Source: a bacterium
GTDB lineage: Bacteria > Patescibacteriota > Dojkabacteria > JAKAPS01 > JAJZLI01
Length of the DNA stretch: 64,000 nucleotides
Direction: 5' to 3'
Assembly: GCA_021816845.1 (NCBI GenBank)
Contig: JAKAWT010000001.1
Location: 262,087 to 326,086, forward strand
Both the position numbers and the translations under genes were made by a program. Shown here piece by piece: positions 1-64,000 of the stretch. The stretch's first letter is position 1; each line of letters opens with the position of its first letter. A model generated the notes under the pieces. It did not search any database. It had not been told where the DNA came from and was given only the letters and a program-made list of their open reading frames with translations.

Positions 1-2
1 TA

Positions 3-515
3 AAAGCAGATCCAACTGCTTCATATTTTGCAAAGATAATTAATAATCAAACACAAAAAAGTGACTCAAATTACAAAGGATACTTTTATCTTTCTATTCC
101 TACAATAAACCTCAATAATATCCCAGTAAAAACTAATGTAGATGGGTTCAACACACAAGCTTATGAACATGTTCTTGTAAATTCACTTGCTCAAATGAAA
201 GGAACTGCACTTCCAGGAGAAACTGGAAATGTATATGTTTATGGACACTCTGCTCCACAATGGTTTGCAGATTTATATCCTGGATCCTTCCTTGGAATTT
301 TTACAAATATATTAAAGCTTAACAATGGAAATTTAATTTATCTTAAATTTAAAGGTAAAACATATACATATAAAGTATTTATGGCAAAAGTAGTACAACC
401 TACTGATTTCTCTGTTCTTGCAGCATCTCCAAACAAAAAGTATCTAACATTGATGACATGTATTCCTCCAGGTATTGGGACTCAAAGATATATAGTAAAA
501 GCTGTACTCATATGA
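3..515 (+). CDS. Sortase family transpeptidase, 5'-truncated by the window edge
   Basis: The frame is open from position 3 with no stop. It contains the catalytic TLxTC motif (TLMTCIPPG), a conserved His (VYGHS) and a downstream Arg, and ends at a TGA stop at 513-515. Confidence 0.7.
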   Translation, partial: KADPTASYFAKIINNQTQKSDSNYKGYFYLSIPTINLNNIPVKTNVDGFNTQAYEHVLVNSLAQMKGTALPGETGNVYVYGHSAPQWFADLYPGSFLGIFTNILKLNNGNLIYLKFKGKTYTYKVFMAKVVQPTDFSVLAASPNKKYLTLMTCIPPGIGTQRYIVKAVLI

Positions 516-583
516 TGACAAATAAGGTAGACAAAATGACATCTTCTTAGTAACTTTATTTATATCTTAGATACAACATGGAA

Positions 584-2239
584 CTACTGGAAAAATTCCT
601 TTTCAAAATCAAAAGCAAATATTTTGCTATTTATATGGATATCTTTTGCTATAATTAACGCTTCACCTACGTCAAATTTTAATAAAGAGTCTTTTTCATC
701 ACTTGATAGTGAGAAAGAACGCGATAATCCAGCAAGATTTATTTTCTCCTGTTTTAATAGAACTTTCAGTGATGTATTTGCAATAATTGATCTTCCCTGT
801 TCTGTTGATATAAAATCCTCTACATCTTGAGTAATATAGAAAATTCCAAAATTATATTTCCTTGCCCTTTTTGAAATTGTTTTTAAATAATTAATAAGAT
901 CAACATTTTCAAACAATCTATGAGCTTCATCAATGAAAATTTCTCTTTGGGTTTTACCATCATGCATATTCCATATGAAATTTAAAACAAGATACATCAT
1001 CAATGATATATTTTCATTATCTAAACTTGAAATATCAAAAACTATTAAATCGTCATCCTTGGATATCTTTATATTAGTCTTTTGAGAATATAAGGATGCA
1101 TTTGTACCTTTTGCTATATTAAATATCTCATCTGCCATACGCGCCTTTGATTTTAAAAGTATATTATACAAATCAACAAATGTGGGAGTTTTGCAGTCTT
1201 TGTATATCCTAATTAAAGCCCTGTCAATTTCATTCTTATCATAATAACTACAGGCCCTTTTTAGAAAACCTTTTAAAAATTGTATCTTTTCTTCAACATT
1301 TTCATTCTTTGTTAAATCAAATGGATTTATATGAAACATTGAGTCATGGCTCAATTTTAAAACTTTGGATCTAGATCCAGAGGATCCAGATCCAGTATTG
1401 TTAAGATTTTTAGCAAGTTTTACATATTCTCCTTCTGGATCTATTACAATTGTTTTTATACCTTTTGATATCATCCTTAAGATGACAGTTTTTGCAAAAA
1501 AACTTTTACCAGCTCCAGACTTTGCAAACACGACTGCATTATAGTTTTCAAACTTAAATATATCAAAGGATATAATAGATTTAGTATTCACATTTATTCC
1601 ATATATTATTCCTGTAAAATCAATAAGGTTATTAGAAGTAAATGGAGTTGATGCTGCTACTGTCTTAAGATTAATAATAGTAGGTAAAGATATATTAGAA
1701 TATGCAGAGTGTAGTAGAGACTTAAAACCTTCAGCATGCCTTAGGTCTAATGGGTAAAATTTGAAACTGCGTGACGCTGTAAAAAGTTCAAAATTCTTAC
1801 AAGAAGTATTTAATGCTGATAGAGAATCTTCAGATATAGCAATAACTATACCAAAAACCATACCCTCTTCTTCCTGGTTTATAATAGATAAATTAAAATC
1901 TTCCAGATTTGAAATCTCAACATCTAGTGACATATCCCTTATTTTACCGGCAGATAATCTTCTGTGCCTTTTTGCTGATAATGATGCAATCCTCATTTTT
2001 ATACCTTGGAGTAAGGCCTTTTTATCAATAGGCTGTATAAACTGCCTTATTACTATATTCGAGTTCAAATTTAGAAAATCAGAAAAATAAAATGGGGTAA
2101 TATCTTGTGGAAAATCATACAGATAATACATTCTATAGAACCTACCGTCCATTTTTAGATATTTATGATTTTCATTTACTATCTTTGGCAATAAAATATC
2201 ACCAGACCCTTTAAAACTTATTTTTATTCTTTTATTCAT
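584..2239 (-). CDS. VirB4/TrbE/CagE-family T4SS ATPase, paralog A (551 aa, ATPase-bearing part)
   Basis: Walker A FAKSGAGKSF is followed by an IDPEGEY motif, and Walker B is IFIDEAH. It aligns along its length with the intact paralog at 7019..9196. An in-frame GS-rich insertion (NTGSGSSGSRSK) is encoded by the palindromic 15-bp repeat. Confidence 0.75.
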   Translation of the reverse strand: MNKRIKISFKGSGDILLPKIVNENHKYLKMDGRFYRMYYLYDFPQDITPFYFSDFLNLNSNIVIRQFIQPIDKKALLQGIKMRIASLSAKRHRRLSAGKIRDMSLDVEISNLEDFNLSIINQEEEGMVFGIVIAISEDSLSALNTSCKNFELFTASRSFKFYPLDLRHAEGFKSLLHSAYSNISLPTIINLKTVAASTPFTSNNLIDFTGIIYGINVNTKSIISFDIFKFENYNAVVFAKSGAGKSFFAKTVILRMISKGIKTIVIDPEGEYVKLAKNLNNTGSGSSGSRSKVLKLSHDSMFHINPFDLTKNENVEEKIQFLKGFLKRACSYYDKNEIDRALIRIYKDCKTPTFVDLYNILLKSKARMADEIFNIAKGTNASLYSQKTNIKISKDDDLIVFDISSLDNENISLMMYLVLNFIWNMHDGKTQREIFIDEAHRLFENVDLINYLKTISKRARKYNFGIFYITQDVEDFISTEQGRSIIANTSLKVLLKQEKINLAGLSRSFSLSSDEKDSLLKFDVGEALIIAKDIHINSKIFAFDFEKEFFQ

Positions 2240-2246
2240 AAATAAT

Positions 2247-2849
2247 CTATATAAAACTTAAAATATTAATAATCTCATCTCTTGTATCTACAATTTTTGC
2301 ACGTAGTGGAGTTTTGGAAAGTAAGAATAAAATTTGTTTATCATGGACCTTTAGAGAGTTATCTATGTTGTTTAATTCCTTCTTAAAAGATAAAGATTTC
2401 CTGGGATGTTTTATCTTATAAGTTATAAAAAACCTTTGGGAGTAAATCTTATTTTGCTTATAGAACATTTTAAAACTATCTTTGTATAATTTTTGTAAAT
2501 CTACTTTATTATTTTTGGATTCACTGGATCTGAATTCCCTGAATCTTAATCCTCGGGACCCAGATCCTCTGGATCTAGATCCTTTGGAATTTGGTCCTTT
2601 AATATTTTTTATATATTTTAAAATTTCACTTTCCTCTATCTCTCTAGATACTACAGTTATGTCTATCGGAATATGCACACCTTTTAAAAATTCTTTGTAC
2701 TTTTTTATAAAATCAATCTTTACATCTTCCTCAGATAGAACAAAATGTGAAGGGAAAACCTCTATGATTCTCATATAAAAATAATCTTTCAGGATTATTG
2801 TCCCTCCTAAAACATCAATTATTGGATAGAAATCATTTGTTTTTTTCAT
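2247..2849 (-). CDS. Conserved T4SS-associated protein immediately upstream of VirB4 (paralog of 9225..9908)
   Basis: Same position relative to VirB4 as 9225..9908, with recognisable similarity (…IIDVLGGTIILKDYFYMRIIEVFPSHFVLSEE… vs …NLLILKNGNVCIVIETSAVNFYLLSEIE…). It carries five degenerate 15-bp repeat units encoding GSRSRGSGSRG. Its stop codon lies 7 nt before the VirB4-A ATG, in a different frame. Confidence 0.4.
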   Translation of the reverse strand: MKKTNDFYPIIDVLGGTIILKDYFYMRIIEVFPSHFVLSEEDVKIDFIKKYKEFLKGVHIPIDITVVSREIEESEILKYIKNIKGPNSKGSRSRGSGSRGLRFREFRSSESKNNKVDLQKLYKDSFKMFYKQNKIYSQRFFITYKIKHPRKSLSFKKELNNIDNSLKVHDKQILFLLSKTPLRAKIVDTRDEIINILSFI

Positions 2850-3213
2850 TGAATTGAGACCTTTTTATTCCTAAGAATTTTGATTCTTGAAGCCTTACTT
2901 CTGGAAGCTCTGCTTCTTGGAGTTCTACTTCAAAGATATTGTATGAGAAAATATATTTTTTATCTTTGAATAAATATTTAATAGAATCCAAAATTAAGAT
3001 ATATGTAGGTCTCCCTCTATAATTTTGTTTTATCAAAAAATAGAAGATAGCTATAATAGAAGATCCTAAAAATATTTTTATATGTATATCAAGTGAAGAT
3101 ACTACCAAAAAAAGAATCGGGGGTGCTGAAAATAATACAACAAAAATATCTGAGGTTAGAGAGAAATAATTATTCCTTAAACTTTTGATTTTATAAACTT
3201 TTACTTTGTCCAT
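2833..3213 (-). CDS. VirB3-like small two-TM membrane protein
   Basis: 126 aa with two hydrophobic helices, sitting upstream of VirB4 as in VirB3/PrgI-type proteins. It resembles the N-terminal 110 aa of 9912..11819. Confidence 0.4.
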   Translation of the reverse strand: MDKVKVYKIKSLRNNYFSLTSDIFVVLFSAPPILFLVVSSLDIHIKIFLGSSIIAIFYFLIKQNYRGRPTYILILDSIKYLFKDKKYIFSYNIFEVELQEAELPEVRLQESKFLGIKRSQFNEKNK

Positions 3214-4133
3214 TATATTATAGATTTAATTTTGGATGATAGAGAAAATATTCTTTCATTTATGACACCACCAAGAAGTTGAGGAATCAAAGAGAGAGAA
3301 AATAGAACTATAATTCCAAGTATCAATCTTTCTAAATTTCCTATGTAATAATTATTAACTATTACTACAAATACAGAAATACCAATTAAGAATGCCGGCT
3401 GGATAAATAAAAGCTGCACTATTTTAGAGAAAGCATTAGGCAATAAATCTCCCATTGGAGGATATATAGATATAACAATAAAAAGAGGAAATAGGAGAAT
3501 TAGAATCCAAAGCATAATAAATCTTATTATAAACTGCAAAGAGAATATGAACAGCGCTATAATAAGAAGTATGTATAATACTATTGAGACAATTCCAGAA
3601 AATATTCCTATTTGAAGTGATGAAGCCCCCATCGTGTTTACAATAGTTGAGAATAAACTTGAACTTCCTCCTATCATATGTACGACTATAAATTGATCTA
3701 CAACATTTATAAATGTTATGAAAAAAGACAAGAAATATATAGATGTAAAAAGAAATATTACTGAAATAAAAAGACTACCTAATAAATCAGATGGAGATAA
3801 ATTGGTTTTACCAACCGTTGCTTCTCCAATTAAATGTATAACATAAACAAGAATTATTACTGGTATAATTGAAATTGCAAGATATTGGGTCCCATTTCTA
3901 TAGTTAGAAATAGCAGCACCTTCAAAATCACCTCCTCCTGGTTTTAGAATGTTGGGTGTATATTCTGTGAACTGATCTATTATATACCCTAGAGAACATA
4001 CTACTCCTTCAAAAGAATATGTAGTTTGAGACGAGCATCCTGACCCTGTACTTTGATTTTGAGCAAATATAGGGGATGCTAGCAGAAAAAGCAGTAATGA
4101 ACTAATAAAAAGTCCCCGAATTAACAACCCCAT
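3213..4133 (-). CDS. Secreted polytopic membrane protein, VirB6/TrbL-like (paralog of 52025..53635)
   Basis: Signal peptide ending …SPIFAQ, then a Ser/Thr/Gly-rich segment with two Cys (GSGCSS…VVCSLGY), then at least 6 TM helices. This architecture is shared with 52025..53635 (…VFAQTTTTSSS…CAPANG…CGF). Confidence 0.45.
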   Translation of the reverse strand: MGLLIRGLFISSLLLFLLASPIFAQNQSTGSGCSSQTTYSFEGVVCSLGYIIDQFTEYTPNILKPGGGDFEGAAISNYRNGTQYLAISIIPVIILVYVIHLIGEATVGKTNLSPSDLLGSLFISVIFLFTSIYFLSFFITFINVVDQFIVVHMIGGSSSLFSTIVNTMGASSLQIGIFSGIVSIVLYILLIIALFIFSLQFIIRFIMLWILILLFPLFIVISIYPPMGDLLPNAFSKIVQLLFIQPAFLIGISVFVVIVNNYYIGNLERLILGIIVLFSLSLIPQLLGGVINERIFSLSSKIKSII

Positions 4134-4353
4134 TTATAAATGTAGTTAAACTAGTAGCACTAAGTACAATAAAAAGACCTATCATTATCCAGACTATTCT
4201 CTTTACAAGTTTAGATCTCTCTTGTGGATTATCTGCATTTAAAATAAATTGAATCCCTAATATTATTATAATTATTAGTAATACTGTCTCCACTGTAGTT
4301 ACTAATAAGGAAGCTATATTTGAAACAAATTGTGACAATCCTGGTATTTGCAT
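4102..4353 (-). CDS. VirB2/TrbC pilin-like small hydrophobic protein
   Basis: 83 aa with two hydrophobic helices separated by a short polar loop. It is the first gene of the minus-strand operon, which is where VirB2 usually sits. Confidence 0.35.
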   Translation of the reverse strand: MQIPGLSQFVSNIASLLVTTVETVLLIIIIILGIQFILNADNPQERSKLVKRIVWIMIGLFIVLSATSLTTFINGVVNSGTFY

Positions 4354-4465
4354 AATGTTTTTATTGATGAGTTAAATATGTCTATTATAGATGAGTTAAA
4401 AAAAATGTCAAATATATAAATGAAAGACTCTTATTAAAAGACAATCCATATTATAAATATCTTTA

Positions 4466-4519
4466 TTGACACAATATGACACAAATGATATAGTATAAGG
4501 GTAGTAATACTACCCTTAT
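4466..4519 (+). promoter_or_regulatory. Sigma70-like promoter with a 25-bp perfect palindrome operator overlapping the abiEi start codon
   Basis: -35 TTGACA at 4466-4471, a 17-nt spacer, then -10 TATAGT at 4489-4494. The palindrome ATAAGGGTAGTAATACTACCCTTAT (4495-4519) covers the predicted transcription start and the ATG at 4518. A direct repeat TGACACAA x2 lies at 4467-4484. Confidence 0.5.
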
Positions 4520-5111
4520 GTATAATCAAATTAAAAGTGTAGAAAAACTAATATTGTCTGGTAAAAAGGTTTTCACTACTGGAGATTTAGCCGTACTTTG
4601 GGAAATTACAAACAGAAATAGGCTGAGGGATAGGATAAAATATTATCTGAAAAATAAAAGACTTCAATCTATCCACAGAGGTATTTATGTTTATGATAAT
4701 AATTATACAAGGGAGGATATAGCACAAAAATTATTTCCATTATCATATATTTCTCTCTATACAACTTCACAAATATATGGACTAACATTTCAGTACTACT
4801 CAGACATTTATTCAATTGCCTTAAAAAGCAAAAAGTATGAAATAGATGGGACAATATACATATATCATAAGGTTAAAGAATCAATTTTTTATAACACCAT
4901 TGGACTAACAAATAATGGCAGGTATACTATTGCTAGTAAAGAAAGAACAATTTGTGATATGTTATATGTTTTCCCAAAGATATCTTTTGACAATTTAAGA
5001 GAAATAAATATCAAAAAATTAGAGGAAGTTTCTAAAATTTATGATAATAGAAGATTGGAAAAATCAATCAACAATATTATTTTAGACATTAATAAACATG
5101 ATAGATCTTGA
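4518..5111 (+). CDS. AbiEi-family antitoxin / transcriptional autoregulator (type IV toxin-antitoxin)
   Basis: About 197 aa with an N-terminal wHTH-like segment (…KVFTTGDLAVLWEITNRNRLRDRI…RGIYV…). It lies immediately upstream of and overlaps an AbiEii-like nucleotidyltransferase gene, and has a palindromic operator at its own promoter. Confidence 0.55.
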   Translation: MYNQIKSVEKLILSGKKVFTTGDLAVLWEITNRNRLRDRIKYYLKNKRLQSIHRGIYVYDNNYTREDIAQKLFPLSYISLYTTSQIYGLTFQYYSDIYSIALKSKKYEIDGTIYIYHKVKESIFYNTIGLTNNGRYTIASKERTICDMLYVFPKISFDNLREINIKKLEEVSKIYDNRRLEKSINNIILDINKHDRS

Positions 5112-5772
5112 AAAGCATGCACAAATACTAAAAAATATACTAAAAGATATTTACACTGATAAATATTTACAAACATCCTTAGCCTTTAAAGGAGGGTCTT
5201 GCCTATATATGTTTTATGGATTAGACAGATTTTCAGTTGATTTAGATTTCAACTTAAAAACTGAAAATTTTGATCCAGATAAGATTACAAAAATACTAAA
5301 GAACTATATCAACATAAATGATCAATCAAATAAAAGGTTTACATGGTTCTGGTTAGGGAGTTATGAAGAAAACAAACAAAAAATAAAACTAGAGATTTCT
5401 AAAAGGGATTATCCAGATAAATATATAAACAAAGATTTTTACGGTATTACCATTTCAATAATGGAACCATCCTACATGTTTGCACATAAACTCTGTGCCA
5501 TCACAGATAGAAAGGTACTGCAAAATAGAGATCTATATGATGCTCATTTTATGTTTAAAAAAGGGTTTGAAATTAATGAGGAGATTATAATGATTAGAAC
5601 TGGAAAAACTAAAAAAGAATATTTTGCATACTTGGTAAAATATATAAATGACAATGTTAATTCTCAAAACATCATTGAGGGATTAGGAGAATTATTAAAT
5701 AGTAGCCAAAAAGACAGTGTAAGAGCAACACTGCGTAGAGATATATTGTTTGATCTAGAGAGTAGAATGTAA
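5098..5772 (+). CDS. AbiEii/AbiGii-family nucleotidyltransferase toxin (DUF1814-like)
   Basis: Hallmark motifs LAFKGGSCLY (GGT/S) and RFSVDLDF (R-x-S-x-D-L-D-F). It overlaps the upstream gene by 14 nt. Confidence 0.65.
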   Translation: MIDLEKHAQILKNILKDIYTDKYLQTSLAFKGGSCLYMFYGLDRFSVDLDFNLKTENFDPDKITKILKNYININDQSNKRFTWFWLGSYEENKQKIKLEISKRDYPDKYINKDFYGITISIMEPSYMFAHKLCAITDRKVLQNRDLYDAHFMFKKGFEINEEIIMIRTGKTKKEYFAYLVKYINDNVNSQNIIEGLGELLNSSQKDSVRATLRRDILFDLESRM

Positions 5773-5855
5773 TAAGAGGAAACTTAATTAAAATACATCA
5801 ATAAAAGGAAAATTTGTAATCTTTTAAAAATTAGAGTAAAATTTTCTCTAAGTAT

Positions 5856-7004
5856 ATGAAAAATAAAATAGTAACATTATCTATATTGTTAGCATTGCTG
5901 TTTGTAGTAGCTGGACTTTTTTCAGTATCCTTATTATTCTCTAAAAAATCTCATGCATCAAGTCTTAAATTGTATCAAAATGTAAACGTATATAAAAAAT
6001 CATCTGGGAATTTATACGTTCTTGGCAACTCACTTTCTGTCAACAATAAAATTTTAGGAGATATGGTATTTTTTGGTAGCAATTCCATAATAAATAATAT
6101 TATATCTCAGGATTTCATTGATTTTTCTGGAACTACTATAGTGAATGGTACTATAGTAAATAATGCATATGTTGTTTCAGGAAATGTCACTCTAAATGGA
6201 AAGGTTAAAGAAGATTTAGTTTTTCTTGGAGGAAACATAGATATATCAAGAAATGCTACTGTGTACGGTAACTTATACGCCCTAGGAGGAGAAGTACTTG
6301 TTAATGGTACTATCATGCATAATGCATATGTTGATGCTGGACATTTTACTTTAAATGGCAATATTGGAGGTAACTTAAAACTATCATCTAATAATGTTGA
6401 AATTAATAAAGGATCTAATATCCATGGATATCTTTCATATACAGGATCAGATAATAAAAAATCCTATGTTGATAAAAATAGTATAAAAGGACATATATAT
6501 AGATATTATACAAACCAAGATCAGAAAGAAATTGCCCTCACCATAGCAAGGACAGTACTTACATTCCTTGCTATGATAATATTTGTGTTACTATTTATAA
6601 GAATATTTCCAAGATTATCTTTATCAGTAGTAAAGAATGCCACAGAAAAAACATGGGTAAGTTTTGGGTATGGATTTGTAGAAATCATAGTAACACCTGT
6701 AATTGCAGCAATATTACTACTAACAATAATAGGGATTCCAGTATCAATATTATTAATAGGGATATATATGTTATTAATTTTTGTATCCTATATGTTAAAC
6801 GGGCTTATATTGGGAGCATTCATTACAAAATATTTATATAGAATGGATGTGGGAATAAGGTTTAGGTCAGCATTTGCTGGAATATTCATATCATCACTTA
6901 TAAGCATAATCCCAGTAATAGGAGGTCTATATAACATATTTATGGGAATTGTGATATTTGGGGCATTTAGCTTAATAATGAAAAATTATATATTAAAAGT
7001 CTAA
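5856..7004 (+). CDS. Membrane protein with an N-terminal anchor, a beta-helical repeat domain (bactofilin/DUF4097-like) and a C-terminal multi-TM region
   Basis: Repeated G-N/T-V/I-x-V/L-N-G units (NGTIVNNAYVVSGNVTLNGKV…GGNIDIS…GGEVLVNGTI…), followed by about 4 TM helices. Confidence 0.4.
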   Translation: MKNKIVTLSILLALLFVVAGLFSVSLLFSKKSHASSLKLYQNVNVYKKSSGNLYVLGNSLSVNNKILGDMVFFGSNSIINNIISQDFIDFSGTTIVNGTIVNNAYVVSGNVTLNGKVKEDLVFLGGNIDISRNATVYGNLYALGGEVLVNGTIMHNAYVDAGHFTLNGNIGGNLKLSSNNVEINKGSNIHGYLSYTGSDNKKSYVDKNSIKGHIYRYYTNQDQKEIALTIARTVLTFLAMIIFVLLFIRIFPRLSLSVVKNATEKTWVSFGYGFVEIIVTPVIAAILLLTIIGIPVSILLIGIYMLLIFVSYMLNGLILGAFITKYLYRMDVGIRFRSAFAGIFISSLISIIPVIGGLYNIFMGIVIFGAFSLIMKNYILKV

Positions 7005-7018
7005 GACTTAATTTCGCA

Positions 7019-9196
7019 CTAGCTAACAATACTGTTATATTGTATCTGTGTATCCTCACCTCCTCCACTTGATTCAGGAGTTTCTTTATCAGTATCAGCA
7101 TCATCCCCTTCACCATCAATGCCATCTGGAGGAACACTTTCTGGTACCGGACTTTCTTGAGATATTCCATCCTGCCTTAAGGGTTCAGACTGGGGTTCTT
7201 CAGTTTCATCTAGCGTATTTTTACCATCTACATCTGCAATTGTATTTGGAACTATCCTATCTAACGATGCACCTTCTGCTCTCATTTTTAATATTTCTTC
7301 TGGATTTGTAGTTATTAGTTTATATTCATATTCGGAAGAATAGATTTGGATTGCTACATGATTTGCACCAACAAAGAATATTCCTTCACCAATTTCCGCA
7401 GATAAAAGTAAATTTTTCTCCCCTGCAGATAAATAAAAGACGTCAGAAAGATGGTCTATAGCAGTAGGAGACTGTCTTAATAAAATCTGAATTGAAGAGT
7501 TAGTAACCACAGCCTTTCCATACTCATTGGATAGAAAATCATCTACATCCTGAGATACCGTAGTAAGACCAAGGTAATATTTCCTTGCTCTTTTTGAAAC
7601 TGCATAAACAAATTGTGCAGAATCAGGGTATTGCATTAATATCCAAGCCTCATCTATTATGAATAGTCTTCTCTTCAGTTCTTTTTTAACCCTTGTCCAT
7701 ATAAAATCCAACATTAAAAACATGGCTATTGGCCTAAGTTCATCTGATAAATCTCTTATTGAAAACACCATAAATTGGTTATTAATATCTACATTTGTAT
7801 GTTGATCAAAAATTCCAGAAGCAGAACCTTTAACAAATTTCTCTAATCTTTGAGCTAGACTATGAGCTTCATCCTCTTCCATTGAAAGGAGGATTTTATA
7901 CAAATCTTCCATTAGAGGTGGATCTTTTACCTGTGTTGAAGGATCAAAAGTTATACCTTTATCTCTGTATGTTAAGATCAAAGCCTTATCTAGTATAGCA
8001 TTCTCCATATTGGTAAGACCTCCTTCCTCACCTCCAAGCATAACTTTAAAAAGCCCATGGAGAGAAAGAATTTTAAACCTTAGTTCATCTTCTCCTTCCT
8101 CATAAACTCCAGATAAATCAAATGGATTTATCTTTGAATCTCCATCTTGGGAAAAAGAAATATATGACCCGTTCATTGCCTTACACAATGTCTCATATTC
8201 CCTTTCTGGATCTATTATTATAATCTGAGTACCTAACATGAGAGATCTTAATGCTTCAAGCTTTACAAGAAAACTCTTCCCTGCTCCAGATTTTGCAAAA
8301 ATTACAGAATTTGCATTCTCAAGATCAAATCTATCAAAAACTACGAGACTTTTATTTGCCTTATTTATTCCATACAAAACTCCTCTGTCTGAAGTTAGTT
8401 CTGATGATACAAAAGGGAATGTTGTAGCTATGGACGTAGTATCCATATTGTGTGTATAGTACATTTTGTCATTACCTTCAGGAAGAGTCGACTTAAATCC
8501 CTCCTCCATTTGGAGGGTTGCTGGTTTAATGATAAGAGACATAGCTCCTAGCGTCGCTTCAAGATTTTTAGATATATCATTAAGTTCTTCAAGTGTATCC
8601 GCTCTTATTGATACATATAAGGCAAAATGGAAATACCTTTCTGATCCTTTCGCAAGATCATCCTGTAATTGTTTTGCATCCTCCAAAGCAACCTTTAAAT
8701 TAGGATCCAAAACTTTCCCTGAATCTATCATGGTATTTGTTGTAGCCTCCATTTCAGCGATTTTTCTTCTAAGTTGTACTAAAACAGTATTTGAGCTTAT
8801 AGGATAATAGAACATACTTATGTCTATGGAATGTTCAAATGTAATTAGAGGAGATAACCAATTGGGAACAACATACCTTGGATATGCAATAGCAAAATAT
8901 GTTTTATAATATTTCTCCCCGATCTTTATATGGGCAAAATCCACTTCAATCGAGGCGGGAGCAATAATATCTTTAATAGAATTTATACCTGTCCCAAACT
9001 CTATTAGAGGATCTTTTGCTGTCTGATCATCAAGACTTTCCATAACTTGTGACTGACCTCCTTGTAGTTGACCTCCTTGTGGTATGGCATTCTGAGCATA
9101 GAAAGTATTAGCATCGTTCTGCTGAGTAGCAGTCCCCTGTTGAGGAGTGACTGTTTGATTATTCTTCTTTTGTTGTTTTTTAAACGGTAAGTTCAT
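7019..9196 (-). CDS. VirB4/TrbE/CagE-family T4SS ATPase, paralog B (intact, 725 aa)
   Basis: Walker A IFAKSGAGKSF, IIDPEREYE, Walker B IIDEAW. It has a Gln-rich N-terminus and an acidic C-terminal tail (…GEGDDADTDKETPESSGGGED…). Confidence 0.8.
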   Translation of the reverse strand: MNLPFKKQQKKNNQTVTPQQGTATQQNDANTFYAQNAIPQGGQLQGGQSQVMESLDDQTAKDPLIEFGTGINSIKDIIAPASIEVDFAHIKIGEKYYKTYFAIAYPRYVVPNWLSPLITFEHSIDISMFYYPISSNTVLVQLRRKIAEMEATTNTMIDSGKVLDPNLKVALEDAKQLQDDLAKGSERYFHFALYVSIRADTLEELNDISKNLEATLGAMSLIIKPATLQMEEGFKSTLPEGNDKMYYTHNMDTTSIATTFPFVSSELTSDRGVLYGINKANKSLVVFDRFDLENANSVIFAKSGAGKSFLVKLEALRSLMLGTQIIIIDPEREYETLCKAMNGSYISFSQDGDSKINPFDLSGVYEEGEDELRFKILSLHGLFKVMLGGEEGGLTNMENAILDKALILTYRDKGITFDPSTQVKDPPLMEDLYKILLSMEEDEAHSLAQRLEKFVKGSASGIFDQHTNVDINNQFMVFSIRDLSDELRPIAMFLMLDFIWTRVKKELKRRLFIIDEAWILMQYPDSAQFVYAVSKRARKYYLGLTTVSQDVDDFLSNEYGKAVVTNSSIQILLRQSPTAIDHLSDVFYLSAGEKNLLLSAEIGEGIFFVGANHVAIQIYSSEYEYKLITTNPEEILKMRAEGASLDRIVPNTIADVDGKNTLDETEEPQSEPLRQDGISQESPVPESVPPDGIDGEGDDADTDKETPESSGGGEDTQIQYNSIVS

Positions 9197-9224
9197 ATTT
9201 TTAAAATTAGTCTTTTTTAATTCA

Positions 9225-9908
9225 TTATTTTGATCCAGAAACTATTGGACCTGTATATTCATCAAAGTCACCTCTAATTTTAGCATTCATAGGATTATAT
9301 ATGCTATAGAAAAGTTTTATTAAATCTGCACTCTCAAGTTGCCTAGATCTTAATCCCATTCTAGAGAGTTGCTTGATTATGTGATCCCTCCTTGGATAAA
9401 GCCTGATTTTTGCAGCCTCAACCAACTTAGTAGTATCTCCAAGTTTAGCTTGTTTACCAAAGAACTGTTTAATAAAAGAAGGTTTCTTAGGCATTGATGC
9501 AAGATATGGAATGACAATATAGAAATGTTTATCTAGAACATTATTTTTCACAATTAAATCCTTAATATTTTTTCTATAAATATCTATTTGGTATTTAATT
9601 TTAGGATCTCTCTGCTTTAATTTATACTCATCAAGATGCTTTAAATATCTTGATATATCAATATTTTCAGTATGTATCATAACTTGGATATAAAAACCGA
9701 GAGAATTTAGTAATCCTGCAAATGCATATATTTTAGATTCCTGCTCAATCTCAGATAAAAGATAGAAATTTACAGCAGAAGTCTCAATGACTATACATAC
9801 ATTTCCATTCTTTAGAATAAGAAGATTATCTTTAATATCTTCTATATCAAGATGATCTTGAGTTGTTGCTACTATAGGTACCCTTTTAGGATCAGATAAA
9901 ATTGACAT
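9225..9908 (-). CDS. Conserved T4SS-associated protein upstream of VirB4 (paralog of 2247..2849)
   Basis: Same synteny and sequence similarity as 2247..2849. The C-termini are also related (…LRSRQLESADLIKLFYSI vs …LRAKIVDTRDEIINILSFI). Confidence 0.4.
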   Translation of the reverse strand: MSILSDPKRVPIVATTQDHLDIEDIKDNLLILKNGNVCIVIETSAVNFYLLSEIEQESKIYAFAGLLNSLGFYIQVMIHTENIDISRYLKHLDEYKLKQRDPKIKYQIDIYRKNIKDLIVKNNVLDKHFYIVIPYLASMPKKPSFIKQFFGKQAKLGDTTKLVEAAKIRLYPRRDHIIKQLSRMGLRSRQLESADLIKLFYSIYNPMNAKIRGDFDEYTGPIVSGSK

Positions 9909-9911
9909 AAT

Positions 9912-11819
9912 TTATATTCCACTAATATTTGTTTTTTCCTCCTTTGATACAGGTATGAACATAAAAGGAGGGATTATTTGGCCACTAATTTCTATTGTTG
10001 CAGTATTAAACTTGTATCCTGCTGCATCAACCTCTATTTCATATCTACCTAAAGGTAAAGGTGTTCTTGTGAAAAACTGCCCTAATTGATTAGTTTTTAC
10101 AGCCCTAACAGGTTTTTGGTTTGTATCTTTTACTATAACTATAGCGTTGTTCAGTATTTTATCCTCATCTGTAATAACAACTCCTGCAACAACATTAGCA
10201 ACCTTTGTAAACTCTGGAAGATGATCAATTAATTGCTGTCTAGTAAGGCCTATAGATTGATCTTGATTGGTCTGATCTAAATTACCTGGTGTATTATCAG
10301 ATTTTTTTTCTTCATGTATCAAAGATTGATCCTGTGGTTGACCTTGGGCCTGAGGTCCTTGGGCCTGAGGACCTTGGATCTGAGGTCCTTGGACTGACTC
10401 TTGATCTGATGTCTGCATATTTCCAAAATCCTGTGATTTAGGTGCAGACAAAGTTGGTTCTGTAAATTTTTGCCCATCTTGTTCTGCAGATACAGACTTC
10501 TCTGTAAGCTGAGTTTTCAATCTCTGGTTTTCTTCCTCTAATGCCTGTATCCTTGTTAATATTTTAGCAAGCTCGGCTTCTCTTGACTCACCCTCAGAAT
10601 GAGTTGTTGCAGCAACTGTGGGATCAAGATCCTTGGGATCAAGATCCGTTGGATTAAGATCCTTGGGATTAAGATCCTTGAGATCGGGTTCCTCGGGATC
10701 AAGTTCCGCGGATTTGACTTGAGTATTATTTGATGTATTTGAAGATAGGTCTGTGGAAACAGCTTTAGTATCAATACTTGAAGATACATCTTGTTGCACT
10801 ACATCCGCCTCTTCTTTATTAATGGTAGTTGGCTCTGTAGAAGATGTTACTGTTTGCTCTTGTGGAATCGTTTGAGTAGGTGATGTATTTTCAGTATTAA
10901 TCTGATCGACAATATCTTGAAAAGGATTATCTATCTGCCCAACATTAGAGGTTTCAGGTTTAGCTTGGGTATTTATAAAATCATCTCTAATATTGGGATT
11001 TACAGATGATCTAACTTCTTCTGCTGCAGAGACTGGAGTTATGTTATTTATATTGAAAGGATTGTACTGAGGGATTTTATCTCCATCTTTAGTATCTTCA
11101 CTACCAGTTGAAGTATTGGGTATAGCACCTGGTATGTCAGGACCATTAGATATAGAACCTATCCCTTGAAGATTATCTTTCTGAAGATTACCATCCTGTA
11201 TGGGCATTCCTGATAGAATATTTGGACTTGCAACAAAAGGGTCACTCGCTACATGCATTGTAGACCCCTGATTAAACAAATCAGTTCCTAGATTTGAAGG
11301 TGGCGTAGACCCACTAGTAGATCCATTAGATATCATACTATTTATCTTATCAATATTTGCAATTAAAGTCTTCTCCTTTACATCAAGGGCGTTATCTACT
11401 GCATCTTCATTAACTGAATTTAGTGAATTATCAAAAGGAGATTGGTATAGAAACATAGAAACATCTTTTTTATTGTTATTTTTATTAACCATAGGCCTAT
11501 CAATCTTCAAAATATTGGGTATAACTTCATTTTTCTTCCAAACCCTTTGGGTAGGATTTTTTATTGCAACTATAAAATTTGTAATCCACTCATCTAGAGG
11601 TCTATCATCAATAGGAACAAAAGCTATTGCCAAAGCTAAAAGAACAAATATTGCAGTAAATGGAACAGTTATGTAGTTACTTATTTTTACAACATACATT
11701 ATAAATCCAATCAACAAAGGTGTTGCAATTATAAGGAATTGCCTCATAGACATATTCCCTATAAGTTTAAACTGAATACTCATTATATTTTGAGGAATTG
11801 AATGCTGTTTCTCGTTCAT
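9912..11819 (-). CDS. VirB3-like N-terminal membrane module fused to a long disordered region, a coiled coil and a C-terminal transthyretin/CarboxypepD_reg-like beta-sandwich
   Basis: The N-terminal two TM helices resemble 2833..3213. The low-complexity region includes a (KDLNP)x6 array and GPQAQ repeats. A coiled coil (…AELAKILTRIQALEEENQRLKTQLTEK…) is followed by the C-terminal …VVAGVVITDEDKILNNAIVIVKD…GRYEIEVDAAGYK…. Confidence 0.45.
   Translation of the reverse strand: MNEKQHSIPQNIMSIQFKLIGNMSMRQFLIIATPLLIGFIMYVVKISNYITVPFTAIFVLLALAIAFVPIDDRPLDEWITNFIVAIKNPTQRVWKKNEVIPNILKIDRPMVNKNNNKKDVSMFLYQSPFDNSLNSVNEDAVDNALDVKEKTLIANIDKINSMISNGSTSGSTPPSNLGTDLFNQGSTMHVASDPFVASPNILSGMPIQDGNLQKDNLQGIGSISNGPDIPGAIPNTSTGSEDTKDGDKIPQYNPFNINNITPVSAAEEVRSSVNPNIRDDFINTQAKPETSNVGQIDNPFQDIVDQINTENTSPTQTIPQEQTVTSSTEPTTINKEEADVVQQDVSSSIDTKAVSTDLSSNTSNNTQVKSAELDPEEPDLKDLNPKDLNPTDLDPKDLDPTVAATTHSEGESREAELAKILTRIQALEEENQRLKTQLTEKSVSAEQDGQKFTEPTLSAPKSQDFGNMQTSDQESVQGPQIQGPQAQGPQAQGQPQDQSLIHEEKKSDNTPGNLDQTNQDQSIGLTRQQLIDHLPEFTKVANVVAGVVITDEDKILNNAIVIVKDTNQKPVRAVKTNQLGQFFTRTPLPLGRYEIEVDAAGYKFNTATIEISGQIIPPFMFIPVSKEEKTNISGI
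10621..10710. repeat. 15-bp tandem repeat x6 (GGATCAAGATCCTTG family) encoding KDLNP/KDLDP pentapeptides inside 9912..11819
   Basis: Direct reading gives ggatcaagatccttg / ggatcaagatccgtt / ggattaagatccttg / ggattaagatccttg / agatcgggttcctcg / ggatcaagttccgcg. This is the same unit family as the GGATCTAGATCC repeats at 1367, 2525 and 40458. Confidence 0.8.
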
Positions 11820-11897
11820 CTTGATACTAAGATAGCATAAAATACCATATAATAAAAGTCTTTATAGTCTTTTTAAAAGCCATATAAATAACAATTA

Positions 11898-12473
11898 TTG
11901 ACGATGAATTATAATATATACTATAATGTCTTTGATATGTTAAATGAAGAAGTATTACTTACAAATTCCAGAGAAAATGAGATAGATTGGCCAGAGATTC
12001 CATTTATAGATCTTAGAACGGGACCAAAAGGTTCAGAAATATATGATAAATATAGACAAATAGCAGAAAGAGCCGCTATCGTTAAAAATGGATTAAAGGG
12101 ATTACCAAGAATTCTGAGAGAAGACATACCAGAAGATTATATAGCAATATCTCCAGCTATGATAAAAAGAAATTGTGTAATTAAAAAACCATCTGGTATA
12201 AAAAAGTTAGAAGAAGATTTTATATATTCAATTATTATTCTCCTAGAAGACAAAACTACAAAATCTGCTATCGGTGAAGTATATATTTCAAGACCTAAGA
12301 ATAATTCTAGGGATACTATTGTAGTAAGGAAAAAAGTGTTTGATTCATTTTTAGAAAACAAAAATATTGAAGTAAATGAAGATAACATGAGATTAGATTT
12401 CCTAGAGAGTAGATTAAGAAATCTATATCAGAGATACCCCAAAATAGCCGAAGAAATCTTTGATAATAAATAA
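11898..12473 (+). CDS. Hypothetical cytoplasmic protein
   Basis: 191-aa ORF divergent from module B, with no recognisable motifs. Confidence 0.35.
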   Translation: MTMNYNIYYNVFDMLNEEVLLTNSRENEIDWPEIPFIDLRTGPKGSEIYDKYRQIAERAAIVKNGLKGLPRILREDIPEDYIAISPAMIKRNCVIKKPSGIKKLEEDFIYSIIILLEDKTTKSAIGEVYISRPKNNSRDTIVVRKKVFDSFLENKNIEVNEDNMRLDFLESRLRNLYQRYPKIAEEIFDNK

Positions 12474-12479
12474 ATTTAT

Positions 12480-13148
12480 ATGGAGAATTTTAAAAATATA
12501 AAATTCATATATTTTGACCTTGAAGGAGTTCTTGTAGAAAAAAATTCCATAGACAAAGAAACCATGGCTGGAATAATAGGTGTTAGCAAAGAAGTTTTTA
12601 TAGAAGAATATAAACAATATATAAAAAAGCATATTGATGAAAAAAAATCCATTAGGGATCTTGAATCTGAAAAAATATTTTTTGAAGGACTATTCAAAGA
12701 AGTATGTAAAAATGTAGGGAGAGCCTACAATAAAGAATTCATAAATGTCCTTATTCATCTAGAAACCCACAAAGATTTTAAATTAATTGATAATGTTAAA
12801 CTTGTACTGTCTATACTGCATGAAAAGTACAAATTAGGTATATTATCTAATGCATATCCATCAAGAAGAATAACAATATTAGATAAATATAAATTACATG
12901 ATTTTTTTGATGTTATAATATTATCTTTAGAATTAGGATACATGAAACCAGAAAATAATGTATATGAGTATGCACTATCACAATCTAAAGTTTTACCAGA
13001 ACAGATATTGTTTATAGATGATAATATTAAAATGTTAGAAGGTGCAATGAATATTGGAATAGACAATTTAATACTTTTTGGTAATAGACCTACTAAATTT
13101 AAGAGTATACAGAAATTCAAAGAATTACTTGAAATTCTCCAAAACTAA
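12480..13148 (+). CDS. HAD-superfamily hydrolase
   Basis: Motif I variant IYFDLEGVL, motif II LSNAYPS, motif IV FIDDN. Confidence 0.6.
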   Translation: MENFKNIKFIYFDLEGVLVEKNSIDKETMAGIIGVSKEVFIEEYKQYIKKHIDEKKSIRDLESEKIFFEGLFKEVCKNVGRAYNKEFINVLIHLETHKDFKLIDNVKLVLSILHEKYKLGILSNAYPSRRITILDKYKLHDFFDVIILSLELGYMKPENNVYEYALSQSKVLPEQILFIDDNIKMLEGAMNIGIDNLILFGNRPTKFKSIQKFKELLEILQN

Positions 13149-13214
13149 TTAGGATACATTGTTTTTTACCCAAATTATATATAATATAATAAAGTATCTA
13201 AGATCAAATATTAT

Positions 13215-14081
13215 ATGAGAAAAAAGATAACAAAAGCTGTAATAGCATTGGCTGGGTACGGAACTAGATTCCTACCTGCAACAAAGGTACAGCCTAAAGA
13301 GATGCTACCAATCATAGATAAACCTGTCATTCAATATCTTGTAGAAGAATTAATTCAATCAGGCATAGAAGATATAATAATGGTAACTCGAGGGCAATAC
13401 ACTCTAGAGAGCCACTTTGATAACAATGTTGATCTTGAGGAACATCTCAGGAAAGAAGGTAAAAATAAAGCTTTGGACGAGATTAGATCGTTACCAAAAA
13501 AAGCTAATTACATATATGTAAGACAAAAAAAACACCTTCCATATGGGAATGGAACCCCCTTAATAGTTGCAAGAAATCTAATAAAAGACGAAGAACAGTT
13601 CATATATATGTTTGGAGATGACCTTGTAAAGGCGAATGTTCCTGCAACAAAACAGCTAATTGAGTTTGCAAATCAACATCCTGGCAAGATTGTTCTTGCA
13701 GCACAGGAAGTATCAAAATCAGATGTATCAAAATATGGAATAATTAAACTTAAGAATGATAACATAACAGTTGAATCTATAGTTGAAAAGCCAAAAGAGG
13801 AAGAAACCAATTCCACACTTGCTACATTCGGCAGATTTATACTAAACAAAGATGTATTAAAGGAACTTGACAAAAAAATAATAGGTAAAAATAATGAATT
13901 ATGGCTTATTGATGCAATATCTAAACTAGCCAAAGAGGAGAAAGTTGTTGCAACTAAAATAGATGGAAAATGGCTTACTACTGGAGACCCATTAAACTTT
14001 TTAAAAACAACAGTTGAGTATATAAAAGATAGGGATGATCTGTGGAAAGACTTCAGAGAGTTTCTTAAATCGCAAATTTAG
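13215..14081 (+). CDS. galU: UTP--glucose-1-phosphate uridylyltransferase
   Basis: AVIALAGYGTRFLPATKVQPKEMLPIIDKPVIQYLVEE is the canonical GalU N-terminal signature. Confidence 0.85.
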   Translation: MRKKITKAVIALAGYGTRFLPATKVQPKEMLPIIDKPVIQYLVEELIQSGIEDIIMVTRGQYTLESHFDNNVDLEEHLRKEGKNKALDEIRSLPKKANYIYVRQKKHLPYGNGTPLIVARNLIKDEEQFIYMFGDDLVKANVPATKQLIEFANQHPGKIVLAAQEVSKSDVSKYGIIKLKNDNITVESIVEKPKEEETNSTLATFGRFILNKDVLKELDKKIIGKNNELWLIDAISKLAKEEKVVATKIDGKWLTTGDPLNFLKTTVEYIKDRDDLWKDFREFLKSQI

Positions 14082-14092
14082 ATAATAAAGAT

Positions 14093-15529
14093 ATGGATAA
14101 TCAACAAAATATAGAACAAAATAACAACGGAGGTACAGTAAATAGCTCTATACCACAGAATACTGGAAATATACAATTTCAAAGTAACCTTCCCACAGAA
14201 GAAGAGGTAGCTAAGCTCAAACATAGAAGAAAAAGACTGATTTGGATACTCATCATAGTTTCTTTAATAATTATAATAGTAGGAATTTTATATATATATA
14301 TAATAGATATAGGGAGAACATCAAATACTCAATCTAATAATAAAATAAGCCTCACCATGTGGGGGATTAGTCAACCAGCAATGTCATATACGAATTTAAT
14401 TAGTCAATTTGAAAAACAAAACCCTAATGTTTCCATTAATTATGTGCAAATTCCAGATCAATATTATGAGAGCTTTCTTGTTAACAAATTAAAAAGTGGT
14501 GTGAGCTTACCAGATATAGTTAGTATAGGGAATACATACCTTCCTTTAGTTAAAAATTATCTTTATCCTGCTCCACCATCAATATATAACATGAATAATT
14601 TCAAAAATGAATTCTATAAAACTGCTACAGAGGATTTAACATCTAATAATCAAATCTATGCTGCCCCTAATTCTTATGATGGATTGGCTTTACTCTATAA
14701 TAAAACTGAATTTGCTAAAGCAGGGCTTTCAGCTCCATCTTCAAATTTTAATACTTTTGTATCTGAGATACCTAAACTTGTGGTGAAAAATAGTGCTGGT
14801 CAAGTAACGCAAGCTGCTATAGATATAGGGCAAAACACATCCAATATATATAATGCCTCAAATATACTAACTTTATTTATGTTGATGTCAGGAACTCATA
14901 TGACGTCTTCAAATCAGGTAACATTTGCAAATGGTGTGAATGGAGCTAATGCACTAAATGAGTATCTTCAAATATCAAAAGTTGATGGATGGTCATCACA
15001 GTTTCCCTCTGCAATATCTGCTTTTGCAAATGGAGCTGTAGCAATGGTATACGCACCTGCATGGCAAATAACCAACATATTAACAATAAATAAAAGTCTC
15101 AATTTAGGTGTTATGGAGCCACCTCAACTACCTGGACAAACAATAAACCTTTCCTTATATTTTGCAAGGGCTGTCCCACGAGAATCTTTACACCCTGTAA
15201 CTGCGTGGAAATTCATACGATTTTTGGAACAAAAACAAAGCCTTATATCTCTTGCAAATACAGAAACCAAGGTAGAAAACGAACCGATTGCAAATATATT
15301 CCCAAGGATGGATATGGCATCTCTTGCAACAGGATATAACTATATGCCAGCATTTATCAAAATGGCACCAACCTCTAAGTCATGGCTTATGGGTGATTAT
15401 GCTAATGTATCTAATATATTAGATAATGTGATAGCACAAAATATTACATTAAAACAGGCACAATCAGAAGTTTTGAAAATATTAATTGATATTTATAATG
15501 GGACATATAAAATGCCTCCTCAAGAGTAA
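14093..15529 (+). CDS. Membrane-anchored extracellular solute-binding protein (ABC sugar SBP family 1-like), orphan
   Basis: N-terminal TM anchor then an SBP_bac_1-like region (…ISLTMWGISQPAMSYTNLISQFEKQNPNVSINYVQIPDQYYE…). No permease or ATPase genes are adjacent. Confidence 0.5.
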   Translation: MDNQQNIEQNNNGGTVNSSIPQNTGNIQFQSNLPTEEEVAKLKHRRKRLIWILIIVSLIIIIVGILYIYIIDIGRTSNTQSNNKISLTMWGISQPAMSYTNLISQFEKQNPNVSINYVQIPDQYYESFLVNKLKSGVSLPDIVSIGNTYLPLVKNYLYPAPPSIYNMNNFKNEFYKTATEDLTSNNQIYAAPNSYDGLALLYNKTEFAKAGLSAPSSNFNTFVSEIPKLVVKNSAGQVTQAAIDIGQNTSNIYNASNILTLFMLMSGTHMTSSNQVTFANGVNGANALNEYLQISKVDGWSSQFPSAISAFANGAVAMVYAPAWQITNILTINKSLNLGVMEPPQLPGQTINLSLYFARAVPRESLHPVTAWKFIRFLEQKQSLISLANTETKVENEPIANIFPRMDMASLATGYNYMPAFIKMAPTSKSWLMGDYANVSNILDNVIAQNITLKQAQSEVLKILIDIYNGTYKMPPQE

Positions 15530-15566
15530 TTATAAAATATAAATATACAAGTATGAACATACAATT

Positions 15567-17234
15567 ATGAATCTTAAAAATATATTAGTATCTAAAAATT
15601 ATATATCAGAAAGTCTTTATACAGAACTAGAAGAGAAGGCAAAACAATTGAATACTTCTGTAGAAGATTTGTTGATAGCGCAGAATACTATAACTGAAGA
15701 TAAATTAGGAGAGATAGTTGAGAGTGAACTTAATATCCCTTATATCTCTCTAGCTCATAAAACTATAGATCCAGCTGTAGTAAAAATAATACCTGAAAAA
15801 ACAGCAATAGAAAAAAAGATAGTTGCATTTGATAAGACAACATCAACTTTAAAAATAGGAATGACTAACCCTAGAGATATTAATACTATTGAGTTTATAA
15901 AAAAAGGTACTGGATATAACATAGATCCATATTTTATAACAGAAAAATCTTTCTATGAAGGACTAAAATTTTATAAAACATCCATAAGAGAAGAATTGAA
16001 AGATATAATCGAAAAGAATGCAAAAGAATCTAAAAATGTTAAGTCAGGTGAGACAGAAGCATTGCCTATTATAAATATTACAGACACAATACTTGAATAT
16101 GCAAAAACTATGGGAGCATCAGATATTCACATAGAACCGATGGAAACTGAAGCAATAGTAAGATATAGAATAGATGGGATATTGCATGATCAAGCCACTT
16201 ATCCACTACCAGTACACCAAGCAGTGCTCGCAAGAATAAAAATTCTAGCAAACTTAAAAATCGATGAACACAGACTTCCACAAGATGGAAGATTTAAATC
16301 AACAATTAGTGATAGAGATATATCTTTTAGAGTCTCCATAATGCCAGTTTACTCTGGTGAAGTCTTAGTCATGAGATTACTTGAGGATAACGCAAAGGAA
16401 TATAGTCTGGAGAGTTTAGGTATGGCAGGGAGAGATTTATCTGTTATACAAGATGCAATAAAAAGAACTGTAGGTATGATCCTTGTAACAGGACCAACTG
16501 GATCTGGAAAAAGTACAACTCTATATACTGTGCTATCGGAATTGAATACACCAGAAGTAAATTTAGACACTATTGAAGATCCTATTGAATATTCTATGCC
16601 AAGAGTCAATCAAACCCAAGTAAATGCAAACATAGGACTTACTTTTGCGTCGGGGTTACGTTCATTTTTAAGACAAGACCCTGATGTTATCATGGTAGGG
16701 GAAATCAGAGATACTGAAACAGCAGATATTGCTATAAATGCTGCTATGACAGGACATTTGGTATTATCAACTCTTCATACCAATGACTCATCTGGAGCTA
16801 TTCCAAGGCTTATAGATATGCATATTGAATCATTTTTAGTATCATCTACTTTGAATGTTATAATAGCTCAAAGGCTTGTTAGAAAACTCTGTAACAATTG
16901 TAAGCTAGAGTATTCTCTAGATAAAAAATTAATAGAAATATTAGAAGAACAATATACAAAAAAAGGAGTCGACAAGAAAATAACAAAAGATAAATTCTTT
17001 AAACCACAGGGTTGTGAGTATTGTACTAATGGTTATAAGGGAAGAATAGGTATATATGAAGTTTTAGAGATTACAGATGATATAAAAACTTTAATAGCAA
17101 GAAGGGAAAATGCCAACGTAATACAGAAAGCTGCACAAGAGAGTGGTATGAGTTTGATGATAGAGGATGGCATGAGGAAAGCTGAAGAAGGAATAACTTC
17201 GCTTGAGGAAGTATTAAGGGTTGTTAAAGAATAA
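15567..17234 (+). CDS. pilB: Type IV pilus assembly ATPase PilB (GspE family)
   Basis: T2SSE N-terminal domain, Walker A GPTGSGKSTTLY, a tetracysteine-like CNNC…CEYC motif, and conserved Asp/His boxes. Confidence 0.9.
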   Translation: MNLKNILVSKNYISESLYTELEEKAKQLNTSVEDLLIAQNTITEDKLGEIVESELNIPYISLAHKTIDPAVVKIIPEKTAIEKKIVAFDKTTSTLKIGMTNPRDINTIEFIKKGTGYNIDPYFITEKSFYEGLKFYKTSIREELKDIIEKNAKESKNVKSGETEALPIINITDTILEYAKTMGASDIHIEPMETEAIVRYRIDGILHDQATYPLPVHQAVLARIKILANLKIDEHRLPQDGRFKSTISDRDISFRVSIMPVYSGEVLVMRLLEDNAKEYSLESLGMAGRDLSVIQDAIKRTVGMILVTGPTGSGKSTTLYTVLSELNTPEVNLDTIEDPIEYSMPRVNQTQVNANIGLTFASGLRSFLRQDPDVIMVGEIRDTETADIAINAAMTGHLVLSTLHTNDSSGAIPRLIDMHIESFLVSSTLNVIIAQRLVRKLCNNCKLEYSLDKKLIEILEEQYTKKGVDKKITKDKFFKPQGCEYCTNGYKGRIGIYEVLEITDDIKTLIARRENANVIQKAAQESGMSLMIEDGMRKAEEGITSLEEVLRVVKE

Positions 17235-17262
17235 AATCCAATAATTTAAATATTCAAACATT

Positions 17263-18123
17263 ATGAGAAATTATATTGATAATGATTATTGTGTAGTTTT
17301 AAAAAAAGAAGATAGTGTATTTATAAAGACAGATATTTTACTCTTAATAGCACCTCATCCAGACGATGAAAGTCTTTCATCTGCAGGTATGATACAAAGA
17401 GCAATAGCAGCTGAGACTAAGGTTATCGTAATATTCATAACTAATGGTGATGGATTCAAAATAGCAACAAAAAGAAGTCATTTAAGACAAAAATTAACAC
17501 CAAATATATATAAAAAGTTTGCACTTCTAAGACAGAATGAAGCCATAGTTGCACTGTTGGAACTTGGTGTTAAACAAGATAATATAATATTTCTTGGGTT
17601 TCCAGATGGTGGATTGAAATCTCTATACACAACAAATTTTAAAAATCCTTTTAGGTCAAGAACGACAAAAGAAACTAAAGTTCCGTATGAAAATTCTTAT
17701 AGATATGAAGATCAATATACTGGAGAGAATCTACTGGATACCTTATCTACTATAATAGGTACTTATAAACCTACATATATAATATATCCAGATCCTAAAG
17801 ATACCCATGATGACCACAATGCTACTTCTCTGTTTATAAAAAAAGCTATAGAAAAAGAAAAATTAAATATAAATATAAAAGAACTAACTTATCTTATACA
17901 TTTTAAAGATTGGCCACAGTATACTATACAAAATCATAAAAAGTATGCCCGAATACCAAAATTATTAAGGGGAAAAGAAAAATTTCTTAATCTCGAACTT
18001 ACAGATGAAGAAGTTTCTAGGAAGAAAAAATCTTTATTATCACATAAGACTCAAGTAAAGCTTGTAAAACCTTTCTTCTTAGCCTTCACAAAAAGGAATG
18101 AGATTTTTATACTGAAGAAATAA
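17263..18123 (+). CDS. PIG-L/LmbE-family N-acetylglucosaminyl deacetylase
   Basis: LLIAPHPDDESL motif near the N-terminus and a downstream HxDH motif (THDDHN). Confidence 0.7.
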   Translation: MRNYIDNDYCVVLKKEDSVFIKTDILLLIAPHPDDESLSSAGMIQRAIAAETKVIVIFITNGDGFKIATKRSHLRQKLTPNIYKKFALLRQNEAIVALLELGVKQDNIIFLGFPDGGLKSLYTTNFKNPFRSRTTKETKVPYENSYRYEDQYTGENLLDTLSTIIGTYKPTYIIYPDPKDTHDDHNATSLFIKKAIEKEKLNINIKELTYLIHFKDWPQYTIQNHKKYARIPKLLRGKEKFLNLELTDEEVSRKKKSLLSHKTQVKLVKPFFLAFTKRNEIFILKK

Positions 18124-18133
18124 AACTGCTAGA

Positions 18134-19621
18134 TTATAGTGCAAGGAGAAATAATATGTATGGAATATACAATACTCCATCTTTAAGCATTGGATTAAAA
18201 TCTTTTGTTAATATTATTTTTTTCAAAAATCCAAATTTTTTTGACAGATTTAAAAAGTTTTTTGTGTATTTAACATTAATACCTACTGCATAGTCTGAAT
18301 ATGATAATATAAAGTCTATTTCTTTTTCTCTATCTCTAAAATATTCTATTGATGTAGCAACTGATTTTTGTAGGAGGGAAATTAGAACTATATTTTCAAG
18401 ATATTTATTAAAAAGATCAATATTTGATAATATTTCTTCTAATTTTATTTTTAATATACTATTTCGTATTCCCATATCAATCAAGAATACCTTTATATTA
18501 GACACCTTGTTGATATTAGATCCATACTTTGAAAGAGTTAATATTAGATTAGATTCTCTAAGGAGAGATATATATCTTTCTAATGTTTCTCTATGAAGGC
18601 CAGTTTCTCGTACAAGCTCATTTAAAGAATATTCTTCGGAAGGGTGGGATGCAAAAAGAAAAAATAAATTAGCTAAAGAAGAAGTATTTTTTATATCTTC
18701 TAGAATATAGATATCTTCGAGTAATACTTTCTCAATTTGAGTTTGGTATAAATATTCATATTGGAGTGTAGTATCCTGGATCTCCCATCCTTCTATGAAT
18801 CCTCCTACTATTAAGTATTGCTCAAAGAGGAGATACAGTTCATCAGAGAATAAACTCAAACCTAAAGAGAATTTTTCGAATGTATCGAAAATTTTAGATA
18901 CAGGCAGATTAAATAATGTTTCTCCAAATTTTCCTATTAAACTAAGGTTTTTAGAAATTTCTTCTTTGGCCTGAATATCCAATTTATCATCAAAGGATAT
19001 TTTAAAGGATACAAATTCTGAGAAAGAAAAAGGATATATTTTGAAATTCTTTATTCTTCCGGCTAAAGATTCTTTACTTTTTGACACTATAGATGAAGAG
19101 ACTGATCCTGATACTATAAATTTTATATTATAATTTTTGAATCTAGATCCATTATCGTAATATTTTTTTAGGAATAGCTCCCAATCAGAAAATTTATGAA
19201 TTTCATCTATTAGAAAATAAACTTTTTCTGTGTTGAAATCTTTTAGATTCTCACCTTCCACATTTCTTAAAAGATAATACTTTTCATAAACTGAAAGTAT
19301 TTTATCAAAAAATACAGGGTTTCCTCTTTTTGAAAATATATAAGGATCATCCATTGAAAGGTAAACTATATTCTGAGGAAGTACATTCTCAATAATAATA
19401 AGATCCGATATAATCTGCTTTATAATAGTAGTCTTACCCACTCTTCTTGGTCCGGTTATTGATACAATTTGTCTTAGTTCTGTAACACTTACAAATATAT
19501 CATTATATACGAACCTCCTAAATAGTGGAGTATTTAGCGATGAATTTTTATTCTTCCACCAAGGATTATAAAATTCGAGAGTTTTCCTTATTATTTGATC
19601 TTCTAAATCTACACTAGACAT
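18134..19621 (-). CDS. AAA+ ATPase with a DUF4143-like C-terminal domain
   Basis: Walker A ITGPRRVGKTTII, Walker B FLIDEIH, and length and architecture typical of the ATPase-DUF4143 family. Confidence 0.65.
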   Translation of the reverse strand: MSSVDLEDQIIRKTLEFYNPWWKNKNSSLNTPLFRRFVYNDIFVSVTELRQIVSITGPRRVGKTTIIKQIISDLIIIENVLPQNIVYLSMDDPYIFSKRGNPVFFDKILSVYEKYYLLRNVEGENLKDFNTEKVYFLIDEIHKFSDWELFLKKYYDNGSRFKNYNIKFIVSGSVSSSIVSKSKESLAGRIKNFKIYPFSFSEFVSFKISFDDKLDIQAKEEISKNLSLIGKFGETLFNLPVSKIFDTFEKFSLGLSLFSDELYLLFEQYLIVGGFIEGWEIQDTTLQYEYLYQTQIEKVLLEDIYILEDIKNTSSLANLFFLFASHPSEEYSLNELVRETGLHRETLERYISLLRESNLILTLSKYGSNINKVSNIKVFLIDMGIRNSILKIKLEEILSNIDLFNKYLENIVLISLLQKSVATSIEYFRDREKEIDFILSYSDYAVGINVKYTKNFLNLSKKFGFLKKIILTKDFNPMLKDGVLYIPYILFLLAL

Positions 19622-19726
19622 ATAATATATTTAACAGAGAAACATAAAATATTGCAAGGTTTTAAATAAATACATTTAATTATACAACAAGATATAAAAA
19701 TGTATACATATTTTTATGCCTAACCA

Positions 19727-21013
19727 CTAAATTTTGGATATGTCTCTTGGTGAAAACTCATTAAGTATCCAATTGAGAAGGATTTTAGTTTTAGATCCTT
19801 TCCCAAACATTTGAGATAAATAAAAATATCTCCATAAAAACCATGCCATCTTACCCATAAATATATTCTTACCAATACTAATAGCGGCGTTATTATGTCC
19901 TAATGATAATATTAACCCTTTTTGTCTTAATACAAATGGCACTGCAGGTTTTTTTATAATTGAATTATATATATTCCTTGCACATGTTTCTGATTCATCC
20001 ACCGCAGTTTGCGCAAGTTGAGGGAGAGAATTATCGTCTGTATCTGCAACATCTCCTATTGCAAAAACATTCTCTATCCCTTTTATATTCAAGTTATGAC
20101 CAATTAATATCCTTCCTGACTTAGTTAATTCAAAATCCCCACCAGGAATATTGGGACTTACTCCAGCAGCCCATATAGCAATATCAAAATCTACACTTCT
20201 CTCTTTAGATGAAGATTCCTCATCTAACTTTTCTAAAATTATTCTATCCTTCATCACTTCTTTTGCTCTTGCATTCAAAATCAAAGATATTGGTGACTTT
20301 CCAAATCTAAAAAGATTGAACACTTCCTTTTTTAGTCTCAAAGAAAAATTTGGAAGAAAATTGTCTGATGCATTTAAAATCTTTATATCTATATCGCTTT
20401 TTTTATCTTTAAATATGGAATAATTAGGGATAAGGGTATCAGTAAATTCAGATATTTCAGTAGCAATCTCAATACCAGTAGGTCCTCCTCCCACAATAGC
20501 AATCTTAATCTGTTTTTTATTTTTACTTTCTTCTCTTTCTTCAAATAATCCAATTATTTTATTCTTTATTAAAATTGCATCCTCTAGGGTTTTCAAAGGC
20601 AATGTAAACTCTTTTGCACCAGGAGTATTCCTAAAATTAACTGATGCACCAGTAGCTATAACAAGATAATCATATTCAATTTCACTGTTTAAAAGATAAA
20701 CTTTGTTTTTTTTAAAATCAACACATTTTACAGTATCAAGAATAAAATCAGTAACACAACAATCTATATTTCCTCTTACTGGAGATATGACATCTTCAGG
20801 AACTAGTGTCCCTGTAGCAACTTCATGTATTAATGGAGTAAATAAAAAATAGTTTTTATCGGAAACTATAGTAAATTCAACTAATCTATCCTTATGGGTT
20901 AATTTATGTAGATTTAGATAAGTATTAACCCCTCCAAACCCAGAACCTAGAATTACAACTTTTTTTTTACTTTTTACCCCAATTTCAGTTCCTTCTGCTG
21001 TTTTTGTCATCAT
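19727..21013 (-). CDS. Type II NADH dehydrogenase / FAD-dependent pyridine nucleotide-disulfide oxidoreductase
   Basis: Two Rossmann motifs: VVILGSGFGG and IAIVGGGPTGIE. Confidence 0.75.
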   Translation of the reverse strand: MMTKTAEGTEIGVKSKKKVVILGSGFGGVNTYLNLHKLTHKDRLVEFTIVSDKNYFLFTPLIHEVATGTLVPEDVISPVRGNIDCCVTDFILDTVKCVDFKKNKVYLLNSEIEYDYLVIATGASVNFRNTPGAKEFTLPLKTLEDAILIKNKIIGLFEEREESKNKKQIKIAIVGGGPTGIEIATEISEFTDTLIPNYSIFKDKKSDIDIKILNASDNFLPNFSLRLKKEVFNLFRFGKSPISLILNARAKEVMKDRIILEKLDEESSSKERSVDFDIAIWAAGVSPNIPGGDFELTKSGRILIGHNLNIKGIENVFAIGDVADTDDNSLPQLAQTAVDESETCARNIYNSIIKKPAVPFVLRQKGLILSLGHNNAAISIGKNIFMGKMAWFLWRYFYLSQMFGKGSKTKILLNWILNEFSPRDISKI

Positions 21014-21575
21014 ACATGTTTTTATCTGCTATATTAATCATGTCTTCCAAATTATGAGCATCTTTCGTTGAAATTGCAATACCAAATGAAGCTTCACATC
21101 CACCTAATTCTACAAAATCCCTTATCCTTTGACGCATTTTTGTAATTTCGCTGTCTTCTTTTGGCACCCCATATAAAATTATAATAAACTCATCACCTCC
21201 AGATCTTATCACTCTATCATAAGGACGAGATGCACCTTTTAGTAACTCAGTAAATTTTTTAATATATAAATCACCTTCCTCATGCCCCATACTGTCGTTA
21301 ATATCCTTCAAATGATCCAAATCTGCTACAACTACAGCAAACAACTCTCCTCTATCAAATCTTGAATTCAGTTCTCTTTTAAGTTCAGTACTTTGTAAAA
21401 ACTTTTTATTGTATGCCCCTGTAAGCCCATCTGTAAATGATTCATCATGTAGCATTTGATTTTCTTCTTTGAGTAAAGAAATCTCTTTTTTTAAATCTTC
21501 AATTATACGCCTAAGTTCTAATGGGTCACCTTCCTCTTGAATCTTGGGCTCCTGGACTATAACTTTATCTTCCAT
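20985..21575 (-). CDS. Stand-alone GGDEF diguanylate cyclase with an N-terminal coiled coil
   Basis: GGDEF signature RSGGDEF, upstream DGLTGAYNKKFL, and an N-terminal leucine-zipper-like segment. It overlaps the start of the downstream NDH-2 ORF by about 29 nt. Confidence 0.8.
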   Translation of the reverse strand: MEDKVIVQEPKIQEEGDPLELRRIIEDLKKEISLLKEENQMLHDESFTDGLTGAYNKKFLQSTELKRELNSRFDRGELFAVVVADLDHLKDINDSMGHEEGDLYIKKFTELLKGASRPYDRVIRSGGDEFIIILYGVPKEDSEITKMRQRIRDFVELGGCEASFGIAISTKDAHNLEDMINIADKNMYDDKNSRRN

Positions 21576-21656
21576 AACATAATTATATCAAAACAATAAA
21601 TATATACCTACTTTCTCACTATTGCCTTTATATCAAATTCTTTATATATTTAATAT

Positions 21657-22892
21657 ATGTCTGAATTTAAATATGAAGCAACAAAGGAAGATGGGACAAT
21701 TGAAAATGCAATAATCACTGCATCCTCAAAAGAAGAGGCTATAAATATACTTAAAGATAGTGGTAAAACTGTCCTAGATATTTCTAGCCCAAAAGATAAA
21801 AATGGGCAAATAAGTAAAAAAAAGATTAGTATACTTGAAAAATTAGTATTTTTTGACCATCTAGAGAAAATGATAAATGCTGGATTGTCATTATCAGATA
21901 CCCTCACTGTTCTTATCGATGATGCACAATCTCCAAATTTCAAGAAAATAATTGGAGATTTAAAATATGAGATAGAAACTGGGAATTCTTTATCTAAAGG
22001 GATGTTGAAATATGAAAATATTTTCTCTCCTCTGGCAGTTAAAATGATAGAAATAGGAGAAACGAGTGGGACACTTCCTGAGAATGCAGCTTTAATTAGA
22101 GATCAAGTACAGAAAGCTTATGAACTTCATAAAAAGGTTAAAGGAGCCATGCTATACCCTACCGTAATATTTTCAGTAATGATTGTTGTAAGTATTGGAC
22201 TTATTATATTTATATTTCCACAACTTGGAGCAATGTTTAAGCAGTCAAAAGAAACTTTACCTCCACCAACACAAATCATGCTCGGGATATCTTATGTACT
22301 AACGCATTATGGAGCTGAAGTAGCAGTTGTTGTTATAGCATTAATAATTACATTTAGAAGATTACTCAAACTTAAAAAATTTAAGTTGTATTGGAATAAA
22401 ATTTCTTTACGTATCCCAATATTTGGTTTGATAATAAAGAAAATTAATATTACTAGTTTTTCAAGAACTTTAGGAAATCTGATTAAAAGTGGAATTCAGA
22501 TAAATCAAGCTATAAAAATAACGGGCGATACAATTGAAAATGAAGCCTATAAATCAGCCATTAGTGAATTATCAAAAGAAGTGGAAAAAGGAGGTGGTAT
22601 AGCAGATACCTTAGATAAATATCCTTTCTTGTTTCCAAAAATTTCAGTAAGAATGATTGCTGTGGGTGATAAAACTGGAAATACATCAGAAATGCTACTT
22701 TCTGTGGCACAATTCTACCAAGAACAAATAGATGATACTCTCGCAAATTTATCTACAATAATAGAACCTATAATGCTTCTTGTTATGGGAGGAGGAGTAT
22801 TACTCATAGCATTGTCTGTAATCATGCCTATCTACCAGATGACAGGGTCTATTAACTCTACAACTGGAACTACTCAATCCAGTGGATCTTAA
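21657..22892 (+). CDS. pilC: Type IV pilus inner-membrane platform protein PilC (GspF family)
   Basis: Duplicated GspF domains and three TM segments, 411 aa. Confidence 0.85.
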   Translation: MSEFKYEATKEDGTIENAIITASSKEEAINILKDSGKTVLDISSPKDKNGQISKKKISILEKLVFFDHLEKMINAGLSLSDTLTVLIDDAQSPNFKKIIGDLKYEIETGNSLSKGMLKYENIFSPLAVKMIEIGETSGTLPENAALIRDQVQKAYELHKKVKGAMLYPTVIFSVMIVVSIGLIIFIFPQLGAMFKQSKETLPPPTQIMLGISYVLTHYGAEVAVVVIALIITFRRLLKLKKFKLYWNKISLRIPIFGLIIKKINITSFSRTLGNLIKSGIQINQAIKITGDTIENEAYKSAISELSKEVEKGGGIADTLDKYPFLFPKISVRMIAVGDKTGNTSEMLLSVAQFYQEQIDDTLANLSTIIEPIMLLVMGGGVLLIALSVIMPIYQMTGSINSTTGTTQSSGS

Positions 22893-22936
22893 TTCTAAGA
22901 ATCTAGACCCACTGGTTAAATTTAAATTATGAACCA

Positions 22937-23419
22937 ATGAAAGCTGCCTCAAACAAACAAATATCTAATGAATCTAGGTCTAGAGGATTCACATTGATTG
23001 AATTACTTGTAACTATTACAATAACTGCAATTCTTGCGACAGCTTCAAGTATTGCATATTTTGTACTACTTGCAGATACGAATACTAATAATGCTGCACA
23101 AACAATATCTTCAATAGTAAAACAATCCCAAGATGATGCAATGAATAATACCGGTGGAAATAATACATACGGAGTTTATTTTACCCAAACTACAGTAACA
23201 CTATTCCCTGGGTCAGTATATTCAAGCTCTAACACCTCAAATCAAGTTTATTATCTTCCTTTTAGCCTAAATATAACTAATATATCACCCTCAAGTAATA
23301 ATCCAATTGTTTTTAGTGCACAAAATGGTATGTTACAAAATTCTGGCATAAGTTTCGACTTAGGAAATTCATTTTCTTCCACAATAATTAATATAAATCA
23401 AAATGGAGCAATATACTAA
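22937..23419 (+). CDS. Prepilin-type (minor) pilin-like protein
   Basis: Class III signal …SRSRG|FTLIELLVTITITAILA, with Glu at +5. Confidence 0.65.
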   Translation: MKAASNKQISNESRSRGFTLIELLVTITITAILATASSIAYFVLLADTNTNNAAQTISSIVKQSQDDAMNNTGGNNTYGVYFTQTTVTLFPGSVYSSSNTSNQVYYLPFSLNITNISPSSNNPIVFSAQNGMLQNSGISFDLGNSFSSTIININQNGAIY

Positions 23420-23897
23420 TAATTCTGGACAACTTCTTATCGAACTTCTAATTGCTATTACAATAATAGGTATACTTCTAACCTCTTCACTATTCCTTAT
23501 AACCCCGATAGAAAAACCAATATTGCTCTCTAGCCAAAGATTAGAGGCCAAATATCTTTTATCTTTAGAAATAGAAAATCTTTACGCATTGCAAAATCAA
23601 TCCTGGGCAGATTTTCTACCAGGCCAATATTACCTTGCATATACAGCTACTAACAATCCACCATTACAAATACAAGGTTGGGCTTTATACCCAGGACAAA
23701 CTACATATAGTATTTATACTGAATATGTGACTATATCTTATGCATATAGAGTAAATGCCAATACTTTATCATCCTCAGATACATATCCTGAAGACCCTAA
23801 TACAAGAGAAGCAACTGCAACAATATCTTTTACATCATTCGGCCAAACTTATACTTATCAGGAAAGTGAATATTTTACAAATTGGCAACAATTTTAA
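23403..23897 (+). CDS. Prepilin-type minor pilin-like protein
   Basis: N-terminal …SG|QLLIELLIAITIIGILL with Glu at +5. It overlaps the upstream gene by 17 nt. Confidence 0.5.
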   Translation: MEQYTNNSGQLLIELLIAITIIGILLTSSLFLITPIEKPILLSSQRLEAKYLLSLEIENLYALQNQSWADFLPGQYYLAYTATNNPPLQIQGWALYPGQTTYSIYTEYVTISYAYRVNANTLSSSDTYPEDPNTREATATISFTSFGQTYTYQESEYFTNWQQF

Positions 23898-23898
23898 T

Positions 23899-24420
23899 AT
23901 GAAAATCATATATTTAAAGAAACAATTAAGTAATAATAATGGGGATACTCTGATAGAGTTATTACTATATATAACACTACTATCAATAATGCTAGTTGTA
24001 GTCACAATAATATTGTTTAATCTATCAATTTTTCAAAACACAATAACTACAACTGCAAATGCTAATGATACCGTAAGAATAGCAATGAAAGAAATAACTC
24101 AAAATATTGAATATGGATATCAAGTTATGTTACCAAATTCTGGAAATGTCACGTCTTCCGAGCTAACAGTACAAACAGACTCTAGCGGAGATACAATAAG
24201 TTTTTATTCTCAAAACGGGGTTATATATTCACAGATAAACAATGAGACACCATTAGCCTTATCATCTTCCAATGTATATACTTTTAATTTACAATTTATT
24301 GAAGAGGCAAATACCGGTATATCTCCAACTGTTTTTGTAACTCTAACTGAAACTAATGTTGGAACTACTGGAATTAAAACATCTATAACATATGAAACTG
24401 CATCAACTCAAAGAAGATAA
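23899..24420 (+). CDS. Prepilin-type minor pilin-like protein (start reassigned to the internal ATG)
   Basis: MKIIYLKKQLSNNNG|DTLIELLLYITLLSIMLVVV. The ORF-track start at 23755 lies inside the previous gene in another frame, and the ATG at 23899 follows the upstream stop at 23895-23897. Confidence 0.5.
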   Translation: MKIIYLKKQLSNNNGDTLIELLLYITLLSIMLVVVTIILFNLSIFQNTITTTANANDTVRIAMKEITQNIEYGYQVMLPNSGNVTSSELTVQTDSSGDTISFYSQNGVIYSQINNETPLALSSSNVYTFNLQFIEEANTGISPTVFVTLTETNVGTTGIKTSITYETASTQRR

Positions 24421-25807
24421 AAAAGGGCAAGCAGCCTTAATATCAGTGATAATACTATCTGCAATACTTCTTGCAACTATTACTACTATAAGCTCTATAG
24501 CCGTAAATGAATATGTTTTATCATCTAACGATATATTGTCCGGACAGGTCAAATATTTCGCTGAATCTGGAATTGAAAATGCACTGCTTCAAATAGGAGA
24601 AAGTTCTACATCTTATACAGGAGGATCTTTCGTATCACCAATAAATACAACACTGAATGGTACGGACAATGTAACCGTATCCTACAATACTGGAGTTACA
24701 CCTAATCAGGCAACAATAACATCTGATGCAACAATAACCTCACCATCAGGTAGTATTCTGACTACAAAAACTATACAAGTAGTTGTATCTCTTGGGCAAA
24801 ATCCAGCTATATATAATTATGGAATGTTTGCAAATAATTCCATTTATGGGAACTATTTTCAAGATCAAGGGAATATACAGACCAATAATTTATTATATTT
24901 AACAAATGGCTCTATTACAGCTCAAGCAATAAATGCTATTGGTAATGGAAGCGGTTTTGCTAATTATCTAAACAATATGACAATTTCAAATACAGGTGGT
25001 GTTATAAACCTTAATAGTAACTACATTTCTTGCTTTATTTATAATAGTAGTATATCTGGAGAACTTGGATATGGAGAGAGTGTCTTTGGTATTCCATTGT
25101 GCCTTATTTCTGACTCTACTATCGGATCTGAAGCTCAAATATCTCCCGCTCCACAAATCAGTTTACCTACATTTGATACTTCTGCGTGGATATCTTATGC
25201 TCAAACAAATGGAACTTATTTTTCAAATTCTACAGCCTTCTATGCATATCTTGAAAATTATTCATCTGTATCTGGAGGTATTGATACAATATCTCCTCCA
25301 GCAGGAGTATATTACATAGATGCTAACGCAAACCAAGAGACTCTCCCCTCCACTGATAGTTCTGGGAATTTAATAACATACAATTTTTCTGGTTCAACAA
25401 TAATAATGAAAGTTGCATTAAATACAAATGCTGGATGGATACAAACCTCTCCATTTAAAGATCCTGCAACTGGTAAATATCTACCTGCTATTATAACAGG
25501 GAAACAAGGAATCAATTTATCAAATGCAAATACACAAATACCCTCTGGAATAAGTATTACAGGAATAGTTTATTCTCCAGGAACTATCCAGATTGCAGGG
25601 TATCAACCATCAACAAGCATAAATGCATCTGTAAATGGTGCCATATGGGCAGGGAATCAAATACAAATAGGTAATAACAGTAGCAACGTGGAAAACCCAG
25701 GAACAAACTGCAGCATAACAATTAATTCAAGTATAATAACAAATACAGAAGGGTTTAATCTAGAAAATACAAAAATGTCTATTATATCCTGGCAATCCCT
25801 GAATTAA
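24392..25807 (+). CDS. Large pilin-like / PilX-like tip-associated protein
   Basis: N-terminal …KKG|QAALISVIILSAILLATI prepilin-like hydrophobic segment, followed by a 430-aa Ser/Thr/Asn-rich beta-type domain. Confidence 0.45.
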   Translation: MKLHQLKEDKKGQAALISVIILSAILLATITTISSIAVNEYVLSSNDILSGQVKYFAESGIENALLQIGESSTSYTGGSFVSPINTTLNGTDNVTVSYNTGVTPNQATITSDATITSPSGSILTTKTIQVVVSLGQNPAIYNYGMFANNSIYGNYFQDQGNIQTNNLLYLTNGSITAQAINAIGNGSGFANYLNNMTISNTGGVINLNSNYISCFIYNSSISGELGYGESVFGIPLCLISDSTIGSEAQISPAPQISLPTFDTSAWISYAQTNGTYFSNSTAFYAYLENYSSVSGGIDTISPPAGVYYIDANANQETLPSTDSSGNLITYNFSGSTIIMKVALNTNAGWIQTSPFKDPATGKYLPAIITGKQGINLSNANTQIPSGISITGIVYSPGTIQIAGYQPSTSINASVNGAIWAGNQIQIGNNSSNVENPGTNCSITINSSIITNTEGFNLENTKMSIISWQSLN

Positions 25808-25812
25808 AACGT

Positions 25813-26106
25813 TCAATTTCTGAGTGTGTTTATCATATCCTCAAACTGCTCTTTTGTTATTTCTCCACGTGCCAGCCTTAATTTTAATATATTCACTGGT
25901 GAATCTTTTATATCATTTGGGGTATCTTGATTTCTATCCCTTGGCATAATCAAGGCTAATACTAAATAAACAATAATAGTAATACCCATAAACAAAAACC
26001 CTATGAGAAATATAAGTCTTAAAATCATGACATCAACACCATAATATTCTGATAAACCAGAACATACACCGAAAATTATTTTATTATTTAAGTCTCTTGC
26101 GGGCAT
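25813..26106 (-). CDS. Small membrane protein with a C-terminal SHOCT domain
   Basis: TM helix plus …LKLRLARGEITKEQFEDMINTLRN. Confidence 0.55.
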   Translation of the reverse strand: MPARDLNNKIIFGVCSGLSEYYGVDVMILRLIFLIGFLFMGITIIVYLVLALIMPRDRNQDTPNDIKDSPVNILKLRLARGEITKEQFEDMINTLRN

Positions 26107-26109
26107 TCT

Positions 26110-26373
26110 CTATTTCTCTAATATCTTTGAAATCTCTAAGTATTCTTCTTTTGTTATTTCCCCCCGAGCTAGCCTTGTTTTTAATATAGATTTGGGATCC
26201 TCAATACCAGTACCAAACATATCATGTAAATGCTTCCCTGATCTATGACTTATCCCTATATGCCTTAAAAACATTATTATAAAAATAACAAATATAATCC
26301 ATCCGAAGACTATAAAAATCCCTATCAGTGGACCCATAAAATTATATCCATAATTATTGTAATACATATTCAT
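26110..26373 (-). CDS. Small membrane protein with a C-terminal SHOCT domain (tandem paralog)
   Basis: TM helix plus …LKTRLARGEITKEEYLEISKILEK. Confidence 0.55.
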   Translation of the reverse strand: MNMYYNNYGYNFMGPLIGIFIVFGWIIFVIFIIMFLRHIGISHRSGKHLHDMFGTGIEDPKSILKTRLARGEITKEEYLEISKILEK

Positions 26374-26463
26374 ATACTATACCTTCAAAAGTATTTTTTC
26401 AATCATAAAATTACAATATTTTATACAATTTTAAATTTATAAAAAATACTGTAATATGTATTT

Positions 26464-28068
26464 ATGGAAAACCTGCTCAGAGAAATTTTAAAACGTAGAA
26501 AGGTTGTTGGAGTTGATATATCCCCAGGTTCTGTAAAAGTTGTCGAATTTGAAAAAAAGAAAGATTTCTATTCTCTAATATCAATAGGTGAAAGTGACCT
26601 TCCTGCAACAGCTTTTGTAGCTGGTGTTATTAGACAAAAAGATGTAGTTGCAAACAAACTAAAAGAGGCTCTATTAGTAAAAAATCCAAAAAGAATCAAA
26701 ACTAGGTTTGCTGTTGTTACTCTGCCGGATGATCAAATATATACACAAATAATAAACCTCCCTAAGGTAGATAGAAAAAAAATTAAAGGTGCTCTATCTC
26801 TACAACTATCATCTTTTGTCCCAATGAAAGAAGAAGATATCTATTGGACATTTGATATCCTGTCTGAGGATGATAAAAATTATGAAATAGTAATAACTGC
26901 AGTGACTAAAGAAACTACTGATTCTATAACTGAAACGTTGGGACTTATAGGGCTTACCCCATTAATGTACGAAAGTAGGTCAAGATCAGCATTAAGAGCA
27001 ATAACTGGATCCCAGATAGAAAAAGATTCAGAATTCCTTCTCATTGATATTGGTACAAGTGTAACAAGTATTTCGATCACAAAAAAAGACACTATACAAT
27101 TTTCTTCATCTTTCTATTTTGGTATGAATCAGATTATAAAGGTAATAGGAGAATACAAAAAATTCAATGATGATCAGGTAAAAGAATTTCTCTTAAAGGA
27201 TGGAACAGAACAAAAAGATCCAGAATTACAAATCCATATAGATGCTTTATTTGAAACTCTTGATACTGAATTTAAAAAAGCTATAAATTTTTATGGAGAA
27301 GATAAAATCTCAAAAGTATATATTTATGGTGAAGCAGCAAGTCTGCAAGGGATTTTAGAGCATATACAAAAAAATACAAAGATAAAGGTTGAACAGGCTA
27401 CTATAGATATAAAAGTATATCCTGTACTACAGTGGGAGAAGCATGAAAAAATATCACCATATATCCCAATCATTGGGGTAGAACTTGCAAATAAAATAAA
27501 AAATATTGCTTATATAAACTTAATTCCTAAAGATCAAAGCTCAAAAGCAATAAGACAATATTTTATACAATACACAATAAACGCTCTAAAAATATTACTG
27601 TTCAACTTCTTCCTCCTTTCTTTGCTTTTTCTAGTACTAAATTACTATAATATGCAAACGATAAATTCTGAAAAAGCCCAAATTGCACAATATACTAGTT
27701 ATACTAATAACCCAAAATATCAGGGGGTTGCAAATAATATTAACAACTTAAATTCTACGCTAGCAACAATATCAAAAGTATATCAATCCCAAAATATTTG
27801 GTCCCCTACACTAATAAAATTGGCATCAATTGTACCAACTGGAATGATTATATCTAATATAAAACTAGATAACGCTAGTAAAACCTCCACCCCACAATGG
27901 CAAATAACGATGTCTGGAATTGCATTAAATAGAAAACAAATAATATTATTATCTTCAAATATACAAGCTATGACACCTTTGTTTTCAAATATACAAATGC
28001 CTATATCTAATTTCCAAGAAAGCGTGAATGTTCCTTTCTCTATAGTATTTAATGTGTCTCCATCATGA
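26464..28068 (+). CDS. pilM: PilM-PilN fusion (actin-like ATPase domain plus TM/periplasmic PilN-like region)
   Basis: N-terminal VVGVDISPGSVKVVEFE PilM signature. The C-terminal third has a TM helix (ILLFNFFLLSLLFLVLNYY) and a PilN-like tail, 534 aa in total. Confidence 0.7.
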   Translation: MENLLREILKRRKVVGVDISPGSVKVVEFEKKKDFYSLISIGESDLPATAFVAGVIRQKDVVANKLKEALLVKNPKRIKTRFAVVTLPDDQIYTQIINLPKVDRKKIKGALSLQLSSFVPMKEEDIYWTFDILSEDDKNYEIVITAVTKETTDSITETLGLIGLTPLMYESRSRSALRAITGSQIEKDSEFLLIDIGTSVTSISITKKDTIQFSSSFYFGMNQIIKVIGEYKKFNDDQVKEFLLKDGTEQKDPELQIHIDALFETLDTEFKKAINFYGEDKISKVYIYGEAASLQGILEHIQKNTKIKVEQATIDIKVYPVLQWEKHEKISPYIPIIGVELANKIKNIAYINLIPKDQSSKAIRQYFIQYTINALKILLFNFFLLSLLFLVLNYYNMQTINSEKAQIAQYTSYTNNPKYQGVANNINNLNSTLATISKVYQSQNIWSPTLIKLASIVPTGMIISNIKLDNASKTSTPQWQITMSGIALNRKQIILLSSNIQAMTPLFSNIQMPISNFQESVNVPFSIVFNVSPS

Positions 28069-28625
28069 AAAATATAAACATACTACAATATAAAAAATAC
28101 TTATTCTATCTACTCATAACAGCAGGGGTATTATACTTTTTTCATTTCTCTTATAATCTTTACTCATCTTCTAATACGAAAAAGACTACACTACAAAATC
28201 AAGTTTCAATACTACAAAATAAGAATACACAAGATTTATTAATGCTCAAGAATGAAAATAAATATAAACAGAAAATACAGTATTTGTATGGAACACTTCC
28301 TTCTAATAAAACTATATTAACATGGGCACAACAGGAGGACACTATGGCTGCACTTTCAGGGTTAAAAAATCAACTTGTTTTTCAATCTGCAATTATTTCA
28401 AAATCTGGAATATCAGTATCAGGCGGAATCGCACCTGTAACAACTGGGCCTCAACCCCTTACTGTAAATATAAATCTGCAAGGACCTTTTCCAAATGTAA
28501 TAGAGTTTATGAGCCTACTTGAAAACTCTTATTTCTATACTGACATTACAACATTTAACATTGTCGAACAGCCTTCTACTAATATAATCAATACATCTAT
28601 AACATTAGTTTTGTATACCCAATGA
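28065..28625 (+). CDS. PilO-like bitopic pilus alignment protein
   Basis: Single N-terminal TM, a coiled-coil-like segment, and a periplasmic domain, directly after pilMN. Confidence 0.4.
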   Translation: MKNINILQYKKYLFYLLITAGVLYFFHFSYNLYSSSNTKKTTLQNQVSILQNKNTQDLLMLKNENKYKQKIQYLYGTLPSNKTILTWAQQEDTMAALSGLKNQLVFQSAIISKSGISVSGGIAPVTTGPQPLTVNINLQGPFPNVIEFMSLLENSYFYTDITTFNIVEQPSTNIINTSITLVLYTQ

Positions 28626-28888
28626 AAACAAAAAAAACTGTAAATTTAAACAATCATACTATAACAATAATAAAAATAGTAACCTTTGTAGTTATTGTTA
28701 TAATAAATCTTATTATACTATCACCAGTGTATAACAACTCTAATAACACTACATTTACTATACCTACTTCACCTACAGTAAATACAGAATCTTTTATAAA
28801 ACTTGATAACATAATAAAAAATAAAAAGTTCTATTCCAGTCAATACTCCGTAGTGCTGCCTTCCCTCCCTAATATTTTTGGACCATAA
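28622..28888 (+). CDS. Small membrane protein (possibly PilP-like)
   Basis: 88 aa with one TM helix, translationally coupled to the upstream gene. Confidence 0.3.
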   Translation: MKTKKTVNLNNHTITIIKIVTFVVIVIINLIILSPVYNNSNNTTFTIPTSPTVNTESFIKLDNIIKNKKFYSSQYSVVLPSLPNIFGP

Positions 28889-28890
28889 TT

Positions 28891-29643
28891 ATGGCTTTAA
28901 AAAGTAAGGCCTTAAATTCTAAGATACAATCTAAATTGTTAGGTCAAAATTTCCTGAAGGATAAGAACGCTGCGCTAACACTTTTATCAGATATCAACAA
29001 CCAAGACAATGTAATAGAGGTTGGTCCAGGATTGGGATTTATCACTTCATACCTTATATTAAAAACAAAAAATATAACCCTTATAGAAATAGATTCATCA
29101 TTAGTTAATATATTAAGAGAAAAGTTTAAAGATAAAAATATCAATATTATAAATCAAGACATATTAGCATTAGATCTAGAAGATTTATTTAAAAACAAAG
29201 TTATAAGTTATAAAGTTGTAGGTGCACTACCCTATTACATATCAAAAGATATAATATCTTTGTTTTTAAAAGGGAAAATAAGACCATTATCAATATCTGT
29301 TATTATTCAGAAAGAAGTTGCCTTAAAATATACTACTCCAGGAAATCTTCTTTACAATACACTAAGAGTATATGCTGATGTAATAGAATTTAGAGGCCTA
29401 ATAACAAAAGATAAATTTACCCCTATCCCTAAAGTTGACTCTGGTATAGTATATATATCTGGGATACATCAAAGGAAGATTTTGGAAGAAACTGAATTTG
29501 AAAATTTCCTTAAAAGAGGCTTTTTGAATCCACCAAAAATGCTTAAATCTTCAATCCCAGATATTGGGGAAAAATACTCTAAGTACAGGGCTCATCAATT
29601 ATCCTTTGAAGAATGGCGACAATTGTTTATTAAGAGAAACTGA
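28891..29643 (+). CDS. rsmA: 16S rRNA (adenine1518/1519-N6)-dimethyltransferase
   Basis: GQNFL motif (LLGQNFLKD) and an SAM-binding VIEVGPGLG segment. Confidence 0.85.
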   Translation: MALKSKALNSKIQSKLLGQNFLKDKNAALTLLSDINNQDNVIEVGPGLGFITSYLILKTKNITLIEIDSSLVNILREKFKDKNINIINQDILALDLEDLFKNKVISYKVVGALPYYISKDIISLFLKGKIRPLSISVIIQKEVALKYTTPGNLLYNTLRVYADVIEFRGLITKDKFTPIPKVDSGIVYISGIHQRKILEETEFENFLKRGFLNPPKMLKSSIPDIGEKYSKYRAHQLSFEEWRQLFIKRN

Positions 29644-29688
29644 TTAGATGTGGAAGATCTTTTGGATATTTACCCTTGAATATTGATT

Positions 29689-30570
29689 CTAGGATTTTTT
29701 CTGACCCATTGTCATGATTTTTGACTGAAAGAAGATAAAGAATGCTTGAACCATCCAGTACAAGGATAGTGCGGATGGTATGTTTCCAAGGATACCTAAG
29801 GATATAATGGCTGTAAAGACAGGCATTATATAAAGCATTTGCTTAGTCATTATATTCCCCATATCAGAAGGATCCATAGATAGAGCAGATTTTTTAGCTT
29901 CCTTTCCCTTAGCATCTTTTGCCTCTTTAATTTCTAAAGATGTAATTTCTTCTTCTATTTTATTTTCAGTAACAGGGAGTGAAACCTTTGTAGATAGATA
30001 TTGAGAATATCCAACTAAAAGTGCAAGAATGATGTATGGAACTATTTGTATATTTGAGATTGAAAAATCTGCGGCAGCTTTTCCAACATTTATTACAAAA
30101 AAACTTAAATTATAGTGATAATTAGAAGGGTAGTGTAAAAACGGAAAATACATTAACTTATTTATATATGAAGCATTATTATGACTCATAATAATGATAG
30201 CTTCATAAACCCCTATTAAGAATGGAAATTGCACTACTACAGAAAGACAGCTTCCAGCAGGGTTAACTCCTTCTTCCTTAAATATCTTCATCTGTTCCTC
30301 TCTAAGCTTCAAAACATCATTTTTATATTTTTTCTGTATTTCTTTAATCCTAGGTTGAATTTTTGCCATATTCTTGGCAGATTGTATTTGTGCTTTTAAA
30401 AGTGGCCATAAAAGTAATCTTAATATTATAGTAAGAAGTATCACTGCAATACCAAAATTACTCCCAGAAATTTTATATAATCCAACCAATATATTTAAAA
30501 TAGGGTGGAAAAAAATAATATTCCAAAAGGAAACAATACTACTCCAAATTGTTACAAAAAATGATCCCAT
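29689..30570 (-). CDS. yidC: Membrane protein insertase YidC (short form)
   Basis: 293 aa, polytopic, downstream of rnpA in the conserved rpmH-rnpA-yidC arrangement. Confidence 0.8.
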   Translation of the reverse strand: MGSFFVTIWSSIVSFWNIIFFHPILNILVGLYKISGSNFGIAVILLTIILRLLLWPLLKAQIQSAKNMAKIQPRIKEIQKKYKNDVLKLREEQMKIFKEEGVNPAGSCLSVVVQFPFLIGVYEAIIIMSHNNASYINKLMYFPFLHYPSNYHYNLSFFVINVGKAAADFSISNIQIVPYIILALLVGYSQYLSTKVSLPVTENKIEEEITSLEIKEAKDAKGKEAKKSALSMDPSDMGNIMTKQMLYIMPVFTAIISLGILGNIPSALSLYWMVQAFFIFFQSKIMTMGQKKS

Positions 30571-30950
30571 TATGTTTTATCTATTCGTGTAAATGCATCT
30601 TTTATGCTGTTTTTTATATCCATATATTTTATACCTTCCCACCCAGGTTGTTCCAAGTTAGTTTGCTCCTGATTAGTTATATTATGATTAATAAGAAAAA
30701 TAAGGTCATATCCCATATTTTTAAAATTATCATCTTCTACTAGTTTTTCCATTACAATTGCTCTAAACATTCTCTTTACCCTATTCCTCAGATGAGCTTT
30801 CCCTAATTTTTTTCTTATAACGAAACCGATCCTAGGATATCCTTTTCCATTTTCTTTGTAAAAAAGTAGAAACATAGGACACACAACTTTTTTTTTGTCT
30901 TTATAGATCCCTAAGAATCCTTTTCTAAGTCTATTCTTTGAAGGTAGCAT
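30570..30950 (-). CDS. rnpA: RNase P protein component
   Basis: 126 aa, basic, with the RNR motif region (…HLRNRVKRMFRAIV…). Conserved synteny. Confidence 0.8.
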   Translation of the reverse strand: MLPSKNRLRKGFLGIYKDKKKVVCPMFLLFYKENGKGYPRIGFVIRKKLGKAHLRNRVKRMFRAIVMEKLVEDDNFKNMGYDLIFLINHNITNQEQTNLEQPGWEGIKYMDIKNSIKDAFTRIDKT

Positions 30951-30957
30951 ATCTCTC

Positions 30958-31140
30958 TTACCTTATACTATTTCTAGGTTTTTTCCCAATCTTTCTAAAT
31001 ACATCAGAGATTGAAAGTTCTTTTCTCCCTTTTAACTTCCTTCGTTTTATAACATTCCTTCCTCCATGAGTGGACATTCTTGCCATAAATCCAAATTTCC
31101 TTAGAGTTTTAAGTTTTTTTGGCTGGTATGTTCTTTTCAT
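30958..31140 (-). CDS. rpmH: 50S ribosomal protein L34 with a C-terminal extension
   Basis: [40 protein letters not shown] matches the L34 consensus, with about 15 extra C-terminal residues. Confidence 0.85.
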
Positions 31141-31273
31141 AATATTTTATATAACTTGTAAATTATACAGTATTAATAGATTATCAGCAAATTTACCAAT
31201 CTTAAAGCTTTTATATGTAATATTCATTAGTTCATATTTTCACTAAAGTATTATTTTAGTATATAATAAAATT

Positions 31274-31705
31274 ATGATTTATCTATCATCAGACCACGCA
31301 GGGTTTCATTTAAAATTAAAGATTGTATCATTTCTTAATTTAGAGAAAATTCCATACTTTGACCTTGGACCTTTTGAATTTATAAAGCAAGATGATTATC
31401 CATTGTATGCACAATCTCTTGCAGAAAAAATGAAAGATGAGAAAAACAGTATGGGAATACTAGTATGTAGATCTGGAGAGGGGATGGAAATTGCAGCAAA
31501 TAGATTCAAGTGGATAAGAGCAGCTTTATGTAATAATAAAACTTTTGCAAAACTATCCAGAGAAGAAGATGATGCAAATGTTCTTGTATTGTCAGCAATG
31601 ATGTTCGAAGATGGTGAAGAATATAAAGATATTATAAAAACATTCATAAATACAAAATTCAAAAATATTAAAAGGTATAGAAGAAGAGTGGAGGAAATGA
31701 GTTAA
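31274..31705 (+). CDS. rpiB: Ribose-5-phosphate isomerase B
   Basis: 143 aa, RpiB/LacAB family, with …GILVCRSGEGMEIAANR…. Confidence 0.8.
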   Translation: MIYLSSDHAGFHLKLKIVSFLNLEKIPYFDLGPFEFIKQDDYPLYAQSLAEKMKDEKNSMGILVCRSGEGMEIAANRFKWIRAALCNNKTFAKLSREEDDANVLVLSAMMFEDGEEYKDIIKTFINTKFKNIKRYRRRVEEMS

Positions 31706-31706
31706 T

Positions 31707-32318
31707 ATGGTTATTCCTGCAATATTAACAACAAAAAAATCAGAACTTTTAGAAGAAATATCTATTGTTAGGGATATATCAAAAACTGTTCATATAGATA
31801 TTATGGATGGAACTCTGACAAAGGAAAAAACTTTGTCAATAAAGAAAATTCCTAATATTAAAACTGTTAATATAGAACTTCACTTAATGGTAAATACTCC
31901 ATCTTTATATATGGATGATATAGTTAGATTAAAACCACAAACAATCATTATCCACGTAGAAATACCAGACTTTGAGAATGAAGTTATAAAACTAAAAGGC
32001 GATTGGAAGATCCTAGCAGGCATAGATTTAAAAACTAATGTTTATAATCAACAAAAATATACTTCCATTGTTGATGGCTTCCTAATAATGGCTGTCGAAA
32101 TTGGTCGTTCTGGTCAATTATTTGATAAAGATGCACTAGATAAAGTCACTTTTCTCAGAAAAGAACTAGCAAAAACTATAGCAATAGATGGAGGAGTAAA
32201 TAGTAATAACATAAAAATGATAATGGATAGTGGGGTTTCGTATGCTGTATCACATTCATCAATATATAAAACCAAAGATGTCAAGGATGCTATAGCAACA
32301 CTAAATAGTGTTTTATAG
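31707..32318 (+). CDS. rpe: Ribulose-phosphate 3-epimerase-like protein
   Basis: HIDIMDG metal-binding motif and a C-terminal …IAIDGGVN…. 203 aa. Confidence 0.65.
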   Translation: MVIPAILTTKKSELLEEISIVRDISKTVHIDIMDGTLTKEKTLSIKKIPNIKTVNIELHLMVNTPSLYMDDIVRLKPQTIIIHVEIPDFENEVIKLKGDWKILAGIDLKTNVYNQQKYTSIVDGFLIMAVEIGRSGQLFDKDALDKVTFLRKELAKTIAIDGGVNSNNIKMIMDSGVSYAVSHSSIYKTKDVKDAIATLNSVL

Positions 32319-33737
32319 AATCCAATATCTATTATCTTTTTTTATCAGATCTTGAGCTTCTTTTGGACCAGATGAGTTCTGTTTATACATTAAAGGTTTT
32401 TTATCTTTAACTTCTTTTTCAATTTTATCTACAATCCTCCATGAACTTTCAATCTCATCTGTTCTCGTGAAATTCATCTGGTTACCTAAAATACAATCAG
32501 TTAATAATTTCTCATATTCACTTTTCAGTTCTCCGAAATAGTCAGAGTATTTATACTCCATCTGTATATCAGTAATCTGGTAGTCCATACCAGGCACCTT
32601 GCCGGCAAAATTTAATTTTATCCCAAGATCTGGCTGAATTATAAAAGAAAGTATATCTCCATTAAATTGACCCCTAAATAACTCTTTTTTTATATTTTTA
32701 AATACTACAGAGATAATGGTTTTTTTCATATCTAACATTTTTCCAGTTTTTATATATACAGGTATTCCTTTCCAACGCCTACTATTAATATGTAGTTTCA
32801 TTGCAACAAAAGTGTCTCTATTTGATTGGGGGTCAACATTCTGTTCTTCTTTGTAGCCTTCATACTGTCCTTTAATAGTATCTATTATTGAAATTTTAGA
32901 TATTAAAGAATTCTTTTCATATCTAATATGATCTTCATCAAAAACTTTAGGCTTATTCATAGTTAAAATTGCCAGCATTTGTAAAATATGATTTTGGAAA
33001 ACATCTATTATAACCCCTGTTGCATCATAAAAAGCCCCTCTTTGCTCAATACCAATGTCCTCTAAAAGCTGTATTTGAATACTGTCTATGTATTTATTAC
33101 TCCATATATTTTCAAAGATATTATTTGCAAACCTAAAAGAGAATATATTCTGTACAGGCTCTTTACCAAGATAATGATCAATTCTATATATCTGTCTCTC
33201 TTCAAACCCTGCAAGTAAAACTTTATTAAGAGACTCTGCAGATTTTAGATCTGTACCAAAAGGTTTCTCTAATACTATTCTAGAAAATGTGTTGTGCTCT
33301 TCACATTGCTTATTTAAACCTACTGTCTCAAGATTTTTACTGATTATTGCATAGAACGCTGGGGGTACAGCTAAATAGAAAATTTGGGATATGCAATCTG
33401 AATCTGACATTGCTTTAATTTTTTTCATATCTCCAATATTTTGGAAATCAAGATTCAAGTAATGAATTTTTAAGAAAAATTTTGTTAATTCCTCCTCCTT
33501 AATATGATCATGAACTAATGCTGCCTTTATAAAAGGAGTAAGTGTTGCCTCAAAACTTGAATCTGTATAATCCCTCCTTCCTATGGCAAAAATTTCTATA
33601 TCTTTGTCTAATCTCATATTTCTGTAAAGATTAAATAAAGATGGAAAGAGTTTTTTATGTGCAAGATCTCCAGTTGCACCGAAAACAAAAATATGTAAAG
33701 AGTCTTTTTTTGTTTTTATACAGTGATTTTTAACCAT
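32313..33737 (-). CDS. zwf: Glucose-6-phosphate 1-dehydrogenase
   Basis: FVFGATGDLAHKKLFPSL NADP-binding motif and the RIDHYLGKE active-site motif. Confidence 0.9.
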   Translation of the reverse strand: MVKNHCIKTKKDSLHIFVFGATGDLAHKKLFPSLFNLYRNMRLDKDIEIFAIGRRDYTDSSFEATLTPFIKAALVHDHIKEEELTKFFLKIHYLNLDFQNIGDMKKIKAMSDSDCISQIFYLAVPPAFYAIISKNLETVGLNKQCEEHNTFSRIVLEKPFGTDLKSAESLNKVLLAGFEERQIYRIDHYLGKEPVQNIFSFRFANNIFENIWSNKYIDSIQIQLLEDIGIEQRGAFYDATGVIIDVFQNHILQMLAILTMNKPKVFDEDHIRYEKNSLISKISIIDTIKGQYEGYKEEQNVDPQSNRDTFVAMKLHINSRRWKGIPVYIKTGKMLDMKKTIISVVFKNIKKELFRGQFNGDILSFIIQPDLGIKLNFAGKVPGMDYQITDIQMEYKYSDYFGELKSEYEKLLTDCILGNQMNFTRTDEIESSWRIVDKIEKEVKDKKPLMYKQNSSGPKEAQDLIKKDNRYWIL

Positions 33738-35073
33738 TTTTTAATTTTGCAGATAATACTTGTTTTTCCTTCTCAAATCCTGGTTTTGAAAGTAAGGTAT
33801 ACATATATTCTTTCCCTTTCTCTACACCAGGTTGATTAAAAGTATCTATCTCTAGCATATTCCCAAGGTACGCACAGGCAAGTTCAAAAAAGTAAAAAAG
33901 TCCTCCCATAGTCTTTGGGTCAAGACCTTTTGAAGGCATATTGTCAAGTATAATAGTACCATTTGATCTTTGGTTCTCTCGTAGCGACAATGCAGTTGCT
34001 TCTCTCTCTATAGAAATTAATTCCCTAAAACCCTTTCCATTAAGATATTCAAATTCCTTTATTTCTGTTTTTATTTGTGGATTATTATCAAAAATTTCTC
34101 CAAAAATAAAAGTTACAATCAAATCATTTGGGCCTTCATTGTAAAGTTGTATTTGTGAATGTTGATCTGTTGATCCCAAAGATGCTATTGGTGTAATACC
34201 TGTGTTTACAATATTTCCATTTATATCAATTTTCTTTCCTAAACTCTCTGCCCATAACTGCCTATACCAAAAAGCAAAACTCCTGAGTTTCTCAGCATAT
34301 GGCATAACTACACCTATATTTTTACCATACAATTTATAAGATAAAAAATTAAGTTCTGCGAACATCAAAGCGTCATTAGAAAATGGATTAGGACTTGAAC
34401 AATTATTATCAATCTCTCTTGCACCTTCTAGAAATTCTCTTGAATCTAATCCCATAACCTCAGCTGTTAACATACCTATGACAGATAATACTGAGAATCT
34501 ATCTCCTACAGAACTTTCGCCTTCTATGATACTAATACCTTCTTTCTTACCAACTCTATAAAGAGAACTTTGAGGGGAACTTGTTGTTATATATATATTC
34601 TTACTTATATACGAAGGACCAAGGTTTTGTTTTATAAAATCCATAATGTATAAAAACACGGAAATAATTTCTACAGTTTCCCCTGATTTAGAAATAATAT
34701 TAAAAACAGTCTTATCAAGATCTTTTTTAATTTCATCAAAGAAATCAGAAATCTGATCAGGGTCAGTATTAGCCCCAATAAAAGAAATTTCCGTATTACT
34801 TTTTCGTTTTAGTGCCCCAACTATTGCCCTTGAACCTAAATCTGATCCCCCTATTCCCACCACTACATATCTTTTAAAATTTTTCTTTATGTGATCTCCA
34901 AGAGCTTTAATATCTTTGGTTCTAGAACTATTGTTATCTTCATATATTAAGTCTCTGAAAGTTAAATCCTCTTTATTAAAAGAAGAGGATTTAAAATCGA
35001 AAAGATCTTCTTTCTTTATAGCCTTATCCTGAACCGCAGGATAAAGCATATTGGTATAGTTATATTTAATCAT
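33730..35073 (-). CDS. pgi: Glucose-6-phosphate isomerase
   Basis: VVVGIGGSDLGSRAI motif. 447 aa. Confidence 0.8.
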   Translation of the reverse strand: MIKYNYTNMLYPAVQDKAIKKEDLFDFKSSSFNKEDLTFRDLIYEDNNSSRTKDIKALGDHIKKNFKRYVVVGIGGSDLGSRAIVGALKRKSNTEISFIGANTDPDQISDFFDEIKKDLDKTVFNIISKSGETVEIISVFLYIMDFIKQNLGPSYISKNIYITTSSPQSSLYRVGKKEGISIIEGESSVGDRFSVLSVIGMLTAEVMGLDSREFLEGAREIDNNCSSPNPFSNDALMFAELNFLSYKLYGKNIGVVMPYAEKLRSFAFWYRQLWAESLGKKIDINGNIVNTGITPIASLGSTDQHSQIQLYNEGPNDLIVTFIFGEIFDNNPQIKTEIKEFEYLNGKGFRELISIEREATALSLRENQRSNGTIILDNMPSKGLDPKTMGGLFYFFELACAYLGNMLEIDTFNQPGVEKGKEYMYTLLSKPGFEKEKQVLSAKLKNG

Positions 35074-35079
35074 GATTTT

Positions 35080-35745
35080 TTATTTTGTTATAAAGACTTC
35101 TCCAGAATTTTTCCAATCATCCAAAAATTGTTTCAACCCTTTGTCTGTCAATGGATGGTTATACATCTCCATTATAAATTGGTATGGAGAAGTTATAACA
35201 TCAACCCCAATAAGGCAAGCCTGCCTTATATGCTCAACAGATCTTACAGATGCAAAAAGTATTTGTGTCTTAAAGTCATAGTTATCATAAATTTGGACCA
35301 TATCCTCTACAACCCCAACTCCATCTTCTGAGATATCATCTAGCCTACCCACAAAAGGGGATACAAAGTATGCTCCAGCCTTGGCAACAAGTAATGCTTG
35401 CATGGAAGAAAAAACTAAAGTTATATTCACTCTTATACCTTCAGATGACAATGTTTTACATGCTTTTAATCCTTCAGGGGTACAAGGGATTTTTACAACG
35501 ACTCTATCATCTAAAGAAGAAAGAAGCCTTGCTTGAGATAAGATTCCTTCATAATTTGTATCAATAACTTCTAAATTTATGATGCTGTCTTCAGGCATAA
35601 TTTCAAATATCTCCTTTACAAGAGTAGGATATTTTTTTCCAGTTTTTGACGCAAGAGTAGGATTTGTTGTAATCCCATCTATAACTTTTAAATCTACAAG
35701 TTTTTTTATCTCTTCTGTATCTGCACTGTCAATAAAAATTTTCAT
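35080..35745 (-). CDS. tal: Transaldolase (short Tal/FSA family)
   Basis: MKIFIDSADTEEIKK…GITTNPTL signature. 221 aa. Confidence 0.85.
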   Translation of the reverse strand: MKIFIDSADTEEIKKLVDLKVIDGITTNPTLASKTGKKYPTLVKEIFEIMPEDSIINLEVIDTNYEGILSQARLLSSLDDRVVVKIPCTPEGLKACKTLSSEGIRVNITLVFSSMQALLVAKAGAYFVSPFVGRLDDISEDGVGVVEDMVQIYDNYDFKTQILFASVRSVEHIRQACLIGVDVITSPYQFIMEMYNHPLTDKGLKQFLDDWKNSGEVFITK

Positions 35746-35763
35746 AATGTTTTTTTAATAAAA

Positions 35764-36765
35764 TTAGTTCTTATTATTGTCTTCTTCTATCAATCTATGT
35801 CCTCCAAAACCATTCCTCATTAAAGCTAAAACCTTGTTTTGATAAAGACTTTTATCCCTTGATGAAAATCTAGAAAATAGAGCATGAGCCACAGTTTCAA
35901 ATGGAATTTGTTTGTCTACAGCCTCTTTAAGTGTCCAAGCTCCCTCTCCATTATCCTCTACTATACCTTCAATTTCATCTAAATTTGGTGAATATTTGCC
36001 CATCTGTTCTTCGGTAATCTTAGTGAGGTATGACTCCACAATACTCCCATGATTCCATACACTAAGAAGATTTTTAATATCGACATCCTTATATTCTCCA
36101 TTCTTTACAAGATTGAGACCTTCTGCTATTGATTGCATCATCCCATACTCTATGGCGTTGTGAATCATTTTAACATAATGTCCAGAACCTGAAGCCCCAA
36201 CATAGAAATACCCATCTTTTGCAGCAATACTCTCAAAAACCCACTTTTGATTATTAAAAACTTCCTGATCTCCACCTATCATTAAACATGCCCCATTCCT
36301 TGCACCTAACATTCCACCGCTAGTTCCACAATCTAGAAAGTCTATGCCAAGTTCCTTCAATTTTGTATATCTTGAAACTGAATCTACAAAATATGAATTC
36401 CCTCCATCAATTACTAAATCTCCAGACTTTAGATGTTTTACTATTCCCTCAGACTCATCAAATAAAACTTCTTCAACTGGATTCCCTTGAGGAACCATTA
36501 TCCAGAATATCTTCTTCCTATCTTCAAAAAATGACATCAAATCATCTATAGATTTTGCAACTTTTATACCTTCTTTCTCTGCTTGAAGCCTCCCATCTTC
36601 TCCTTTTGTATATCCATATACCAAAATCCCCTTATCCTTTAGATTTAAGGCTAAATTTAATCCCATTTTTCCAAGTCCTATTATTGCTATCTCATGTTTT
36701 TCCATAGGTAATTTATTAGGTATATTCTGGTTAATTCTATTTTTTTTAAATATTTTAAAATTCAC
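35764..36765 (-). CDS. gnd: 6-phosphogluconate dehydrogenase, decarboxylating (short form)
   Basis: IAIIGLGKMGLNLALNL Rossmann motif. 333 aa. Confidence 0.8.
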   Translation of the reverse strand: MNFKIFKKNRINQNIPNKLPMEKHEIAIIGLGKMGLNLALNLKDKGILVYGYTKGEDGRLQAEKEGIKVAKSIDDLMSFFEDRKKIFWIMVPQGNPVEEVLFDESEGIVKHLKSGDLVIDGGNSYFVDSVSRYTKLKELGIDFLDCGTSGGMLGARNGACLMIGGDQEVFNNQKWVFESIAAKDGYFYVGASGSGHYVKMIHNAIEYGMMQSIAEGLNLVKNGEYKDVDIKNLLSVWNHGSIVESYLTKITEEQMGKYSPNLDEIEGIVEDNGEGAWTLKEAVDKQIPFETVAHALFSRFSSRDKSLYQNKVLALMRNGFGGHRLIEEDNNKN

Positions 36766-37416
36766 TTAATTTAAAGATTCAAAGTCCCCTTCTATTAAAA
36801 CAATTCTACATGGAGAACCATCAAGACCTTTCAATCTTAGTGGCATTCCTACAAAAGTATACTCTCCTTTTTCTATGTTTTGCAACACTAATCCTTCCGC
36901 AATAACAATATTATTATCGAATAAAAATTTATGTATTAAATCTTTACTGTGAAATTTTTTTACAGATGGTCCATCTGTTGCAAGTAATTTTATCTTCCTA
37001 CTTACAATATATTCTGCAGCACTAGGATCTAGATATATAAAATCTGGATAGAATTTGCTAAATCCTCTTATAGAATTTTTAGTTTTTAAAACTAATATTT
37101 TATTACTACTAGAATTCTCTACAAGACCAGCCTTCCTAAGATCACTTTCTGTTATTGAAACATCTACATTGGTCAAATCAAGGACTGTACATTTCCCTAT
37201 AAATGTATCTATAGGAATATCAGAAATAGAGAAACCTTTCTCTTCCATATGTAAAGGTGCGTCTATATGCGTTGCAAAATGTGATCCCATGGTAATCTTA
37301 GAAACGTTAGAAGTTCCAGTAGTTAGTGTTGATTCAAAGATTGTGCTAAATTCAGGATTCCCAGGATATATAGGAGTATCTTTGTCTAAAAGTTGAGATA
37401 CATCATAGATTTTCAT
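36766..37416 (-). CDS. Cyclase-family protein (kynurenine formamidase-like metal hydrolase)
   Basis: HxGTHxDxPxH-type motif (GSHFATHIDAPLHM). Confidence 0.65.
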   Translation of the reverse strand: MKIYDVSQLLDKDTPIYPGNPEFSTIFESTLTTGTSNVSKITMGSHFATHIDAPLHMEEKGFSISDIPIDTFIGKCTVLDLTNVDVSITESDLRKAGLVENSSSNKILVLKTKNSIRGFSKFYPDFIYLDPSAAEYIVSRKIKLLATDGPSVKKFHSKDLIHKFLFDNNIVIAEGLVLQNIEKGEYTFVGMPLRLKGLDGSPCRIVLIEGDFESLN

Positions 37417-37610
37417 ATAACAACTATACCCTTTGGATTGCTCTATTGCAAATAATTCATAAACCTTAAGTTATTAGTGATTGTTAAACAAAAAATATTC
37501 TAATATACTCAACATATAGCTCTTTATTTTTTGAGATATATAATGTAATTTTAATGTTATAAAATTAACATGTATCATATGATATTTTTTATGAATTAGA
37601 TCTTGATTTA

Positions 37611-37823
37611 ATGAAGAATAAAAATATAATTTCACAACTAGGACTAGAAGATGTTATGCCAGAGAATGAAAAAGATAATTTTGTAAATGATTTATCTTTA
37701 CTATCCTTTGAGGATGACCAATTCTCTGTAATGGTCATACAACAGAAAGATGTAAAAAAAGTAAAATCTCTAACAGAAACTGAAGCAATAAATCTTAATA
37801 TATTTTTAAGAAATGCTTTCTGA
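37611..37823 (+). CDS. Small hypothetical protein
   Basis: 70-aa ORF preceding a terminator hairpin, with no motifs. Confidence 0.25.
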   Translation: MKNKNIISQLGLEDVMPENEKDNFVNDLSLLSFEDDQFSVMVIQQKDVKKVKSLTETEAINLNIFLRNAF

Positions 37824-37856
37824 GGGTTATCTAGTAGATATAAATATTATATAGAA

Positions 37857-37886
37857 AGGGGAGAGTCTGATATGTATCTCTCCCCT
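37857..37886. terminator. Bidirectional intrinsic terminator hairpin between 37611..37823 (+) and dnaK (-)
   Basis: A perfect 9-bp stem AGGGGAGAG / CTCTCCCCT with a 12-nt loop, flanked by T-rich sequence on both strands. Confidence 0.5.
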
Positions 37887-37905
37887 ATGTATTTTCCAAT
37901 CCTTA

Positions 37906-39861
37906 TTAAAGGACTTCTCCTTCTTTTGCTGCTGGTTCCTCACCATCCTCTGGTGAAGACTGTTCTTGATTAGAAGATTCTCCTCCTGATTCACCGCCTT
38001 GGGACTGATCTCCTTGAGGCTGATCTCCTTGTGGCTCACCACCTTGAGGCTCAGATTGTTGGTACATAGAACTACCAATTTCTTGCATCAAGGATTCAAG
38101 CTCATTTATAGCAGTTTGAATTTCTTCCTTCAAAACAGGCTCTTTTGAAGAAACTTCTTTTAATTTTGCAATTTTATCTGTTAGTTGAGATTTTTTATCT
38201 TCAGGAATTTTATCTTTATTCTCATCTATAAATTTTTCAGATGAAAAGATTACAGTTTCTGCAGTATTTTTTATCTCAACACTTTCCTTTTTTGCTTTAT
38301 CTTCCTCTTCATGTTCCTTTGCCTCTTTAAGAAGTTTTTCAACTTCCTCGTCAGATAATGCTGTATTGGCTGTTATAGTTATATGTTGACTCTTCCCTGT
38401 GGCTTTATCAGATGCAGATACTTTTAATATCCCATTAGCATCAATATCAAAGGCAACTTCAATTTGAGGAATACCTCTTGGAGCTGGAGCAATACCATCA
38501 AGAATAAATCTCCCTAATGTTTTGTTGTCTGCAGCCATTTCTCTTTCCCCTTGTAAAATATGTATTTCAACTGAAGTTTGGCTATCTGCAGCAGTAGTAA
38601 ATATCTGTTTTTTCTGAATAGGAATTGTAGCATTTCTCTCTATAAGTCTTGTGGACACACCCCCTAACGTTTCAAGCCCTAAAGATAAAGGTGTAACGTC
38701 AAGTAATGTTACATCCCTAACATCACCAGCTAGAACTCCAGCTTGAACTGCTGCTCCAACAGCAACAACTTCATCTGGGTTTACGCTCTTGTTCGGTTCT
38801 TTTTTGAAAAAATCTTTAACCGCATCAACTATTGCTGGCATTCTAGTCATTCCACCTACAAGGATAACTTCATCAATATCTGAAGGACTCTTTTTTGCAT
38901 CAGCCAAAGCTTTTTTCACTGGTTCCATAGTTTCTTTTACTAGATCTCCAACCAAATTTTCAAGTTGAGCCCTAGTCATTGTTATATTTAAATGTTTTGG
39001 ACCAGATGCATCTGCAGTTATAAATGGAATATTTATTTGTGTTTGAGCAGTAGATGAAAGTTCTATTTTTGCTTTTTCAGCTGCTTCCTTAAGTCTCTGT
39101 AATGCAGAAGAATCTTTTCTTAAATCAACACCATTTGTTTTTTTAAAATCCTCAGCTAGATAATCGATAATTTTTCTATCAAAATCATCCCCTCCAAGAT
39201 GAGTATCTCCATTTGTAGATATAACCTCAAAAACACCATCTCCTAATTCTAGTATTGAAATATCAAATGTTCCTCCTCCAAGATCATATACAGCAATTGT
39301 CTGTTCTCCTTTTTTATCAAAACCATATGCTAATGCTGCTGCAGTAGGTTCATTTACTATTCTCTTTACATCCAAACCTGCTATTTTACCAGCATTTTTA
39401 GTTGCTTGTCTTTGTGAATCATCAAAATATGCAGGAACAGTAATTACAGCCTCTGTTATCTTTTCACCTAAAAAACTTTCTGCATCCTGTTTTAATTTGG
39501 ATAAAACCATAGCAGAAATTGCCTCAGGAGCTAACCACTCATCTCCAAATTTGATTTCTACTCCTCCACCTGTAGATTTTCTTATTTCAAATGGAAGTAA
39601 TTTTATATCTCTTTGAACTTCTGGATCATCAAAGGTTCTTCCTATAAGCCTTTTTATAGAATAAAAAGTATTTTTAGGATTTAAAACCATTTGATTCTTA
39701 GCTGTAACACCAACAGCTCTAGATTTATCATTTAATATAGCTATGACAGAAGGAGTTGTGCGAGCACCCTCACTATTCTCTATAATAGTTGGAGTACCCC
39801 CCTCCATAACAGCCATAGCTGAATTTGTTGTTCCTAAATCGATTCCTAATATTTTTGACAT
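37906..39861 (-). CDS. dnaK: Chaperone DnaK (Hsp70)
   Basis: [18 protein letters not shown] and [11 protein letters not shown] signatures. The C-terminal tail has EPQG/DQPQG repeats. Confidence 0.95.
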
Positions 39862-39892
39862 AATAATATATTAACTAAATTAAATTTTTAAA

Positions 39893-40522
39893 CTAAGATT
39901 CTTTTTTCCCAACGATTATCCTTGCTGGACGAATAACTTTCCCATTTTGTTCATATCCAACCCTAACAACTTGTATAACCTTATTCTCTTTTTCAGGATC
40001 ATCAACATTCACTGTCCCTATTACCTCATGATTTAATGGAGAAAATGTATCTCCTTCGTTAACTACCATCACCTGAGCTCCCTGACTTTTCACAATATCA
40101 TTACATTTATCTAAAATAAGTTTGATTCCACTTTTTATTTCGGATATATTAACTTTTTCATTTCCACCCTTCTCGCTCTGTTCAAGATGAACAATATATG
40201 AATATATATCATCTGATATTTCCAAAAATTGACGAAGTAACATGTTGTTTGTTATCCCAACCATATTCTCCTTTTCTATCTCCGTTCTCTTCTTTAGATT
40301 TTGATAATCAGATAAAGCACTTTTAAGTAAATTAGTTGTTTTCTCCAATTCACCTTTCAGAGCCTGTATTTCCTCATCCCTTTTATCAATTTCCTCAAGA
40401 ACCTCATCTGTTACATCTTCCACACGAGAATCAACTTTCGCCTTTTTATTTTCTTTTAGATCTAGATCTTTTGGATCTAGATCCATTGGATCTAAATTCT
40501 TTTTTTGTTTTTTTTCTGCCAT
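39893..40522 (-). CDS. grpE: Nucleotide exchange factor GrpE
   Basis: Coiled-coil N-terminal half and a C-terminal GrpE beta domain, located between hrcA and dnaK. The N-terminus carries a DLDPMDLDPKDLDL insertion encoded by three 15-bp palindromic repeat units. Confidence 0.85.
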   Translation of the reverse strand: MAEKKQKKNLDPMDLDPKDLDLKENKKAKVDSRVEDVTDEVLEEIDKRDEEIQALKGELEKTTNLLKSALSDYQNLKKRTEIEKENMVGITNNMLLRQFLEISDDIYSYIVHLEQSEKGGNEKVNISEIKSGIKLILDKCNDIVKSQGAQVMVVNEGDTFSPLNHEVIGTVNVDDPEKENKVIQVVRVGYEQNGKVIRPARIIVGKKES

Positions 40523-40559
40523 AATATTCTTTAAAACTTTAGATTTAAATTATTTTCTT

Positions 40560-41282
40560 TTACCATCCAGCTGTTACTTCTTCTAATGAATCAGTAACGT
40601 ATCTTAGAACGGGGAATACTCTTTTGTAATCCATCCTATAAGGACCAATTACTGCAATATATCCCTGTTCTCCTCTGTGAAGCCTAAATCCAGAAAAGAC
40701 AATTGCTGAATTTTTAAAACTATTAAATCCAGATTCTTCTCCTATTAAAACCTTCACATCTTGCTCATATGCCACCCCTTTCTCAAATATAGATTCTAGA
40801 ATGTTATAATTCTCCAAAACTGAAACAACATTTTTCAAAACTGAAATATCCTCAAATTCAGGATAATCCAGAATTTCAGAGATTCCAGAGTAAAATAACG
40901 CATCTTCAAAAAGAGCGACTGCTGCATACTTTAGACTTGAAGAGAGTGTCTCAACTGCTGTCCTTAAAAGTTTGTCTCTTTGAAACCTAGCATCGTGAAA
41001 CCCTTCCTTTATGTTCATCTCTTGGACATACCCCATCTCATCTTCTTTCAGCATATGTTCAATATAGTAACGAAAACCTACAGAAGTAGGAATTCTACCT
41101 GCAGAAAAATGTTCTTTTTCAATAAACCCAAGACCTATGAGATCGGCCATTTCATTTCTTATAGTTGCAGGAGAAGCTTTTATATTATACTTATCTGCAA
41201 CAGAAACCGAACCCACAGCTTGTGCTGTCTGCATAAACTCCAATATTATACATTCCAAAATTCTCTCTTGTCTCGGAGTCAT
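40560..41282 (-). CDS. hrcA: Heat-inducible transcription repressor HrcA (short, 240 aa)
   Basis: N-terminal wHTH (…VGSVSVADKYNIKASPATIRNEMADL…GFIEKEH…SAGRIPT…), followed by grpE-dnaK. Confidence 0.8.
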   Translation of the reverse strand: MTPRQERILECIILEFMQTAQAVGSVSVADKYNIKASPATIRNEMADLIGLGFIEKEHFSAGRIPTSVGFRYYIEHMLKEDEMGYVQEMNIKEGFHDARFQRDKLLRTAVETLSSSLKYAAVALFEDALFYSGISEILDYPEFEDISVLKNVVSVLENYNILESIFEKGVAYEQDVKVLIGEESGFNSFKNSAIVFSGFRLHRGEQGYIAVIGPYRMDYKRVFPVLRYVTDSLEEVTAGW

Positions 41283-41288
41283 ATGTTA

Positions 41289-41315
41289 TTAGCAAAGATT
41301 AATATTAACTGCTAA
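41289..41315. promoter_or_regulatory. CIRCE-like inverted repeat operator upstream of hrcA
   Basis: TTAGCAaag-N9-aacTGCTAA has the CIRCE arms TTAGCA/TGCTAA, with degenerate inner triplets. It starts 7 nt upstream of the hrcA start codon. Confidence 0.45.
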
Positions 41316-41337
41316 TATGTTAACACCTCCTTCAAAT

Positions 41338-41395
41338 CTTGTCAAGGCATATATGTCAAGACATGTATGTCAAGATATACATCTTGTCAAGAGTC
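41338..41395. repeat. Four direct repeats of (A/C)TGTCAAG(A/G) in the hrcA / 41421 divergent intergenic region
   Basis: cttgtcaagg, atgtcaagac, atgtcaagat and cttgtcaaga at a regular spacing of about 13-16 bp. Confidence 0.5.
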
Positions 41396-41420
41396 TAAAG
41401 AGAAAGTATAATTTAGGCAA

Positions 41421-41876
41421 ATGAAAAGGAAACTGCCCAAAATAATACTTATCCTTATTCTAGCCTTAATTGTCATAGTTATTGAACCTGTTGTAACAAA
41501 AAGGTTGTTTAATATTCACAAGAAAGGGAGAACTTCATCTTTGGCAGTCACCTTACAAAGTGGAGAAGGGAAAGGATATATTCTAAAAACTATACTCTTC
41601 AAAGAGAACAATGTAACAAGCATTGAAAGTAACCTTTACAACGCATCTTCAATAAATCTTAGTGAAAATACAAACTCTCAAATATTTACCAATAGAGAAT
41701 ATATAAAAACTTCTTCATCACAAAACAAAGCATTATCTGCAGGCTCTTATAATATAACCTTAATATCATCTGGATATACTCAAAAAAATGTAGAAGTTAA
41801 TCTTAAAGAAGGATATGATGTTTATGTTGAATTACAATTTTTCAAAATACCTGTAAATTCAACTTATGTAACTTAG
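41421..41876 (+). CDS. Small signal-anchored exported protein
   Basis: N-terminal hydrophobic anchor (KIILILILALIVIVI), then a 120-aa polar domain. Confidence 0.35.
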   Translation: MKRKLPKIILILILALIVIVIEPVVTKRLFNIHKKGRTSSLAVTLQSGEGKGYILKTILFKENNVTSIESNLYNASSINLSENTNSQIFTNREYIKTSSSQNKALSAGSYNITLISSGYTQKNVEVNLKEGYDVYVELQFFKIPVNSTYVT

Positions 41877-41882
41877 TAAATT

Positions 41883-44030
41883 ATGGCTAATAAAATTATT
41901 TTTGCAAAAAAATTACCTATCACCCTAATATTTAATGGTGGGAATTTTTGTGCAATTAAATTAGCTGAAAATATAGTTGAAGAAGGAGGAAACGTAATAA
42001 TAGTAGATGAATTTTCAAAAAATAACTCAGAAAGTGTAAGAAAATTAAAAATTATAAAGGATAAAAAACATAAAGGTGAAATAAAAATACTAGACATAAT
42101 TTCTAATCCAAATTTGATAGAAACATTAGATGAAATAAATTTTGCCATTTTTTTCGGTGGATTTAATAGTATTTATGGAATAAACCATTCAAGACTACTA
42201 AGGAATATTGATTTATTCTTTGAAATAGTTCTAAAAAATCATAGCAGATATCTAGTTGTTACAAATATAAATAAAACCGATGATGATCAATTTAATGAAG
42301 TAGAAGAGAGTTTAAAAACTAAAACTATAAAAGAGATGAAAGATATAAACGGTAGTATTGCAACGGGGAGTCTAATAGAAATGGGAGAGGTTTATGGAGA
42401 AACAATGGATACCTTTTTGAAAAACCCAATAAACTCAATATTAAAGAGTATAGAGGAAGATAAAATAATAAAAGTAGAAAATAGAAATAGATTCTATCAT
42501 TATATCTATCTAGAAGATGCAGTAAATGCCATTATAAAGGTACTATTCTCTGATTCAGAGGGAGAATATAAAATATCAAATAAAGAAGATGTCTCTAATA
42601 TTTCTCTAGCATTTAGAATTTCAGATCTTACAGGATTTAAAGTAGAGGAAGAAAAAAATGACCAAGAATTTAGCGTCCAAGAAGACAGAATGAAAACTAC
42701 TATAGGAAACCTCTTGGGGTGGACCCCAGATACAAGTTTTGAGAATGGAATAATAAATACTGTAAGGGAGAGGGTTACAAATAAGGCTGCACCAATATCA
42801 ATGTTTAAAGATGAAAATATTATTCCATCTACACAAAAAGACATAGGTGCAAAAAATTCTTTTAAAAAAGTGAACCTTTCCAATTTTGACAAAATAAAAG
42901 AACAATATTTAAAAAACGAATATATTAACCAAGGAGTATTCACACCTGAAAGAAAGAAACAATTAACAACTACAAGAAGAAAAAGGAAATTAATAAAAAT
43001 TATAATAGTACTCCTTGCTGTTATTATAGTTTTTGTTATTGCTTCACTAATAGATTCATATATTAATTACGAATCTCTCCTTTCAAACCTTTCCTTACAA
43101 CAACAATATTTATCTTCAGGACAATATGCTGAATCTCTATTTTATAACAAAAATGCACAATCTAATATATCTACTCTAAAAACATATATAGGGGTGTATG
43201 AACCAATATTATCAATACTCTCAATGTATACACCTACAAAAGAAAATATCTTATCTGCATCAAACCTAAATAATTCTATGTATTATTTAATAAATAACAC
43301 CAAAAATATAAACTCAATCAACACCTTAAATTTATCGAATGCTAATCCTGGGTTTATTTCTGCCATGCAGACACTTTCAACTCCATCTCCTGGTTTAATG
43401 CAAGTAAAAACTGCATTATTAGAACTAAACTCTAATTCATTAACATCTGCTTTATATCAAAAACTTTCCAGTGAGATTAATTTTGTAAATAGTAGTTTGA
43501 CCAATATTCAAAATAGGGCAGAAATATACTATACCCTTCTATCTGGAAATAAGTCATATACAATAATTTATCTTAAAAGTAATACTCTACCATCTACTCA
43601 AGGAATCCAAGAACCTCAGAACCTTGGATCTCAGATTCAGGGGAACCAGATTCAAGGTAATATTGAAAAATATGTTTATATAAAAATTTCAGATGGGAAA
43701 ATTACAAGCATCGTGAATCCAAATAATCCGGGAGATCTCAATACTATACCAAAAGGTGGGTCTCTACCTGAAGCTTCTATGGAGATTTCCAGTCTTGTTA
43801 ATTCTGCATTCAAGGTAAACAATACTGGGGTTTTGTATATAACAAAAAGTGCACAAAACAGTTTTAGCGCTGAACTTTCAGGACAAGATTTAATTAGTAT
43901 ATACACAGGGTCTAATTACAATATGAGAATGCTTGCAGTAAAACTTATAACTCAAGCTTTAAAAACTCAGAACATTAGTCTATATATAACTAACCCAAAA
44001 TACCAGTATATTAACCTTCTTCTTAAATAA
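41883..44030 (+). CDS. Degenerate NAD-dependent epimerase/dehydratase-like domain fused to a TM helix and a large Asn/Ser-rich extracytoplasmic domain
   Basis: The N-terminal 300 aa have an epimerase-like layout (Rossmann-like LIFNGGNFCAIKLAENIVEEGGNVIIVDE; C-terminal …LGWTPDTSFENGIINTV…). A TM helix sits near aa 375-395, followed by a 320-aa low-complexity ectodomain. Confidence 0.5.
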   Translation: MANKIIFAKKLPITLIFNGGNFCAIKLAENIVEEGGNVIIVDEFSKNNSESVRKLKIIKDKKHKGEIKILDIISNPNLIETLDEINFAIFFGGFNSIYGINHSRLLRNIDLFFEIVLKNHSRYLVVTNINKTDDDQFNEVEESLKTKTIKEMKDINGSIATGSLIEMGEVYGETMDTFLKNPINSILKSIEEDKIIKVENRNRFYHYIYLEDAVNAIIKVLFSDSEGEYKISNKEDVSNISLAFRISDLTGFKVEEEKNDQEFSVQEDRMKTTIGNLLGWTPDTSFENGIINTVRERVTNKAAPISMFKDENIIPSTQKDIGAKNSFKKVNLSNFDKIKEQYLKNEYINQGVFTPERKKQLTTTRRKRKLIKIIIVLLAVIIVFVIASLIDSYINYESLLSNLSLQQQYLSSGQYAESLFYNKNAQSNISTLKTYIGVYEPILSILSMYTPTKENILSASNLNNSMYYLINNTKNINSINTLNLSNANPGFISAMQTLSTPSPGLMQVKTALLELNSNSLTSALYQKLSSEINFVNSSLTNIQNRAEIYYTLLSGNKSYTIIYLKSNTLPSTQGIQEPQNLGSQIQGNQIQGNIEKYVYIKISDGKITSIVNPNNPGDLNTIPKGGSLPEASMEISSLVNSAFKVNNTGVLYITKSAQNSFSAELSGQDLISIYTGSNYNMRMLAVKLITQALKTQNISLYITNPKYQYINLLLK

Positions 44031-44052
44031 ATTATGGTATACTCATCTCATC

Positions 44053-44526
44053 ATGGAAGATAATAACTATGGTGATTATCCATACAAAACAATTCCTCTA
44101 GAGGTAGGAAATACACAAAACAATTTTGTTACAAATTTAAACTCTAGAGTTTTAAGTTCAAGAATACAAAAATATATTGGTATACAAAAAAAACTTTTAT
44201 TATGGAAAAGACCTCTCTTTTTATTCTATAGTATATTTAGCATATATATCATCATATTATTACTATTTTTTACAATAAAATATTTCATATCTCTACCATC
44301 ATTAATCCCTGCATTACTTTTTAGCCAACATAGTTATTTAATATCTAAATATATATTGTTTTTTTTAATCATCATTGATATATCATTCTCTTTAATATCA
44401 ACATTTATATATTTAAAAATTTATTATAGAATAAAAGAAATTGCATATTTTACCATTATATTCAATCTAATGTTTAGTGTTCTATTGTTTTTAACATTTT
44501 ATAAGATTATACAGATGTCATTATGA
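44053..44526 (+). CDS. Hypothetical polytopic membrane protein
   Basis: 157 aa, with three hydrophobic helices. Confidence 0.35.
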   Translation: MEDNNYGDYPYKTIPLEVGNTQNNFVTNLNSRVLSSRIQKYIGIQKKLLLWKRPLFLFYSIFSIYIIILLLFFTIKYFISLPSLIPALLFSQHSYLISKYILFFLIIIDISFSLISTFIYLKIYYRIKEIAYFTIIFNLMFSVLLFLTFYKIIQMSL

Positions 44527-45620
44527 TTTCTATTCCAACAGAATACTTAAAATATATTATCTATTTACCTTTATTTATAGAGTCTTTTTTAATTTCAATT
44601 TTTCTAACACCAATTGTTAGAGTAATAGCAGAAAAATTACAGGTTTATGATAATCCTCCTTCAGAAAGAACCGATTCCACTGCACCAAGAAGAATACATC
44701 TTACCAAAAAATTAAAACTTGGAGGAACTGCAATTATTTTCCCATTTATATTTCTAACTCTTTTAAATGTACCAATAACAAAGCAATTATTGGTATTCAT
44801 TCTAGGTATTTTGATTTTAGTTGTTACAGGAATAATAGATGATTTTTATGATGTATCTGCAAAATTTCAAATTGTAATGCAAATTATAGCAACACTATGT
44901 GTTACTTTGGCTGGAATAGATATAAGTTATGTATCAAAACCACTCGGTGGGATATCATCTTTAAGTTTTATTCCGTTCTCTATAGATGGTACAAAAATAT
45001 ACTTGGTGTCGTTTATAGTTACAGTTATCTGGATACTTTTTATTATAAATGCAGTAAAATGGATGGCAGGAACAGACGGTCTAGCAGAAGGAAATGTTTC
45101 AATAGCTGCAGTTATAATAGCATTAGTTTCAATACGTTTCCAAACATATGACACTGCAATTATGGGATTCATTTTTGCTGGATTAATGCTAGGATTCTTA
45201 TTCTTTAACTTTTATCCTTCAAAAATATTCTCTGGTTCTTCTGGAAAGAGTGTTTATGGTTTTATTATCGCAGTATTAGCTATTTACTCTGGTGCAAAAT
45301 TAGGGTCTACCATAATGGTATTATCTATACCAATAATCGATGCAGTTTGGGTTATTTTTACAAGAATCAAAGAAGAGAGACCTAAAGGTGTATTATCTTT
45401 GATGAAAATTAATGACAAAAGACATCTACATCATAGGTTGTTACAACTTGGTTATTCACAAAAGAAAATAGCTCTAATTGAATACACTTTTACTGGAATA
45501 ATAGGAATAATAGCCCTTATAGCAACAGGTTTTCATAAACTTATATTCCTTGCAACATTTGCACTCATTATATTCATTCTAATATTCACAATAAGTATGA
45601 GAACTAAAAAAACATATTAA
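44523..45620 (+). CDS. MraY/WecA-family polyprenyl-phosphate sugar-phosphate transferase
   Basis: DDxxD motif (IIDDFYDV) and NAVKWMAGTDGLAEGN (N-x-x-N-x-x-DG-x-DGLA). About 10 TM helices. It is not within a dcw cluster, so MraY and WecA cannot be distinguished. Confidence 0.7.
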   Translation: MISIPTEYLKYIIYLPLFIESFLISIFLTPIVRVIAEKLQVYDNPPSERTDSTAPRRIHLTKKLKLGGTAIIFPFIFLTLLNVPITKQLLVFILGILILVVTGIIDDFYDVSAKFQIVMQIIATLCVTLAGIDISYVSKPLGGISSLSFIPFSIDGTKIYLVSFIVTVIWILFIINAVKWMAGTDGLAEGNVSIAAVIIALVSIRFQTYDTAIMGFIFAGLMLGFLFFNFYPSKIFSGSSGKSVYGFIIAVLAIYSGAKLGSTIMVLSIPIIDAVWVIFTRIKEERPKGVLSLMKINDKRHLHHRLLQLGYSQKKIALIEYTFTGIIGIIALIATGFHKLIFLATFALIIFILIFTISMRTKKTY

Positions 45621-45629
45621 TTAGAATTT

Positions 45630-46076
45630 TTGGTTTTAAGGATAATGATGTTGTATAATAATTATATGAAAGAAAAAATTAAAAAATCAAAAGGATATAA
45701 TCAAAAAAACTCTAAACCTAAAAAAGATGTTTTAAAATTAGATGAAATTATAGGTTCTATACCTCTATATTGTGATAAATGTGGTTCTTTGCACAACAAA
45801 GATAATATTGAAATAATAGATAAAAACGAAAACCTCACAATTATATATATGATGTGTGAAAATTGCCTTTCTAAAAACATTATGTATGTTATAAAACCAC
45901 TCAATGTGATAAATAAAACTGTAATAAATGTTGATTTAGAATCAAATGAAATAAAAAAATTTGCTGGATCAAAAGCTATAACTACAGATGATATATTAAA
46001 TATCTATTCAATTATAAAATCAAAAAAAATAAATAAAGCAAAAGATCTCATTGATGAATTATCAAAAATAGATTAA
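45630..46076 (+). CDS. Zinc-ribbon protein
   Basis: Two Cys pairs, CDKCGSLH … CENCLS. Confidence 0.4.
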   Translation: MVLRIMMLYNNYMKEKIKKSKGYNQKNSKPKKDVLKLDEIIGSIPLYCDKCGSLHNKDNIEIIDKNENLTIIYMMCENCLSKNIMYVIKPLNVINKTVINVDLESNEIKKFAGSKAITTDDILNIYSIIKSKKINKAKDLIDELSKID

Positions 46077-46113
46077 CTATAAACCCTAATATAGATAAAA
46101 GGTTTGAAATAAA

Positions 46114-46437
46114 ATGCTTGAAAAAATCAGTTTTAAAAGGAAAATAGTTGCTGTAAAAAAAAATATTAAGTTAAAGGAAATTATAGATAACACATTAATA
46201 GATATATTTGGTGAGGAAATAGATCTTATTAAACGCAAAAATAAAGAACCTCAATTAAAATATAAATATATACGCAAAGGAAATATTACAATAATAACAC
46301 CAAGCTCTGTTATTGCACAGGAAATTATCCTTAAAAAGAATCTAATTATGGATAGTATTAATAATATACTAATTAAAAACAAAGATATAGATATTAAAGT
46401 AAAAGATATAAAGGTGAAAATAAAATCTTTGGATTAA
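46114..46437 (+). CDS. DUF721/DciA-like protein associated with the origin region
   Basis: …GNITIITPSSVIAQEIILKKNLIMDSIN… matches the DUF721 core (L-x-V-x-x-x-S-x-x-W/I-A-Q-E-L). It is adjacent to dnaN. Confidence 0.5.
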   Translation: MLEKISFKRKIVAVKKNIKLKEIIDNTLIDIFGEEIDLIKRKNKEPQLKYKYIRKGNITIITPSSVIAQEIILKKNLIMDSINNILIKNKDIDIKVKDIKVKIKSLD

Positions 46438-46464
46438 AATCCTTAGACTAAGATATTATTAAAA

Positions 46465-47610
46465 CTATCTTTCTTGTAGTGGTGTCATTAGGTAGGTAAA
46501 ATTTGGATCAGATGTGTCTTCAAATTTAGAAACTTTCTTTTTTTGTGGGTTATTAGTTTGTATTTGTAATTCATTACCCTCAACATGATTTAAAAAATCC
46601 ATAAGATACTTTGAATTAAAACAAATAACACCTTTTTCCCCTTCTATTTTTGTACTAATAAAACTTACACTCTCACCAACTTCAGCAAGAGAAGAATAGA
46701 TTTTTATTTCATTTTTTTTAGGATTTAAATCTAAATATATTCTTGATATATCTTTAAATTTAAAAATGTTTGAAAGCTTAACAACATCTCTAAATTCTTC
46801 AAAATTAATGGTAAATTTATTATCAAATGATTCTGGAAATATTTTTTTATAATCAGGATATTTTCCATCTATAATCCTAGATATAAATTTTACATTAAGT
46901 ATTTCAAATATCAATTGATTTTTATTCTCAGTTTCAGATATATATATATAAGTATCATCATCTACATTAAGTTCTTTTATTATTTTAGAAATATTATCAA
47001 CTGATGTAGTAGGGATAATAATATCTCTATCAGTTTCTTTTTTTACCTCAACATTGGATATTTTATAACTTGAAAATCTAAATCCATTTATTCCAATCAA
47101 TTTTAAAGATGATTTATTTGAAGATATACTTGTTTCAAACAATATACCATTTAATATTGTTTTTGACTGATCAGTTGATGAAGCAAAAGTCACTTTATCA
47201 GCAGCATTAGAGAAATCTAAAGCGTTTATTTTTATGAAATAATCATTTTTTTTGTCCTTAAATTCAGGAAATTCATCTGAAGGTATAGTATTTAGAGAAA
47301 TTTCATTTTTTAAATCTGAAATTATAAGTTTAAAATTTTCAACCTTTATATTTACAGCTTCAGATTTAAGATTTGACAGAAAATCATATAAATTCTTTAA
47401 ATTTACTGTTATTGACCCTTCTTTTACAATTTCTACTCCACAATATGAAACTATAGTCTGTTCCATATCTGTCGCACAAATTTTAATTTTTCCTTCCTCT
47501 GTATTTAGAAGAACATTAGATAATATAGGAATACTAGATCTGAAATTTTGTACTTTACTTGCAAAATTTAAAGACTCTAATAAATTTTCACGAACTACAT
47601 TTATCTCCAT
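46465..47610 (-). CDS. dnaN: DNA polymerase III beta sliding clamp
   Basis: 381 aa. The N-terminus (…SIPILSNVLLNTEEGKIKICATDMEQTIV…) matches the clamp consensus. Located downstream of dnaA. Confidence 0.75.
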   Translation of the reverse strand: MEINVVRENLLESLNFASKVQNFRSSIPILSNVLLNTEEGKIKICATDMEQTIVSYCGVEIVKEGSITVNLKNLYDFLSNLKSEAVNIKVENFKLIISDLKNEISLNTIPSDEFPEFKDKKNDYFIKINALDFSNAADKVTFASSTDQSKTILNGILFETSISSNKSSLKLIGINGFRFSSYKISNVEVKKETDRDIIIPTTSVDNISKIIKELNVDDDTYIYISETENKNQLIFEILNVKFISRIIDGKYPDYKKIFPESFDNKFTINFEEFRDVVKLSNIFKFKDISRIYLDLNPKKNEIKIYSSLAEVGESVSFISTKIEGEKGVICFNSKYLMDFLNHVEGNELQIQTNNPQKKKVSKFEDTSDPNFTYLMTPLQER

Positions 47611-47959
47611 AAAACTTTTCTCTTCTTTTAATAATATATAAATTTTAGTAGTCTTATTAGGTATTGTTTATAAGTTTAAAATAAACAATAAAACATATAT
47701 CTTATATAGTTTAATCTTGGTGTATTTCCTGTTTATAATATAAAATTATATTATAAATTGCAAAAACACTAATATTTTTTATATAGATTATAATAAAACC
47801 TAGTTACTATAACTGTGTATAATTAATTCAAAATGTTTATTATTTGTGTACTAAAAAATAATTGTTTTTTCAAAATACACACAAAAATTAATATTTATAA
47901 ACATCTTATACACACACAATATTCATAATATACACACATAATAATATTCTTTAAAAGAG
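47611..47959. promoter_or_regulatory. Candidate oriC: extremely AT-rich dnaA-dnaN intergenic region with clustered DnaA-box-like 9-mers
   Basis: TGTGTATAA (47814-47822), TTATACACA (47906-47914), ATATACACA (47928-47936), AAATACACA (47873-47881), and long A/T tracts. A perfect TTATCCACA sits at 48030-48038 just inside the 3' end of dnaA. Confidence 0.55.
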
Positions 47960-49381
47960 CTACAACTGGTGCCTGATCTCTGCTATTTGGTCTTTAATTT
48001 GTAGATCAACATCAATTAAATTTTCAATCTTATCCACACCATGCATTATTGTAGTATGGTCTTTTCTTTTAAGTATTGATGCAACTTCTACAAGAGAAAG
48101 GTTTAAATCTGTTCTTAAAATATACATAGCAATTTGTCTAGGTAATACAACTTTAACAGTTCTTCTCTCTCCAAAAATATCTTTTCTTGAAACTTCATAT
48201 TTTTCACAAATAGAGTCTATAACATCTTTAGGTCTAAGTCTTTTTTGTCTTTTTTTTCTTGATATACCAATATATTTTGATATATCTTCTGGAGTTAACT
48301 CTTTATTTAGAGAAGTTTGCAGAGCGATTACTTTAGTTAATACACCTTCTAGTTCTCTAATATTAGATTCAATACTTATTGCTATCATTGAAAGAACTTC
48401 ATCTTTAATTCTAATCCCTCTTTCCTCACATTTTTTTCTTAAAATTGCCACCCTTGTTTCTTCATCTGGAAGAGAGATATCTGCAACCATACCACCTTCA
48501 AATCTAGAAACAAGTCTTTCTTCTAAATTTTCTATATCTCTTGGATGTCTATCAGAAGCTAAAATGATTTGTTTATTTGCTTGGTGAAGAGTATTGAATG
48601 TATGAAAAAATTCTTCTTGTGTACCTTTTCTTCCTGATATGAATTGAATATCATCTATTATAAGCACATCATTCTCCCTATACTGTTTTCTAAAATTTTC
48701 GGATTTACCTTTCTTTATAGAATTTATAAGTTCATTAAGAAATGTTTCACTACTTACATACGCAACCTTATAATCAGGATTTTTTTCTAATATAGAATTT
48801 CCTATAGCTTGCATAAGATGTGTTTTTCCAAGACCTACTCCTCCAAATACAAAAAATGGGTTATATATTTCTCCAGGTTTATCTATTATTGCACAAGCAG
48901 CTGCATGAGCAAGTCTATTAGATGAACCAACAATAAAATTTTCAAGTGAATATTTAGGATTTAGACCAGCTTTTATTAAAGAAGAGTCTCTTGTAGTTTC
49001 AAATTCTTTTTTTGAAGCATCTTTTGTATTTGAATCTTTAGTGTTTGTTTCAAACAAAGGAGTATTTTCGACAATATCTCCTTTTTTTACAACTAAAGTT
49101 ATTTCTACAGGTTTTCCATAAGCATCAGATAAAGCCTTTCTTGTAATATTTAAATAATTCAGATTAATATAATCGGATGTGAATGAATTGGGACAAGATA
49201 TTTTTGCAATACCATCTTTTATGTCAATAAGTTTTGTTTTTGAAAACCATATGTGATAGTTTTTTTCAGAAATATTTAGCCTTATTTGGGATACAGCAAT
49301 TTTCCAAATTCCTGGTAGTAGATCTTTTTGATCTGAACTTTTTGAATTTGAATCTTGAATTTTCCCGAAATTTCTATGCAT
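47960..49381 (-). CDS. dnaA: Chromosomal replication initiator DnaA
   Basis: Walker A GGVGLGKTHLMQAIG, Walker B LIIDDIQF, sensor/arginine-finger region, and a C-terminal HTH DNA-binding domain (…VSRKDIFGERRTVKVVLPRQIAMYIL…). Confidence 0.95.
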   Translation of the reverse strand: MHRNFGKIQDSNSKSSDQKDLLPGIWKIAVSQIRLNISEKNYHIWFSKTKLIDIKDGIAKISCPNSFTSDYINLNYLNITRKALSDAYGKPVEITLVVKKGDIVENTPLFETNTKDSNTKDASKKEFETTRDSSLIKAGLNPKYSLENFIVGSSNRLAHAAACAIIDKPGEIYNPFFVFGGVGLGKTHLMQAIGNSILEKNPDYKVAYVSSETFLNELINSIKKGKSENFRKQYRENDVLIIDDIQFISGRKGTQEEFFHTFNTLHQANKQIILASDRHPRDIENLEERLVSRFEGGMVADISLPDEETRVAILRKKCEERGIRIKDEVLSMIAISIESNIRELEGVLTKVIALQTSLNKELTPEDISKYIGISRKKRQKRLRPKDVIDSICEKYEVSRKDIFGERRTVKVVLPRQIAMYILRTDLNLSLVEVASILKRKDHTTIMHGVDKIENLIDVDLQIKDQIAEIRHQL

Positions 49382-49492
49382 AGTTTAAATAAAAAAAGTC
49401 AAAATATTTAGTGTTAGGCACAAAAATAAAACTTAAGGATTCCTTAACAAGGATTAGGATCCAAGAGGCAGACACGAATAAGGGTATCAAAT

Positions 49493-49501
49493 TGTGGATA
49501 A
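49493..49501. promoter_or_regulatory. Perfect consensus DnaA box TGTGGATAA in the dnaA upstream region
   Basis: An exact 9-mer about 110 nt upstream of the dnaA start codon, consistent with dnaA autoregulation or a second origin flank. Confidence 0.6.
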
Positions 49502-49601
49502 CTTTTCAAGTAATCTACTAAATACTTATTATTGTAATATTTGTTTTACAATATAAAAACAGCTCTGGTATTTTAAAAAAAAAGACTTTATTATTATAGA
49601 A

Positions 49602-50201
49602 ATGGAAAAGGATTTAGCTCTAGAGAGTTTATACAAAAGAGATACACAAAAAATTAGGGCAATATGGATTGGCTCTAAGGGTTTCACTTTAATTGAAATA
49701 TTAATAGTTATAGTTATTATTGCAATATTAGCTCTTGTTGTTTTTATCGCAATAAATCCAGCTGGAAGAATAAGTGATTCTCAAAATACTACAAGTATTA
49801 AAAATGTAAAAGCAATCGTTAATGCAATAGAAACATATACAATTGACCATAATGGAACAATACCACCTTCAATTCCTAGCCTACCATCTCCTTTTATAAC
49901 TACAAATACATCAAGTACTGGGATTGGTTCTGGTTACAATATAGAAAATGGGAACCCAGGATTACCTGATTGTACTCAAGCTGGGGCATCATCTGGGACA
50001 TGTACTCAGGTCACTTCAGGAACTTTACTGTATAGTGAAATCCAATCATACTTATCATCTTCTCCAACAGGAGGCCCTTACTATGTTGGACAAGATAGTG
50101 GTGGTAATAACATAGTTGTTTTTGCAGTAGGATTAAAACAAGGGATTACAACAGATACAGTAGGATACGGTGTTGCATATATGTTGTATGCCTTTAGATA
50201 A
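49602..50201 (+). CDS. Type IV (major) pilin
   Basis: 26-aa leader then G|FTLIEILIVIVIIAILALVVF, with Glu at +5. The C-terminal region has a Cys pair (DCTQAGASSGTC). Confidence 0.8.
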   Translation: MEKDLALESLYKRDTQKIRAIWIGSKGFTLIEILIVIVIIAILALVVFIAINPAGRISDSQNTTSIKNVKAIVNAIETYTIDHNGTIPPSIPSLPSPFITTNTSSTGIGSGYNIENGNPGLPDCTQAGASSGTCTQVTSGTLLYSEIQSYLSSSPTGGPYYVGQDSGGNNIVVFAVGLKQGITTDTVGYGVAYMLYAFR

Positions 50202-50291
50202 AAAAGTTTAAAAATTAACTATCAAGATTGACAAAAATTTTATACTGATATAAATTGGTAATAAGTCAGATAAAGGGGGTGAAAGAGAATT

Positions 50292-50882
50292 ATGATAAAA
50301 ACTAATTTTAAAGGAGCTAGCCCCAAAAAAGCAAATGCTTTATCTAGATCCAATGGAACCAGAGGTTTCACTTTGATTGAAATATTGATAGTTATAGTTA
50401 TTATTGCAATACTTGCACTTGTTGTGTTTGTAGCAATTAACCCAGTAGGGAGAATTGCAGATGCAAATAACTCTACTAGACAAACAGATGTTCAGCAAGT
50501 TGCACATGCAATATTGATGTATACTAATGATCACCAAGGTCAATACCCAGGTGGTTTAACTCAACTTACATCTCCATTGATAAATACAGCTGCAGCTTAT
50601 GGATATTCTTTAACAGGATCTTCAATTGGAGTTCCTAATTGTGTTACAGGATCAGGAACAATACCTAATGCTACAGTTACGGTATCCTCATCTTGTGTAT
50701 TATTAACACAAGGATCTACCGTTGGTAATGAACTTTCACAATATCTAAGTTCTTTCCCTTCAGGTAATATCTATATGGCAGAAAATTCAACAGGAACAAG
50801 GTTTGTTGTTTTCGCAACAGGAATGCAACAAGGAGTAACTGTTGACGCTAAAGGTTATCCAGTAGTTTGGAGTTATAACTAA
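50292..50882 (+). CDS. Type IV (major) pilin, tandem paralog
   Basis: …TRG|FTLIEILIVIVIIAILALVVF, with a C-terminal Cys pair (PNCVTG…SSSCVL). Similar length and layout to 49602..50201. Confidence 0.8.
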   Translation: MIKTNFKGASPKKANALSRSNGTRGFTLIEILIVIVIIAILALVVFVAINPVGRIADANNSTRQTDVQQVAHAILMYTNDHQGQYPGGLTQLTSPLINTAAAYGYSLTGSSIGVPNCVTGSGTIPNATVTVSSSCVLLTQGSTVGNELSQYLSSFPSGNIYMAENSTGTRFVVFATGMQQGVTVDAKGYPVVWSYN

Positions 50883-50895
50883 TAGGCAATGTTGT

Positions 50896-50932
50896 GGGGC
50901 GACAGACATATATTTTATATGTTGTCGTCCCC
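50896..50932 (+). other. GC-clamped RNA/DNA hairpin between the second pilin gene and trxA
   Basis: GGGGCGACAGACATATA-ttt-TATATGTTGTCGTCCCC folds into about 16 bp with two single-nucleotide bulges. No U-tract follows. Confidence 0.35.
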
Positions 50933-50980
50933 CTCATATAGTGGTATACTCAAGGTACTAATATTTGGATTGTTAATGCT

Positions 50981-51301
50981 ATGGCTCACCAAGAAATAAC
51001 ATCTTCAAACTTTGATCAAGAAGTTTTAAAATCAGATACACTTTATGTTGTAGATTTTTGGGCAGATTGGTGTATGCCATGTCATATGCTATCTCCTATC
51101 ATAGAAGAGGTTGGGGAGGATTATAAAGATAAAATAAAGGTTGGAAAACTTAATACTGATGAAAATCCAGATATTGCAGCAAAATATGAGATTATGAGTA
51201 TTCCTGCAGTACTATTTTTCAAGGAAGGTAAAGAAGTAGCAAGACTAATAGGGGTTAGACCTAAAACTGATTTCTCAAATCAAATAGACTCTCTTTTATA
51301 G
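50981..51301 (+). CDS. trxA: Thioredoxin
   Basis: 106 aa, active site WADWCMPC (a CxxC in thioredoxin context). Confidence 0.85.
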   Translation: MAHQEITSSNFDQEVLKSDTLYVVDFWADWCMPCHMLSPIIEEVGEDYKDKIKVGKLNTDENPDIAAKYEIMSIPAVLFFKEGKEVARLIGVRPKTDFSNQIDSLL

Positions 51302-51313
51302 TAACCTAAATTC

Positions 51314-51994
51314 ATGAAAATTAATGTAATCACCTTATACCCAGAGTATTTTAGCTCTTGTTTCCTCTTTGGTACTATAAAAAAAGCTTTAGACATAAAG
51401 GCTATATCTTTGAATATTATAAATCTTAGGGACTATTCCTATGATAAACGTGGATCCGTTGATGATTCTCCTTATGGAGGGGGTGCTGGAATGATAATAA
51501 GGGCGGATGTTCTGTATAATGCAATAAATACAATAGAAAAAACATCTAAATCTAAAAATTATACCGTAATGTTATCTGCATCTGGAAAGAAATATACACA
51601 AAGTGTAGTAGAATCCCTAGCAAAACTAGAAGAAATGACCATAGTGTGCTCAAGATATGAAGGATTTGATGAAAGAATTTTAGAGTACACTGATATTGAA
51701 CTTTCAATAGGAGATTTTGTCCTATCTGGAGGGGAACCAGCAGCAATTGTAATAATTGATTCAATATCAAGATTACAACCTGGAGTTTTGGGAAATAATG
51801 AGTCATTAGGAGAAGAGTCTTTTTCAAAAATGAATAAAAATTTATTGGAGTATCCTCAGTACACAAGGCCGAAAGAATTTAACAACATTGATGTTCCTAA
51901 AGTATTATTGTCTGGAGATCATGAAAAAATAAAAGAATGGCGAAAGGAAAAAAGTCTTGAAAAAACACATAAAAATAGGCCAGATTTAATATAG
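51314..51994 (+). CDS. trmD: tRNA (guanine37-N1)-methyltransferase
   Basis: MKINVITLYPEYF…GGGAGMIIRADVL…SGGEPAAIVIIDSISRL matches the TrmD SPOUT signature. Confidence 0.85.
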   Translation: MKINVITLYPEYFSSCFLFGTIKKALDIKAISLNIINLRDYSYDKRGSVDDSPYGGGAGMIIRADVLYNAINTIEKTSKSKNYTVMLSASGKKYTQSVVESLAKLEEMTIVCSRYEGFDERILEYTDIELSIGDFVLSGGEPAAIVIIDSISRLQPGVLGNNESLGEESFSKMNKNLLEYPQYTRPKEFNNIDVPKVLLSGDHEKIKEWRKEKSLEKTHKNRPDLI

Positions 51995-52024
51995 AAATGC
52001 TGTTTGTTGTAAAAATATAGGGAT

Positions 52025-53635
52025 GTGATAAGATATTATGTTTACATACTATATTTTTTAAATATGCAGTTTATAAAAAGACATACAGTATTACCCTTCA
52101 AAGAAAAAAAATTAAAGACACAAATCTTGTTGTTAAAAACGAGAATTTTTATAAAACACCTAATTTCGTATAAAAGGGATTTGATTGATCTTATAGAGAG
52201 AACTACGAATGCAAACTTAAAACAAAGAAGTTCAATAAATATAAAGAATGTTTTTGCATTATTAGTAGTTTTTGGAGTTTTATCTGGAGGCTACGTCTTT
52301 GCTCAGACAACAACTACTTCTTCCTCTACAACTTTGGATAAGTGTGCTCCTGCCAATGGATCAGGACTTGCAACTTGGAATTCTTGTGGTTTCACTCCAT
52401 CTATTTTTCAATCAGGTGCGATTGCTATACTTGGTAATTATACGCAATATTCTAACTCTACAGCCCAGAATTTTAAATATACAGGGGGTTATGGGGCAAT
52501 GGGAGAAATGACTTCTTTGATGGGAACTATGTATGCAGCACAGCCTGAATCTGGAGTTGGGTATTTTGCATATTTAGGAGAGAAAGCTGGTTTTATAAAT
52601 CCTACTTATGCTGCAACAACATCAAATTCTGGTGGCCCAATTTATGGATTCTCTTTCCTCTCTCCAATTGAACCTCTGTGGGCATTAACTAGAAACGTAG
52701 CATATTTCCTGTTAATTTTAATAATAATAATGACAGGAATTATGATAATAATAGGAGGAAAGATTGGAGGCCAAATACCAATAACCTTTATGTCTGCATT
52801 ACCAAATATTGTTGCTGCAGTAATACTAATTGAATTCTCTTATGCATTGGCGGGATTTATGATAGATTTAATGAATATTCTACTTTCTTTTGTATTTTTC
52901 ACATTTAATTATCTTGGACCTAATTTAGGAGGAAAAAGTTTTTCTTCAGCTTTTTCTAGTAAAATGTATGTATTTTCAGTCTTTGGTACAGAACAGAGTC
53001 AGATACAAAAAGCCTTAGAAAATTCACAACCACTTGTTAATTCTATTACTGCAAATAGTAATAATGTATATGTGAAATTACTTGGGATGTTAGGGAATCT
53101 TATAAGTAATCATCAGTTATCTGGAATTATAGCATTTGTTATTGCTGTAATATTACTTTTCACTGCGATAAAGATCTTTATGAAACTTTTAGCTTCATAT
53201 GTCATACTTATTTTTCTTCCAGTAGCCGCACCGTTTATGTTCTTATTTGGAGCTTTTCCAGGACAGAGTAAATTTTACTGGAAATTTTTTATGGGGATGT
53301 TTAAAGCTCTTATGGCATTTGTTGTTGTCTATGCAATTTTCCTGATAATGTTTTATATAGAAAATGGCAATGGAGGAAACCCTATATCTTTCGGGAACGG
53401 AAATGCTTTACCACTTATTGGGTTTAACAATATTTCTACATCTTCTGCAACTTCAGTAATCTCTGCATTTATAGCTATTGCTCTTTTTGTTCTTATACCA
53501 AAACTTGTTGGCGATGTACAAAATGCTATATCAAGAGACTTTGGAGATTATGGAACAGAACTTAAAAAGAATGTTGCAGGTCCTTGGGCTAGCCTTAGAA
53601 GAGGTGCTAGGAACCTTACAGGGATGGCAAGATAA
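52025..53635 (+). CDS. VirB6/TrbL-like secreted polytopic membrane protein (paralog of 3213..4133); true start probably downstream of the annotated ATG
   Basis: Signal-peptide-like …LLVVFGVLSGGYVFAQ, a Thr/Ser-rich stretch with two Cys, then at least 7 TM helices. The first 70 codons of the ORF (a poly-basic, low-complexity-looking stretch) precede the signal peptide and may be non-coding. Confidence 0.45.
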   Translation: MIRYYVYILYFLNMQFIKRHTVLPFKEKKLKTQILLLKTRIFIKHLISYKRDLIDLIERTTNANLKQRSSINIKNVFALLVVFGVLSGGYVFAQTTTTSSSTTLDKCAPANGSGLATWNSCGFTPSIFQSGAIAILGNYTQYSNSTAQNFKYTGGYGAMGEMTSLMGTMYAAQPESGVGYFAYLGEKAGFINPTYAATTSNSGGPIYGFSFLSPIEPLWALTRNVAYFLLILIIIMTGIMIIIGGKIGGQIPITFMSALPNIVAAVILIEFSYALAGFMIDLMNILLSFVFFTFNYLGPNLGGKSFSSAFSSKMYVFSVFGTEQSQIQKALENSQPLVNSITANSNNVYVKLLGMLGNLISNHQLSGIIAFVIAVILLFTAIKIFMKLLASYVILIFLPVAAPFMFLFGAFPGQSKFYWKFFMGMFKALMAFVVVYAIFLIMFYIENGNGGNPISFGNGNALPLIGFNNISTSSATSVISAFIAIALFVLIPKLVGDVQNAISRDFGDYGTELKKNVAGPWASLRRGARNLTGMAR

Positions 53636-53640
53636 AATAT

Positions 53641-54318
53641 ATGGATTTAAGACAATTTTACTATGACAAATATAAGGATGATTTTTCATTGTATGAGGAA
53701 TTTATAAGGAAATTCTCTTATAGTAGTGATGTAGATAATTTTTTGACCCTTGAGCTTAAAACCTTTGATGAATATTGTGATGACAGAACCCTTCCCCTGT
53801 ATGACTATATGTACTCCTCACTATATGAGCTTTTAAAAACTCCTACAGTCTCAGATTTACAATTTCTTTATAGGGTCATAGACAAAGATTTTATAGAGTT
53901 TTTTTCTTCTCAAAAAGGGAGAGATTTCCTTTTTTATGAAGGACTAAAGAATGAAAAAGGAGAGGAAATTACAATCAGGAAAGATGCTTTGATTGGAGAA
54001 GAAAATTATGAAGATCTGTCTTTCTCTCCTCATATTCTTGATCCAAATTATTTTTATTTCATTGACCACGATGATGATATTAGGGGGATCAAATATTTGA
54101 AGGAAGTGAAAACCCTTTTTATTATAAGGAAGTTTTTAGAATATGGAGGTTCCTTTGCATATCTTAATAATGCAGAGGATAGTCTTTTTATAAAGAAACT
54201 TTGGATTCCTTTATCTGAAGGCATTATAAAAATTTCCGATAAAAACCTTGTAACTTCAAGCATATCATTATATGAAGATATCTTTGATTTTAACTTAGAT
54301 TTAAATATTGAACTTTAA
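53641..54318 (+). CDS. Hypothetical acidic cytoplasmic protein
   Basis: 225 aa, D/E/Y-rich, with no motifs. Its stop overlaps the start of the giant gene (ATGA at 54317-54320). Confidence 0.35.
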   Translation: MDLRQFYYDKYKDDFSLYEEFIRKFSYSSDVDNFLTLELKTFDEYCDDRTLPLYDYMYSSLYELLKTPTVSDLQFLYRVIDKDFIEFFSSQKGRDFLFYEGLKNEKGEEITIRKDALIGEENYEDLSFSPHILDPNYFYFIDHDDDIRGIKYLKEVKTLFIIRKFLEYGGSFAYLNNAEDSLFIKKLWIPLSEGIIKISDKNLVTSSISLYEDIFDFNLDLNIEL

Positions 54319-57300
54319 TGAATGATATACAGAAACTAAAGAATAATCTATATAAATCTTATTGTGATCTTATCTATACAAAAGAAGATTTGGATAGAGA
54401 TTTATCTGTATCTAGGATTGATCTTAGTAGGTATGTTCAAGATTTTATAGATCAAAGAAATTGTGAGTTAAACGGAATTCCATCAGGATTAGTTGGAGAA
54501 GTTCTAGATAAAAAAAGAAATTTTACTTTCAGGGATAAAGTTTTAGAAGGACAATACCGGAGGTATGTTAATGTAGCAGTAGAAGAGAATTTGTATAGAA
54601 GGTTCTCTATCACAAGTTCTAATTCATATAAGAGAGCATATAAAGCTAGAGAGGCAAGACTTCTTGCAAAATCATTAACTCCATCAATAGCTCAATATTT
54701 TCTTCCTGCTCAAGGAGGTAGGTTTTCTGGAACAATCGGAGATATAGATACTGTTAAATTTATGGTTTCTATACTTCAGAGAAAGAAGTATCTAGATGTT
54801 ATAGAAAGACAACTCTACACTTACAGAACTCAAGGTTATATGCCTGCATTAGATGAAAGACTTGAGGTTAGAAAAGTTAATCTTTCACTAAATGCTTTAA
54901 GAAGAAGAGAAGGAGTAGGGGCTCAGATAAAAACTAGAAGAGTATTAGATGTTTGGGAGACAGTCAGTCTAGAAGAAGTGTATTCTCTAATAAGAGGGCT
55001 ATCAAAAGATGAGGCTATAAAGGAAATTACAAGGAGATATCAATACCCTATTGCCGTTGCAGAGGCAGTTTATTCTAGAGTTATTGAAAAAACTACAGCA
55101 GTTGACATTCTTGAAGATGATAAAGGTATAGCTAGAATTACTCCAATTGTTAATGATGGGAACTTCCATGCTAGATATTTTTTCCAATATATCCTTAATG
55201 ACAATAAAAAAAGGAATAATAGAAAAATATTTTCTATTCCTAAAACATGGATAATGGGTAGAGAGGTGGGGGTTCTAGTTGGGCTCGGATTTTTCTCTAA
55301 AAATCCTGAAGTAAATCAATATTCTAGATTTATAGATAAAAATCCATTTCTAAAAAGAATAACAGAGTATGATAAAGAACAGTATTATGAATCCATAAGA
55401 AGTTTTTTTTCTCCTACTGAAACATCTAGGGTTGTTGGTTCTAAATATTCTCAAGGGCTATATGTTAGAAACACAAATAGATTCCTTTTTAACCAAAAAA
55501 GGGGAGGCTTACGATATGAAGACTACAGCAAGGATTTTAAAGACCAAACTGCAGGAGAAAATATAGAGTATGCATTGAACGAAAAAAAAGAACGAGGATT
55601 GTTGTTTTTTAAAAAACCTACAACAATAAGACAAGGGTATGAAGTCCTAGACACCAGATCATCTTTATGGACTCGCTATAGATACAAGAAAAGGAGGATT
55701 TTAAAAATTCTAGATTTTATAGCTGCAATTCCTGCACTTATATCTTTGTCTGTAGGGTTTATAGAGACAAGGCTTATAAATATTGCAGATAGAGCTTTCT
55801 TGGGAGGTAGGCTAACAAAAGCTTTTATTGGCCATATTGAAGGAGGAACGCTAACAGATAAGTTAATGCTCTCTTTTGATGGTATAAGATTCTCTTTTAA
55901 TGCCTTTAAATTAATTATAAAAGATGGTGCTGAAATAGCAGTCCCTGCATTGTTAGTAGGTATTTTATCAGGATCTCTTCCAGTGGCTTTGGCTGTAGGG
56001 ATACCTTTCTTCGGACTTAAATTCCTTAAAGATTTCCTTCCTATGTTTGATGCACAAAATCCTCTAACAGTAGATATCATTAAAAAGATAGTAGGCGGCA
56101 TGACACAAGAAGCTCTTTCTGGCAGTGAAATTATGCTCAAATCTTCTATATTTGGTTTAGAAGCTGGTGCACTTTCAATCCCACTAGCACTTTTGTTTGG
56201 AGCTTCTGCACCATTAGTTTTTATGGGTGCATTTGCTGCTGCTACAGGATATAGAGCTGTAAGTACATTATTTGCAGGAAGATTTATTCCTTCTTATCTT
56301 GAAGCTTCAAAGCTGGACGCATCCTTATTTGATATTTTAAGATATAAGTCCCAATACTTGGGGGAGTTTGGTACAGGGGGTTTTATTACAGGAGGTCTAT
56401 TAACTTTAGCTTTTGGAGGTAATCCAGCATTTGTACTTGCATTTACTGGTGCTGGATTACTTAGTGGTTCTGTTGCAGATTTTTTTAAGAATGCCATATT
56501 TGAAGAATCTATAGTTCATACTACACCTACAGCTACAATACTTTCAGATACCACCCATGTAGCAGTTGGATTTGGAGCAGGTCTTGGTATTATTGGTTTT
56601 GCATTTTTTGGGGTACCGGGAGCCATAGTACTTGGAGGTGCAGGAGCAGCATTAAGTGTTGTTACAACAATAATTCAAAGGAGAGTTACATCTATAACAG
56701 TTGGTAAGCTAGATCCTACAATATTATCTCATATATCAAGATTGTCTCCAGAGGATATAAGGGATTTAGTTACAGCTTCCTCTTCCATAGAAGATATGAG
56801 AACTATCCTTCTAAAAGCTGGATTGTCAGCAGATATTGTAAGTAGATTTTTATCAAGTAGAGCCTTTCTTGAAGATATTAGAGATATAAGTGAATCTATA
56901 AGATCAAATCTTTCGCTACAAGAGAATTATGTAAAAGATCTACTTAAGGGGACTCTGGAAAGAGATCTTTTTTCAAGGCAGCTCTTATTAGGAGATATAG
57001 CAAAAAATTTTAGAAATTTTTATGACATAAGAGATCTAAATTCCTTAGAAGAAATACGGCATCTATCTATAAATGATTTTGCGACAAGGTTTGGTTTAGA
57101 TCCGGACACTGCAGGGAGATTATTACGTAGTGATGGTTTTATTAGAGCGTTAGATAGTGAGGATATAGTTCAAGTTAGAAACAGCATAGAGAGTGCTCTA
57201 AGAGGTAGTTTAAGAGAAAGATTTTCATTGTCACAAGGGGATATAGATAAATTATTCAAAGAATCTAATTCTGGGATAATTAAGAGTCTACGTCCAATAA

Positions 57301-59033
57301 ATTTAGAATTAAGATCATATTTAAAAATATCAGAATACCTTAGAGAAGGAAGAGCTCTTGATTTTGTAGGAAGGGGTGAACTAGCAAAATTATTAAATGT
57401 GGATGAAGTAAATCTTGCTGAGCACTTAAGGACTGTATATCAAATTAATATAGAGACCGTTAAATATTCAGAATTAAGAGATATTCTACTGAGAGATAAT
57501 ATTAATATTGTATCTGCTTTAAGTGAAAGAAGTGAATTTTTTAGAGTCCTCGAAGGAACAAAACTAACAATGGGAGAACTTTTTGGGAAGTATGTGGAAT
57601 TTCCTGATAATCTTCCAGATTTATTGAGTATGAATTTTTCTGAATACTTAAAAGTTATTAGTGACCCAACATCTGTTTTTGCTGCTTCTTGGGGATGGGA
57701 AGATCTATTAGGGAAGGCACAAGGTGATTTCTTAGCAAGCCCAGAACTAAAGGCAATAATAGGTGATAAGATAAAAGAATTACCTTTCTCTTTGGGAAAA
57801 CTAGCAGAATTTGGTAGAAATTTCCATCTTGGACATTTAAATTTTGCAGGAATTGAAAGTGTTGGAATGACAGGTTTGTGGACTGGGATAACAGTTGCAA
57901 TACTAGGAGTCCCAATTTTACCAGCAATAGCAATAACAGGTACTGCTGTTTTAGCAAAGGGGTTGATTAGTGAATGGGTGGCAGCAAATCCTTTGAATAA
58001 GGCAGATATTCTCGCAGGAAGATTAACAACAATTGATCAATATAAATTATTTGCAAAATCTTTGGAAGGATCACTAAATGTTGGAATAATAGGATTTTTA
58101 GTAGGAACAGTTATAGGAGGGCCTTTGGTTGGTACCTTAATAGGTGGAGGTTCTATGATTGGTCTTATGACCTACAAATATTTAAGGGGACCAGAAGCTG
58201 CAATTGCTGAGGCAACAAAAGGCTTTGGAGCAGTTGTTATGAAAGCTGGGAATGAAAGTTTAAATGTTGTAATGTCATTTAGTCTTGTAGATCAATTATT
58301 CCATCTTAAATCTTTTATACCAAGTCTATTGTTTCAAAATGGAATATTGTCTGCACTTGGAGCTTGGGCAACGGTTGGATTTGGCATTGCAGGATTTGCA
58401 GCTATAGGAGGAGCCATAATAACATTTGTAGTAGGTGCAGCAGCAGTAGCATTTTTTCCTGCAGTTCTTATAGGAGCAGCCGTTGTTGTAACCGCTGATG
58501 TTGCAACAAGAATCTTTTCCTGGCTTATCACGGGAACTTCGCATGGACTTCTTTTTTATGTTGGTGCTGGATTAAAAGACGTAGCAGGATTTTTCCTAGG
58601 AGCTGCAGGTTCAACATTAGCATCTTTAGGTATTGACATAATAATAGGACTTATATTCTTACTTTCGAGATTTGATTTTGATATAGATGATTTTCTAAAA
58701 ACTATTTTTATAATGGTATTCTCTTGGTCACTTATAGCAGGAGGAGTATTTGGATCAGGAGTATTTTCAGGTTCTAGTAATAATAATATTTCTAATGTTG
58801 CTGTATCAAATAATAGTACTCCCGCTTCTGGTATATCATCAAATATGATAATCTCTCCTGTGAAGGGTAAGATATTTAAGATATCCCAGTCAGGGTCTGT
58901 TATAGTCTCAGATACGGTATACATAAAAACGGAAAATGGAGATATTATAGGTGTAAAAAATGTAAACAACCCATATTTATATAGTGGAGAAACAATTACA
59001 AAAGGCCAATTTATAGGGAACTTATCACAATGA
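54318..59033 (+). CDS. Giant (1571 aa) multi-pass membrane protein with an N-terminal basic cytoplasmic domain, Gly-zipper TM bundles, an internal EDIRD-repeat soluble domain and a C-terminal beta domain
   Basis: Uninterrupted 4.7-kb ORF. Residues 1-460 are K/R-rich and soluble. At least 15 predicted TM helices are rich in GxxxG/AxxxG. Residues 770-1130 carry a soluble region with repeated …EDIRD…/…YDIRD… motifs. Confidence 0.6.
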   Translation: MNDIQKLKNNLYKSYCDLIYTKEDLDRDLSVSRIDLSRYVQDFIDQRNCELNGIPSGLVGEVLDKKRNFTFRDKVLEGQYRRYVNVAVEENLYRRFSITSSNSYKRAYKAREARLLAKSLTPSIAQYFLPAQGGRFSGTIGDIDTVKFMVSILQRKKYLDVIERQLYTYRTQGYMPALDERLEVRKVNLSLNALRRREGVGAQIKTRRVLDVWETVSLEEVYSLIRGLSKDEAIKEITRRYQYPIAVAEAVYSRVIEKTTAVDILEDDKGIARITPIVNDGNFHARYFFQYILNDNKKRNNRKIFSIPKTWIMGREVGVLVGLGFFSKNPEVNQYSRFIDKNPFLKRITEYDKEQYYESIRSFFSPTETSRVVGSKYSQGLYVRNTNRFLFNQKRGGLRYEDYSKDFKDQTAGENIEYALNEKKERGLLFFKKPTTIRQGYEVLDTRSSLWTRYRYKKRRILKILDFIAAIPALISLSVGFIETRLINIADRAFLGGRLTKAFIGHIEGGTLTDKLMLSFDGIRFSFNAFKLIIKDGAEIAVPALLVGILSGSLPVALAVGIPFFGLKFLKDFLPMFDAQNPLTVDIIKKIVGGMTQEALSGSEIMLKSSIFGLEAGALSIPLALLFGASAPLVFMGAFAAATGYRAVSTLFAGRFIPSYLEASKLDASLFDILRYKSQYLGEFGTGGFITGGLLTLAFGGNPAFVLAFTGAGLLSGSVADFFKNAIFEESIVHTTPTATILSDTTHVAVGFGAGLGIIGFAFFGVPGAIVLGGAGAALSVVTTIIQRRVTSITVGKLDPTILSHISRLSPEDIRDLVTASSSIEDMRTILLKAGLSADIVSRFLSSRAFLEDIRDISESIRSNLSLQENYVKDLLKGTLERDLFSRQLLLGDIAKNFRNFYDIRDLNSLEEIRHLSINDFATRFGLDPDTAGRLLRSDGFIRALDSEDIVQVRNSIESALRGSLRERFSLSQGDIDKLFKESNSGIIKSLRPINLELRSYLKISEYLREGRALDFVGRGELAKLLNVDEVNLAEHLRTVYQINIETVKYSELRDILLRDNINIVSALSERSEFFRVLEGTKLTMGELFGKYVEFPDNLPDLLSMNFSEYLKVISDPTSVFAASWGWEDLLGKAQGDFLASPELKAIIGDKIKELPFSLGKLAEFGRNFHLGHLNFAGIESVGMTGLWTGITVAILGVPILPAIAITGTAVLAKGLISEWVAANPLNKADILAGRLTTIDQYKLFAKSLEGSLNVGIIGFLVGTVIGGPLVGTLIGGGSMIGLMTYKYLRGPEAAIAEATKGFGAVVMKAGNESLNVVMSFSLVDQLFHLKSFIPSLLFQNGILSALGAWATVGFGIAGFAAIGGAIITFVVGAAAVAFFPAVLIGAAVVVTADVATRIFSWLITGTSHGLLFYVGAGLKDVAGFFLGAAGSTLASLGIDIIIGLIFLLSRFDFDIDDFLKTIFIMVFSWSLIAGGVFGSGVFSGSSNNNISNVAVSNNSTPASGISSNMIISPVKGKIFKISQSGSVIVSDTVYIKTENGDIIGVKNVNNPYLYSGETITKGQFIGNLSQ

Positions 59034-59878
59034 AGGTATTGAAAATAATAGTACCAATAGTTATATTAATAGGTTTGGTGTATCTATATATAAATTTCCA
59101 TCCCACTCATCCTAATGTGACTGTTGTTAAAACTAAAAGTACTACTATAATACCTAAAGTTTCTTTTTATATAAATACAAATATTAAAATTCAAAAAGCT
59201 AAATCTATTCCTATTATAAATCCAAATAATAATAAGACTTTTTATTATACAAGTTTAAAAAATCCTTATACTGTAGCAACAAATCTTGGTATATCATATC
59301 CTCCCATATTATCAAAAAATGGTCAGATATCATGGACTTCTTCAACTAACTCCCTCATATATTCGAATGGTTCTTTCTTTTATTCTGTAAACTTAGGTTC
59401 TAAAGGGAGCATATCAGAGTATATAAATAATATCTTATCTCAAATAACACCTCAAGGTGTAAGTTATAAGAAGGTTACTAATATAACTCAAAATGAAGTC
59501 ATAGTATATGTCTATCCAAAAATAACTAATCAGTATATATATCTTACTGATGGTAATAAATTTTTTTATACATTTATATTTTATCCAAATGATTCTATAA
59601 AGAGTTTTAATATATACCCACTGACCCTATCTAAGAGAAAAGGCCAATCTTTAAATGTTACAAATCTAGATAATAAAACCCTAAAAAATTTAGGTCTCTA
59701 TGTAGGAGCTCCTGGTGTAATTTCTAATGTCACCATTACTTCTGAAGATTCTGGATATTTCTTCGATCCGCAAAATAAGGTAATTATTCCTGTTTACATA
59801 ATTTATGGGAATGCTGATATAATAAATTTAGGTATTAGAAATTTTACACTTTATGTTCCAGAGGTTAAAACTATATAA
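59030..59878 (+). CDS. Signal-anchored Asn/Ser/Tyr-rich extracytoplasmic protein
   Basis: N-terminal TM (IIVPIVILIGLVYLYI), translationally coupled to the giant gene (ATGA overlap). Confidence 0.4.
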   Translation: MKVLKIIVPIVILIGLVYLYINFHPTHPNVTVVKTKSTTIIPKVSFYINTNIKIQKAKSIPIINPNNNKTFYYTSLKNPYTVATNLGISYPPILSKNGQISWTSSTNSLIYSNGSFFYSVNLGSKGSISEYINNILSQITPQGVSYKKVTNITQNEVIVYVYPKITNQYIYLTDGNKFFYTFIFYPNDSIKSFNIYPLTLSKRKGQSLNVTNLDNKTLKNLGLYVGAPGVISNVTITSEDSGYFFDPQNKVIIPVYIIYGNADIINLGIRNFTLYVPEVKTI

Positions 59879-62216
59879 ATTAATAATACTTTTTTTTACA
59901 ATTTCTATTTTTATAGTAATAGGTAAGAATACTTATGCTGCAAGTAATTCTTGTGGAAATGGAATAACAAATATTCCTCAGCATATGGCAGTATCATGTA
60001 ACACTACACCGTTACAATTTAATGTCCCTGTATCTGTTGTTGCAGGGAGTGGAGGGTATGCAGTGTCTGGGAGTGCAACATTGAATGTGGGGTTTCCTCA
60101 AAATATACCACTATTTCAGTTTTTAGATTCAGTATCTTCAGTTGGTACAGTAGATCAATCTAATTCTTACCTTGATAATCTTTATCAACCATATGGTTAT
60201 TTTGTAGAAAAAACTAATATCAATCCAAATGTAAATTTTAATATACCATCCTCTTCAAATGGGGTTGGTGCCATAGACGTTCCTTCTAGTTGCTCATCCG
60301 TTTCTGGTGTTCAATGTAGCGTTTTATCTACTTCGGGGGCAAGTCAATATGCATATTTTGCTGTTCCTGGTATAGGGAAAGCCGTTGATTTATTTACATT
60401 GGGAAATATGTTCACAATTTCTGGTTCACCATATACTCAAAGTTTAAACAACCTTTCATCACCTTTTATATCAAGTACCCCACAAAATCCAGTTGGTACA
60501 TGCACTGGTAGTTCTAATGGGTGTATAAACAATGAGATGCCTTTGGCATACAAATTAACAACTACATATGGAAACAATCCATACAATCCTGCCGATAACG
60601 CTCCATTGACTACGCTTGCAACCGCTGGGGTAACAGTATTTGATTGGTTTGGTCAATTGTTAACATGTAATTTTATTCTACAATATGGGTGTCAGTTTAC
60701 ATCTTCTGGGATACCACCATACTGCAGTAAGTATATATACCAAGTAAATCAATCTAGTCCAATAACTACGTCAAACCTTCCTTACTGTCCAGTAACAGGG
60801 TTTAGCATTAATGTGTCCTTTTCTTGTCAACAATATGTTGGTCCTGTAACAACTTTAGAATCGGAGTTAAATTCTACTAATCCTCAAGATACACAGCGAA
60901 TAAAGACTCTAGAAAGTGAACTTGCTTCTGCAGAAGCAGCACTCAATTCTTGTATGAATACATTACAAGGATTCCTCCAAAATGGAATCCCAGTTAGTTT
61001 TAATACAAATTTGTATTTGCAGGGACTAAATAGAATTCTTGCAGATGAATGGTATGCAGAAGCTTCATTAGATGGAGGACCTGCTATAGGACATACAAAT
61101 ACTAAGGCTTGGGATCAATATGTAAATCCATACACAGATGAGTTGTATCCTGCTTATCAGAAGATTTTAGATCAAGGCCCTTCTAATCCTCAATATGCCT
61201 CTTTAACAAACTTATTATTTTTGGGCATAGGAGAAAATGTCCCGGTTAGTATATCAGTGACATCTTCCAGTGGCAGTACAGGAACTTCGACTACTACTTT
61301 CCCTGTATCAAATTTTTATTTTCCATGGATAGGAGATGCACTACAGATTCAGCAGAATTTAGCCATACATAATTTTCAGCCATACTTTAATAATGGGAAT
61401 ACCAATAATCTGCCTAAATTAGCCCAGGGAGAATATTACATACAAAACAAATCACAATATCCAGATCCTCTTCTGCTTTATCTCTTATATGTAGGAGCAT
61501 TGTCACCAACTGATCCTGTAGTACAAAATGCACTTGGATCTTATCCAATAAGTACTATTTTACAAAGTTCAACAGGAGGTGGTTCCGGAGGTGGTTATGG
61601 AGGTGGTCCAACGAATACTTCTGGTAAATATAACCAACAAGCATGTGATCTTGCGTTGACTATGGCACGTCCATCAACGATAAGTTTGTCTTTATCAAAA
61701 TTATTACAGTATGCAAATGATTTTCTTGGTGCTAATTACTCTGAGAATAGAGATTTTTCTAGGTGCTATCCTAATGCTGCTCCGGGTGTATACCCAGGGA
61801 TTGATTGTTCTTCTTTTGTTGCGACACTGTATAAAGATATGGGTATTCCTCTTGCTCAAGATTCTACTACTGAAACACAGTATTCATATAGCCAAACGGC
61901 CTTACATATATTTACAAACTTAAATGATGTTGCTGCAGGAGATTTGATATATTTTTATGAGCCGGCAGATGCTCCACAGGCTCCTCCTCAACATGTTGCA
62001 TTAATATCAAGGTGGAATGGTCCTAATAATTTTGATACCATTCAAGCTACTTATCCTGGAAATGGTGTTGTGAATGATAATTATACTAAGAATGTCCCAC
62101 CATTATGCCTCACTCTACCTGGAGGTGCGGTACCTTCTGGGGGTTCATTATCTTCTGGAGGTAATGGTAGTTGTATAATGGGATTTGCTAGTCCTAGTGC
62201 AGGACAATTTAACTAA
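59853..62216 (+). CDS. Secreted 787-aa protein with a C-terminal NlpC/P60 peptidoglycan endopeptidase domain
   Basis: Signal peptide, then a long Ser/Thr/Gly/Pro-rich beta region, a GGGSGGGYGGGP linker, and a C-terminal domain with the catalytic Cys in DCSSFVATLY, His in HVALIS, and a following polar residue. Confidence 0.6.
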   Translation: MFQRLKLYKLIILFFTISIFIVIGKNTYAASNSCGNGITNIPQHMAVSCNTTPLQFNVPVSVVAGSGGYAVSGSATLNVGFPQNIPLFQFLDSVSSVGTVDQSNSYLDNLYQPYGYFVEKTNINPNVNFNIPSSSNGVGAIDVPSSCSSVSGVQCSVLSTSGASQYAYFAVPGIGKAVDLFTLGNMFTISGSPYTQSLNNLSSPFISSTPQNPVGTCTGSSNGCINNEMPLAYKLTTTYGNNPYNPADNAPLTTLATAGVTVFDWFGQLLTCNFILQYGCQFTSSGIPPYCSKYIYQVNQSSPITTSNLPYCPVTGFSINVSFSCQQYVGPVTTLESELNSTNPQDTQRIKTLESELASAEAALNSCMNTLQGFLQNGIPVSFNTNLYLQGLNRILADEWYAEASLDGGPAIGHTNTKAWDQYVNPYTDELYPAYQKILDQGPSNPQYASLTNLLFLGIGENVPVSISVTSSSGSTGTSTTTFPVSNFYFPWIGDALQIQQNLAIHNFQPYFNNGNTNNLPKLAQGEYYIQNKSQYPDPLLLYLLYVGALSPTDPVVQNALGSYPISTILQSSTGGGSGGGYGGGPTNTSGKYNQQACDLALTMARPSTISLSLSKLLQYANDFLGANYSENRDFSRCYPNAAPGVYPGIDCSSFVATLYKDMGIPLAQDSTTETQYSYSQTALHIFTNLNDVAAGDLIYFYEPADAPQAPPQHVALISRWNGPNNFDTIQATYPGNGVVNDNYTKNVPPLCLTLPGGAVPSGGSLSSGGNGSCIMGFASPSAGQFN

Positions 62217-62219
62217 ATT

Positions 62220-62909
62220 ATGAACTTAAGTACACTAACAATATATATACGAAAATACTGGATTCTTATTATAGCTTTACTATTTTTAGTACTGCTATTA
62301 TTTATATTTTTTAATAAATCTACACCTTCATTTAATTTTGATACAAGCATTAATTACCAACAAATAGGTCCAAAGGGTGGGTCATATACACCACTCGGAT
62401 ACCATGTAGATTCTTTCTCTGGCACATCCTTTTATTCTAAAATTCTAAATCAACAAGTTAAGTATTTTAAAATATCTTCTGGCGAGACGATAGGATATTT
62501 TATCAACAAAGGTAACACTCTTAATAAATATGAAAACAATCCTTTATATCTAGGATATGCTCTTTCATATGATATTTTTAATATACCAGTTCCTTCTTTA
62601 GAACAGGGGAATCTAAACTATTATACATTCTTGTTAAATCATTTTGGGTCTATCCCCTCTTATCTAATATCAAAAAATATCTACTCTTATCTTAAATCAA
62701 ATCTTAATAAGTTTTACTCTGCAAATCCTATATTAGAAAAAATCAATATAATTAACTATTCTAAAGGAAATCAGTATAATATACTGTATTCCTATAATCT
62801 ACTTCCTTTGCTGGCTCAAGGTGGGGTGAAGTATTATAATAAAAATATTGATATAATTATCAATAAAAAATCTGGAAGTTGGGATATAACTAGCATAAAA
62901 ATTTTATGA
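62220..62909 (+). CDS. Signal-anchored hypothetical protein
   Basis: N-terminal TM (WILIIALLFLVLLLFIFF), 229 aa. Confidence 0.35.
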   Translation: MNLSTLTIYIRKYWILIIALLFLVLLLFIFFNKSTPSFNFDTSINYQQIGPKGGSYTPLGYHVDSFSGTSFYSKILNQQVKYFKISSGETIGYFINKGNTLNKYENNPLYLGYALSYDIFNIPVPSLEQGNLNYYTFLLNHFGSIPSYLISKNIYSYLKSNLNKFYSANPILEKINIINYSKGNQYNILYSYNLLPLLAQGGVKYYNKNIDIIINKKSGSWDITSIKIL

Positions 62910-63631
62910 GGAAACTAAATCTTTTACTTATTGCTATTTTTATAGACATTATCTTTATAAGTCTTGCCGTTGTTTATGTACATGCGAGCACTTATGAAAT
63001 ACCTCCAGAGAATAGAGGGTACCCTTTAAATTTATATTCTGGTGGTAATTCTGGAGTAGGGACGATATCTGGTGCTCCAATTCCAGTACCAGCTGGTTAT
63101 TGTCCAGAGCCTTTCACTGTGAATGTTCCTCTTATCTCCACTCAAGGGATTCCTTTACAGCAATCAGATTTCACAGCAATGTTTAATTATTTACAGAATT
63201 TTGGAAGTAAGACAGTAGCAAAGGCCAATCAGATTGTAGTAGCTTGTCAGATATCTCCTGGTTTGTACAAATGTGACCCTAGATTTATTGCTGCTATATG
63301 GGGACAAGAAAGTAGTTTTTCTACTGGAGTAGGTGCAGGAGAAAGTTTTAATTGTTTTGGTGGAGAACCTCAATCCTTTGGGCCAGAACTTAATTGTGCA
63401 ATTAATTCATTTCTTTCTTATTACAGAACATTTAATTTGGAAATGCAGTCTCAACAAATAGCTGTTGCTGGAGCAGGAACCTCTGCTGCGTGCAAAACAA
63501 CAGATCTTTTTACCTATATGATGGAAGAATATACTCCCATAAACGGGAGTTTTGGAAACTCATCGACTAGGTACAGCTTACACTTTTTTCTGAGTAAATT
63601 TTTAGGGTCTCAGGCAATTGTTACAGGGTAA
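62906..63631 (+). CDS. Signal-anchored protein with a lytic-transglycosylase (SLT)-like motif; VirB1-like candidate
   Basis: …RFIAAIWGQESSFSTGVGAG… resembles the SLT catalytic E-S motif, and it has four Cys. The assignment is tentative. Confidence 0.4.
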   Translation: MRKLNLLLIAIFIDIIFISLAVVYVHASTYEIPPENRGYPLNLYSGGNSGVGTISGAPIPVPAGYCPEPFTVNVPLISTQGIPLQQSDFTAMFNYLQNFGSKTVAKANQIVVACQISPGLYKCDPRFIAAIWGQESSFSTGVGAGESFNCFGGEPQSFGPELNCAINSFLSYYRTFNLEMQSQQIAVAGAGTSAACKTTDLFTYMMEEYTPINGSFGNSSTRYSLHFFLSKFLGSQAIVTG

Positions 63632-63634
63632 ACT

Positions 63635-64000
63635 ATGAATATTAATTTAACACTAATAAAAAAGAATGCAAGATATATAATACTTATAGTAGGATTAATC
63701 TTAATTATATTTTTAATTTTTATTCTGTCACGACCAAGTAGTTCTAATAAAGTTATTCCTATTGGCGTCCCTATTGTTAATAAGAATAATTTTAATCCTA
63801 AAGCTCTAAATTATAATTCTACGAATTTCAGTATTAAATATGTTCCACAAAATCAAGCCTTTGGTAACTTAAAAGGAAATACAGTTTATATTCATATAAA
63901 GAATATAGATTTTGCAAATCCTTCAGGGGTTATCGCGCAAGAAGATAAATATGTTGCTCAAGCTAAAGCGATACTCCTTAAATATGGAATAAATCCTAAT
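63635..64000 (+). CDS. Signal-anchored hypothetical protein, 3'-truncated by the window edge
   Basis: ATG at 63635 with an open frame to position 64000. N-terminal TM (YIILIVGLILIIFLIFIL). Not present in the ORF track because no stop is reached. Confidence 0.4.
   Translation, partial: MNINLTLIKKNARYIILIVGLILIIFLIFILSRPSSSNKVIPIGVPIVNKNNFNPKALNYNSTNFSIKYVPQNQAFGNLKGNTVYIHIKNIDFANPSGVIAQEDKYVAQAKAILLKYGINPN

Follow-up and report, generated by a model that had tools for sequence, protein, structure and literature searches.

A compact five-gene type IV secretion operon beside the canonical system of a Patescibacterium

Described systems and layout of the locus

Relaxase-less type IV secretion systems (T4SSs) derived from the MPF-FATA class and lying near dnaA, with TrsD, VirB3, VirB6 and VirB2-like pilins, have been described for Patescibacteria (Quinonero-Coronel et al. 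2025, PMC12102498, for the canonical chromosomal system; a relaxase-less chromosomal system is also published in PMC12857230), and the T4SS is essential in Saccharibacteria, where the essential locus is SEML1_0006-0019 of Southlakia epibionticum (Wang et al. 2023, PMC10633639). Among MPF-FATA subclasses, a separate TrsD preceding VirB4 is confined to the pGO1/pSK41 type (PMC12102498); these staphylococcal plasmids carry a TrsB-TrsC-TrsD-TrsE-TrsF-TrsG conjugation module. The Rickettsiales rvh T4SS has duplicated VirB4, VirB6, VirB8 and VirB9 (PMC2653234).

We analysed a 64-kb stretch (the window) of the genome, at least 484 kb long, of a Patescibacterium, probably Microgenomatia-like, which the first-pass annotation had correctly taken to be a reduced-genome organism; our results on pilins, coupling proteins (T4CPs) and relaxases refer to this window, and more may lie elsewhere in the genome. 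Five co-directional minus-strand genes had been placed at 584-4353, and a check of the ORF positions located them exactly there as overlapping or tightly packed reading frames, here called Module A. The module is chromosomal and lies ~44 kb from dnaA, with dnaA/dnaN at 46-49 kb of the window. The features considered are the following.

4384..4411, minus strand: promoter-like site TTGACA-16 nt-TATAAT, 12/12 consensus match
4102..4353, minus strand: VirB2/TrbC-like T4SS pilin, 83 aa, two TM helices, no cleavable leader
3213..4133, minus strand: minimal VirB6/TrbL-like polytopic membrane protein, 306 aa
2833..3213, minus strand: probable VirB3/PrgI-like small membrane protein, 126 aa
2247..2849, minus strand: TrsD-like protein ("conserved partner"), 200 aa, soluble
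584..2239, minus strand: VirB4-family ATPase, short form, 551 aa, soluble, Walker A/B intact
7019..11819, minus strand: canonical Patescibacteria T4SS core (context, outside Module A), three proteins
52025..53635, plus strand: canonical extended VirB6-like protein (context), 536 aa

Consecutive Module A genes overlap by 32 nt (pilin/VirB6-like), 1 nt (VirB6-like/VirB3-like, at 3213) and 17 nt (VirB3-like/TrsD-like), and a 7-nt gap separates the TrsD-like gene from virB4. The promoter-like site sits 30 nt 5' of the pilin ATG, is the sole 12/12 match to TTGACA-16-TATAAT on either strand of the window and recurs at the equivalent position in L089 and L090, two close relatives; it probably serves as the Module A promoter. 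The same five genes occur in identical order in 12 lineages, 8 close and 4 more distant, and comparison with three close relatives places all five under purifying selection, with dN/dS values of 0.05-0.06 (VirB6-like), 0.06-0.10 (VirB4), 0.06-0.11 (pilin), 0.10-0.13 (TrsD-like) and 0.23-0.29 (VirB3-like). Given this conserved content and order and the dN/dS range of 0.05-0.29, the reading frames are not chance occurrences, and Module A is a genuine type IV secretion operon with all five genes intact.

Assignment of the five proteins

The initial VirB2-, VirB6-, VirB3-like and VirB4 assignments stand, on the basis of Pfam and NCBIfam profile matches, hhalign comparison and hydropathy. The 551-aa ATPase contains the motifs quoted for it (FAKSGAGKSF with Walker A, IDPEGEY, and IDEAH as Walker B) and matches NCBIfam conju_CD1110 at 1.2e-69 over profile positions 187-731 of 752 (235 bits, against an equivalog cutoff of 325 bits) and VirB4_plasma at 1.3e-57, whereas HerA reaches only 1e-4. 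The proposed MPF-FATA (monoderm) affinity holds. A PDB search with the ATPase-clade profile returned only the Thermoanaerobacter VirB4 structure 4AG5 (1e-41), and the Walker A/B, RKYN and ITQD motifs do not vary across 13 orthologue clusters.

The 83-aa protein, with two TM helices by hydropathy, exceeds the Pfam cutoffs for T4SS_pilin (39.6 bits, cutoff 26.6; 5.7e-10) and TrbC (31.7 bits, cutoff 27.9; 1.8e-7) and matches the NCBIfam Mbov_0395-family pilin at 9.6e-10 (38 bits, cutoff 40 bits). No other VirB2-like pilin could be detected in the window. Distant orthologues are 103-105 aa long with a signal peptide ahead of an IPGL motif, unlike the Module A pilin, which begins at MQIPGL.

The 306-aa protein has an N-terminal signal-like helix and ~5-6 TM helices by hydropathy, separated by a ~55-aa outside segment with two invariant Cys. 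Pfam TrbL matches it at an E value of only 0.35 (best within its family 0.0024). Profile comparison by hhalign, however, aligned its family with the canonical Patescibacteria extended VirB6-like family over 244 columns (97.1% probability, E 7.5e-11), and an exhaustive search with the Module A profile reached P0179 at 2.3e-8, a protein above the Pfam TrbL cutoff (29.7 vs 25.9), as well as P0162 and P0163, both with TrbL_3 matches, that of P0163 marked weak. A low-confidence AlphaFold model (pLDDT 57; the TrsD-like model reached 49) gave seven top Foldseek PDB matches that are all TrwI/VirB6 of R388.

The 126-aa protein is probably VirB3-like, as suggested by weak sequence signals. Positions 8-96 of VirB4_plasma, which represent the VirB3-like N-terminus of a Mycoplasma fusion protein, match it at 1.5e-5; Pfam TcpE matches at 0.01, and its family profile matches the B. 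mycoides PrgI and a Pontibacillus 119-aa protein at 0.002 each. The hydrophobic stretch comprises residues 17-62 by hydropathy, and the gene lies between those for VirB6 and TrsD in 12/12 lineages. A 15-nt repeat at 2884-2931 extends its C-terminal tail.

The 200-aa protein had been listed as a conserved partner; the gene is indeed conserved, but its product is no unknown. At more than 80 canonical Patescibacteria loci, a profile of six orthologues matched the ORF immediately 5' of virB4 (best 3.7e-13). It also matched the canonical 227-aa protein of the window at 1.2e-8, a 281-aa protein of Pontibacillus whose gene precedes that of a short VirB4 at 4e-8, and the unsplit CD1110 VirB4 of B. mycoides at 1.5e-5 (residues 48-155). 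A combined Patescibacteria profile matched the pGO1-type TrsD at 2e-7. The L087 and L088 orthologues have weak precomputed PF26593 TraC-like matches. These profile matches identify the partner as TrsD-like, the counterpart of an N-terminal segment split off from a CD1110-type VirB4.

Relation to the canonical system and to plasmid modules

The canonical core at 7019..11819 consists of a 635-aa protein in which a large extracellular part is fused to an N-terminus of PrgI/VirB3 type, a TrsD-like protein of 227 aa and a VirB4 of 725 aa (PrgI 1.1e-6, TrsD 1.1e-5 and CD1110 2.7e-119, above cutoff). It has orthologues in 82 of the fetched loci and groups with Daviesbacteria at 97-99% bootstrap. The 536-aa protein encoded at 52025..53635, ~40 kb from the canonical virB4, belongs to an 82-member canonical VirB6-like family (1.1e-40) built from ORFs adjoining virB4 in other Patescibacteria; compared directly with the Module A VirB6 family it gave no significant match. 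A comparison of Module A with the essential Saccharibacteria T4SS had been proposed, yet Module A is not its ortholog; the canonical genes lie next door at 7019-11819, with a further one at 52025-53635.

Module A resembles the canonical Patescibacteria T4SS in having a VirB4 preceded by TrsD and a VirB3/PrgI-like protein, together with VirB6 and a VirB2-like pilin, in lacking a relaxase, and in its chromosomal location in the dnaA region; all Module A proteins have their nearest relatives by sequence in that system. The general type of machine is already described for Patescibacteria, but Module A is an additional set in genomes already having the canonical one, and such a stripped-down second copy appears to be undescribed. 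It differs from the canonical system in its VirB6 (306 aa vs roughly 400-1380 aa), its free-standing 126-aa VirB3 (vs fusion to a large extracellular region), its single leaderless pilin (vs an array of 4-7) and the absence of a hydrolase or large surface protein from the operon. Its VirB4 is ~30-33% identical to canonical Patescibacteria VirB4s and 31% identical to the neighbouring one over residues 14-546. In trees built by neighbour joining only, A-type VirB4s form their own clade (90% bootstrap) apart from the canonical clade (99%), and joint monophyly of the two had 54% and 11% support in the two trees. The VirB4 of Module A represents a rare and divergent lineage, accompanied by a compact set of partners of its own. 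Module A may stem from an ancient duplication within Patescibacteria or may have been acquired separately from another monoderm. For the same pairs of genomes, its amino-acid identity falls well below that of the canonical TrsD and VirB4 (30-59% between lineages whose canonical proteins are 74-85% identical), and it is fast-evolving relative to the canonical system.

In 7/12 lineages Module A directly follows the canonical module, an arrangement seen in the window, L004, L006, L086, L087, L089, L090 and L100, and AbiE toxin-antitoxin genes and other variable cargo occur at the junction. L088 and L098 have no adjoining canonical module, so the physical linkage is not obligatory, and in the window opposite-strand genes separate the two. 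A sortase gene follows 0-3 genes downstream in 7/12 lineages, and the downstream sortase, usually with DnaJ, extends across lineages with ~50% VirB4 identity.

The pGO1/pSK41-type plasmids share with Module A, in this order, a small two-TM protein (annotated by NCBI as 'CagC family'), a VirB3-like protein (TrsC), TrsD and VirB4. These plasmids are conjugative, unlike Module A, with a MOBQ relaxase, a CHAP hydrolase and a topoisomerase; the VirB4s are only ~24% identical, the position of the VirB6-like gene differs, and neither the pilin and TrsB nor VirB6 and TrsF show detectable sequence similarity. In rvh and Module A alike, a reduced-genome, host-dependent bacterium retains paralogous chromosomal T4SS scaffold genes, but rvh is of the diderm MPF-T type in scattered islands, whereas the whole five-gene set of Module A is duplicated as one operon whose second VirB4 keeps intact Walker motifs.

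Putative function and competing readings

We favour, at a probability of about 60%, a reading in which Module A is functional and fixed in the chromosome: a compact, self-contained T4SS module that acts beside the canonical system as a specialised unit for a pilus or a second channel. It would be an old, fast-evolving paralogue (or old co-resident) of that system, usually directly downstream of it. One strong promoter would drive five translationally coupled genes, and the TrsD-like protein and short VirB4 together would make up one full-length monoderm VirB4. By analogy with solved T4SSs, a hexameric VirB3/TrsD/VirB4 motor may dock on VirB6 in the cytoplasmic membrane and pull pilin from the membrane to form a short pilus or conduit, used in host-bacterium contact and not in conjugation; the analogy suggests a pilus or host-contact machine. 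Since Module A encodes the only pilin in the window and has no extracellular, adhesin or cell-wall-hydrolase component, it most likely works alongside the canonical system and is not a redundant copy.

A considerably less probable alternative is a single composite T4SS, in which Module A would form one apparatus together with the canonical genes (7019-11819 plus 52025-63631), its scaffold parts duplicated as in rvh, the two VirB4 and two VirB6 paralogues co-assembling or acting in sequence. The upstream position of the canonical module across deep divergence, the pilin found only in Module A with extracellular parts and an NlpC/P60 protein only outside it, and the retention of both sets in genomes of roughly 0.5-0.8 Mb are consistent with one machine, as is the precedent of duplicated T4SS components in Rickettsia, reviewed in PMC2653234. 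However, Module A has a complete inner-membrane set and a promoter of its own, the opposite-strand genes part the modules, L088 and L098 dispense with the adjoining one, and the pairing of each VirB4 with its own cognate TrsD and VirB3 points to separate motors.

Improbable, in our estimate, is a ComB-like or Ced-like DNA importer or a nutrient or nucleic-acid import conduit in place of a secretion or pilus machine. Pfam and NCBIfam searches of window ORFs of at least 90 aa found no VirD4/TcpA, relaxase or VirB11-type T4SS ATPase, the sole T2SSE-family ATPase being PilB inside a type IV pilus cluster, and 10-kb flanks of related loci contained neither relaxase nor coupling protein. The first-pass annotation had drawn on the absences in the window. 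Without such genes in its vicinity, Module A is not an ordinary conjugative element, but the lack of VirD4, true of the window, says little because T4CP homologues occur in most Patescibacteria genomes, usually far from virB4 (PMC12102498). The annotation's proposal of ComB-like DNA uptake received no specific support. An importer would suit a metabolically dependent host, uptake of host molecules by the Patescibacteria T4SS is raised as a speculation in PMC12857230, and VirB4 has a weak NCBIfam match to the archaeal Ced ATPase CedD (1.4e-13); this match is far weaker than those to VirB4 and confined to the P-loop region, no ComB8/9/10-type parts are present, and the type IV pilus system encoded in the window is the known competence route in Saccharibacteria. 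According to PMC12857230, citing Wang 2023, comEC deletion left S. epibionticum viability unaffected, which indicates that T4SS essentiality there is not due to transformation.

Slightly more doubtful still is a relic of an integrated conjugative element from a monoderm host, stripped of relaxase, coupling protein and integrase and now either decaying or kept for a residual function: the insecure grouping of the A-type and canonical clades (11-54% bootstrap), the similar pGO1-type order of small CagC-family protein, TrsC, TrsD and TrsE in NCBI annotation, the AbiE genes and variable cargo at the junction, and the few Patescibacteria VirB4s that group with non-Patescibacteria MPF-FATA (PMC12102498) would suit it, but the dN/dS values of all five genes, invariant catalytic motifs, a genomic position conserved at ~50% VirB4 identity, the lack of an integrase, relaxase or T4CP nearby and of any close relative found on plasmids or viral contigs argue against it, and the A-type VirB4, TrsD and VirB6 are all most closely related to Patescibacteria proteins, the best Patescibacteria VirB4 scoring 286 bits vs 170 bits for the best plasmid VirB4.

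Layout and integrity of the Module A operon

As judged from its sequence, Module A combines a complete inner-membrane type IV secretion system (T4SS) core with a single pilin; it is intact, evolves under constraint and lies in a non-mobile chromosomal setting. Its five minus-strand ORFs, for which the coordinates of the first-pass annotation proved exact, are joined, counting from the pilin gene, by overlaps of 32, 1 and 17 nt and then by a 7-nt gap, an arrangement that fits a translationally coupled operon.

Genes of Module A in gene order, with dN/dS by NG86 (the window and two relatives with ~85-88% ATPase identity)
4102-4353, minus strand: pilin, 83-aa ORF; dN/dS 0.06-0.11
3213-4133, minus strand: polytopic membrane protein (VirB6-like), 306-aa ORF; dN/dS 0.05-0.06
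2833-3213, minus strand: small membrane protein (VirB3-like), 126-aa ORF; dN/dS 0.23-0.29
2247-2849, minus strand: soluble protein (TrsD-like), 200-aa ORF; dN/dS 0.10-0.13
584-2239, minus strand: ATPase (VirB4), 551-aa ORF; dN/dS 0.06-0.10

A perfect TTGACA-16-TATAAT site, the sole 12/12 match in the 64-kb window, lies 30 nt 5' of the pilin start and is kept in both closest relatives of the window; Module A probably has its own promoter. No intrinsic terminator was found 3' of the VirB4 gene, and no Rfam family matched across the window. In the window and its close relatives L089 and L090 the direct repeat TTTAACTCATC is present in two copies within 4354-4411 (minus strand), one overlapping the -10 hexamer and the other between the -10 hexamer and the pilin start codon, whereas in three more distant loci (L006, L086 and L088) a shared palindrome, AAATTTGCCATGSATGGCAA, precedes the pilin gene instead. 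Both elements are possible operator sites for regulators. The dN/dS values of Module A are comparable to those of the neighbouring canonical genes and, together with motif conservation, argue against pseudogenisation.

Identity of the five components

The Module A ATPase matches the NCBIfam VirB4 families strongly (CD1110, 1.2e-69; VirB4_plasma, the Mycoplasma ICE VirB4, 1.3e-57; TraC, 1.6e-30; VirB4_CagE, 9.8e-22) and HerA (1e-4) and SXT_TraD (4e-4) marginally, so that its VirB4 assignment stood against the FtsK/HerA/TraG-type affiliation that the first-pass annotation had raised as the alternative. A PDB search with the ATPase clade profile of the A-type loci, that is, Module A and its orthologues in other lineages, returned a sole match, the Thermoanaerobacter VirB4 4AG5/4AG6, at 1e-41. 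Because it reaches 235 bits against the CD1110 equivalog cutoff of 325, which the canonical VirB4 neighbour exceeds (400), we regard the ATPase as a divergent member of the VirB4 family and not as a CD1110 equivalog. Walker A (AKSGAGKS), Walker B (IDEAH) and the RKYN and ITQD motifs downstream of them are invariant across 13 orthologue clusters, and residues 14-546 align with the core of the 725-aa canonical VirB4 at 31% identity. A truncated ATPase is ruled out by this end-to-end alignment, the canonical surplus consisting of low-complexity tails.

By profile comparison the 200-aa protein, formerly annotated only as a "conserved partner", is TrsD-like: it is soluble, lies immediately 5' of virB4, has the ~170-230 aa length of the TrsD family and shows profile homology to TrsD and the VirB4 N-terminus. 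In searches of small local databases, to which the E-values of our local profile searches refer and in which bit scores were 15-48, a Module A TrsD profile built from six orthologues matched the ORF immediately 5' of virB4 in >80 canonical Patescibacteria loci (best 3.7e-13), the canonical 227-aa protein of the window (1.2e-8), a Pontibacillus protein preceding a short VirB4 (4e-8) and residues 48-155 of an unsplit Bacillus CD1110 VirB4 (1.5e-5), while a wider Patescibacteria TrsD-like profile matched staphylococcal TrsD (2e-7). Since the matches extend to both TrsD and the N-terminus of an unsplit VirB4, TrsD and the short VirB4 together correspond to one full-length monoderm VirB4, in agreement with the published account of TrsD (PMC12102498). 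NCBIfam TrsD gave no direct match to the 200-aa protein and matched its canonical 227-aa paralogue at 1.1e-5, well under the curated cutoff. A homologue search with the 200-aa protein recovered 3 clusters, too few for a good structure model, and AlphaFold2 with a 4-sequence alignment gave an unusable mean pLDDT of 49.

The 306-aa protein is likely homologous to VirB6/TrbL by transitive profile links that stop short of the curated cutoff; its own Pfam TrbL match has E 0.35 and the best in its family 0.0024, all below cutoff. Comparison of the Module A and canonical proteins is significant solely from family to family: with hhalign, the Module A family matched the canonical VirB6-like family of Patescibacteria (82 members) at 97.1% probability (E 7.5e-11, 244 columns), and neither the Module A family against C536, the 536-aa VirB6-like protein of the window (probability 4.6%), nor C536 against P0167 was significant. 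The exhaustive Module A VirB6 profile search (1.84 billion representatives) reaches a protein above the TrbL cutoff at 2.3e-8 library-wide and also proteins with TrbL_3 matches. With a low-confidence AlphaFold2 model (12-sequence alignment, mean pLDDT 56.6), the top 7 Foldseek matches were all TrwI/VirB6 chains of the R388 T4SS, at E values of at least 0.045, and scores collapsed afterwards.

Weakest of the Module A assignments is that of the 126-aa protein, which we call VirB3-like on the strength of a match to the VirB3-like N-terminus of a Mycoplasma fusion profile (1.5e-5) and of further matches to TcpE (0.01) and PrgI of B. mycoides (0.002). The length of the protein, its hydrophobic stretch and its constant place in the operon are also compatible with VirB3, and direct comparison with the canonical PrgI fusion found no similarity. 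The pilin lies above the Pfam cutoffs for T4SS_pilin and TrbC/VirB2 and has the two-helix hairpin expected for such pilins. Against TrsB and TrsF of plasmid pGO1, the profiles of the Module A pilin and VirB6 gave no signal. In the narrow A group, the closer A-type members, pilins have 80-83 aa (window 4102-4353, minus strand) and begin at a conserved IPGL motif without a leader peptide; those of the distant members have 103-105 aa (L098 2740-3057, L099 188-499, L100 9711-10025 and L101 261-575) and carry a typical signal peptide before the same motif. Long cleaved leaders are normal for T4SS pilins.

Distribution, origin and genomic surroundings

Among 5.8 billion proteins the Module A ATPase group forms 13 clusters at ≥48% identity, beyond which identity jumps to ~32% and to the canonical Patescibacteria VirB4s. 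The 306-aa VirB6-like protein has 11 clusters, and seven more, of 354-388 aa, came from the exhaustive VirB6 search. The five-gene order is identical in eight lineages of the narrow group and is repeated (pilin, VirB6, VirB3, TrsD-like, short VirB4) in the four placeable distant clusters (L098-L101). GTDB species representatives hold at least one A-type locus (L006). Neither a protein-pattern scan nor a specific 29-nt degenerate DNA pattern, validated on 10 loci, matched JGI metagenome contigs. No close relative of Module A was found on plasmids or on viral contigs, the latter giving only partial matches at 25-30%.

In two distance-based neighbour-joining trees with bootstrap, A-type VirB4s group together (90% when the distant members are included, 98-100% within the narrow group), and canonical Patescibacteria VirB4s form a separate clade that excludes them (86-99%). 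Monophyly of A-type and canonical VirB4s against Firmicutes and archaeal outgroups received 54% in one tree and 11% in the other. On raw similarity, A-type VirB4, TrsD and VirB6 all have their nearest relatives among Patescibacteria proteins, and the best plasmid match of the Module A VirB4 scores 170 bits as against 286 bits in Patescibacteria. The simplest reading of the origin of Module A is that it arose by an ancient duplication inside Patescibacteria and then accelerated; separate acquisition from another monoderm would be a less simple account. Between the same genomes, Module A proteins are 30-59% identical whereas canonical VirB4 and TrsD are 74-85% identical, so that over long spans Module A changes at a much higher rate, yet under constraint. 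The canonical VirB4 of the window groups with Daviesbacteria (97-99%), which suggests a Microgenomatia-like host, and the dnaA/rnpA/ksgA neighbourhood described for Microgenomatia is compatible with the window (PMC12102498).

The window is chromosomal, with dnaA/dnaN, a type IV pilus cluster, pentose-phosphate genes, DnaK/GrpE/HrcA, RnpA, KsgA and YidC.

Features surrounding Module A
1-515, plus strand: sortase gene directly following Module A, incomplete because the window starts within it
4518-7004, plus strand: AbiEi/AbiEii pair and DUF8173/bactofilin-like membrane protein
7019-11819, minus strand: canonical T4SS core, with a PrgI/VirB3 N-terminus fused to a large extracellular part, the 227-aa TrsD-like protein and the 725-aa VirB4 above the CD1110 cutoff
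15567-28625: type IV pilus cluster, with PilB carrying an MshEN domain, PilC, several N-methyl pilins and a PilM-PilN fusion
46465-47610, minus strand: dnaN, part of the likely origin region
47960-49381, minus strand: dnaA, part of the likely origin region
52025-63631, plus strand: block of seven co-directional, mostly unannotated genes, encoding the canonical extended VirB6-like protein of 536 aa, a 1571-aa protein, a 787-aa protein with NlpC/P60 and four smaller proteins

With respect to transcription, the canonical core is the module directly upstream of Module A, and between them stand the opposite-strand AbiE toxin-antitoxin pair and the DUF8173 membrane protein. This gap is a hot spot of variable cargo across lineages: L090 has the same genes as the window, L086 a different AbiEii protein (5931-7935), L004 a DUF5663 protein and a 996-aa protein (4646-7944), L087 a Kelch protein and small enzymes (3283-7609), and L006 nothing. 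The extended VirB6-like gene (52025-53635) heads the 52025-63631 block and is its sole member with detectable homologues beside virB4 in other Patescibacteria; the block may be the remainder of the canonical T4SS (channel, surface protein and wall hydrolase), ~40 kb from its own VirB4.

The stretch at ~42000-50000, very AT-rich at 46-48 kb (GC 0.22) and with a sign change of GC skew at ~42-50 kb, is likely the replication origin region, from which both T4SS modules are at most ~45 kb away; a T4SS near the dnaA region has been reported for Microgenomatia and Paceibacteria (PMC12102498). Genes for a GGDEF diguanylate cyclase and an NDH-2-like oxidoreductase break up the type IV pilus cluster, and two further N-methyl pilin genes (49602-50882) adjoin the dnaA region. 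Past the left end of the window the flank encodes the sortase, DnaJ and one large protein. The sortase, complete in L001 (7795-8574, 259 aa), has class C as its best NCBIfam match, below cutoff, and in seven lineages, the distant L098 included, it follows Module A at a distance of 0-3 genes; a crude pattern scan found no LPXTG-type sorting signals near it.

Proposed working and alternative readings

Relaxase-less monoderm-type T4SSs, likely serving an epibiotic lifestyle, have been described for Patescibacteria (PMC12102498, PMC10633639, PMC12857230), with 2,425 in-clade VirB4s across 2,407 assemblies and a few out-of-clade (PMC12102498); the first-pass proposal of such a system agrees with this literature but had thus already been published. 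A second compact, divergent five-gene module beside the canonical one was not found in these three reports and is apparently new. With the published Patescibacteria-clade T4SSs (PMC12102498) Module A shares a relaxase-less chromosomal position in the dnaA region and the presence of TrsD, VirB3/PrgI (the least secure), VirB6 and a VirB2-like pilin beside virB4.

Solved T4SSs and the reviews cited suggest, by analogy, how Module A may work: VirB3 and TrsD would tether and complete a VirB4 hexamer at the membrane, VirB6 would act as the platform, and VirB4 would pull the pilin out of the membrane for polymerisation into a pilus or conduit. Because Module A is without the extracellular, adhesin and wall-hydrolase parts that accompany the canonical genes but has the only VirB2-like pilin of the window, we prefer to read it as a specialised unit that may work alongside the canonical system in host contact. 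A bolder form of this reading takes the A-type as a distinct, hitherto unclassified compact T4SS type, in which a five-gene operon of ~3.8 kb alone would suffice for a monoderm pilus-bearing T4SS, the smallest self-contained one known, and which in these Patescibacteria would be a dedicated pilus/host-contact unit dividing labour with the adhesin-bearing canonical system; we consider this unlikely, at roughly one chance in five.

The main rival holds that Module A and the canonical genes form a single composite machine. In seven lineages (the window, L004, L006, L086, L087, L089/L090 and L100) the canonical module is the immediate upstream neighbour of Module A, and it is absent from this position in L088 and L098; long retention of both motors in genomes of ~0.5-0.8 Mb argues that they have different jobs. 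Less likely is a decaying conjugative element: no relaxase, VirD4/TcpA (T4CP) or T4SS-type VirB11 was found among window ORFs of ≥90 aa, and neither the window nor the 10-kb flanks of 12 related loci, which hold housekeeping genes, yielded a relaxase, T4CP, integrase or replication functions linked to the T4SS genes, save a weak rve match ~6.5 kb downstream in L100. Since most Patescibacteria encode T4CP homologues distant from virB4 (PMC12102498), the T4CP result for the window is uninformative about the genome. A DNA-uptake apparatus is likewise less likely, no VirB8-, VirB9- or VirB10-like part of a ComB-type uptake T4SS having matched in the window.

The T4SS of Patescibacteria is the first shown to be essential for its bearer and a suspected builder of a VirB2 pilus in a monoderm. 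As a naturally reduced paralogous set, Module A, with its 306-aa VirB6 core, short VirB4, VirB3, TrsD and single pilin, could serve as a tractable minimal case for establishing which components are enough to assemble a pilus. It could also aid structural work on the TrsD-VirB4 split, with the canonical system in the same cells as a direct contrast; separate jobs of the two motors would bear on how epibionts handle their hosts. We rate its value as moderate, since systems of this general kind have been described before and what this copy does is inferred.

In-frame tandem repeats with a period of 15 nt occur at seven window sites (1367-1395, 2519-2583, 2884-2931, 10342-10392, 10619-10707, 37997-38051 and 40452-40503), hosted by three Module A genes, the canonical PrgI fusion, DnaK and GrpE. 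Several share the palindromic core GGATCNNGATCC, as in GGATCTAGATCC, and the GGATC-core pattern was matched 11 times, where 0.01 matches would be expected. The unit reads as Gly/Ser/Arg-rich linkers one way and as KDLDP pentapeptides in the opposite orientation, which points to spreading or expansion at the DNA level and not to peptide selection. In-frame palindromic elements of Rickettsia resemble these repeats, and in close relatives the inserts are missing or shorter.

Follow-up and report, generated by a model that had tools for sequence, protein, structure and literature searches.

Palindromic 15-nt repeats inserted in frame into secretion, chaperone and housekeeping genes of a Dojkabacteria lineage

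The 64-kb stretch of Dojkabacteria DNA analysed here (the window) carries a family of very short palindromic repeats, the same unit recurring at numerous loci that are unrelated to one another; it is read in two frames within genes and is also present in non-coding DNA. Comparison with sister genomes (~85% nucleotide identity to the window; the data comprise the ~64-kb window and 20-40 kb per sister) shows recent, lineage-specific insertions, and owing to this recency empty sites, single units and arrays can be seen side by side. The family is probably a dyad-symmetric micro-repeat acting at the DNA level, which grows by hairpin-assisted slippage, is occasionally copied to new sites, and is kept by selection where the copies preserve the reading frame. 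In a small group of related Patescibacteria with tiny genomes, essential proteins have gained blocks of five amino acids and yet remain intact. The family draws attention to an unusual mutational trait of one ultra-small symbiotic bacterial lineage, and it makes testable how linker segments of proteins originate from repeats of a non-coding type.

The unit consists of a 12-nt palindrome (5-bp arms and a 2-nt centre; consensus GGATCTAGATCC) followed by an A-rich spacer of 2-3 nt. The exact 12-mer has been found three times in the window (1367-1378, 2571-2582 and 40473-40484), as reported in a first-pass annotation of this DNA, with the third copy starting 2 nt before the position given there (40475). 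All three copies lie within 15-nt tandem arrays, on which direct reading and TRF agree (period-15 arrays at 1367-1395, 2519-2583, 10619-10707 and 40452-40503). That the 12-mer exceeds chance is borne out by 100 dinucleotide shuffles of the window, which have yielded no exact match (expectation ~0); with up to two mismatches to the core, 17 window sites are obtained versus 2.06 expected, the shuffle maximum being 6. The 16-bp identity noted earlier between the VirB4-like ATPase and GrpE has been recovered as TTTGGATCTAGATCCA (1364-1379 and 40470-40485), and the translations of the four host genes originally named confirm two usable frames, GSRS in two of them and DLDP in the two others. All four genes carry the insertion as claimed, but the family is larger and includes phosphoglucose isomerase (PGI), sister loci and intergenic arrays. 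Altogether it extends over six loci in the window and at least six further loci in the sisters, with one unit common to at least eight loci in two reading frames. Across the whole JGI metagenome collection, a strict tandem pattern gave 42 matches, while a relaxed pattern, GGATCNAGATCCNNNGGATC, searched against genome contigs has returned, among the matches listed, almost exclusively chance hits or DP.DLDP peptides in GC-rich genomes. Family sites in whole genomes can be listed with AAAGGATCTAGATCC at up to two mismatches.

The core resembles a hybrid of BamHI/BglII half-sites around an XbaI-like centre and encodes a GS-rich peptide, which might suggest an artefact, i.e., contamination by an engineered linker or polylinker with BamHI/BglII/XbaI-like sites, or else an assembly error. 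We consider this chance practically negligible, as the same sequence is present in independent assemblies from several samples and the sisters carry diverged in-frame versions at the same and at other loci. Over the arrays that they cover, the independent assemblies L001-L003, L178 and L180 match the window at 100% identity, so that the array sequence is no assembly quirk, and L179 is 99.97% identical, without gaps.

Seven features lie in the first 12 kb of the window:

584 to 2239, minus strand: first host gene, a second VirB4/TraG-like ATPase of the type IV secretion cluster (551 aa; Pfam P-loop_TraG, DUF87, AAA_10)
1367 to 1396, minus strand: two units in this VirB4-like ATPase, plus strand GGATCTAGATCC AGA GGATCCAGATCC AGT, encoding GSGSSGSRS
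2517 to 2600, minus strand: five to six partly degenerate units in the partner gene, encoding GPNSKGSRSRGSGSRGLRFREFRSSES
2884 to 2931, minus strand: 15-nt array in a 126-aa gene (2833-3213), EVELQ/EAELP/EVRLQ, with an orthologous array in L006
9050 to 9079, minus strand: two 15-nt units in the main VirB4 gene (7019-9196), QGGQL and QGGQS, compared between sisters
10342 to 10392, minus strand: second array of the PrgI-family gene, 15-nt, QGPQA x 3.4, absent in both sisters and of weak dyad symmetry
10621 to 10710, minus strand: six units of the variant GGATC-AA-GATCC in the PrgI-family gene, encoding (K/T)DL(D/N)P repeats

Close homologues of the VirB4-like ATPase have lengths of 546 and 541 aa and are thus 5 and 10 residues shorter, at the array, and distant homologues (537-543 aa) are without the insert. 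L004 carries a single unit of this array, and neither L006 nor the homologues P0004-P0013 have any of it. In an AF2 model, which is moderate (mean pLDDT 58.8) and serves for the local loop assignment only, the array falls in a loop of low confidence that connects helix 273-281 with strand 290-295; at the DNA level, its neighbouring units pair into a 13-bp hairpin (-10.2 kcal/mol, z -4.9). The partner gene (2247-2849, minus strand, 200 aa; repeat peptide KGSRSRGSGSRG) has no unit at the array site in L004 and a 36-nt insert (~2.4 units) in L006, in which three cores, GGACCTAGGGCC ACA GGACCTGGGTCC AAA GGATCTAGATCT, can be read when the bases of the target next to it are counted in. The six-unit array of the PrgI-family gene (9912-11819, minus strand; repeat peptide ELDPEEPDLKDLNPKDLNPTDLDPKDLDP) is absent from both sister orthologues. 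At the main VirB4 array, L006 has three QG(D/G)LP units and L004 none, and the L006 orthologue of the 2884-2931 array is built of GAATCA(A/C)TGATTC units with 5-6-bp arms.

Four further arrays or insertions lie in chaperone and housekeeping genes or outside genes:

33913 to 33936, minus strand: single 15-nt insertion in PGI (33730-35073), ...M-P-S-K-G-L-D-P-K..., containing AAAGGTCTTGACCCAAAG, arms GGTC/GACC
37997 to 38051, minus strand: 15-nt array in the DnaK C-terminal tail, EPQGG/DQPQG, of the same period as the GGATC units and of different sequence
40458 to 40502, minus strand: three units at the GrpE N-terminus (gene 39893-40522), NLDP-MDLDP-KDLDL
41340 to 41393, unstranded: non-coding array with 14-nt period upstream of hrcA, TGTCAAGACATATA, palindromic units with 6-bp arms

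For GrpE (39893-40522, minus strand; repeat peptide NLDPMDLDPKDLDL), the sisters show one unit (KDIDP or RDISP) or three different ones (KDLGQ-KDLDP-KGLDP), and a same-species strain has a substitution at 40477, inside the core. At the PGI insertion both sisters are shorter by exactly 15 nt, and the inserted bases match the KGLDP unit of a sister GrpE array at 13 of 15 positions. The same has been observed for L170 7420, a single GGATCTGGATCC unit at which the sisters are shorter by exactly 15 nt; this identical 12-mer is found at three unrelated loci in three lineages, and a single-unit insertion is also present in a 715-aa gene of a sister. The first-pass annotation had described the repeat as coding-tolerant and its TAG-containing frame as never used. 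The in-frame insertions agree with the former, but the family is not purely coding, given the intergenic arrays of the sisters, and the latter has one exception: in the 6PGD tail of L170 the frame is displaced by a unit of 14 nt, after which the stop codon comes from the CTAG centre that follows.

Unit numbers across close relatives amount to 0, 1 and 2 in the VirB4-like ATPase, 0, ~2.4 and 5 in the partner gene, 0, 0 and 6 in PrgI, and 1 and 3 in GrpE, and gain or loss between sisters has been seen at every locus tested. Because orthologues of close relatives do not carry identical arrays, the proposal of a dynamic, frame-tolerant repeat family at the level of the DNA, and not of four low-complexity patches without relation to each other, is upheld. 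Among in-frame indels of at least 2 aa between orthologues, 15/33 are multiples of 5 aa (p 8e-4). Among strains that are 99.97-100% identical, no unit-number change has been found in GGATC arrays, and strain-level change is confined to the non-GGATC dnaK array. There, the window and strain L176 (99.6% identity over 20.6 kb) are exactly one 15-nt unit apart, and this is the sole indel >1 nt between the two over this length.

Such arrays could also have arisen purely locally, each by slippage from a seed at its own site, with the shared GGATCTAGATCC being a convergence driven by codon usage and easy expansion and with no copying between loci. At some sites growth from local sequence is apparent. 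At the GrpE 3' end the window has AAGAATCTTGATTC once, as a sequence that is not palindromic, and L170 and L172 have three copies of it at a 14-nt period; the hrcA upstream region is without a tandem array in the sisters, L170 having one TTGTCAAGA and L172 one as well, with a TTGTCAATA set apart from it; and KDIDP at the GrpE N-terminus represents a seed. Moreover, the unrelated metagenome contigs L141, L138 and L157 bear independent 15-nt arrays with the same core. We nevertheless regard a purely local origin as unlikely, since the first or single-unit insertions in the VirB4-like ATPase, PGI, L170 7420 and PrgI have no local seed in the sisters, and since identical 12-mers and the shared 16-mer stand at unrelated loci in different frames; furthermore, TCC would be unexpected as a serine codon at 30% GC.

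The symmetry of the unit has been retained throughout its divergence. The palindrome arms co-vary (GGACC/GGTCC, GGTTC/GAACC, GGGTC/GACCC), and several variant cores are perfectly symmetric (GGACCTGGGTCC, GGGTCTGGACCC, GGTTCAAGAACC). In an alignment of 38 units, hand-assembled from the arrays, 88.6% of the cells are paired and 12 arm cells are doubly changed, compared to 3.3 ± 1.6 in shuffles (0/500 reach 12), these cell counts being inflated because units within an array are related by descent. Hairpins between units have z values of -3.2 to -4.9 in five of seven arrays and of -1.7 to -1.9 in the other two. Offset 15 accounts for 53 of the 8-mer self-matches within the window and offset 30 for 35, and no other offset exceeds 17. 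Perfect arms of at least 5 bp have been found in 10/20 arrays of period 14 or 15, versus 3.6% under the null (p ~5e-10). Tandem arrays of 14/15 nt built of palindromic units are in excess throughout the clade, and the family described here is one instance of this excess. The rules are legible from the sequence: the period is always 15 nt inside ORFs and mostly 14 outside, where one clear intergenic array, and possibly a second, form the exception with period 15; two frames are permitted and one is a stop frame; and arm symmetry is kept. Dyad symmetry is not, however, a property of every period-15 array, as the QGPQA, window dnaK and VirB4 QGGQL arrays are at chance level. Because several period-15 arrays have little dyad symmetry, hairpins are not the whole reason for the 15-nt period.

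If the encoded peptides were themselves selected, secretion and chaperone proteins would each have taken up KDLDP and the GS-rich pentapeptides on their own, as functional linkers or short binding motifs. The insertions are hydrophilic and located in loops and termini, and DLDP is common to two host genes, as would then be expected, yet one DNA unit gives unrelated peptides in its two frames and occurs as well in intergenic DNA and beyond a stop codon, and in GGGTCTGGACCC the arms pair again owing to a GAT to GAC change that is synonymous. In addition, a Pfam scan of eight proteins, the four host proteins among them (PrgI and GrpE included), has given no match to PF00805 or any other repeat family at E ≤ 0.01. 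Selection for the peptides is thus very improbable, and they are probably neutral hydrophilic linkers, inserted in loops, linkers and termini of proteins.

Movement as a "nano-MITE" or REP-like hairpin would require an enzyme encoded elsewhere, such as an IS200/IS605-type or RAYT-like tyrosine transposase or a hairpin-specific nuclease, with AAA as the target-site duplication. The spread over many loci, the dyad symmetry kept via compensatory changes, the A-rich sequence flanking units on both sides and the abrupt clade restriction are in line with such an element; in relatives at ~52% protein identity the family is absent. Set against this, no transposase, integrase, RAYT or nuclease candidate is found in the 64-kb window, and 12 nt are far below the known sizes of terminal repeats or REPs. 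Arrays of other palindromic sequences also behave alike, which points to a general mutational process and not to sequence-specific recognition. We hold enzymatic mobilisation to be distinctly unlikely.

The mechanism of spread that we infer from sequence combines hairpin-assisted slippage with occasional copying. A palindrome between identical flanks of 2-3 nt (AA/AAA) would fold as a hairpin on the nascent strand; the 3' end would thus be carried back to the upstream one of the two short direct repeats, and the palindrome would be replicated again. Recopying from the upstream repeat gives a period of palindrome plus spacer, 14 or 15 nt, and as two adjoining units can pair as a much stronger 13-bp hairpin, further gain and loss should be easier. 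Template switching within the hairpin (quasipalindrome correction) may transfer a change of one arm to the other, and compensatory arm variants would arise without selection. Occasionally, a unit would be copied elsewhere, likely by template switching or short-patch conversion, into target sites that resemble the inter-unit junction (CCAAAGG, AAAGG); from a periodic donor, entry and exit at the same microhomology would add exactly n x 15 nt. Such junction microhomology (AAAGG, CCAAAG) is a weak copying signal in an A-rich, lysine-rich genome. Within ORFs, one may postulate that no units but those of 15 nt persist, read as GSRS or DLDP, at structurally permissive positions and with the A-rich spacer on the coding strand, and that a 14-nt unit, shifting into the CTAG (stop) frame, is tolerated only at the C-terminus.

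A link of the repeat to GATC methylation or restriction, as initially suspected, has not been corroborated. GATC occurs at 0.88 of its Markov expectation, is not depleted and is unremarkable among 4-mer palindromes; no avoidance of GATC or CTAG has been found, and the 64-kb window contains no restriction-modification or Dam gene and no endonuclease domain, the methyltransferases there being those of rRNA and tRNA only. No Rfam family matches anywhere in the window. Literature on CPR/Patescibacteria has revealed no specific earlier description, which is not proof of absence.

Among known systems, palindrome-stimulated slipped misalignment predicts that a palindrome is duplicated or deleted along with one of the direct repeats beside it, and quasipalindrome template switching that mismatched arms are "corrected" symmetrically; the 15-nt family displays both. 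Glickman and Ripley in 1984, Trinh and Sinden in 1993, and further work by Ripley and Lovett reportedly describe experimental mutational hotspots at single loci in E. coli, whereas the family here is lineage-specific and disperses to new loci. The unit of a VNTR is normally private to one locus. Coding VNTRs share with the present arrays in-frame tandem units whose number changes by slippage, as in the one-unit strain difference of dnaK, but the hosts here are mostly housekeeping genes and not surface antigens, and the 12-mer and 16-mer shared at unrelated loci in different frames are not private to one locus, as the unit of a single-locus VNTR would be.

REP/REPIN sequences (20-40 bp, extragenic, with GTAG or CGTC tags and RAYT-dependent; PMC3116915, PMC3733652) are likewise short, hairpin-forming, proliferating within a genome and often adjoining one another. 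The 12-nt core, its mostly intragenic location and the lack of a GTAG/CGTC tag set the present family apart from them, and no cognate RAYT (Y1 transposase) gene is found in the 64-kb window. PARCEL units, of 75 nt (25 aa), are amphipathic, belong to DUF285/TIGR02167, and occupy dedicated ORFs of unknown function, often membrane proteins (PMC2996958). They too are tandem intragenic repeats of dyad-symmetric coding DNA with variable copy number and within-genome dispersal, but the 15-nt units described here lie within conserved enzymes and chaperones; a 5-residue repeat with no DUF285 match in the eight Pfam-scanned proteins is no PARCEL. Nor are these pentapeptide-repeat proteins (PF00805, A(D/N)LXX, beta-helix), given no PF00805 match in PrgI or GrpE at E ≤ 0.01 and only 2-6 units that each contain proline.

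By analogy, the repeat resembles most the Rickettsia palindromic elements (RPE) at one-tenth of their size. RPEs are stand-alone elements of ~150 bp, each with a conserved peptide of tens of residues (PMC10969869), and related protein-coding palindromic repeats are described for Wolbachia and Methanocaldococcus (Ogata et al. 2000; Claverie & Ogata 2003, via PMC2996958; review PMC10969869). In-frame palindromic insertions in housekeeping genes were a notable earlier finding in Rickettsia, with a unit ten times larger than here. Both are dispersed, dyad-symmetric repeats of reduced genomes that lie in frame, at permissive positions, in housekeeping genes with no relation to one another and that occur outside genes as well, and both may be regarded as selfish or neutral DNA adding peptide segments. 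The 15-nt family is dispersed over multiple loci, has a perfect 12-nt palindrome with compensatory variants, and is inserted in frame and non-disruptively in loops or termini of the VirB4-like ATPase (loop from the AF2 model, mean pLDDT 58.8), GrpE, PGI, PrgI and a sister 6PGD. In contrast to RPEs, the unit is 14-15 nt (5 aa), mostly tandem with variable unit number, and used in two frames; there is no sequence similarity, and the host is a member of the Patescibacteria, not the Rickettsiales. Membership in the RPE family as a stand-alone homologue of ~100-150 bp is ruled out by the 14-15-nt unit, its mostly tandem arrangement and its unrelated sequence. A bolder and rather doubtful reading would see in this genus-level Patescibacteria clade the smallest self-propagating protein-coding repeat yet seen, a 14/15-nt "nano-element" that copies itself into new sites via a hairpin-processing enzyme or lost hairpin surveillance, and that has placed pentapeptide linkers into essential proteins (DnaK, GrpE, PGI, 6PGD, DnaN, secretion ATPases) in many events per genome since the sister split. 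If true, one would have here, still in progress, the kind of protein innovation by inserted palindromes that has been proposed for Rickettsia.

In practice, the insertions produce length variation among orthologues, can cause mis-called gene starts or ends, and may serve in strain typing. The dnaK array unit of L172, GAGGCGAGCCTC, has perfect 5-bp arms, and the QGPQA unit, GGACCTCAGGCCCAA, is one inserted base apart from a sister intergenic unit, GGACCTAGGCCCAA; judged from these sequences, the array at 10342-10392 is a probable diverged member of the palindromic family.

The unit, a 12-nt palindrome (5-bp arms, 2-nt centre) followed by an A-rich spacer of 2-3 nt, is one dyad-symmetric DNA element that has been dispersed over many loci, in different reading frames and in non-coding DNA. 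The exact core GGATCTAGATCC has been located at window positions 1367, 2571 and 40473. The first-pass annotation had counted these three copies and placed the first two correctly, and its start for the third, 40475, was 2 nt off. No match occurred in 100 dinucleotide shuffles of the window, and near-matches at two mismatches or fewer number 17 in the window against 2.06 expected. Period-15 arrays have been called by TRF at all four sites for which 15-nt tandem units had been claimed, and the host genes, all on the minus strand, read the unit in the frames assigned to them:

584-2239, minus strand: VirB4-like ATPase, unit read GGA TCT AGA TCC = GSRS
2247-2849, minus strand: 200-aa partner of the VirB4-like ATPase, unit read GGA TCT AGA TCC = GSRS
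9912-11819, minus strand: PrgI-family gene, unit read GAT CTA GAT CC = DLDP
39893-40522, minus strand: GrpE, unit read GAT CTA GAT CC = DLDP

The reported 16-bp identity between the VirB4-like ATPase and GrpE sites is borne out, as TTTGGATCTAGATCCA is present at both. A proposed restriction or methylation link finds no support, GATC not being depleted in the window (observed/Markov-expected 0.88). Near-core matches also lie in an AAA_14 ATPase gene (GAATCTAGATCC, 19139-19150, read GSRF) and in a pilin gene (TTATCTAGATCC, 50340-50351, read LSRS, the stretch recurring in L172 as GGATCTAGATAA); each may be an old single unit or a chance match.

Syntenic loci have been taken from three or four sister lineages (compared assemblies or contigs L004/L005, L006-L008 with L170, and L172), which share about 80-87% protein and about 85% nucleotide identity with the window. 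Every array compared has been found to be lineage-specific.

Arrays in the window and at syntenic sister loci
VirB4-like ATPase array: window NNTGSGSSGSRSK, 2 units; L004 NDKGPRSK, 1 unit, GGACCAAGATCC; L006/L170 NGK, 0 units
Partner-gene array: window 25 extra residues, 5 units; L004 0; L006/L170 12 extra residues
PrgI KDLDP array: window 6 units; L004 none; L006/L170 none
PrgI QGPQA array: window 3.4 units; L004 none; L006/L170 none
GrpE N-terminus: window 3 units; L006/L170 KDLGQ-KDLDP-KGLDP, 3 units; L172/others 1 unit, KDIDP or RDISP

Ten more distant homologues of the VirB4-like ATPase are likewise of the NGK type with 0 units, and the partner-gene insert of L006/L170 (36 nt) can be read as 3 cores. 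Since unit numbers differ among sister orthologues, the alternative considered at the outset, identical arrays in all relatives, does not hold. The family and the period-15 excess are both missing from L174 and L175 (relatives at about 52% protein identity), and the strict tandem pattern yields only 42 matches across the whole JGI metagenome collection, most of them isolated chance hits. Independent 15-nt arrays on the GGATCTAGATCC core, read DLDP, occur in three unrelated metagenome contigs of GC 0.45-0.60 (L141 at ~900-1000, L138 at ~2470-2560, L157 at ~1660-1700), and the palindrome may be prone to repeated expansion in distant organisms; L138 also bears a cyanobacterial HIP1-like GCGATCGC. 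Another class of intragenic repeat, tandem and 153-162 nt long, shares the gene neighbourhood of the 15-nt arrays, in the PrgI-family gene and a Kelch-like 1808-aa protein of distant and sister relatives (L174 879-1305; L004 15236-16635).

The family is larger than first described, both in loci and by intergenic copies. An unbiased indel census across 33 orthologue sets (window versus sisters) revealed a single 15-nt unit inserted in the window's PGI (33913-33936, giving K-G-L-D-P), identical at 13/15 positions to the KGLDP unit of the sister GrpE array. Another single 15-nt unit, whose insertion creates GGATCTGGATCC (PFGSRS), is present in the L170 orthologue of 41883-44030 and in neither the window nor L172; the census also found 10 inserted residues in the L170 orthologue of 44053-44526, and segments of sister DnaA and DnaN that resemble the unit. 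Outside genes, the sortase-dnaJ spacer of L004 holds a three-unit array, of which the window's genome has a degenerate form and L006 none, and L172 carries an intergenic array of roughly seven units upstream of 6PGD, ranging from GGTTCAAGAACC to GGATCAAGATCC. The C-terminal tail of L170 6PGD is itself an array of roughly seven units with 15-nt and 14-nt periods, extending into the spacer: units 1-2 are in the D-frame, a 14-nt unit then moves translation into another frame, and the stop codon comes from the CTAG at the centre of the unit after it. The TAG frame, held never to be used, is thus used exactly where truncation does no harm. In the beta-clamp (dnaN, 46465-47610), two sister lineages have an 11-residue insertion at alignment column 164 (KDVDSKSLGKE, KSTDKKSPNDK) that the window lacks, its first part resembling the family unit (AAAGATGTAGACTCA).

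The 14/15-nt arrays are a clade-wide signature. Local 8-mer self-matches in the window number 53 at offset 15, 35 at offset 30 and at most 17 at any other, and 15/33 orthologue indels of at least 2 aa are multiples of 5 aa (p 8e-4; 11/28, p 0.015, without the four initial sites). Perfect arms of at least 5 bp lie within the unit in 10/20 period-14/15 arrays of window and sisters, against 3.6% of random 15-mers (p about 5e-10), and the symmetric arrays represent at least six unrelated sequences. Within ORFs, period 15 is obligatory: all 8 distinct intragenic loci have it, whereas the six non-coding or stop-crossing arrays comprise three of period 14, one mixed and two of period 15 (p about 0.015, our hypergeometric estimate). 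Both L170 and L172 have three copies of the GrpE 3' end, AAGAATCTTGATTC (K-E-S-stop), which is single-copy and non-palindromic in the window (AAGAATCTTAGTTT), a comparison that shows local seeding of this non-coding array. Upstream of hrcA (41340-41393), TGTCAAG(A/G) is repeated four times in palindromic units of 14-nt period; sisters have no tandem array there, L170 bearing one TTGTCAAGA copy and L172 one plus a separated TTGTCAATA. The array may bind a regulator of the hrcA-grpE-dnaK operon, or it may be another palindrome-seeded expansion; a CIRCE element has been rejected.

The arm symmetry of the unit is maintained. Among 38 units extracted by us from all arrays and aligned, 88.6% of arm cells are paired, and 12 cells have changed on both sides against 3.3 +/- 1.6 in shuffles (0/500 reach 12), although units of one array share descent and cell counts overstate independent events. 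At least four compensatory types occur; GGACC..GGTCC, GGGTC..GACCC and GGTTC..GAACC are perfectly symmetric variant cores, AGATC..GATCT is symmetric too on direct reading, and the compensating change in GGGTCTGGACCC is a synonymous GAT -> GAC. Folded as single-stranded DNA, adjacent units pair with one another, the VirB4-like ATPase array giving a 13-bp stem with a 3-nt loop (-10.2 kcal/mol, z -4.9).

Units have been gained and lost recently. L176 matches the window at 99.6% identity over 20.6 kb, with 69 substitutions (one within the GrpE core) and two indels, one in a homopolymer and one of 15 nt; the latter corresponds exactly to a single unit of the array at the C-terminus of dnaK. No array change has been found among strains 99.97-100% identical to the window, and the arrays are dynamic, yet not hypervariable contingency loci. 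The homopolymer indel is 1 nt in a T-run at 45612, in the last codons of gene 44523-45620 and just upstream of ORF 45630-46076, for which the call in L176 has 6 residues fewer (142 vs 148 aa; upstream gene 366 vs 365 aa). AlphaFold2 models the VirB4-like ATPase insert as a low-confidence loop between helix 273-281 and strand 290-295, both well predicted, in a structure of moderate quality overall (mean pLDDT 58.8); the remaining inserts occupy tails at either terminus or long variable linkers.

The original interpretation, a dynamic, frame-tolerant repeat family at the DNA level, is essentially right; additions to it are further loci, copies in non-coding DNA, covariation of the arms, the rule of 14 versus 15 nt, restriction to the clade and a change at strain level. 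Both slippage and quasipalindrome mechanisms are well established in the genetics of E. coli. Growth would proceed by hairpin-bridged slippage between 2-3-nt direct repeats (AA or AAA) around the palindrome, and the period would therefore be 12 + 2 or 12 + 3 nt, while intra-hairpin template switching would keep the arms symmetric. New sites may be reached via templated copying at junction-like microhomology, which, the donor being periodic, would add multiples of 15 nt; the microhomology argues only weakly for such copying because the genome is A-rich. Selection would act as a filter on frame, orientation and structural tolerance. Several period-15 arrays without dyad symmetry count as a weakness of this mechanism, and no enzyme for it has been found in the 64-kb window.

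The closest known kind is the protein-coding palindromic repeats, namely the RPE of Rickettsia and analogues in Wolbachia and Methanocaldococcus, with which the family has dispersal, dyad symmetry and harmless in-frame insertion in common. RPE are about 150 bp long and lie in-frame within many genes (PMC10969869; Ogata 2000, cited in PMC2996958), and PARCELs are dyad-symmetric coding repeats of 75 nt (PMC2996958). The 15-nt family departs from RPE in size, stand-alone state and homology and, unlike that class, is tandem and read in two frames. By membership criteria, a REP/RAYT element, a pentapeptide-repeat protein and a single-locus VNTR have been rejected. No description of such arrays in Patescibacteria was found in the literature searched.

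The window (GC 30.6%) is carried by assemblies made independently from several samples (L001-L003, L178 and L180 at 100%, L179 at 99.97% identity), and NCBI gives its close protein homologues the label 'Patescibacteria group bacterium'. It contains a type IV secretion cluster (two VirB4/TraG-type ATPases, a PrgI-family protein, a T4SS pilin), type IV pilus genes, hrcA-grpE-dnaK, dnaA-dnaN and pentose-phosphate enzymes. The minus strand carries dnaN and dnaA side by side (46465-49381), and the cumulative GC-skew minimum lies at about 44-48 kb, so that the replication origin is probably within the window. Inside the secretion cluster, an AbiEii-domain gene (5098-5772) with a 197-aa partner upstream (together 4518-5772) is present in the window and L004 and missing from L006 at the equivalent position; the pair resembles a small insertion of the toxin-antitoxin or abortive-infection kind. 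Large ORFs without Pfam match at 52025-63631 (536, 225, 1571, 282, 229 and 241 aa) may encode cell-surface or host-interaction proteins; a 787-aa protein in this run has only a weak NlpC/P60 match and a 12-nt GGAGGTGGTTAC repeat at 61575-61607. A stand-alone GGDEF diguanylate cyclase gene lies at 20985-21575, which would be atypical for so reduced a genome.

Follow-up and report, generated by a model that had tools for sequence, protein, structure and literature searches.

Results

Very probably, positions 7019-11819 of the 64,000-nucleotide stretch of DNA analysed here (the window) encode the conserved inner-membrane energising core of a chromosomal Patescibacteria T4SS derived from monoderm MPF_FATA conjugation machinery. 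The initial annotation had described this locus, module B, as the second copy of a neighbouring module A. We find instead that 79/79 other Patescibacteria loci examined contain one PrgI-TrsD-VirB4 triad, to which module B is orthologous; the polarity is reversed, module B being the canonical triad and module A the rare extra.

Module B consists of three open reading frames, all on the minus strand: a VirB3-class membrane anchor with a PrgI two-TM N-terminus, a linker and a beta-sandwich (9912..11819, 635 aa), a TrsD/TraC-like protein that is a stand-alone homologue of the VirB4 N-terminal domain (9225..9908, 227 aa), and VirB4-B, an ATPase of the CD1110 family and MPF_FATA class (7019..9196, 725 aa). 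Their coordinates, lengths and strand are exactly those first reported, and the same three genes are called in the independent MAG annotation GCA_027425395.1. Modules A and B are indeed co-oriented and about 3 kb apart: VirB4-B ends at 7019 and the module A pilin gene starts at 4353 on that same strand, a distance of 2.67 kb. The genes dnaA and dnaN are found at 46-49 kb of the window and housekeeping neighbours are present, while neither a relaxase nor a coupling protein was seen near the locus in the window (the relaxase scan covered part of the ORFs).

Module B is the canonical triad

How widespread is the module B arrangement? Every one of the 79 loci that do not carry module A (from Saccharibacteria, Daviesbacteria, Andersenbacteria and others) contains one TraC-like gene followed by VirB4, and within 10 kb no further VirB4 occurs in any of them (0/79). 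Nearly all loci reaching far enough upstream have a PrgI orthologue 5' of TrsD and VirB4, PrgI being counted where the contig extended that far and the PrgI HMM detected it. The proposed comparison of one versus two copies in relatives gave this distribution: the triad is single in the 79 loci and in two sister-lineage loci, and the second set is found only in a small clade. Published analysis found VirB4 in 2417 of 3035 genomes, with TrsD as the commonest associated component and VirB3/PrgI adjacent (PMC12102498). TrsD and VirB3/PrgI homologues both adjoin virB4-B, as in the core by which the Patescibacteria-clade T4SS is recognised, and the module B type is the standard, highly conserved T4SS core already described there (PMC12102498).

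Orthologue identities are 73-99% for TrsD-B and 77-91% for VirB4-B; in the same genomes the corresponding A proteins range over 36-84% and 49-87%. Module B is under strong purifying selection (dN/dS 0.016-0.06; TrsD 0.016, VirB4 0.060). Module A genes evolve 2-3 times faster and are still under purifying selection (TrsD 0.135, VirB4 0.091).

VirB4-B scores 399.6 bits against the CD1110 family profile NF045971 (cut-off 325; profile positions 186-751), whereas VirB4-A falls short of the same cut-off at 235.4 bits. VirB4-B also matches P-loop_TraG (E 7e-28), and its Walker A (GAGKS, aa 304-308, 8273..8287, minus strand) and Walker B (FIIDEA, aa 512-517, 7646..7663, minus strand) motifs are present. 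The proteobacterial-type VirB4/CagE assignment was rejected (TIGR00929, 129.7 bits, cut-off 643.1; PF03135, 13.9 bits, cut-off 21). VirB4-B is 47-59% identical to mainstream Patescibacteria VirB4 proteins and 29-41% identical to those of Firmicutes or Actinobacteria; in a neighbour-joining tree, a distance method applied to a limited sample, Daviesbacteria VirB4 is its sister. Both the identities and the tree place it within Patescibacteria VirB4 rather than with other phyla. The extra tails reported for this protein are borne out: in the lineage-specific Gln-rich N-terminal tail (aa 1-75, 8972..9196, minus strand) 14 of the first 60 residues are Q, and in the acidic, Pro-rich C-terminal tail (aa 640-725, 7022..7279, minus strand) 22 of the last 80 are D/E. 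The MNLPF start of VirB4-B is common to Daviesbacteria VirB4.

In the 635-aa anchor, the PrgI domain (PF12666, 29.5 bits, cut-off 27; aa 8-89, 11553..11798, minus strand) includes both predicted TM helices (aa 28-46 and 50-68). It is followed by a long, low-complexity linker rich in S, N, D, Q, T and P with a short coiled-coil-like stretch (10260..11522, minus strand), in which 15-nt (5-aa) tandem repeats occur at 10342-10392 and 10619-10707, and by a CarboxypepD_reg-like beta-sandwich domain (aa 544-610, 9990..10190, minus strand; E 3e-7) kept, among the sampled loci, only in the clade itself and in Daviesbacteria. Full-length identity of the PrgI protein drops to 36-39% in relatives, while TrsD-B holds 73-75%. 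Standard VirB3 topology with two TMs would leave the beta-sandwich C-terminus in the cytoplasm, which is odd for such a domain.

A probable VirB4 split over three genes

The initial annotation noted a partner gene homologous to one in module A, which holds, but did not recognise what it is: the 227-aa partner is TrsD/TraC-like, a homologue of the VirB4 N-terminal domain. On NF045975, the 894-position profile of the Mycoplasma ICE VirB4, the VirB3-like protein of module A occupies positions 8-96, partner-B positions 104-233 (E 1.8e-10) and both VirB4 proteins positions ~292-893. On the CD1110 profile, which has 752 positions, VirB4-B likewise begins at position 186, and a PrgI and a TraC-like domain are fused in one Embleya protein. 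These three observations favour the split-gene reading. The middle genes of Firmicute clusters match the HMMs of partner-B (8e-44, 1e-19) and partner-A (1e-7, 2e-8). In hhalign the partner-B profile fell on the right region of the unsplit Brevibacillus VirB4 N-terminus (residues 33-144) without significance (E 0.22), and a PDB sequence search with the partner profile gave no match.

Module A, its spacer and its relation to module B

Module A is a five-gene accessory cassette (584..4353, minus strand) encoding a pilin (4102-4353; T4SS_pilin PF18895, E 6e-10), a VirB6-like protein of 306 aa with seven predicted TMs (3213-4133), a VirB3/TcpE-like protein of 126 aa (2833-3213), a TrsD-like protein of 200 aa (2247-2849) and VirB4-A (584-2239). 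Six relatives (L002, L003 and L006-L009) have the same layout. The cassette is confined to a small clade and is rare: a set of 1.84 billion proteins contains 13 of its VirB4 clusters and 5 representatives of VirB3-A. In L009 the modules abut with 97 bp between them; the 3-kb gap seen here is therefore secondary. This variable spacer (4518..7004, plus strand) carries, one after the other, genes for a 197-aa protein and an AbiEii toxin (together 4518-5772; AbiEii PF08843), and a DUF8173/bactofilin-like membrane protein (5856-7004; Bactofilin E 4e-5, DUF8173 in an orthologue). Spacer cargo differs from genome to genome among those examined, the AbiE pair being missing from L002 and L009.

The lack of significant similarity between the three protein pairs had been named beforehand as grounds for abandoning their paralogy. 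Similarity was found for the VirB4 and partner pairs and not for the VirB3-class pair. VirB4-A and VirB4-B are 31% identical over 561 columns (E 6e-88), as modest as had been claimed, and Walker A (GAGKS) and Walker B (hhhDEA) are intact in each. The partner pair is marginal by BLASTP alone (E 0.024), but with orthologues added hhalign aligns it over 164 collinear columns (95.3% probability, E 2.1e-8), the two HMMs match reciprocally (1e-7 to 1e-9), and both match the same Firmicute TrsD-like proteins. The claimed homology between the N-terminus of the 635-aa protein and the 126-aa protein, in contrast, did not hold up: BLASTP was not significant, the HMMs gave no cross-match at E<0.01, and hhalign returned 12.5% probability (E 0.002) over 26 columns, yet at identical positions 66-91. 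Each of these is a two-TM region of ~90 residues at the same gene position, but the families differ, with PrgI (PF12666) above threshold in B and weak TcpE and Mycoplasma VirB4 N-terminal matches in A. The 126-aa protein has no PrgI PF12666 match and reaches 16.7 bits for TcpE (cut-off 29.9); it matches the N-terminal segment of a Mycoplasma VirB4 (E 3e-6). Its two TMs, gene position and Mycoplasma match predict that it works like VirB3.

Discussion

Where did module A come from? The initial annotation proposed an ancient tandem duplication, and in-lineage duplication of one triad, followed by rapid divergence of A through neo- or sub-functionalisation, is a credible origin to which we would give somewhat less than even weight. 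The modules are co-oriented and directly abutting in L009, homology holds for two of the three protein pairs, GC3 is similar in both modules, and VirB4-A is nearer to Patescibacteria VirB4 (31-32%) than to Firmicute or Actinobacterial VirB4 (25%). The duplication is nonetheless unproven, because the tree never joins A with B. The proposed phylogeny, the same neighbour-joining distance tree with limited sampling, did not make the modules each other's closest relatives: A+B monophyly appeared in 0/200 bootstraps, VirB4-B was sister to Daviesbacteria VirB4, and 42% of replicates placed A outside every Patescibacteria sequence. VirB4-A is, however, a long branch whose position relative to Firmicute and Actinobacterial outgroups this tree does not settle, and since the A genes evolve 2-3 times faster that placement could be a long-branch artefact. 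Also weighing against duplication are the different VirB3-class families, PrgI in B and TcpE/Mycoplasma-type in A, and the finding of no indel exclusive to A and B. Moreover, module A comes with a pilin and a VirB6-like gene of its own, in the order of a Pontibacillus plasmid in which a second pilin-like gene intervenes, and so resembles an entire cassette more than a duplicate of the triad.

Tentatively, module A may instead be a horizontally acquired, five-gene minimal T4SS cassette that settled beside the resident triad, making the modules xenologues. Its gene order is that of the Pontibacillus plasmid cluster, bar the extra pilin-like gene after the first pilin, its pilin comes close to the Mbov_0395 (Mycoplasma ICE) cut-off (38 vs 40 bits), and four of five VirB3-A members match the Mycoplasma VirB4 N-terminus. 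Acquisition would also suit the tiny A clade (13 VirB4 clusters, 5 VirB3-A representatives), the absence of module A from sister lineages, its own predicted, perfect sigma-70 consensus promoter, and a cargo hotspot, with AbiE and Kelch genes among the cargo, at the inter-module junction. Yet we found no donor lineage, the best relatives outside A being Patescibacteria VirB4 (31-33%) as against 25.7% for the best plasmid match. Module A is native in composition, a non-exhaustive look noted no integrase or repeats at its borders, and the flanking sortase and DnaJ genes are conserved chromosomal context.

Whatever the origin of module A, this small clade carries two T4SS energising units side by side, of which module B is the deeply conserved, probably essential one. 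We consider it unlikely that module A serves host range or an arms race, or that the VirB4 paralogues, with their private adaptors, form a heteromeric motor. Either reading, if true, would make the clade a natural experiment in the roles of the split VirB3, TrsD and VirB4 parts. Also unlikely is co-assembly of both modules in one apparatus, where the VirB4 paralogues would sit at distinct positions, each with a VirB3 and a TrsD adaptor of its own, and share the single pilin and VirB6-like protein encoded between them. In its favour, L009 has eight genes in one unbroken same-strand cluster with pilin and VirB6-like genes between the triads, both ATPases keep their catalytic motifs under purifying selection, and VirB4 reportedly occupies two non-equivalent positions in the R388 structure. 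Against it, the mainstream system runs on a single VirB4, unrelated opposite-strand cargo separates the modules in most carriers, a promoter-like site of its own precedes module A, the 52-kb region holds a separate canonical VirB6-like gene, and unequal evolutionary rates argue against tight co-evolution.

From the gene identities, homology, conservation, distribution and selection computed here, we infer how the canonical triad might assemble, interact and serve the cell. We propose that it encodes one functional VirB4 unit as three polypeptides. The PrgI/VirB3-class two-TM hairpin would be the membrane anchor of the complex, bearing in this lineage a long, presumably disordered linker and the beta-sandwich domain. 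The TrsD/TraC-like protein would provide the VirB4 N-terminal domain, which in unsplit VirB4 proteins would make the VirB3 contact; we infer these TrsD-VirB4-VirB3 contacts from the fusions and the R388 structure. The VirB4 ATPase, with Walker A and B intact, would be a presumably hexameric motor driving VirB2-like pilus assembly, substrate passage via a VirB6-like channel, or both.

As first noted, module B has no adjoining pilin or VirB6 of its own, and gene order in Daviesbacteria and Saccharibacteria loci favours the idea that it draws on components at 52-63 kb. Its VirB6-like channel is probably the 536-aa polytopic protein (~7 TM) at 52025..53635 (plus strand), because BLASTP homologues sit just upstream of the canonical triad in other classes (L014, L072 and six Saccharibacteria loci); the protein itself has no Pfam match.

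We know of no relaxase for this class of system. The Patescibacteria-clade T4SS is defined as chromosomal and without an associated relaxase (PMC12102498), and the cultivated Saccharibacterium S. epibionticum requires the homologous genes for its epibiotic growth, according to the passages of PMC12102498 and PMC12857230 that cite Wang et al. 2023. By analogy, both points suggest that the system probably serves host interaction or uptake, not conjugation.

Comparison with known systems

The closest known counterpart is the Patescibacteria-clade T4SS (Quinonero-Coronel et al. 2025, PMC12102498), which shares the VirB3(PrgI)-TrsD-VirB4 order, the chromosomal, origin-proximal location near dnaA/dnaN, a CD1110/MPF_FATA VirB4 with ~50% identity to Saccharibacteria and Daviesbacteria orthologues, and a VirB2-like pilin in the genome. 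Here, however, a second and divergent pilin-VirB6-VirB3-TrsD-VirB4 cassette comes after the triad, PrgI is unusually long (635 aa vs 280-416 aa) with a CarboxypepD_reg-like C-terminus, VirB4 has Q-rich and acidic tails, and the VirB6-like gene is ~40 kb away. In the text of PMC12102498 we found no description of a second cassette, the sole mention of paralogs concerning VirB2 pilins; relative to that study the two-module arrangement is modestly new, and module B itself is ordinary.

The same three-gene arrangement is found in trsC-trsD-trsE of pGO1/pSK41 and in split VirB4 clusters (Pontibacillus NZ_CP062975, Geobacillus pGspE55-1), whose Firmicute VirB4 is 38% identical to VirB4-B. Those pGO1/pSK41-type and Bacillales clusters serve plasmid or ICE conjugation, and related clusters, as in the Embleya locus, also encode a coupling protein along with a relaxase or replication-relaxation protein, whereas the present locus is chromosomal among housekeeping genes. 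The Mycoplasma ICE VirB4 (Mbov_0397, NF045975) and the unsplit CD1110-family VirB4 of Brevibacillus (804 aa) carry VirB3-like, TrsD-like and ATPase segments in the same order in one polypeptide, rather than in three separate genes as here; NF045975 scores here are far under the family cut-off (261 vs 590 bits). Finally, the Rickettsiales rvh T4SS, in which VirB4, VirB6, VirB8 and VirB9 are duplicated, is likewise a chromosomal, non-conjugative T4SS of a reduced-genome, host-dependent bacterium with a divergent second VirB4. The rvh system is a diderm MPF_T system in scattered islands, while the system described here is derived from monoderm MPF_FATA machinery and has the whole VirB3-TrsD-VirB4 unit doubled side by side.

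Organization of the module B triad

Three closely packed minus-strand open reading frames occupy the interval 7019-11819, here called module B: a 635-aa PrgI fusion protein (9912..11819), the 227-aa TrsD-B (9225..9908) and the 725-aa VirB4-B (7019..9196). The GC content is ~30%, the public MAG GCA_027425395.1 ("Patescibacteria group bacterium") carries the identical three gene calls, and tRNA and Rfam scans of the window gave no match. VirB4-B scores 399.6 bits against NF045971 (cut-off 325), matches P-loop_TraG (E 7e-28), retains intact Walker A (GAGKS, aa 304-308) and Walker B (FIIDEA, aa 512-517) motifs, and is identified from its sequence as a VirB4 ATPase of the monoderm CD1110/MPF_FATA type. 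The local copy of Pfam returned no family for TrsD-B or for TrsD-A, its counterpart in module A. TrsD-B is, however, recognized by the TrsD/TraD family model NF041427 (E 1e-5) and, over profile positions 104-233, by the Mycoplasma ICE VirB4 model NF045975 (E 1.8e-10). Its orthologues are assigned to PF26593 ("TraC-like"), a more recent Pfam family; searching PDB sequences with the TrsD-B profile found nothing.

The PrgI fusion protein begins with a PrgI-family domain (PF12666, 29.5 bits, above threshold) containing two TM helices, continues through a linker of ~420 residues rich in S, N, D, Q, T and P, and ends in a CarboxypepD_reg-like beta-sandwich. PrgI proteins of extended length (280-416 aa) are usual in other Patescibacteria, and the beta-sandwich is shared with Daviesbacteria only, among the sampled loci. 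The topology of residues 100-635 is a puzzle: two TM helices alone should place the C-terminal extension and beta-sandwich on the same side as the N-terminus, which is the cytoplasm if the standard VirB3 topology applies. The linker carries 15-nt (5-aa) tandem repeats at 10342-10392 and 10619-10707, with QGPQA-like and DLNPK-like units. Gly/Ser/Arg-rich insertions are found in VirB4-A (1367-1395) and in TrsD-A (within 2247-2849), and in alignments their lengths vary among close relatives. These repeats and insertions may be slippage-prone variable regions.

Module B is the canonical core

Which of the two modules is the second copy? Module A is a minus-strand cassette (584-4353) encoding a pilin (4102-4353), a VirB6-like protein (3213-4133), the 126-aa VirB3-A (2833-3213), TrsD-A (2247-2849) and VirB4-A (584-2239), and the initial annotation had taken module B for its duplicate. 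TrsD-B has 1261 homologues of ~45-55% identity across Patescibacteria. The VirB4-A clade consists of 13 clusters (48-87% identity), beyond which identity falls sharply to ~31-32%, the level of thousands of mainstream Patescibacteria VirB4s, and a search of 1.84 billion proteins gave five representatives of VirB3-A. Scanning the GTDB species representatives yielded at least one further A-type locus and at least 79 mainstream loci. All 79 mainstream loci listed have a single TraC-like gene followed by VirB4, preceded in most by PrgI, and none has a second VirB4 within 10 kb. The same layout is seen in the two closest sister lineages and agrees with the published description of the phylum, in which it lies near dnaA and dnaN (PMC12102498). 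The single mainstream triad, the tiny A clade and the published layout together identify module B as the canonical core and module A as the addition, reversing the proposed order. The initial annotation described a largely real pattern, and its interpretation must be inverted and refined. No assemblies carrying module A were found in the supplements of the Patescibacteria T4SS paper. Within the window, dnaN (46465-47610) and dnaA (47960-49381) adjoin the stretch of lowest GC content (22%, 46-48 kb); 46-49 kb is likely the origin region, consistent with the published origin-proximal T4SS genes of Patescibacteria.

The inter-module junction in relatives

Gene order is common to all six A-carrying contigs examined: PrgI fusion, TrsD-B, VirB4-B, a variable spacer, pilin, VirB6-like, VirB3-A, TrsD-A and VirB4-A, followed by an opposite-strand sortase and DnaJ. 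As to one versus two copies in relatives, these six contigs have both modules and the 79 mainstream loci listed have one. The spacer is only 97 bp in L009, one of the A-carrying relatives; it holds an AbiEii pair and DUF8173 in the window, and in the remaining carriers it is filled by a lone DUF8173 gene, another AbiEii gene, a 996-aa protein, or a Kelch protein accompanied by others. The short L009 spacer and the unrelated cargo elsewhere show that the 3-kb separation is secondary. In the window the two modules lie in the same orientation about 3 kb apart, as had been reported.

The AbiEii toxin gene (PF08843) and an upstream 197-aa gene, presumably its antitoxin, lie at 4518-5772 on the plus strand. 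The pair is absent from L009 and from a second carrier, L002, and in a third, L007, another and longer AbiEii occupies this junction. The gap acts as a hotspot for insertions. Beside VirB4-A, on the opposite strand, the window begins with a sortase gene (1-515, +) with a TLMTC motif and orthologues assigned to PF04203. The sortase is kept, from adjacent to three genes off, in all A-carrying relatives with listed annotation (L002, L006, L007 and L008), and its substrate could be a surface protein of the system. A short distance upstream of the pilin gene of module A, at 4411-4384 (-), is a perfect sigma-70 consensus (TTGACA-16-TATAAT, 12/12), the single perfect match in 12.6 kb; a promoter scan of this AT-rich DNA found no enrichment (80 sites versus 77.8 expected from shuffles).

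Homology and origin of the two modules

Paralogy had been proposed for the entire triad, and homology is demonstrable for two of its three pairs. VirB4-A and VirB4-B share 31% identity over 561 columns (E 6e-88). For the TrsD pair, BLASTP (E 0.024) was too weak to decide, and TrsD-A has only three database homologues. Enlarging the three-sequence TrsD-A alignment with orthologues from the relatives' contigs raised the hhalign probability from 58% to 95.3% (E 2.1e-8, 164 end-to-end columns). The two HMMs match each other reciprocally and hit identical Firmicute TrsD-like proteins, and the L008 orthologue of TrsD-A has a precomputed TraC-like match. An AF2 model of TrsD-A built from three sequences (pLDDT 47.9) was unusable for fold search; its order of secondary-structure elements agrees with that of TrsD-B, the sole point of agreement. 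The third pair fared differently: BLASTP of VirB3-A against the PrgI fusion was too weak to decide, the HMMs were not significant, and hhalign gave 12.5% probability over 26 columns that lie at the same positions in both proteins, past TM2. VirB3-A weakly resembles TcpE, four of the five sequences in its family align with the membrane segment at the N-terminus of Mycoplasma VirB4 (best E 3e-6), and one Pontibacillus protein weakly links the pair (PrgI-B profile E 1e-6, VirB3-A profile E 0.043). We treat VirB3-A and the PrgI fusion N-terminus as equivalent in function and gene position, and regard their homology as no more than plausible.

How did the pair arise? In a VirB4 neighbour-joining tree (37 sequences, 535 columns, 200 bootstraps, four Firmicute/Actinobacterial outgroups), A and B are each monophyletic at 100% and B joins Daviesbacteria, and an A+B sister relationship was recovered in 0% of replicates, which gives no support to the ancient tandem duplication of the triad that had been suggested. 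VirB4-A is a long branch falling outside B and the mainstream in 42% of replicates; its placement relative to the outgroups otherwise varies, and indels and signature residues were uninformative on this point. An old duplication followed by acceleration of module A is a reasonable reading that stops short of probable: VirB4-A is 31-32% identical to Patescibacteria VirB4s versus 25% to the outgroups, and GC3 is alike in the two modules, set against the sister grouping that never appears. Acquisition of module A as a cassette is possible, and we put it forward tentatively. The module A gene order mirrors a Pontibacillus plasmid cluster, save that there an additional pilin-like gene follows the first pilin; the same GC3 values and the low outgroup identity of VirB4-A (VirB4-B reaches 35-38%) have to be weighed beside it. 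A degenerate or pseudogenised copy, in either module, is ruled out by intact reading frames, intact motifs and dN/dS of 0.02-0.29.

Module B as canonical core and module A as addition also differ in rate. Across the same genome pairs, identities are 73-99% for TrsD-B and 77-91% for VirB4-B, and 36-84% for TrsD-A, 49-87% for VirB4-A, 40-72% for VirB3-A, 48-92% for the pilin and 45-92% for the VirB6-like protein. Nei-Gojobori dN/dS (window versus L002) is 0.016 for TrsD-B, 0.060 for VirB4-B, 0.091 for VirB4-A, 0.135 for TrsD-A and 0.287 for VirB3-A, with housekeeping controls at 0.043 and 0.157. These values indicate that both modules are maintained by selection, with module B among the most constrained genes of the region and module A relaxed or diversifying.

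Partners of module B

In Daviesbacteria loci, neither a pilin gene nor a VirB6-like gene of the module A type follows VirB4. The suggestion that module B shares components of the 52-63 kb cluster gains support from a 536-aa, ~7-TM protein encoded there (52025-53635, +), whose BLASTP homologues lie upstream of the canonical triad, on the same strand, in eight loci (two Daviesbacteria, six Saccharibacteria). By synteny it is probably the canonical VirB6-like protein; BLASTP found no significant similarity between it and the VirB6-like protein of module A. The cluster (52025-63631, +) further encodes 225-aa, 1571-aa (C-terminal TMs), 282-aa and 787-aa NlpC/P60 proteins and several N-terminal single-TM proteins, and Pfam matched only NlpC/P60 and, below threshold, Tube in a 229-aa protein. 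It probably supplies the remaining canonical T4SS components, ~40 kb from the triad on the other side of dnaA. Separately, a 534-aa PilM protein with a PilN-like C-terminus (26464-28068, +) indicates type IV pilus assembly genes in this T4SS-bearing window.

The triad as a split VirB4 unit

The PrgI-TrsD-VirB4 triad amounts to one VirB4 unit split over three genes. On the 894-position NF045975 profile the proteins map collinearly (VirB3-A at 8-96, the TrsD partner at 104-233, both VirB4s at ~292-893), and VirB4-B starts at position 186 of the 752-position CD1110 profile. A Brevibacillus plasmid encodes PrgI and an unsplit 804-aa VirB4; Geobacillus and Pontibacillus plasmids encode PrgI, a TrsD-like protein and a short VirB4; and an Embleya plasmid (NZ_CP108778) encodes a PrgI-TraC-like fusion, then VirB4. 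The Embleya "PrgI family protein" (positions 1365-2414 of locus L092, 349 aa) joins PrgI (aa 14-99) to a TraC/TrsD-like domain (aa 139-247) and in Rosetta-stone fashion connects the triad's first two genes. In hhalign, TrsD-B aligned with the right region of the unsplit Brevibacillus VirB4, but with an E of 0.22. TrsD has been described as remotely homologous to the VirB4 N-terminus, as the most abundant T4SS-associated protein in Patescibacteria, and as essential in S. epibionticum (PMC12102498). Mycoplasma triple fusion, Embleya PrgI-TrsD fusion and the split triad of the window form a series from fused through half-fused to split, and with this series and the TrwK structural match the uncharacterised TrsD reads clearly as a detached VirB4 N-terminal domain. 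We propose that the PrgI hairpin would anchor the complex in the membrane, that TrsD-B, as the VirB4 N-terminal domain, would bridge anchor and ATPase, and that a VirB4-B hexamer would drive the assembly of a pilus or channel. The S. epibionticum system, by analogy, makes host interaction a likelier role than conjugation.

A rare clade with a second, fast-evolving and selected cassette offers a handle on constraint imposed by the machine versus that imposed at the host interface, and its two modules could show how far VirB3, TrsD and VirB4 are specific for their cognate partners. Compared with known systems, module B adds a further instance of the T4SS core already published for Patescibacteria, and the neighbouring accessory cassette is a modest new departure beside it.
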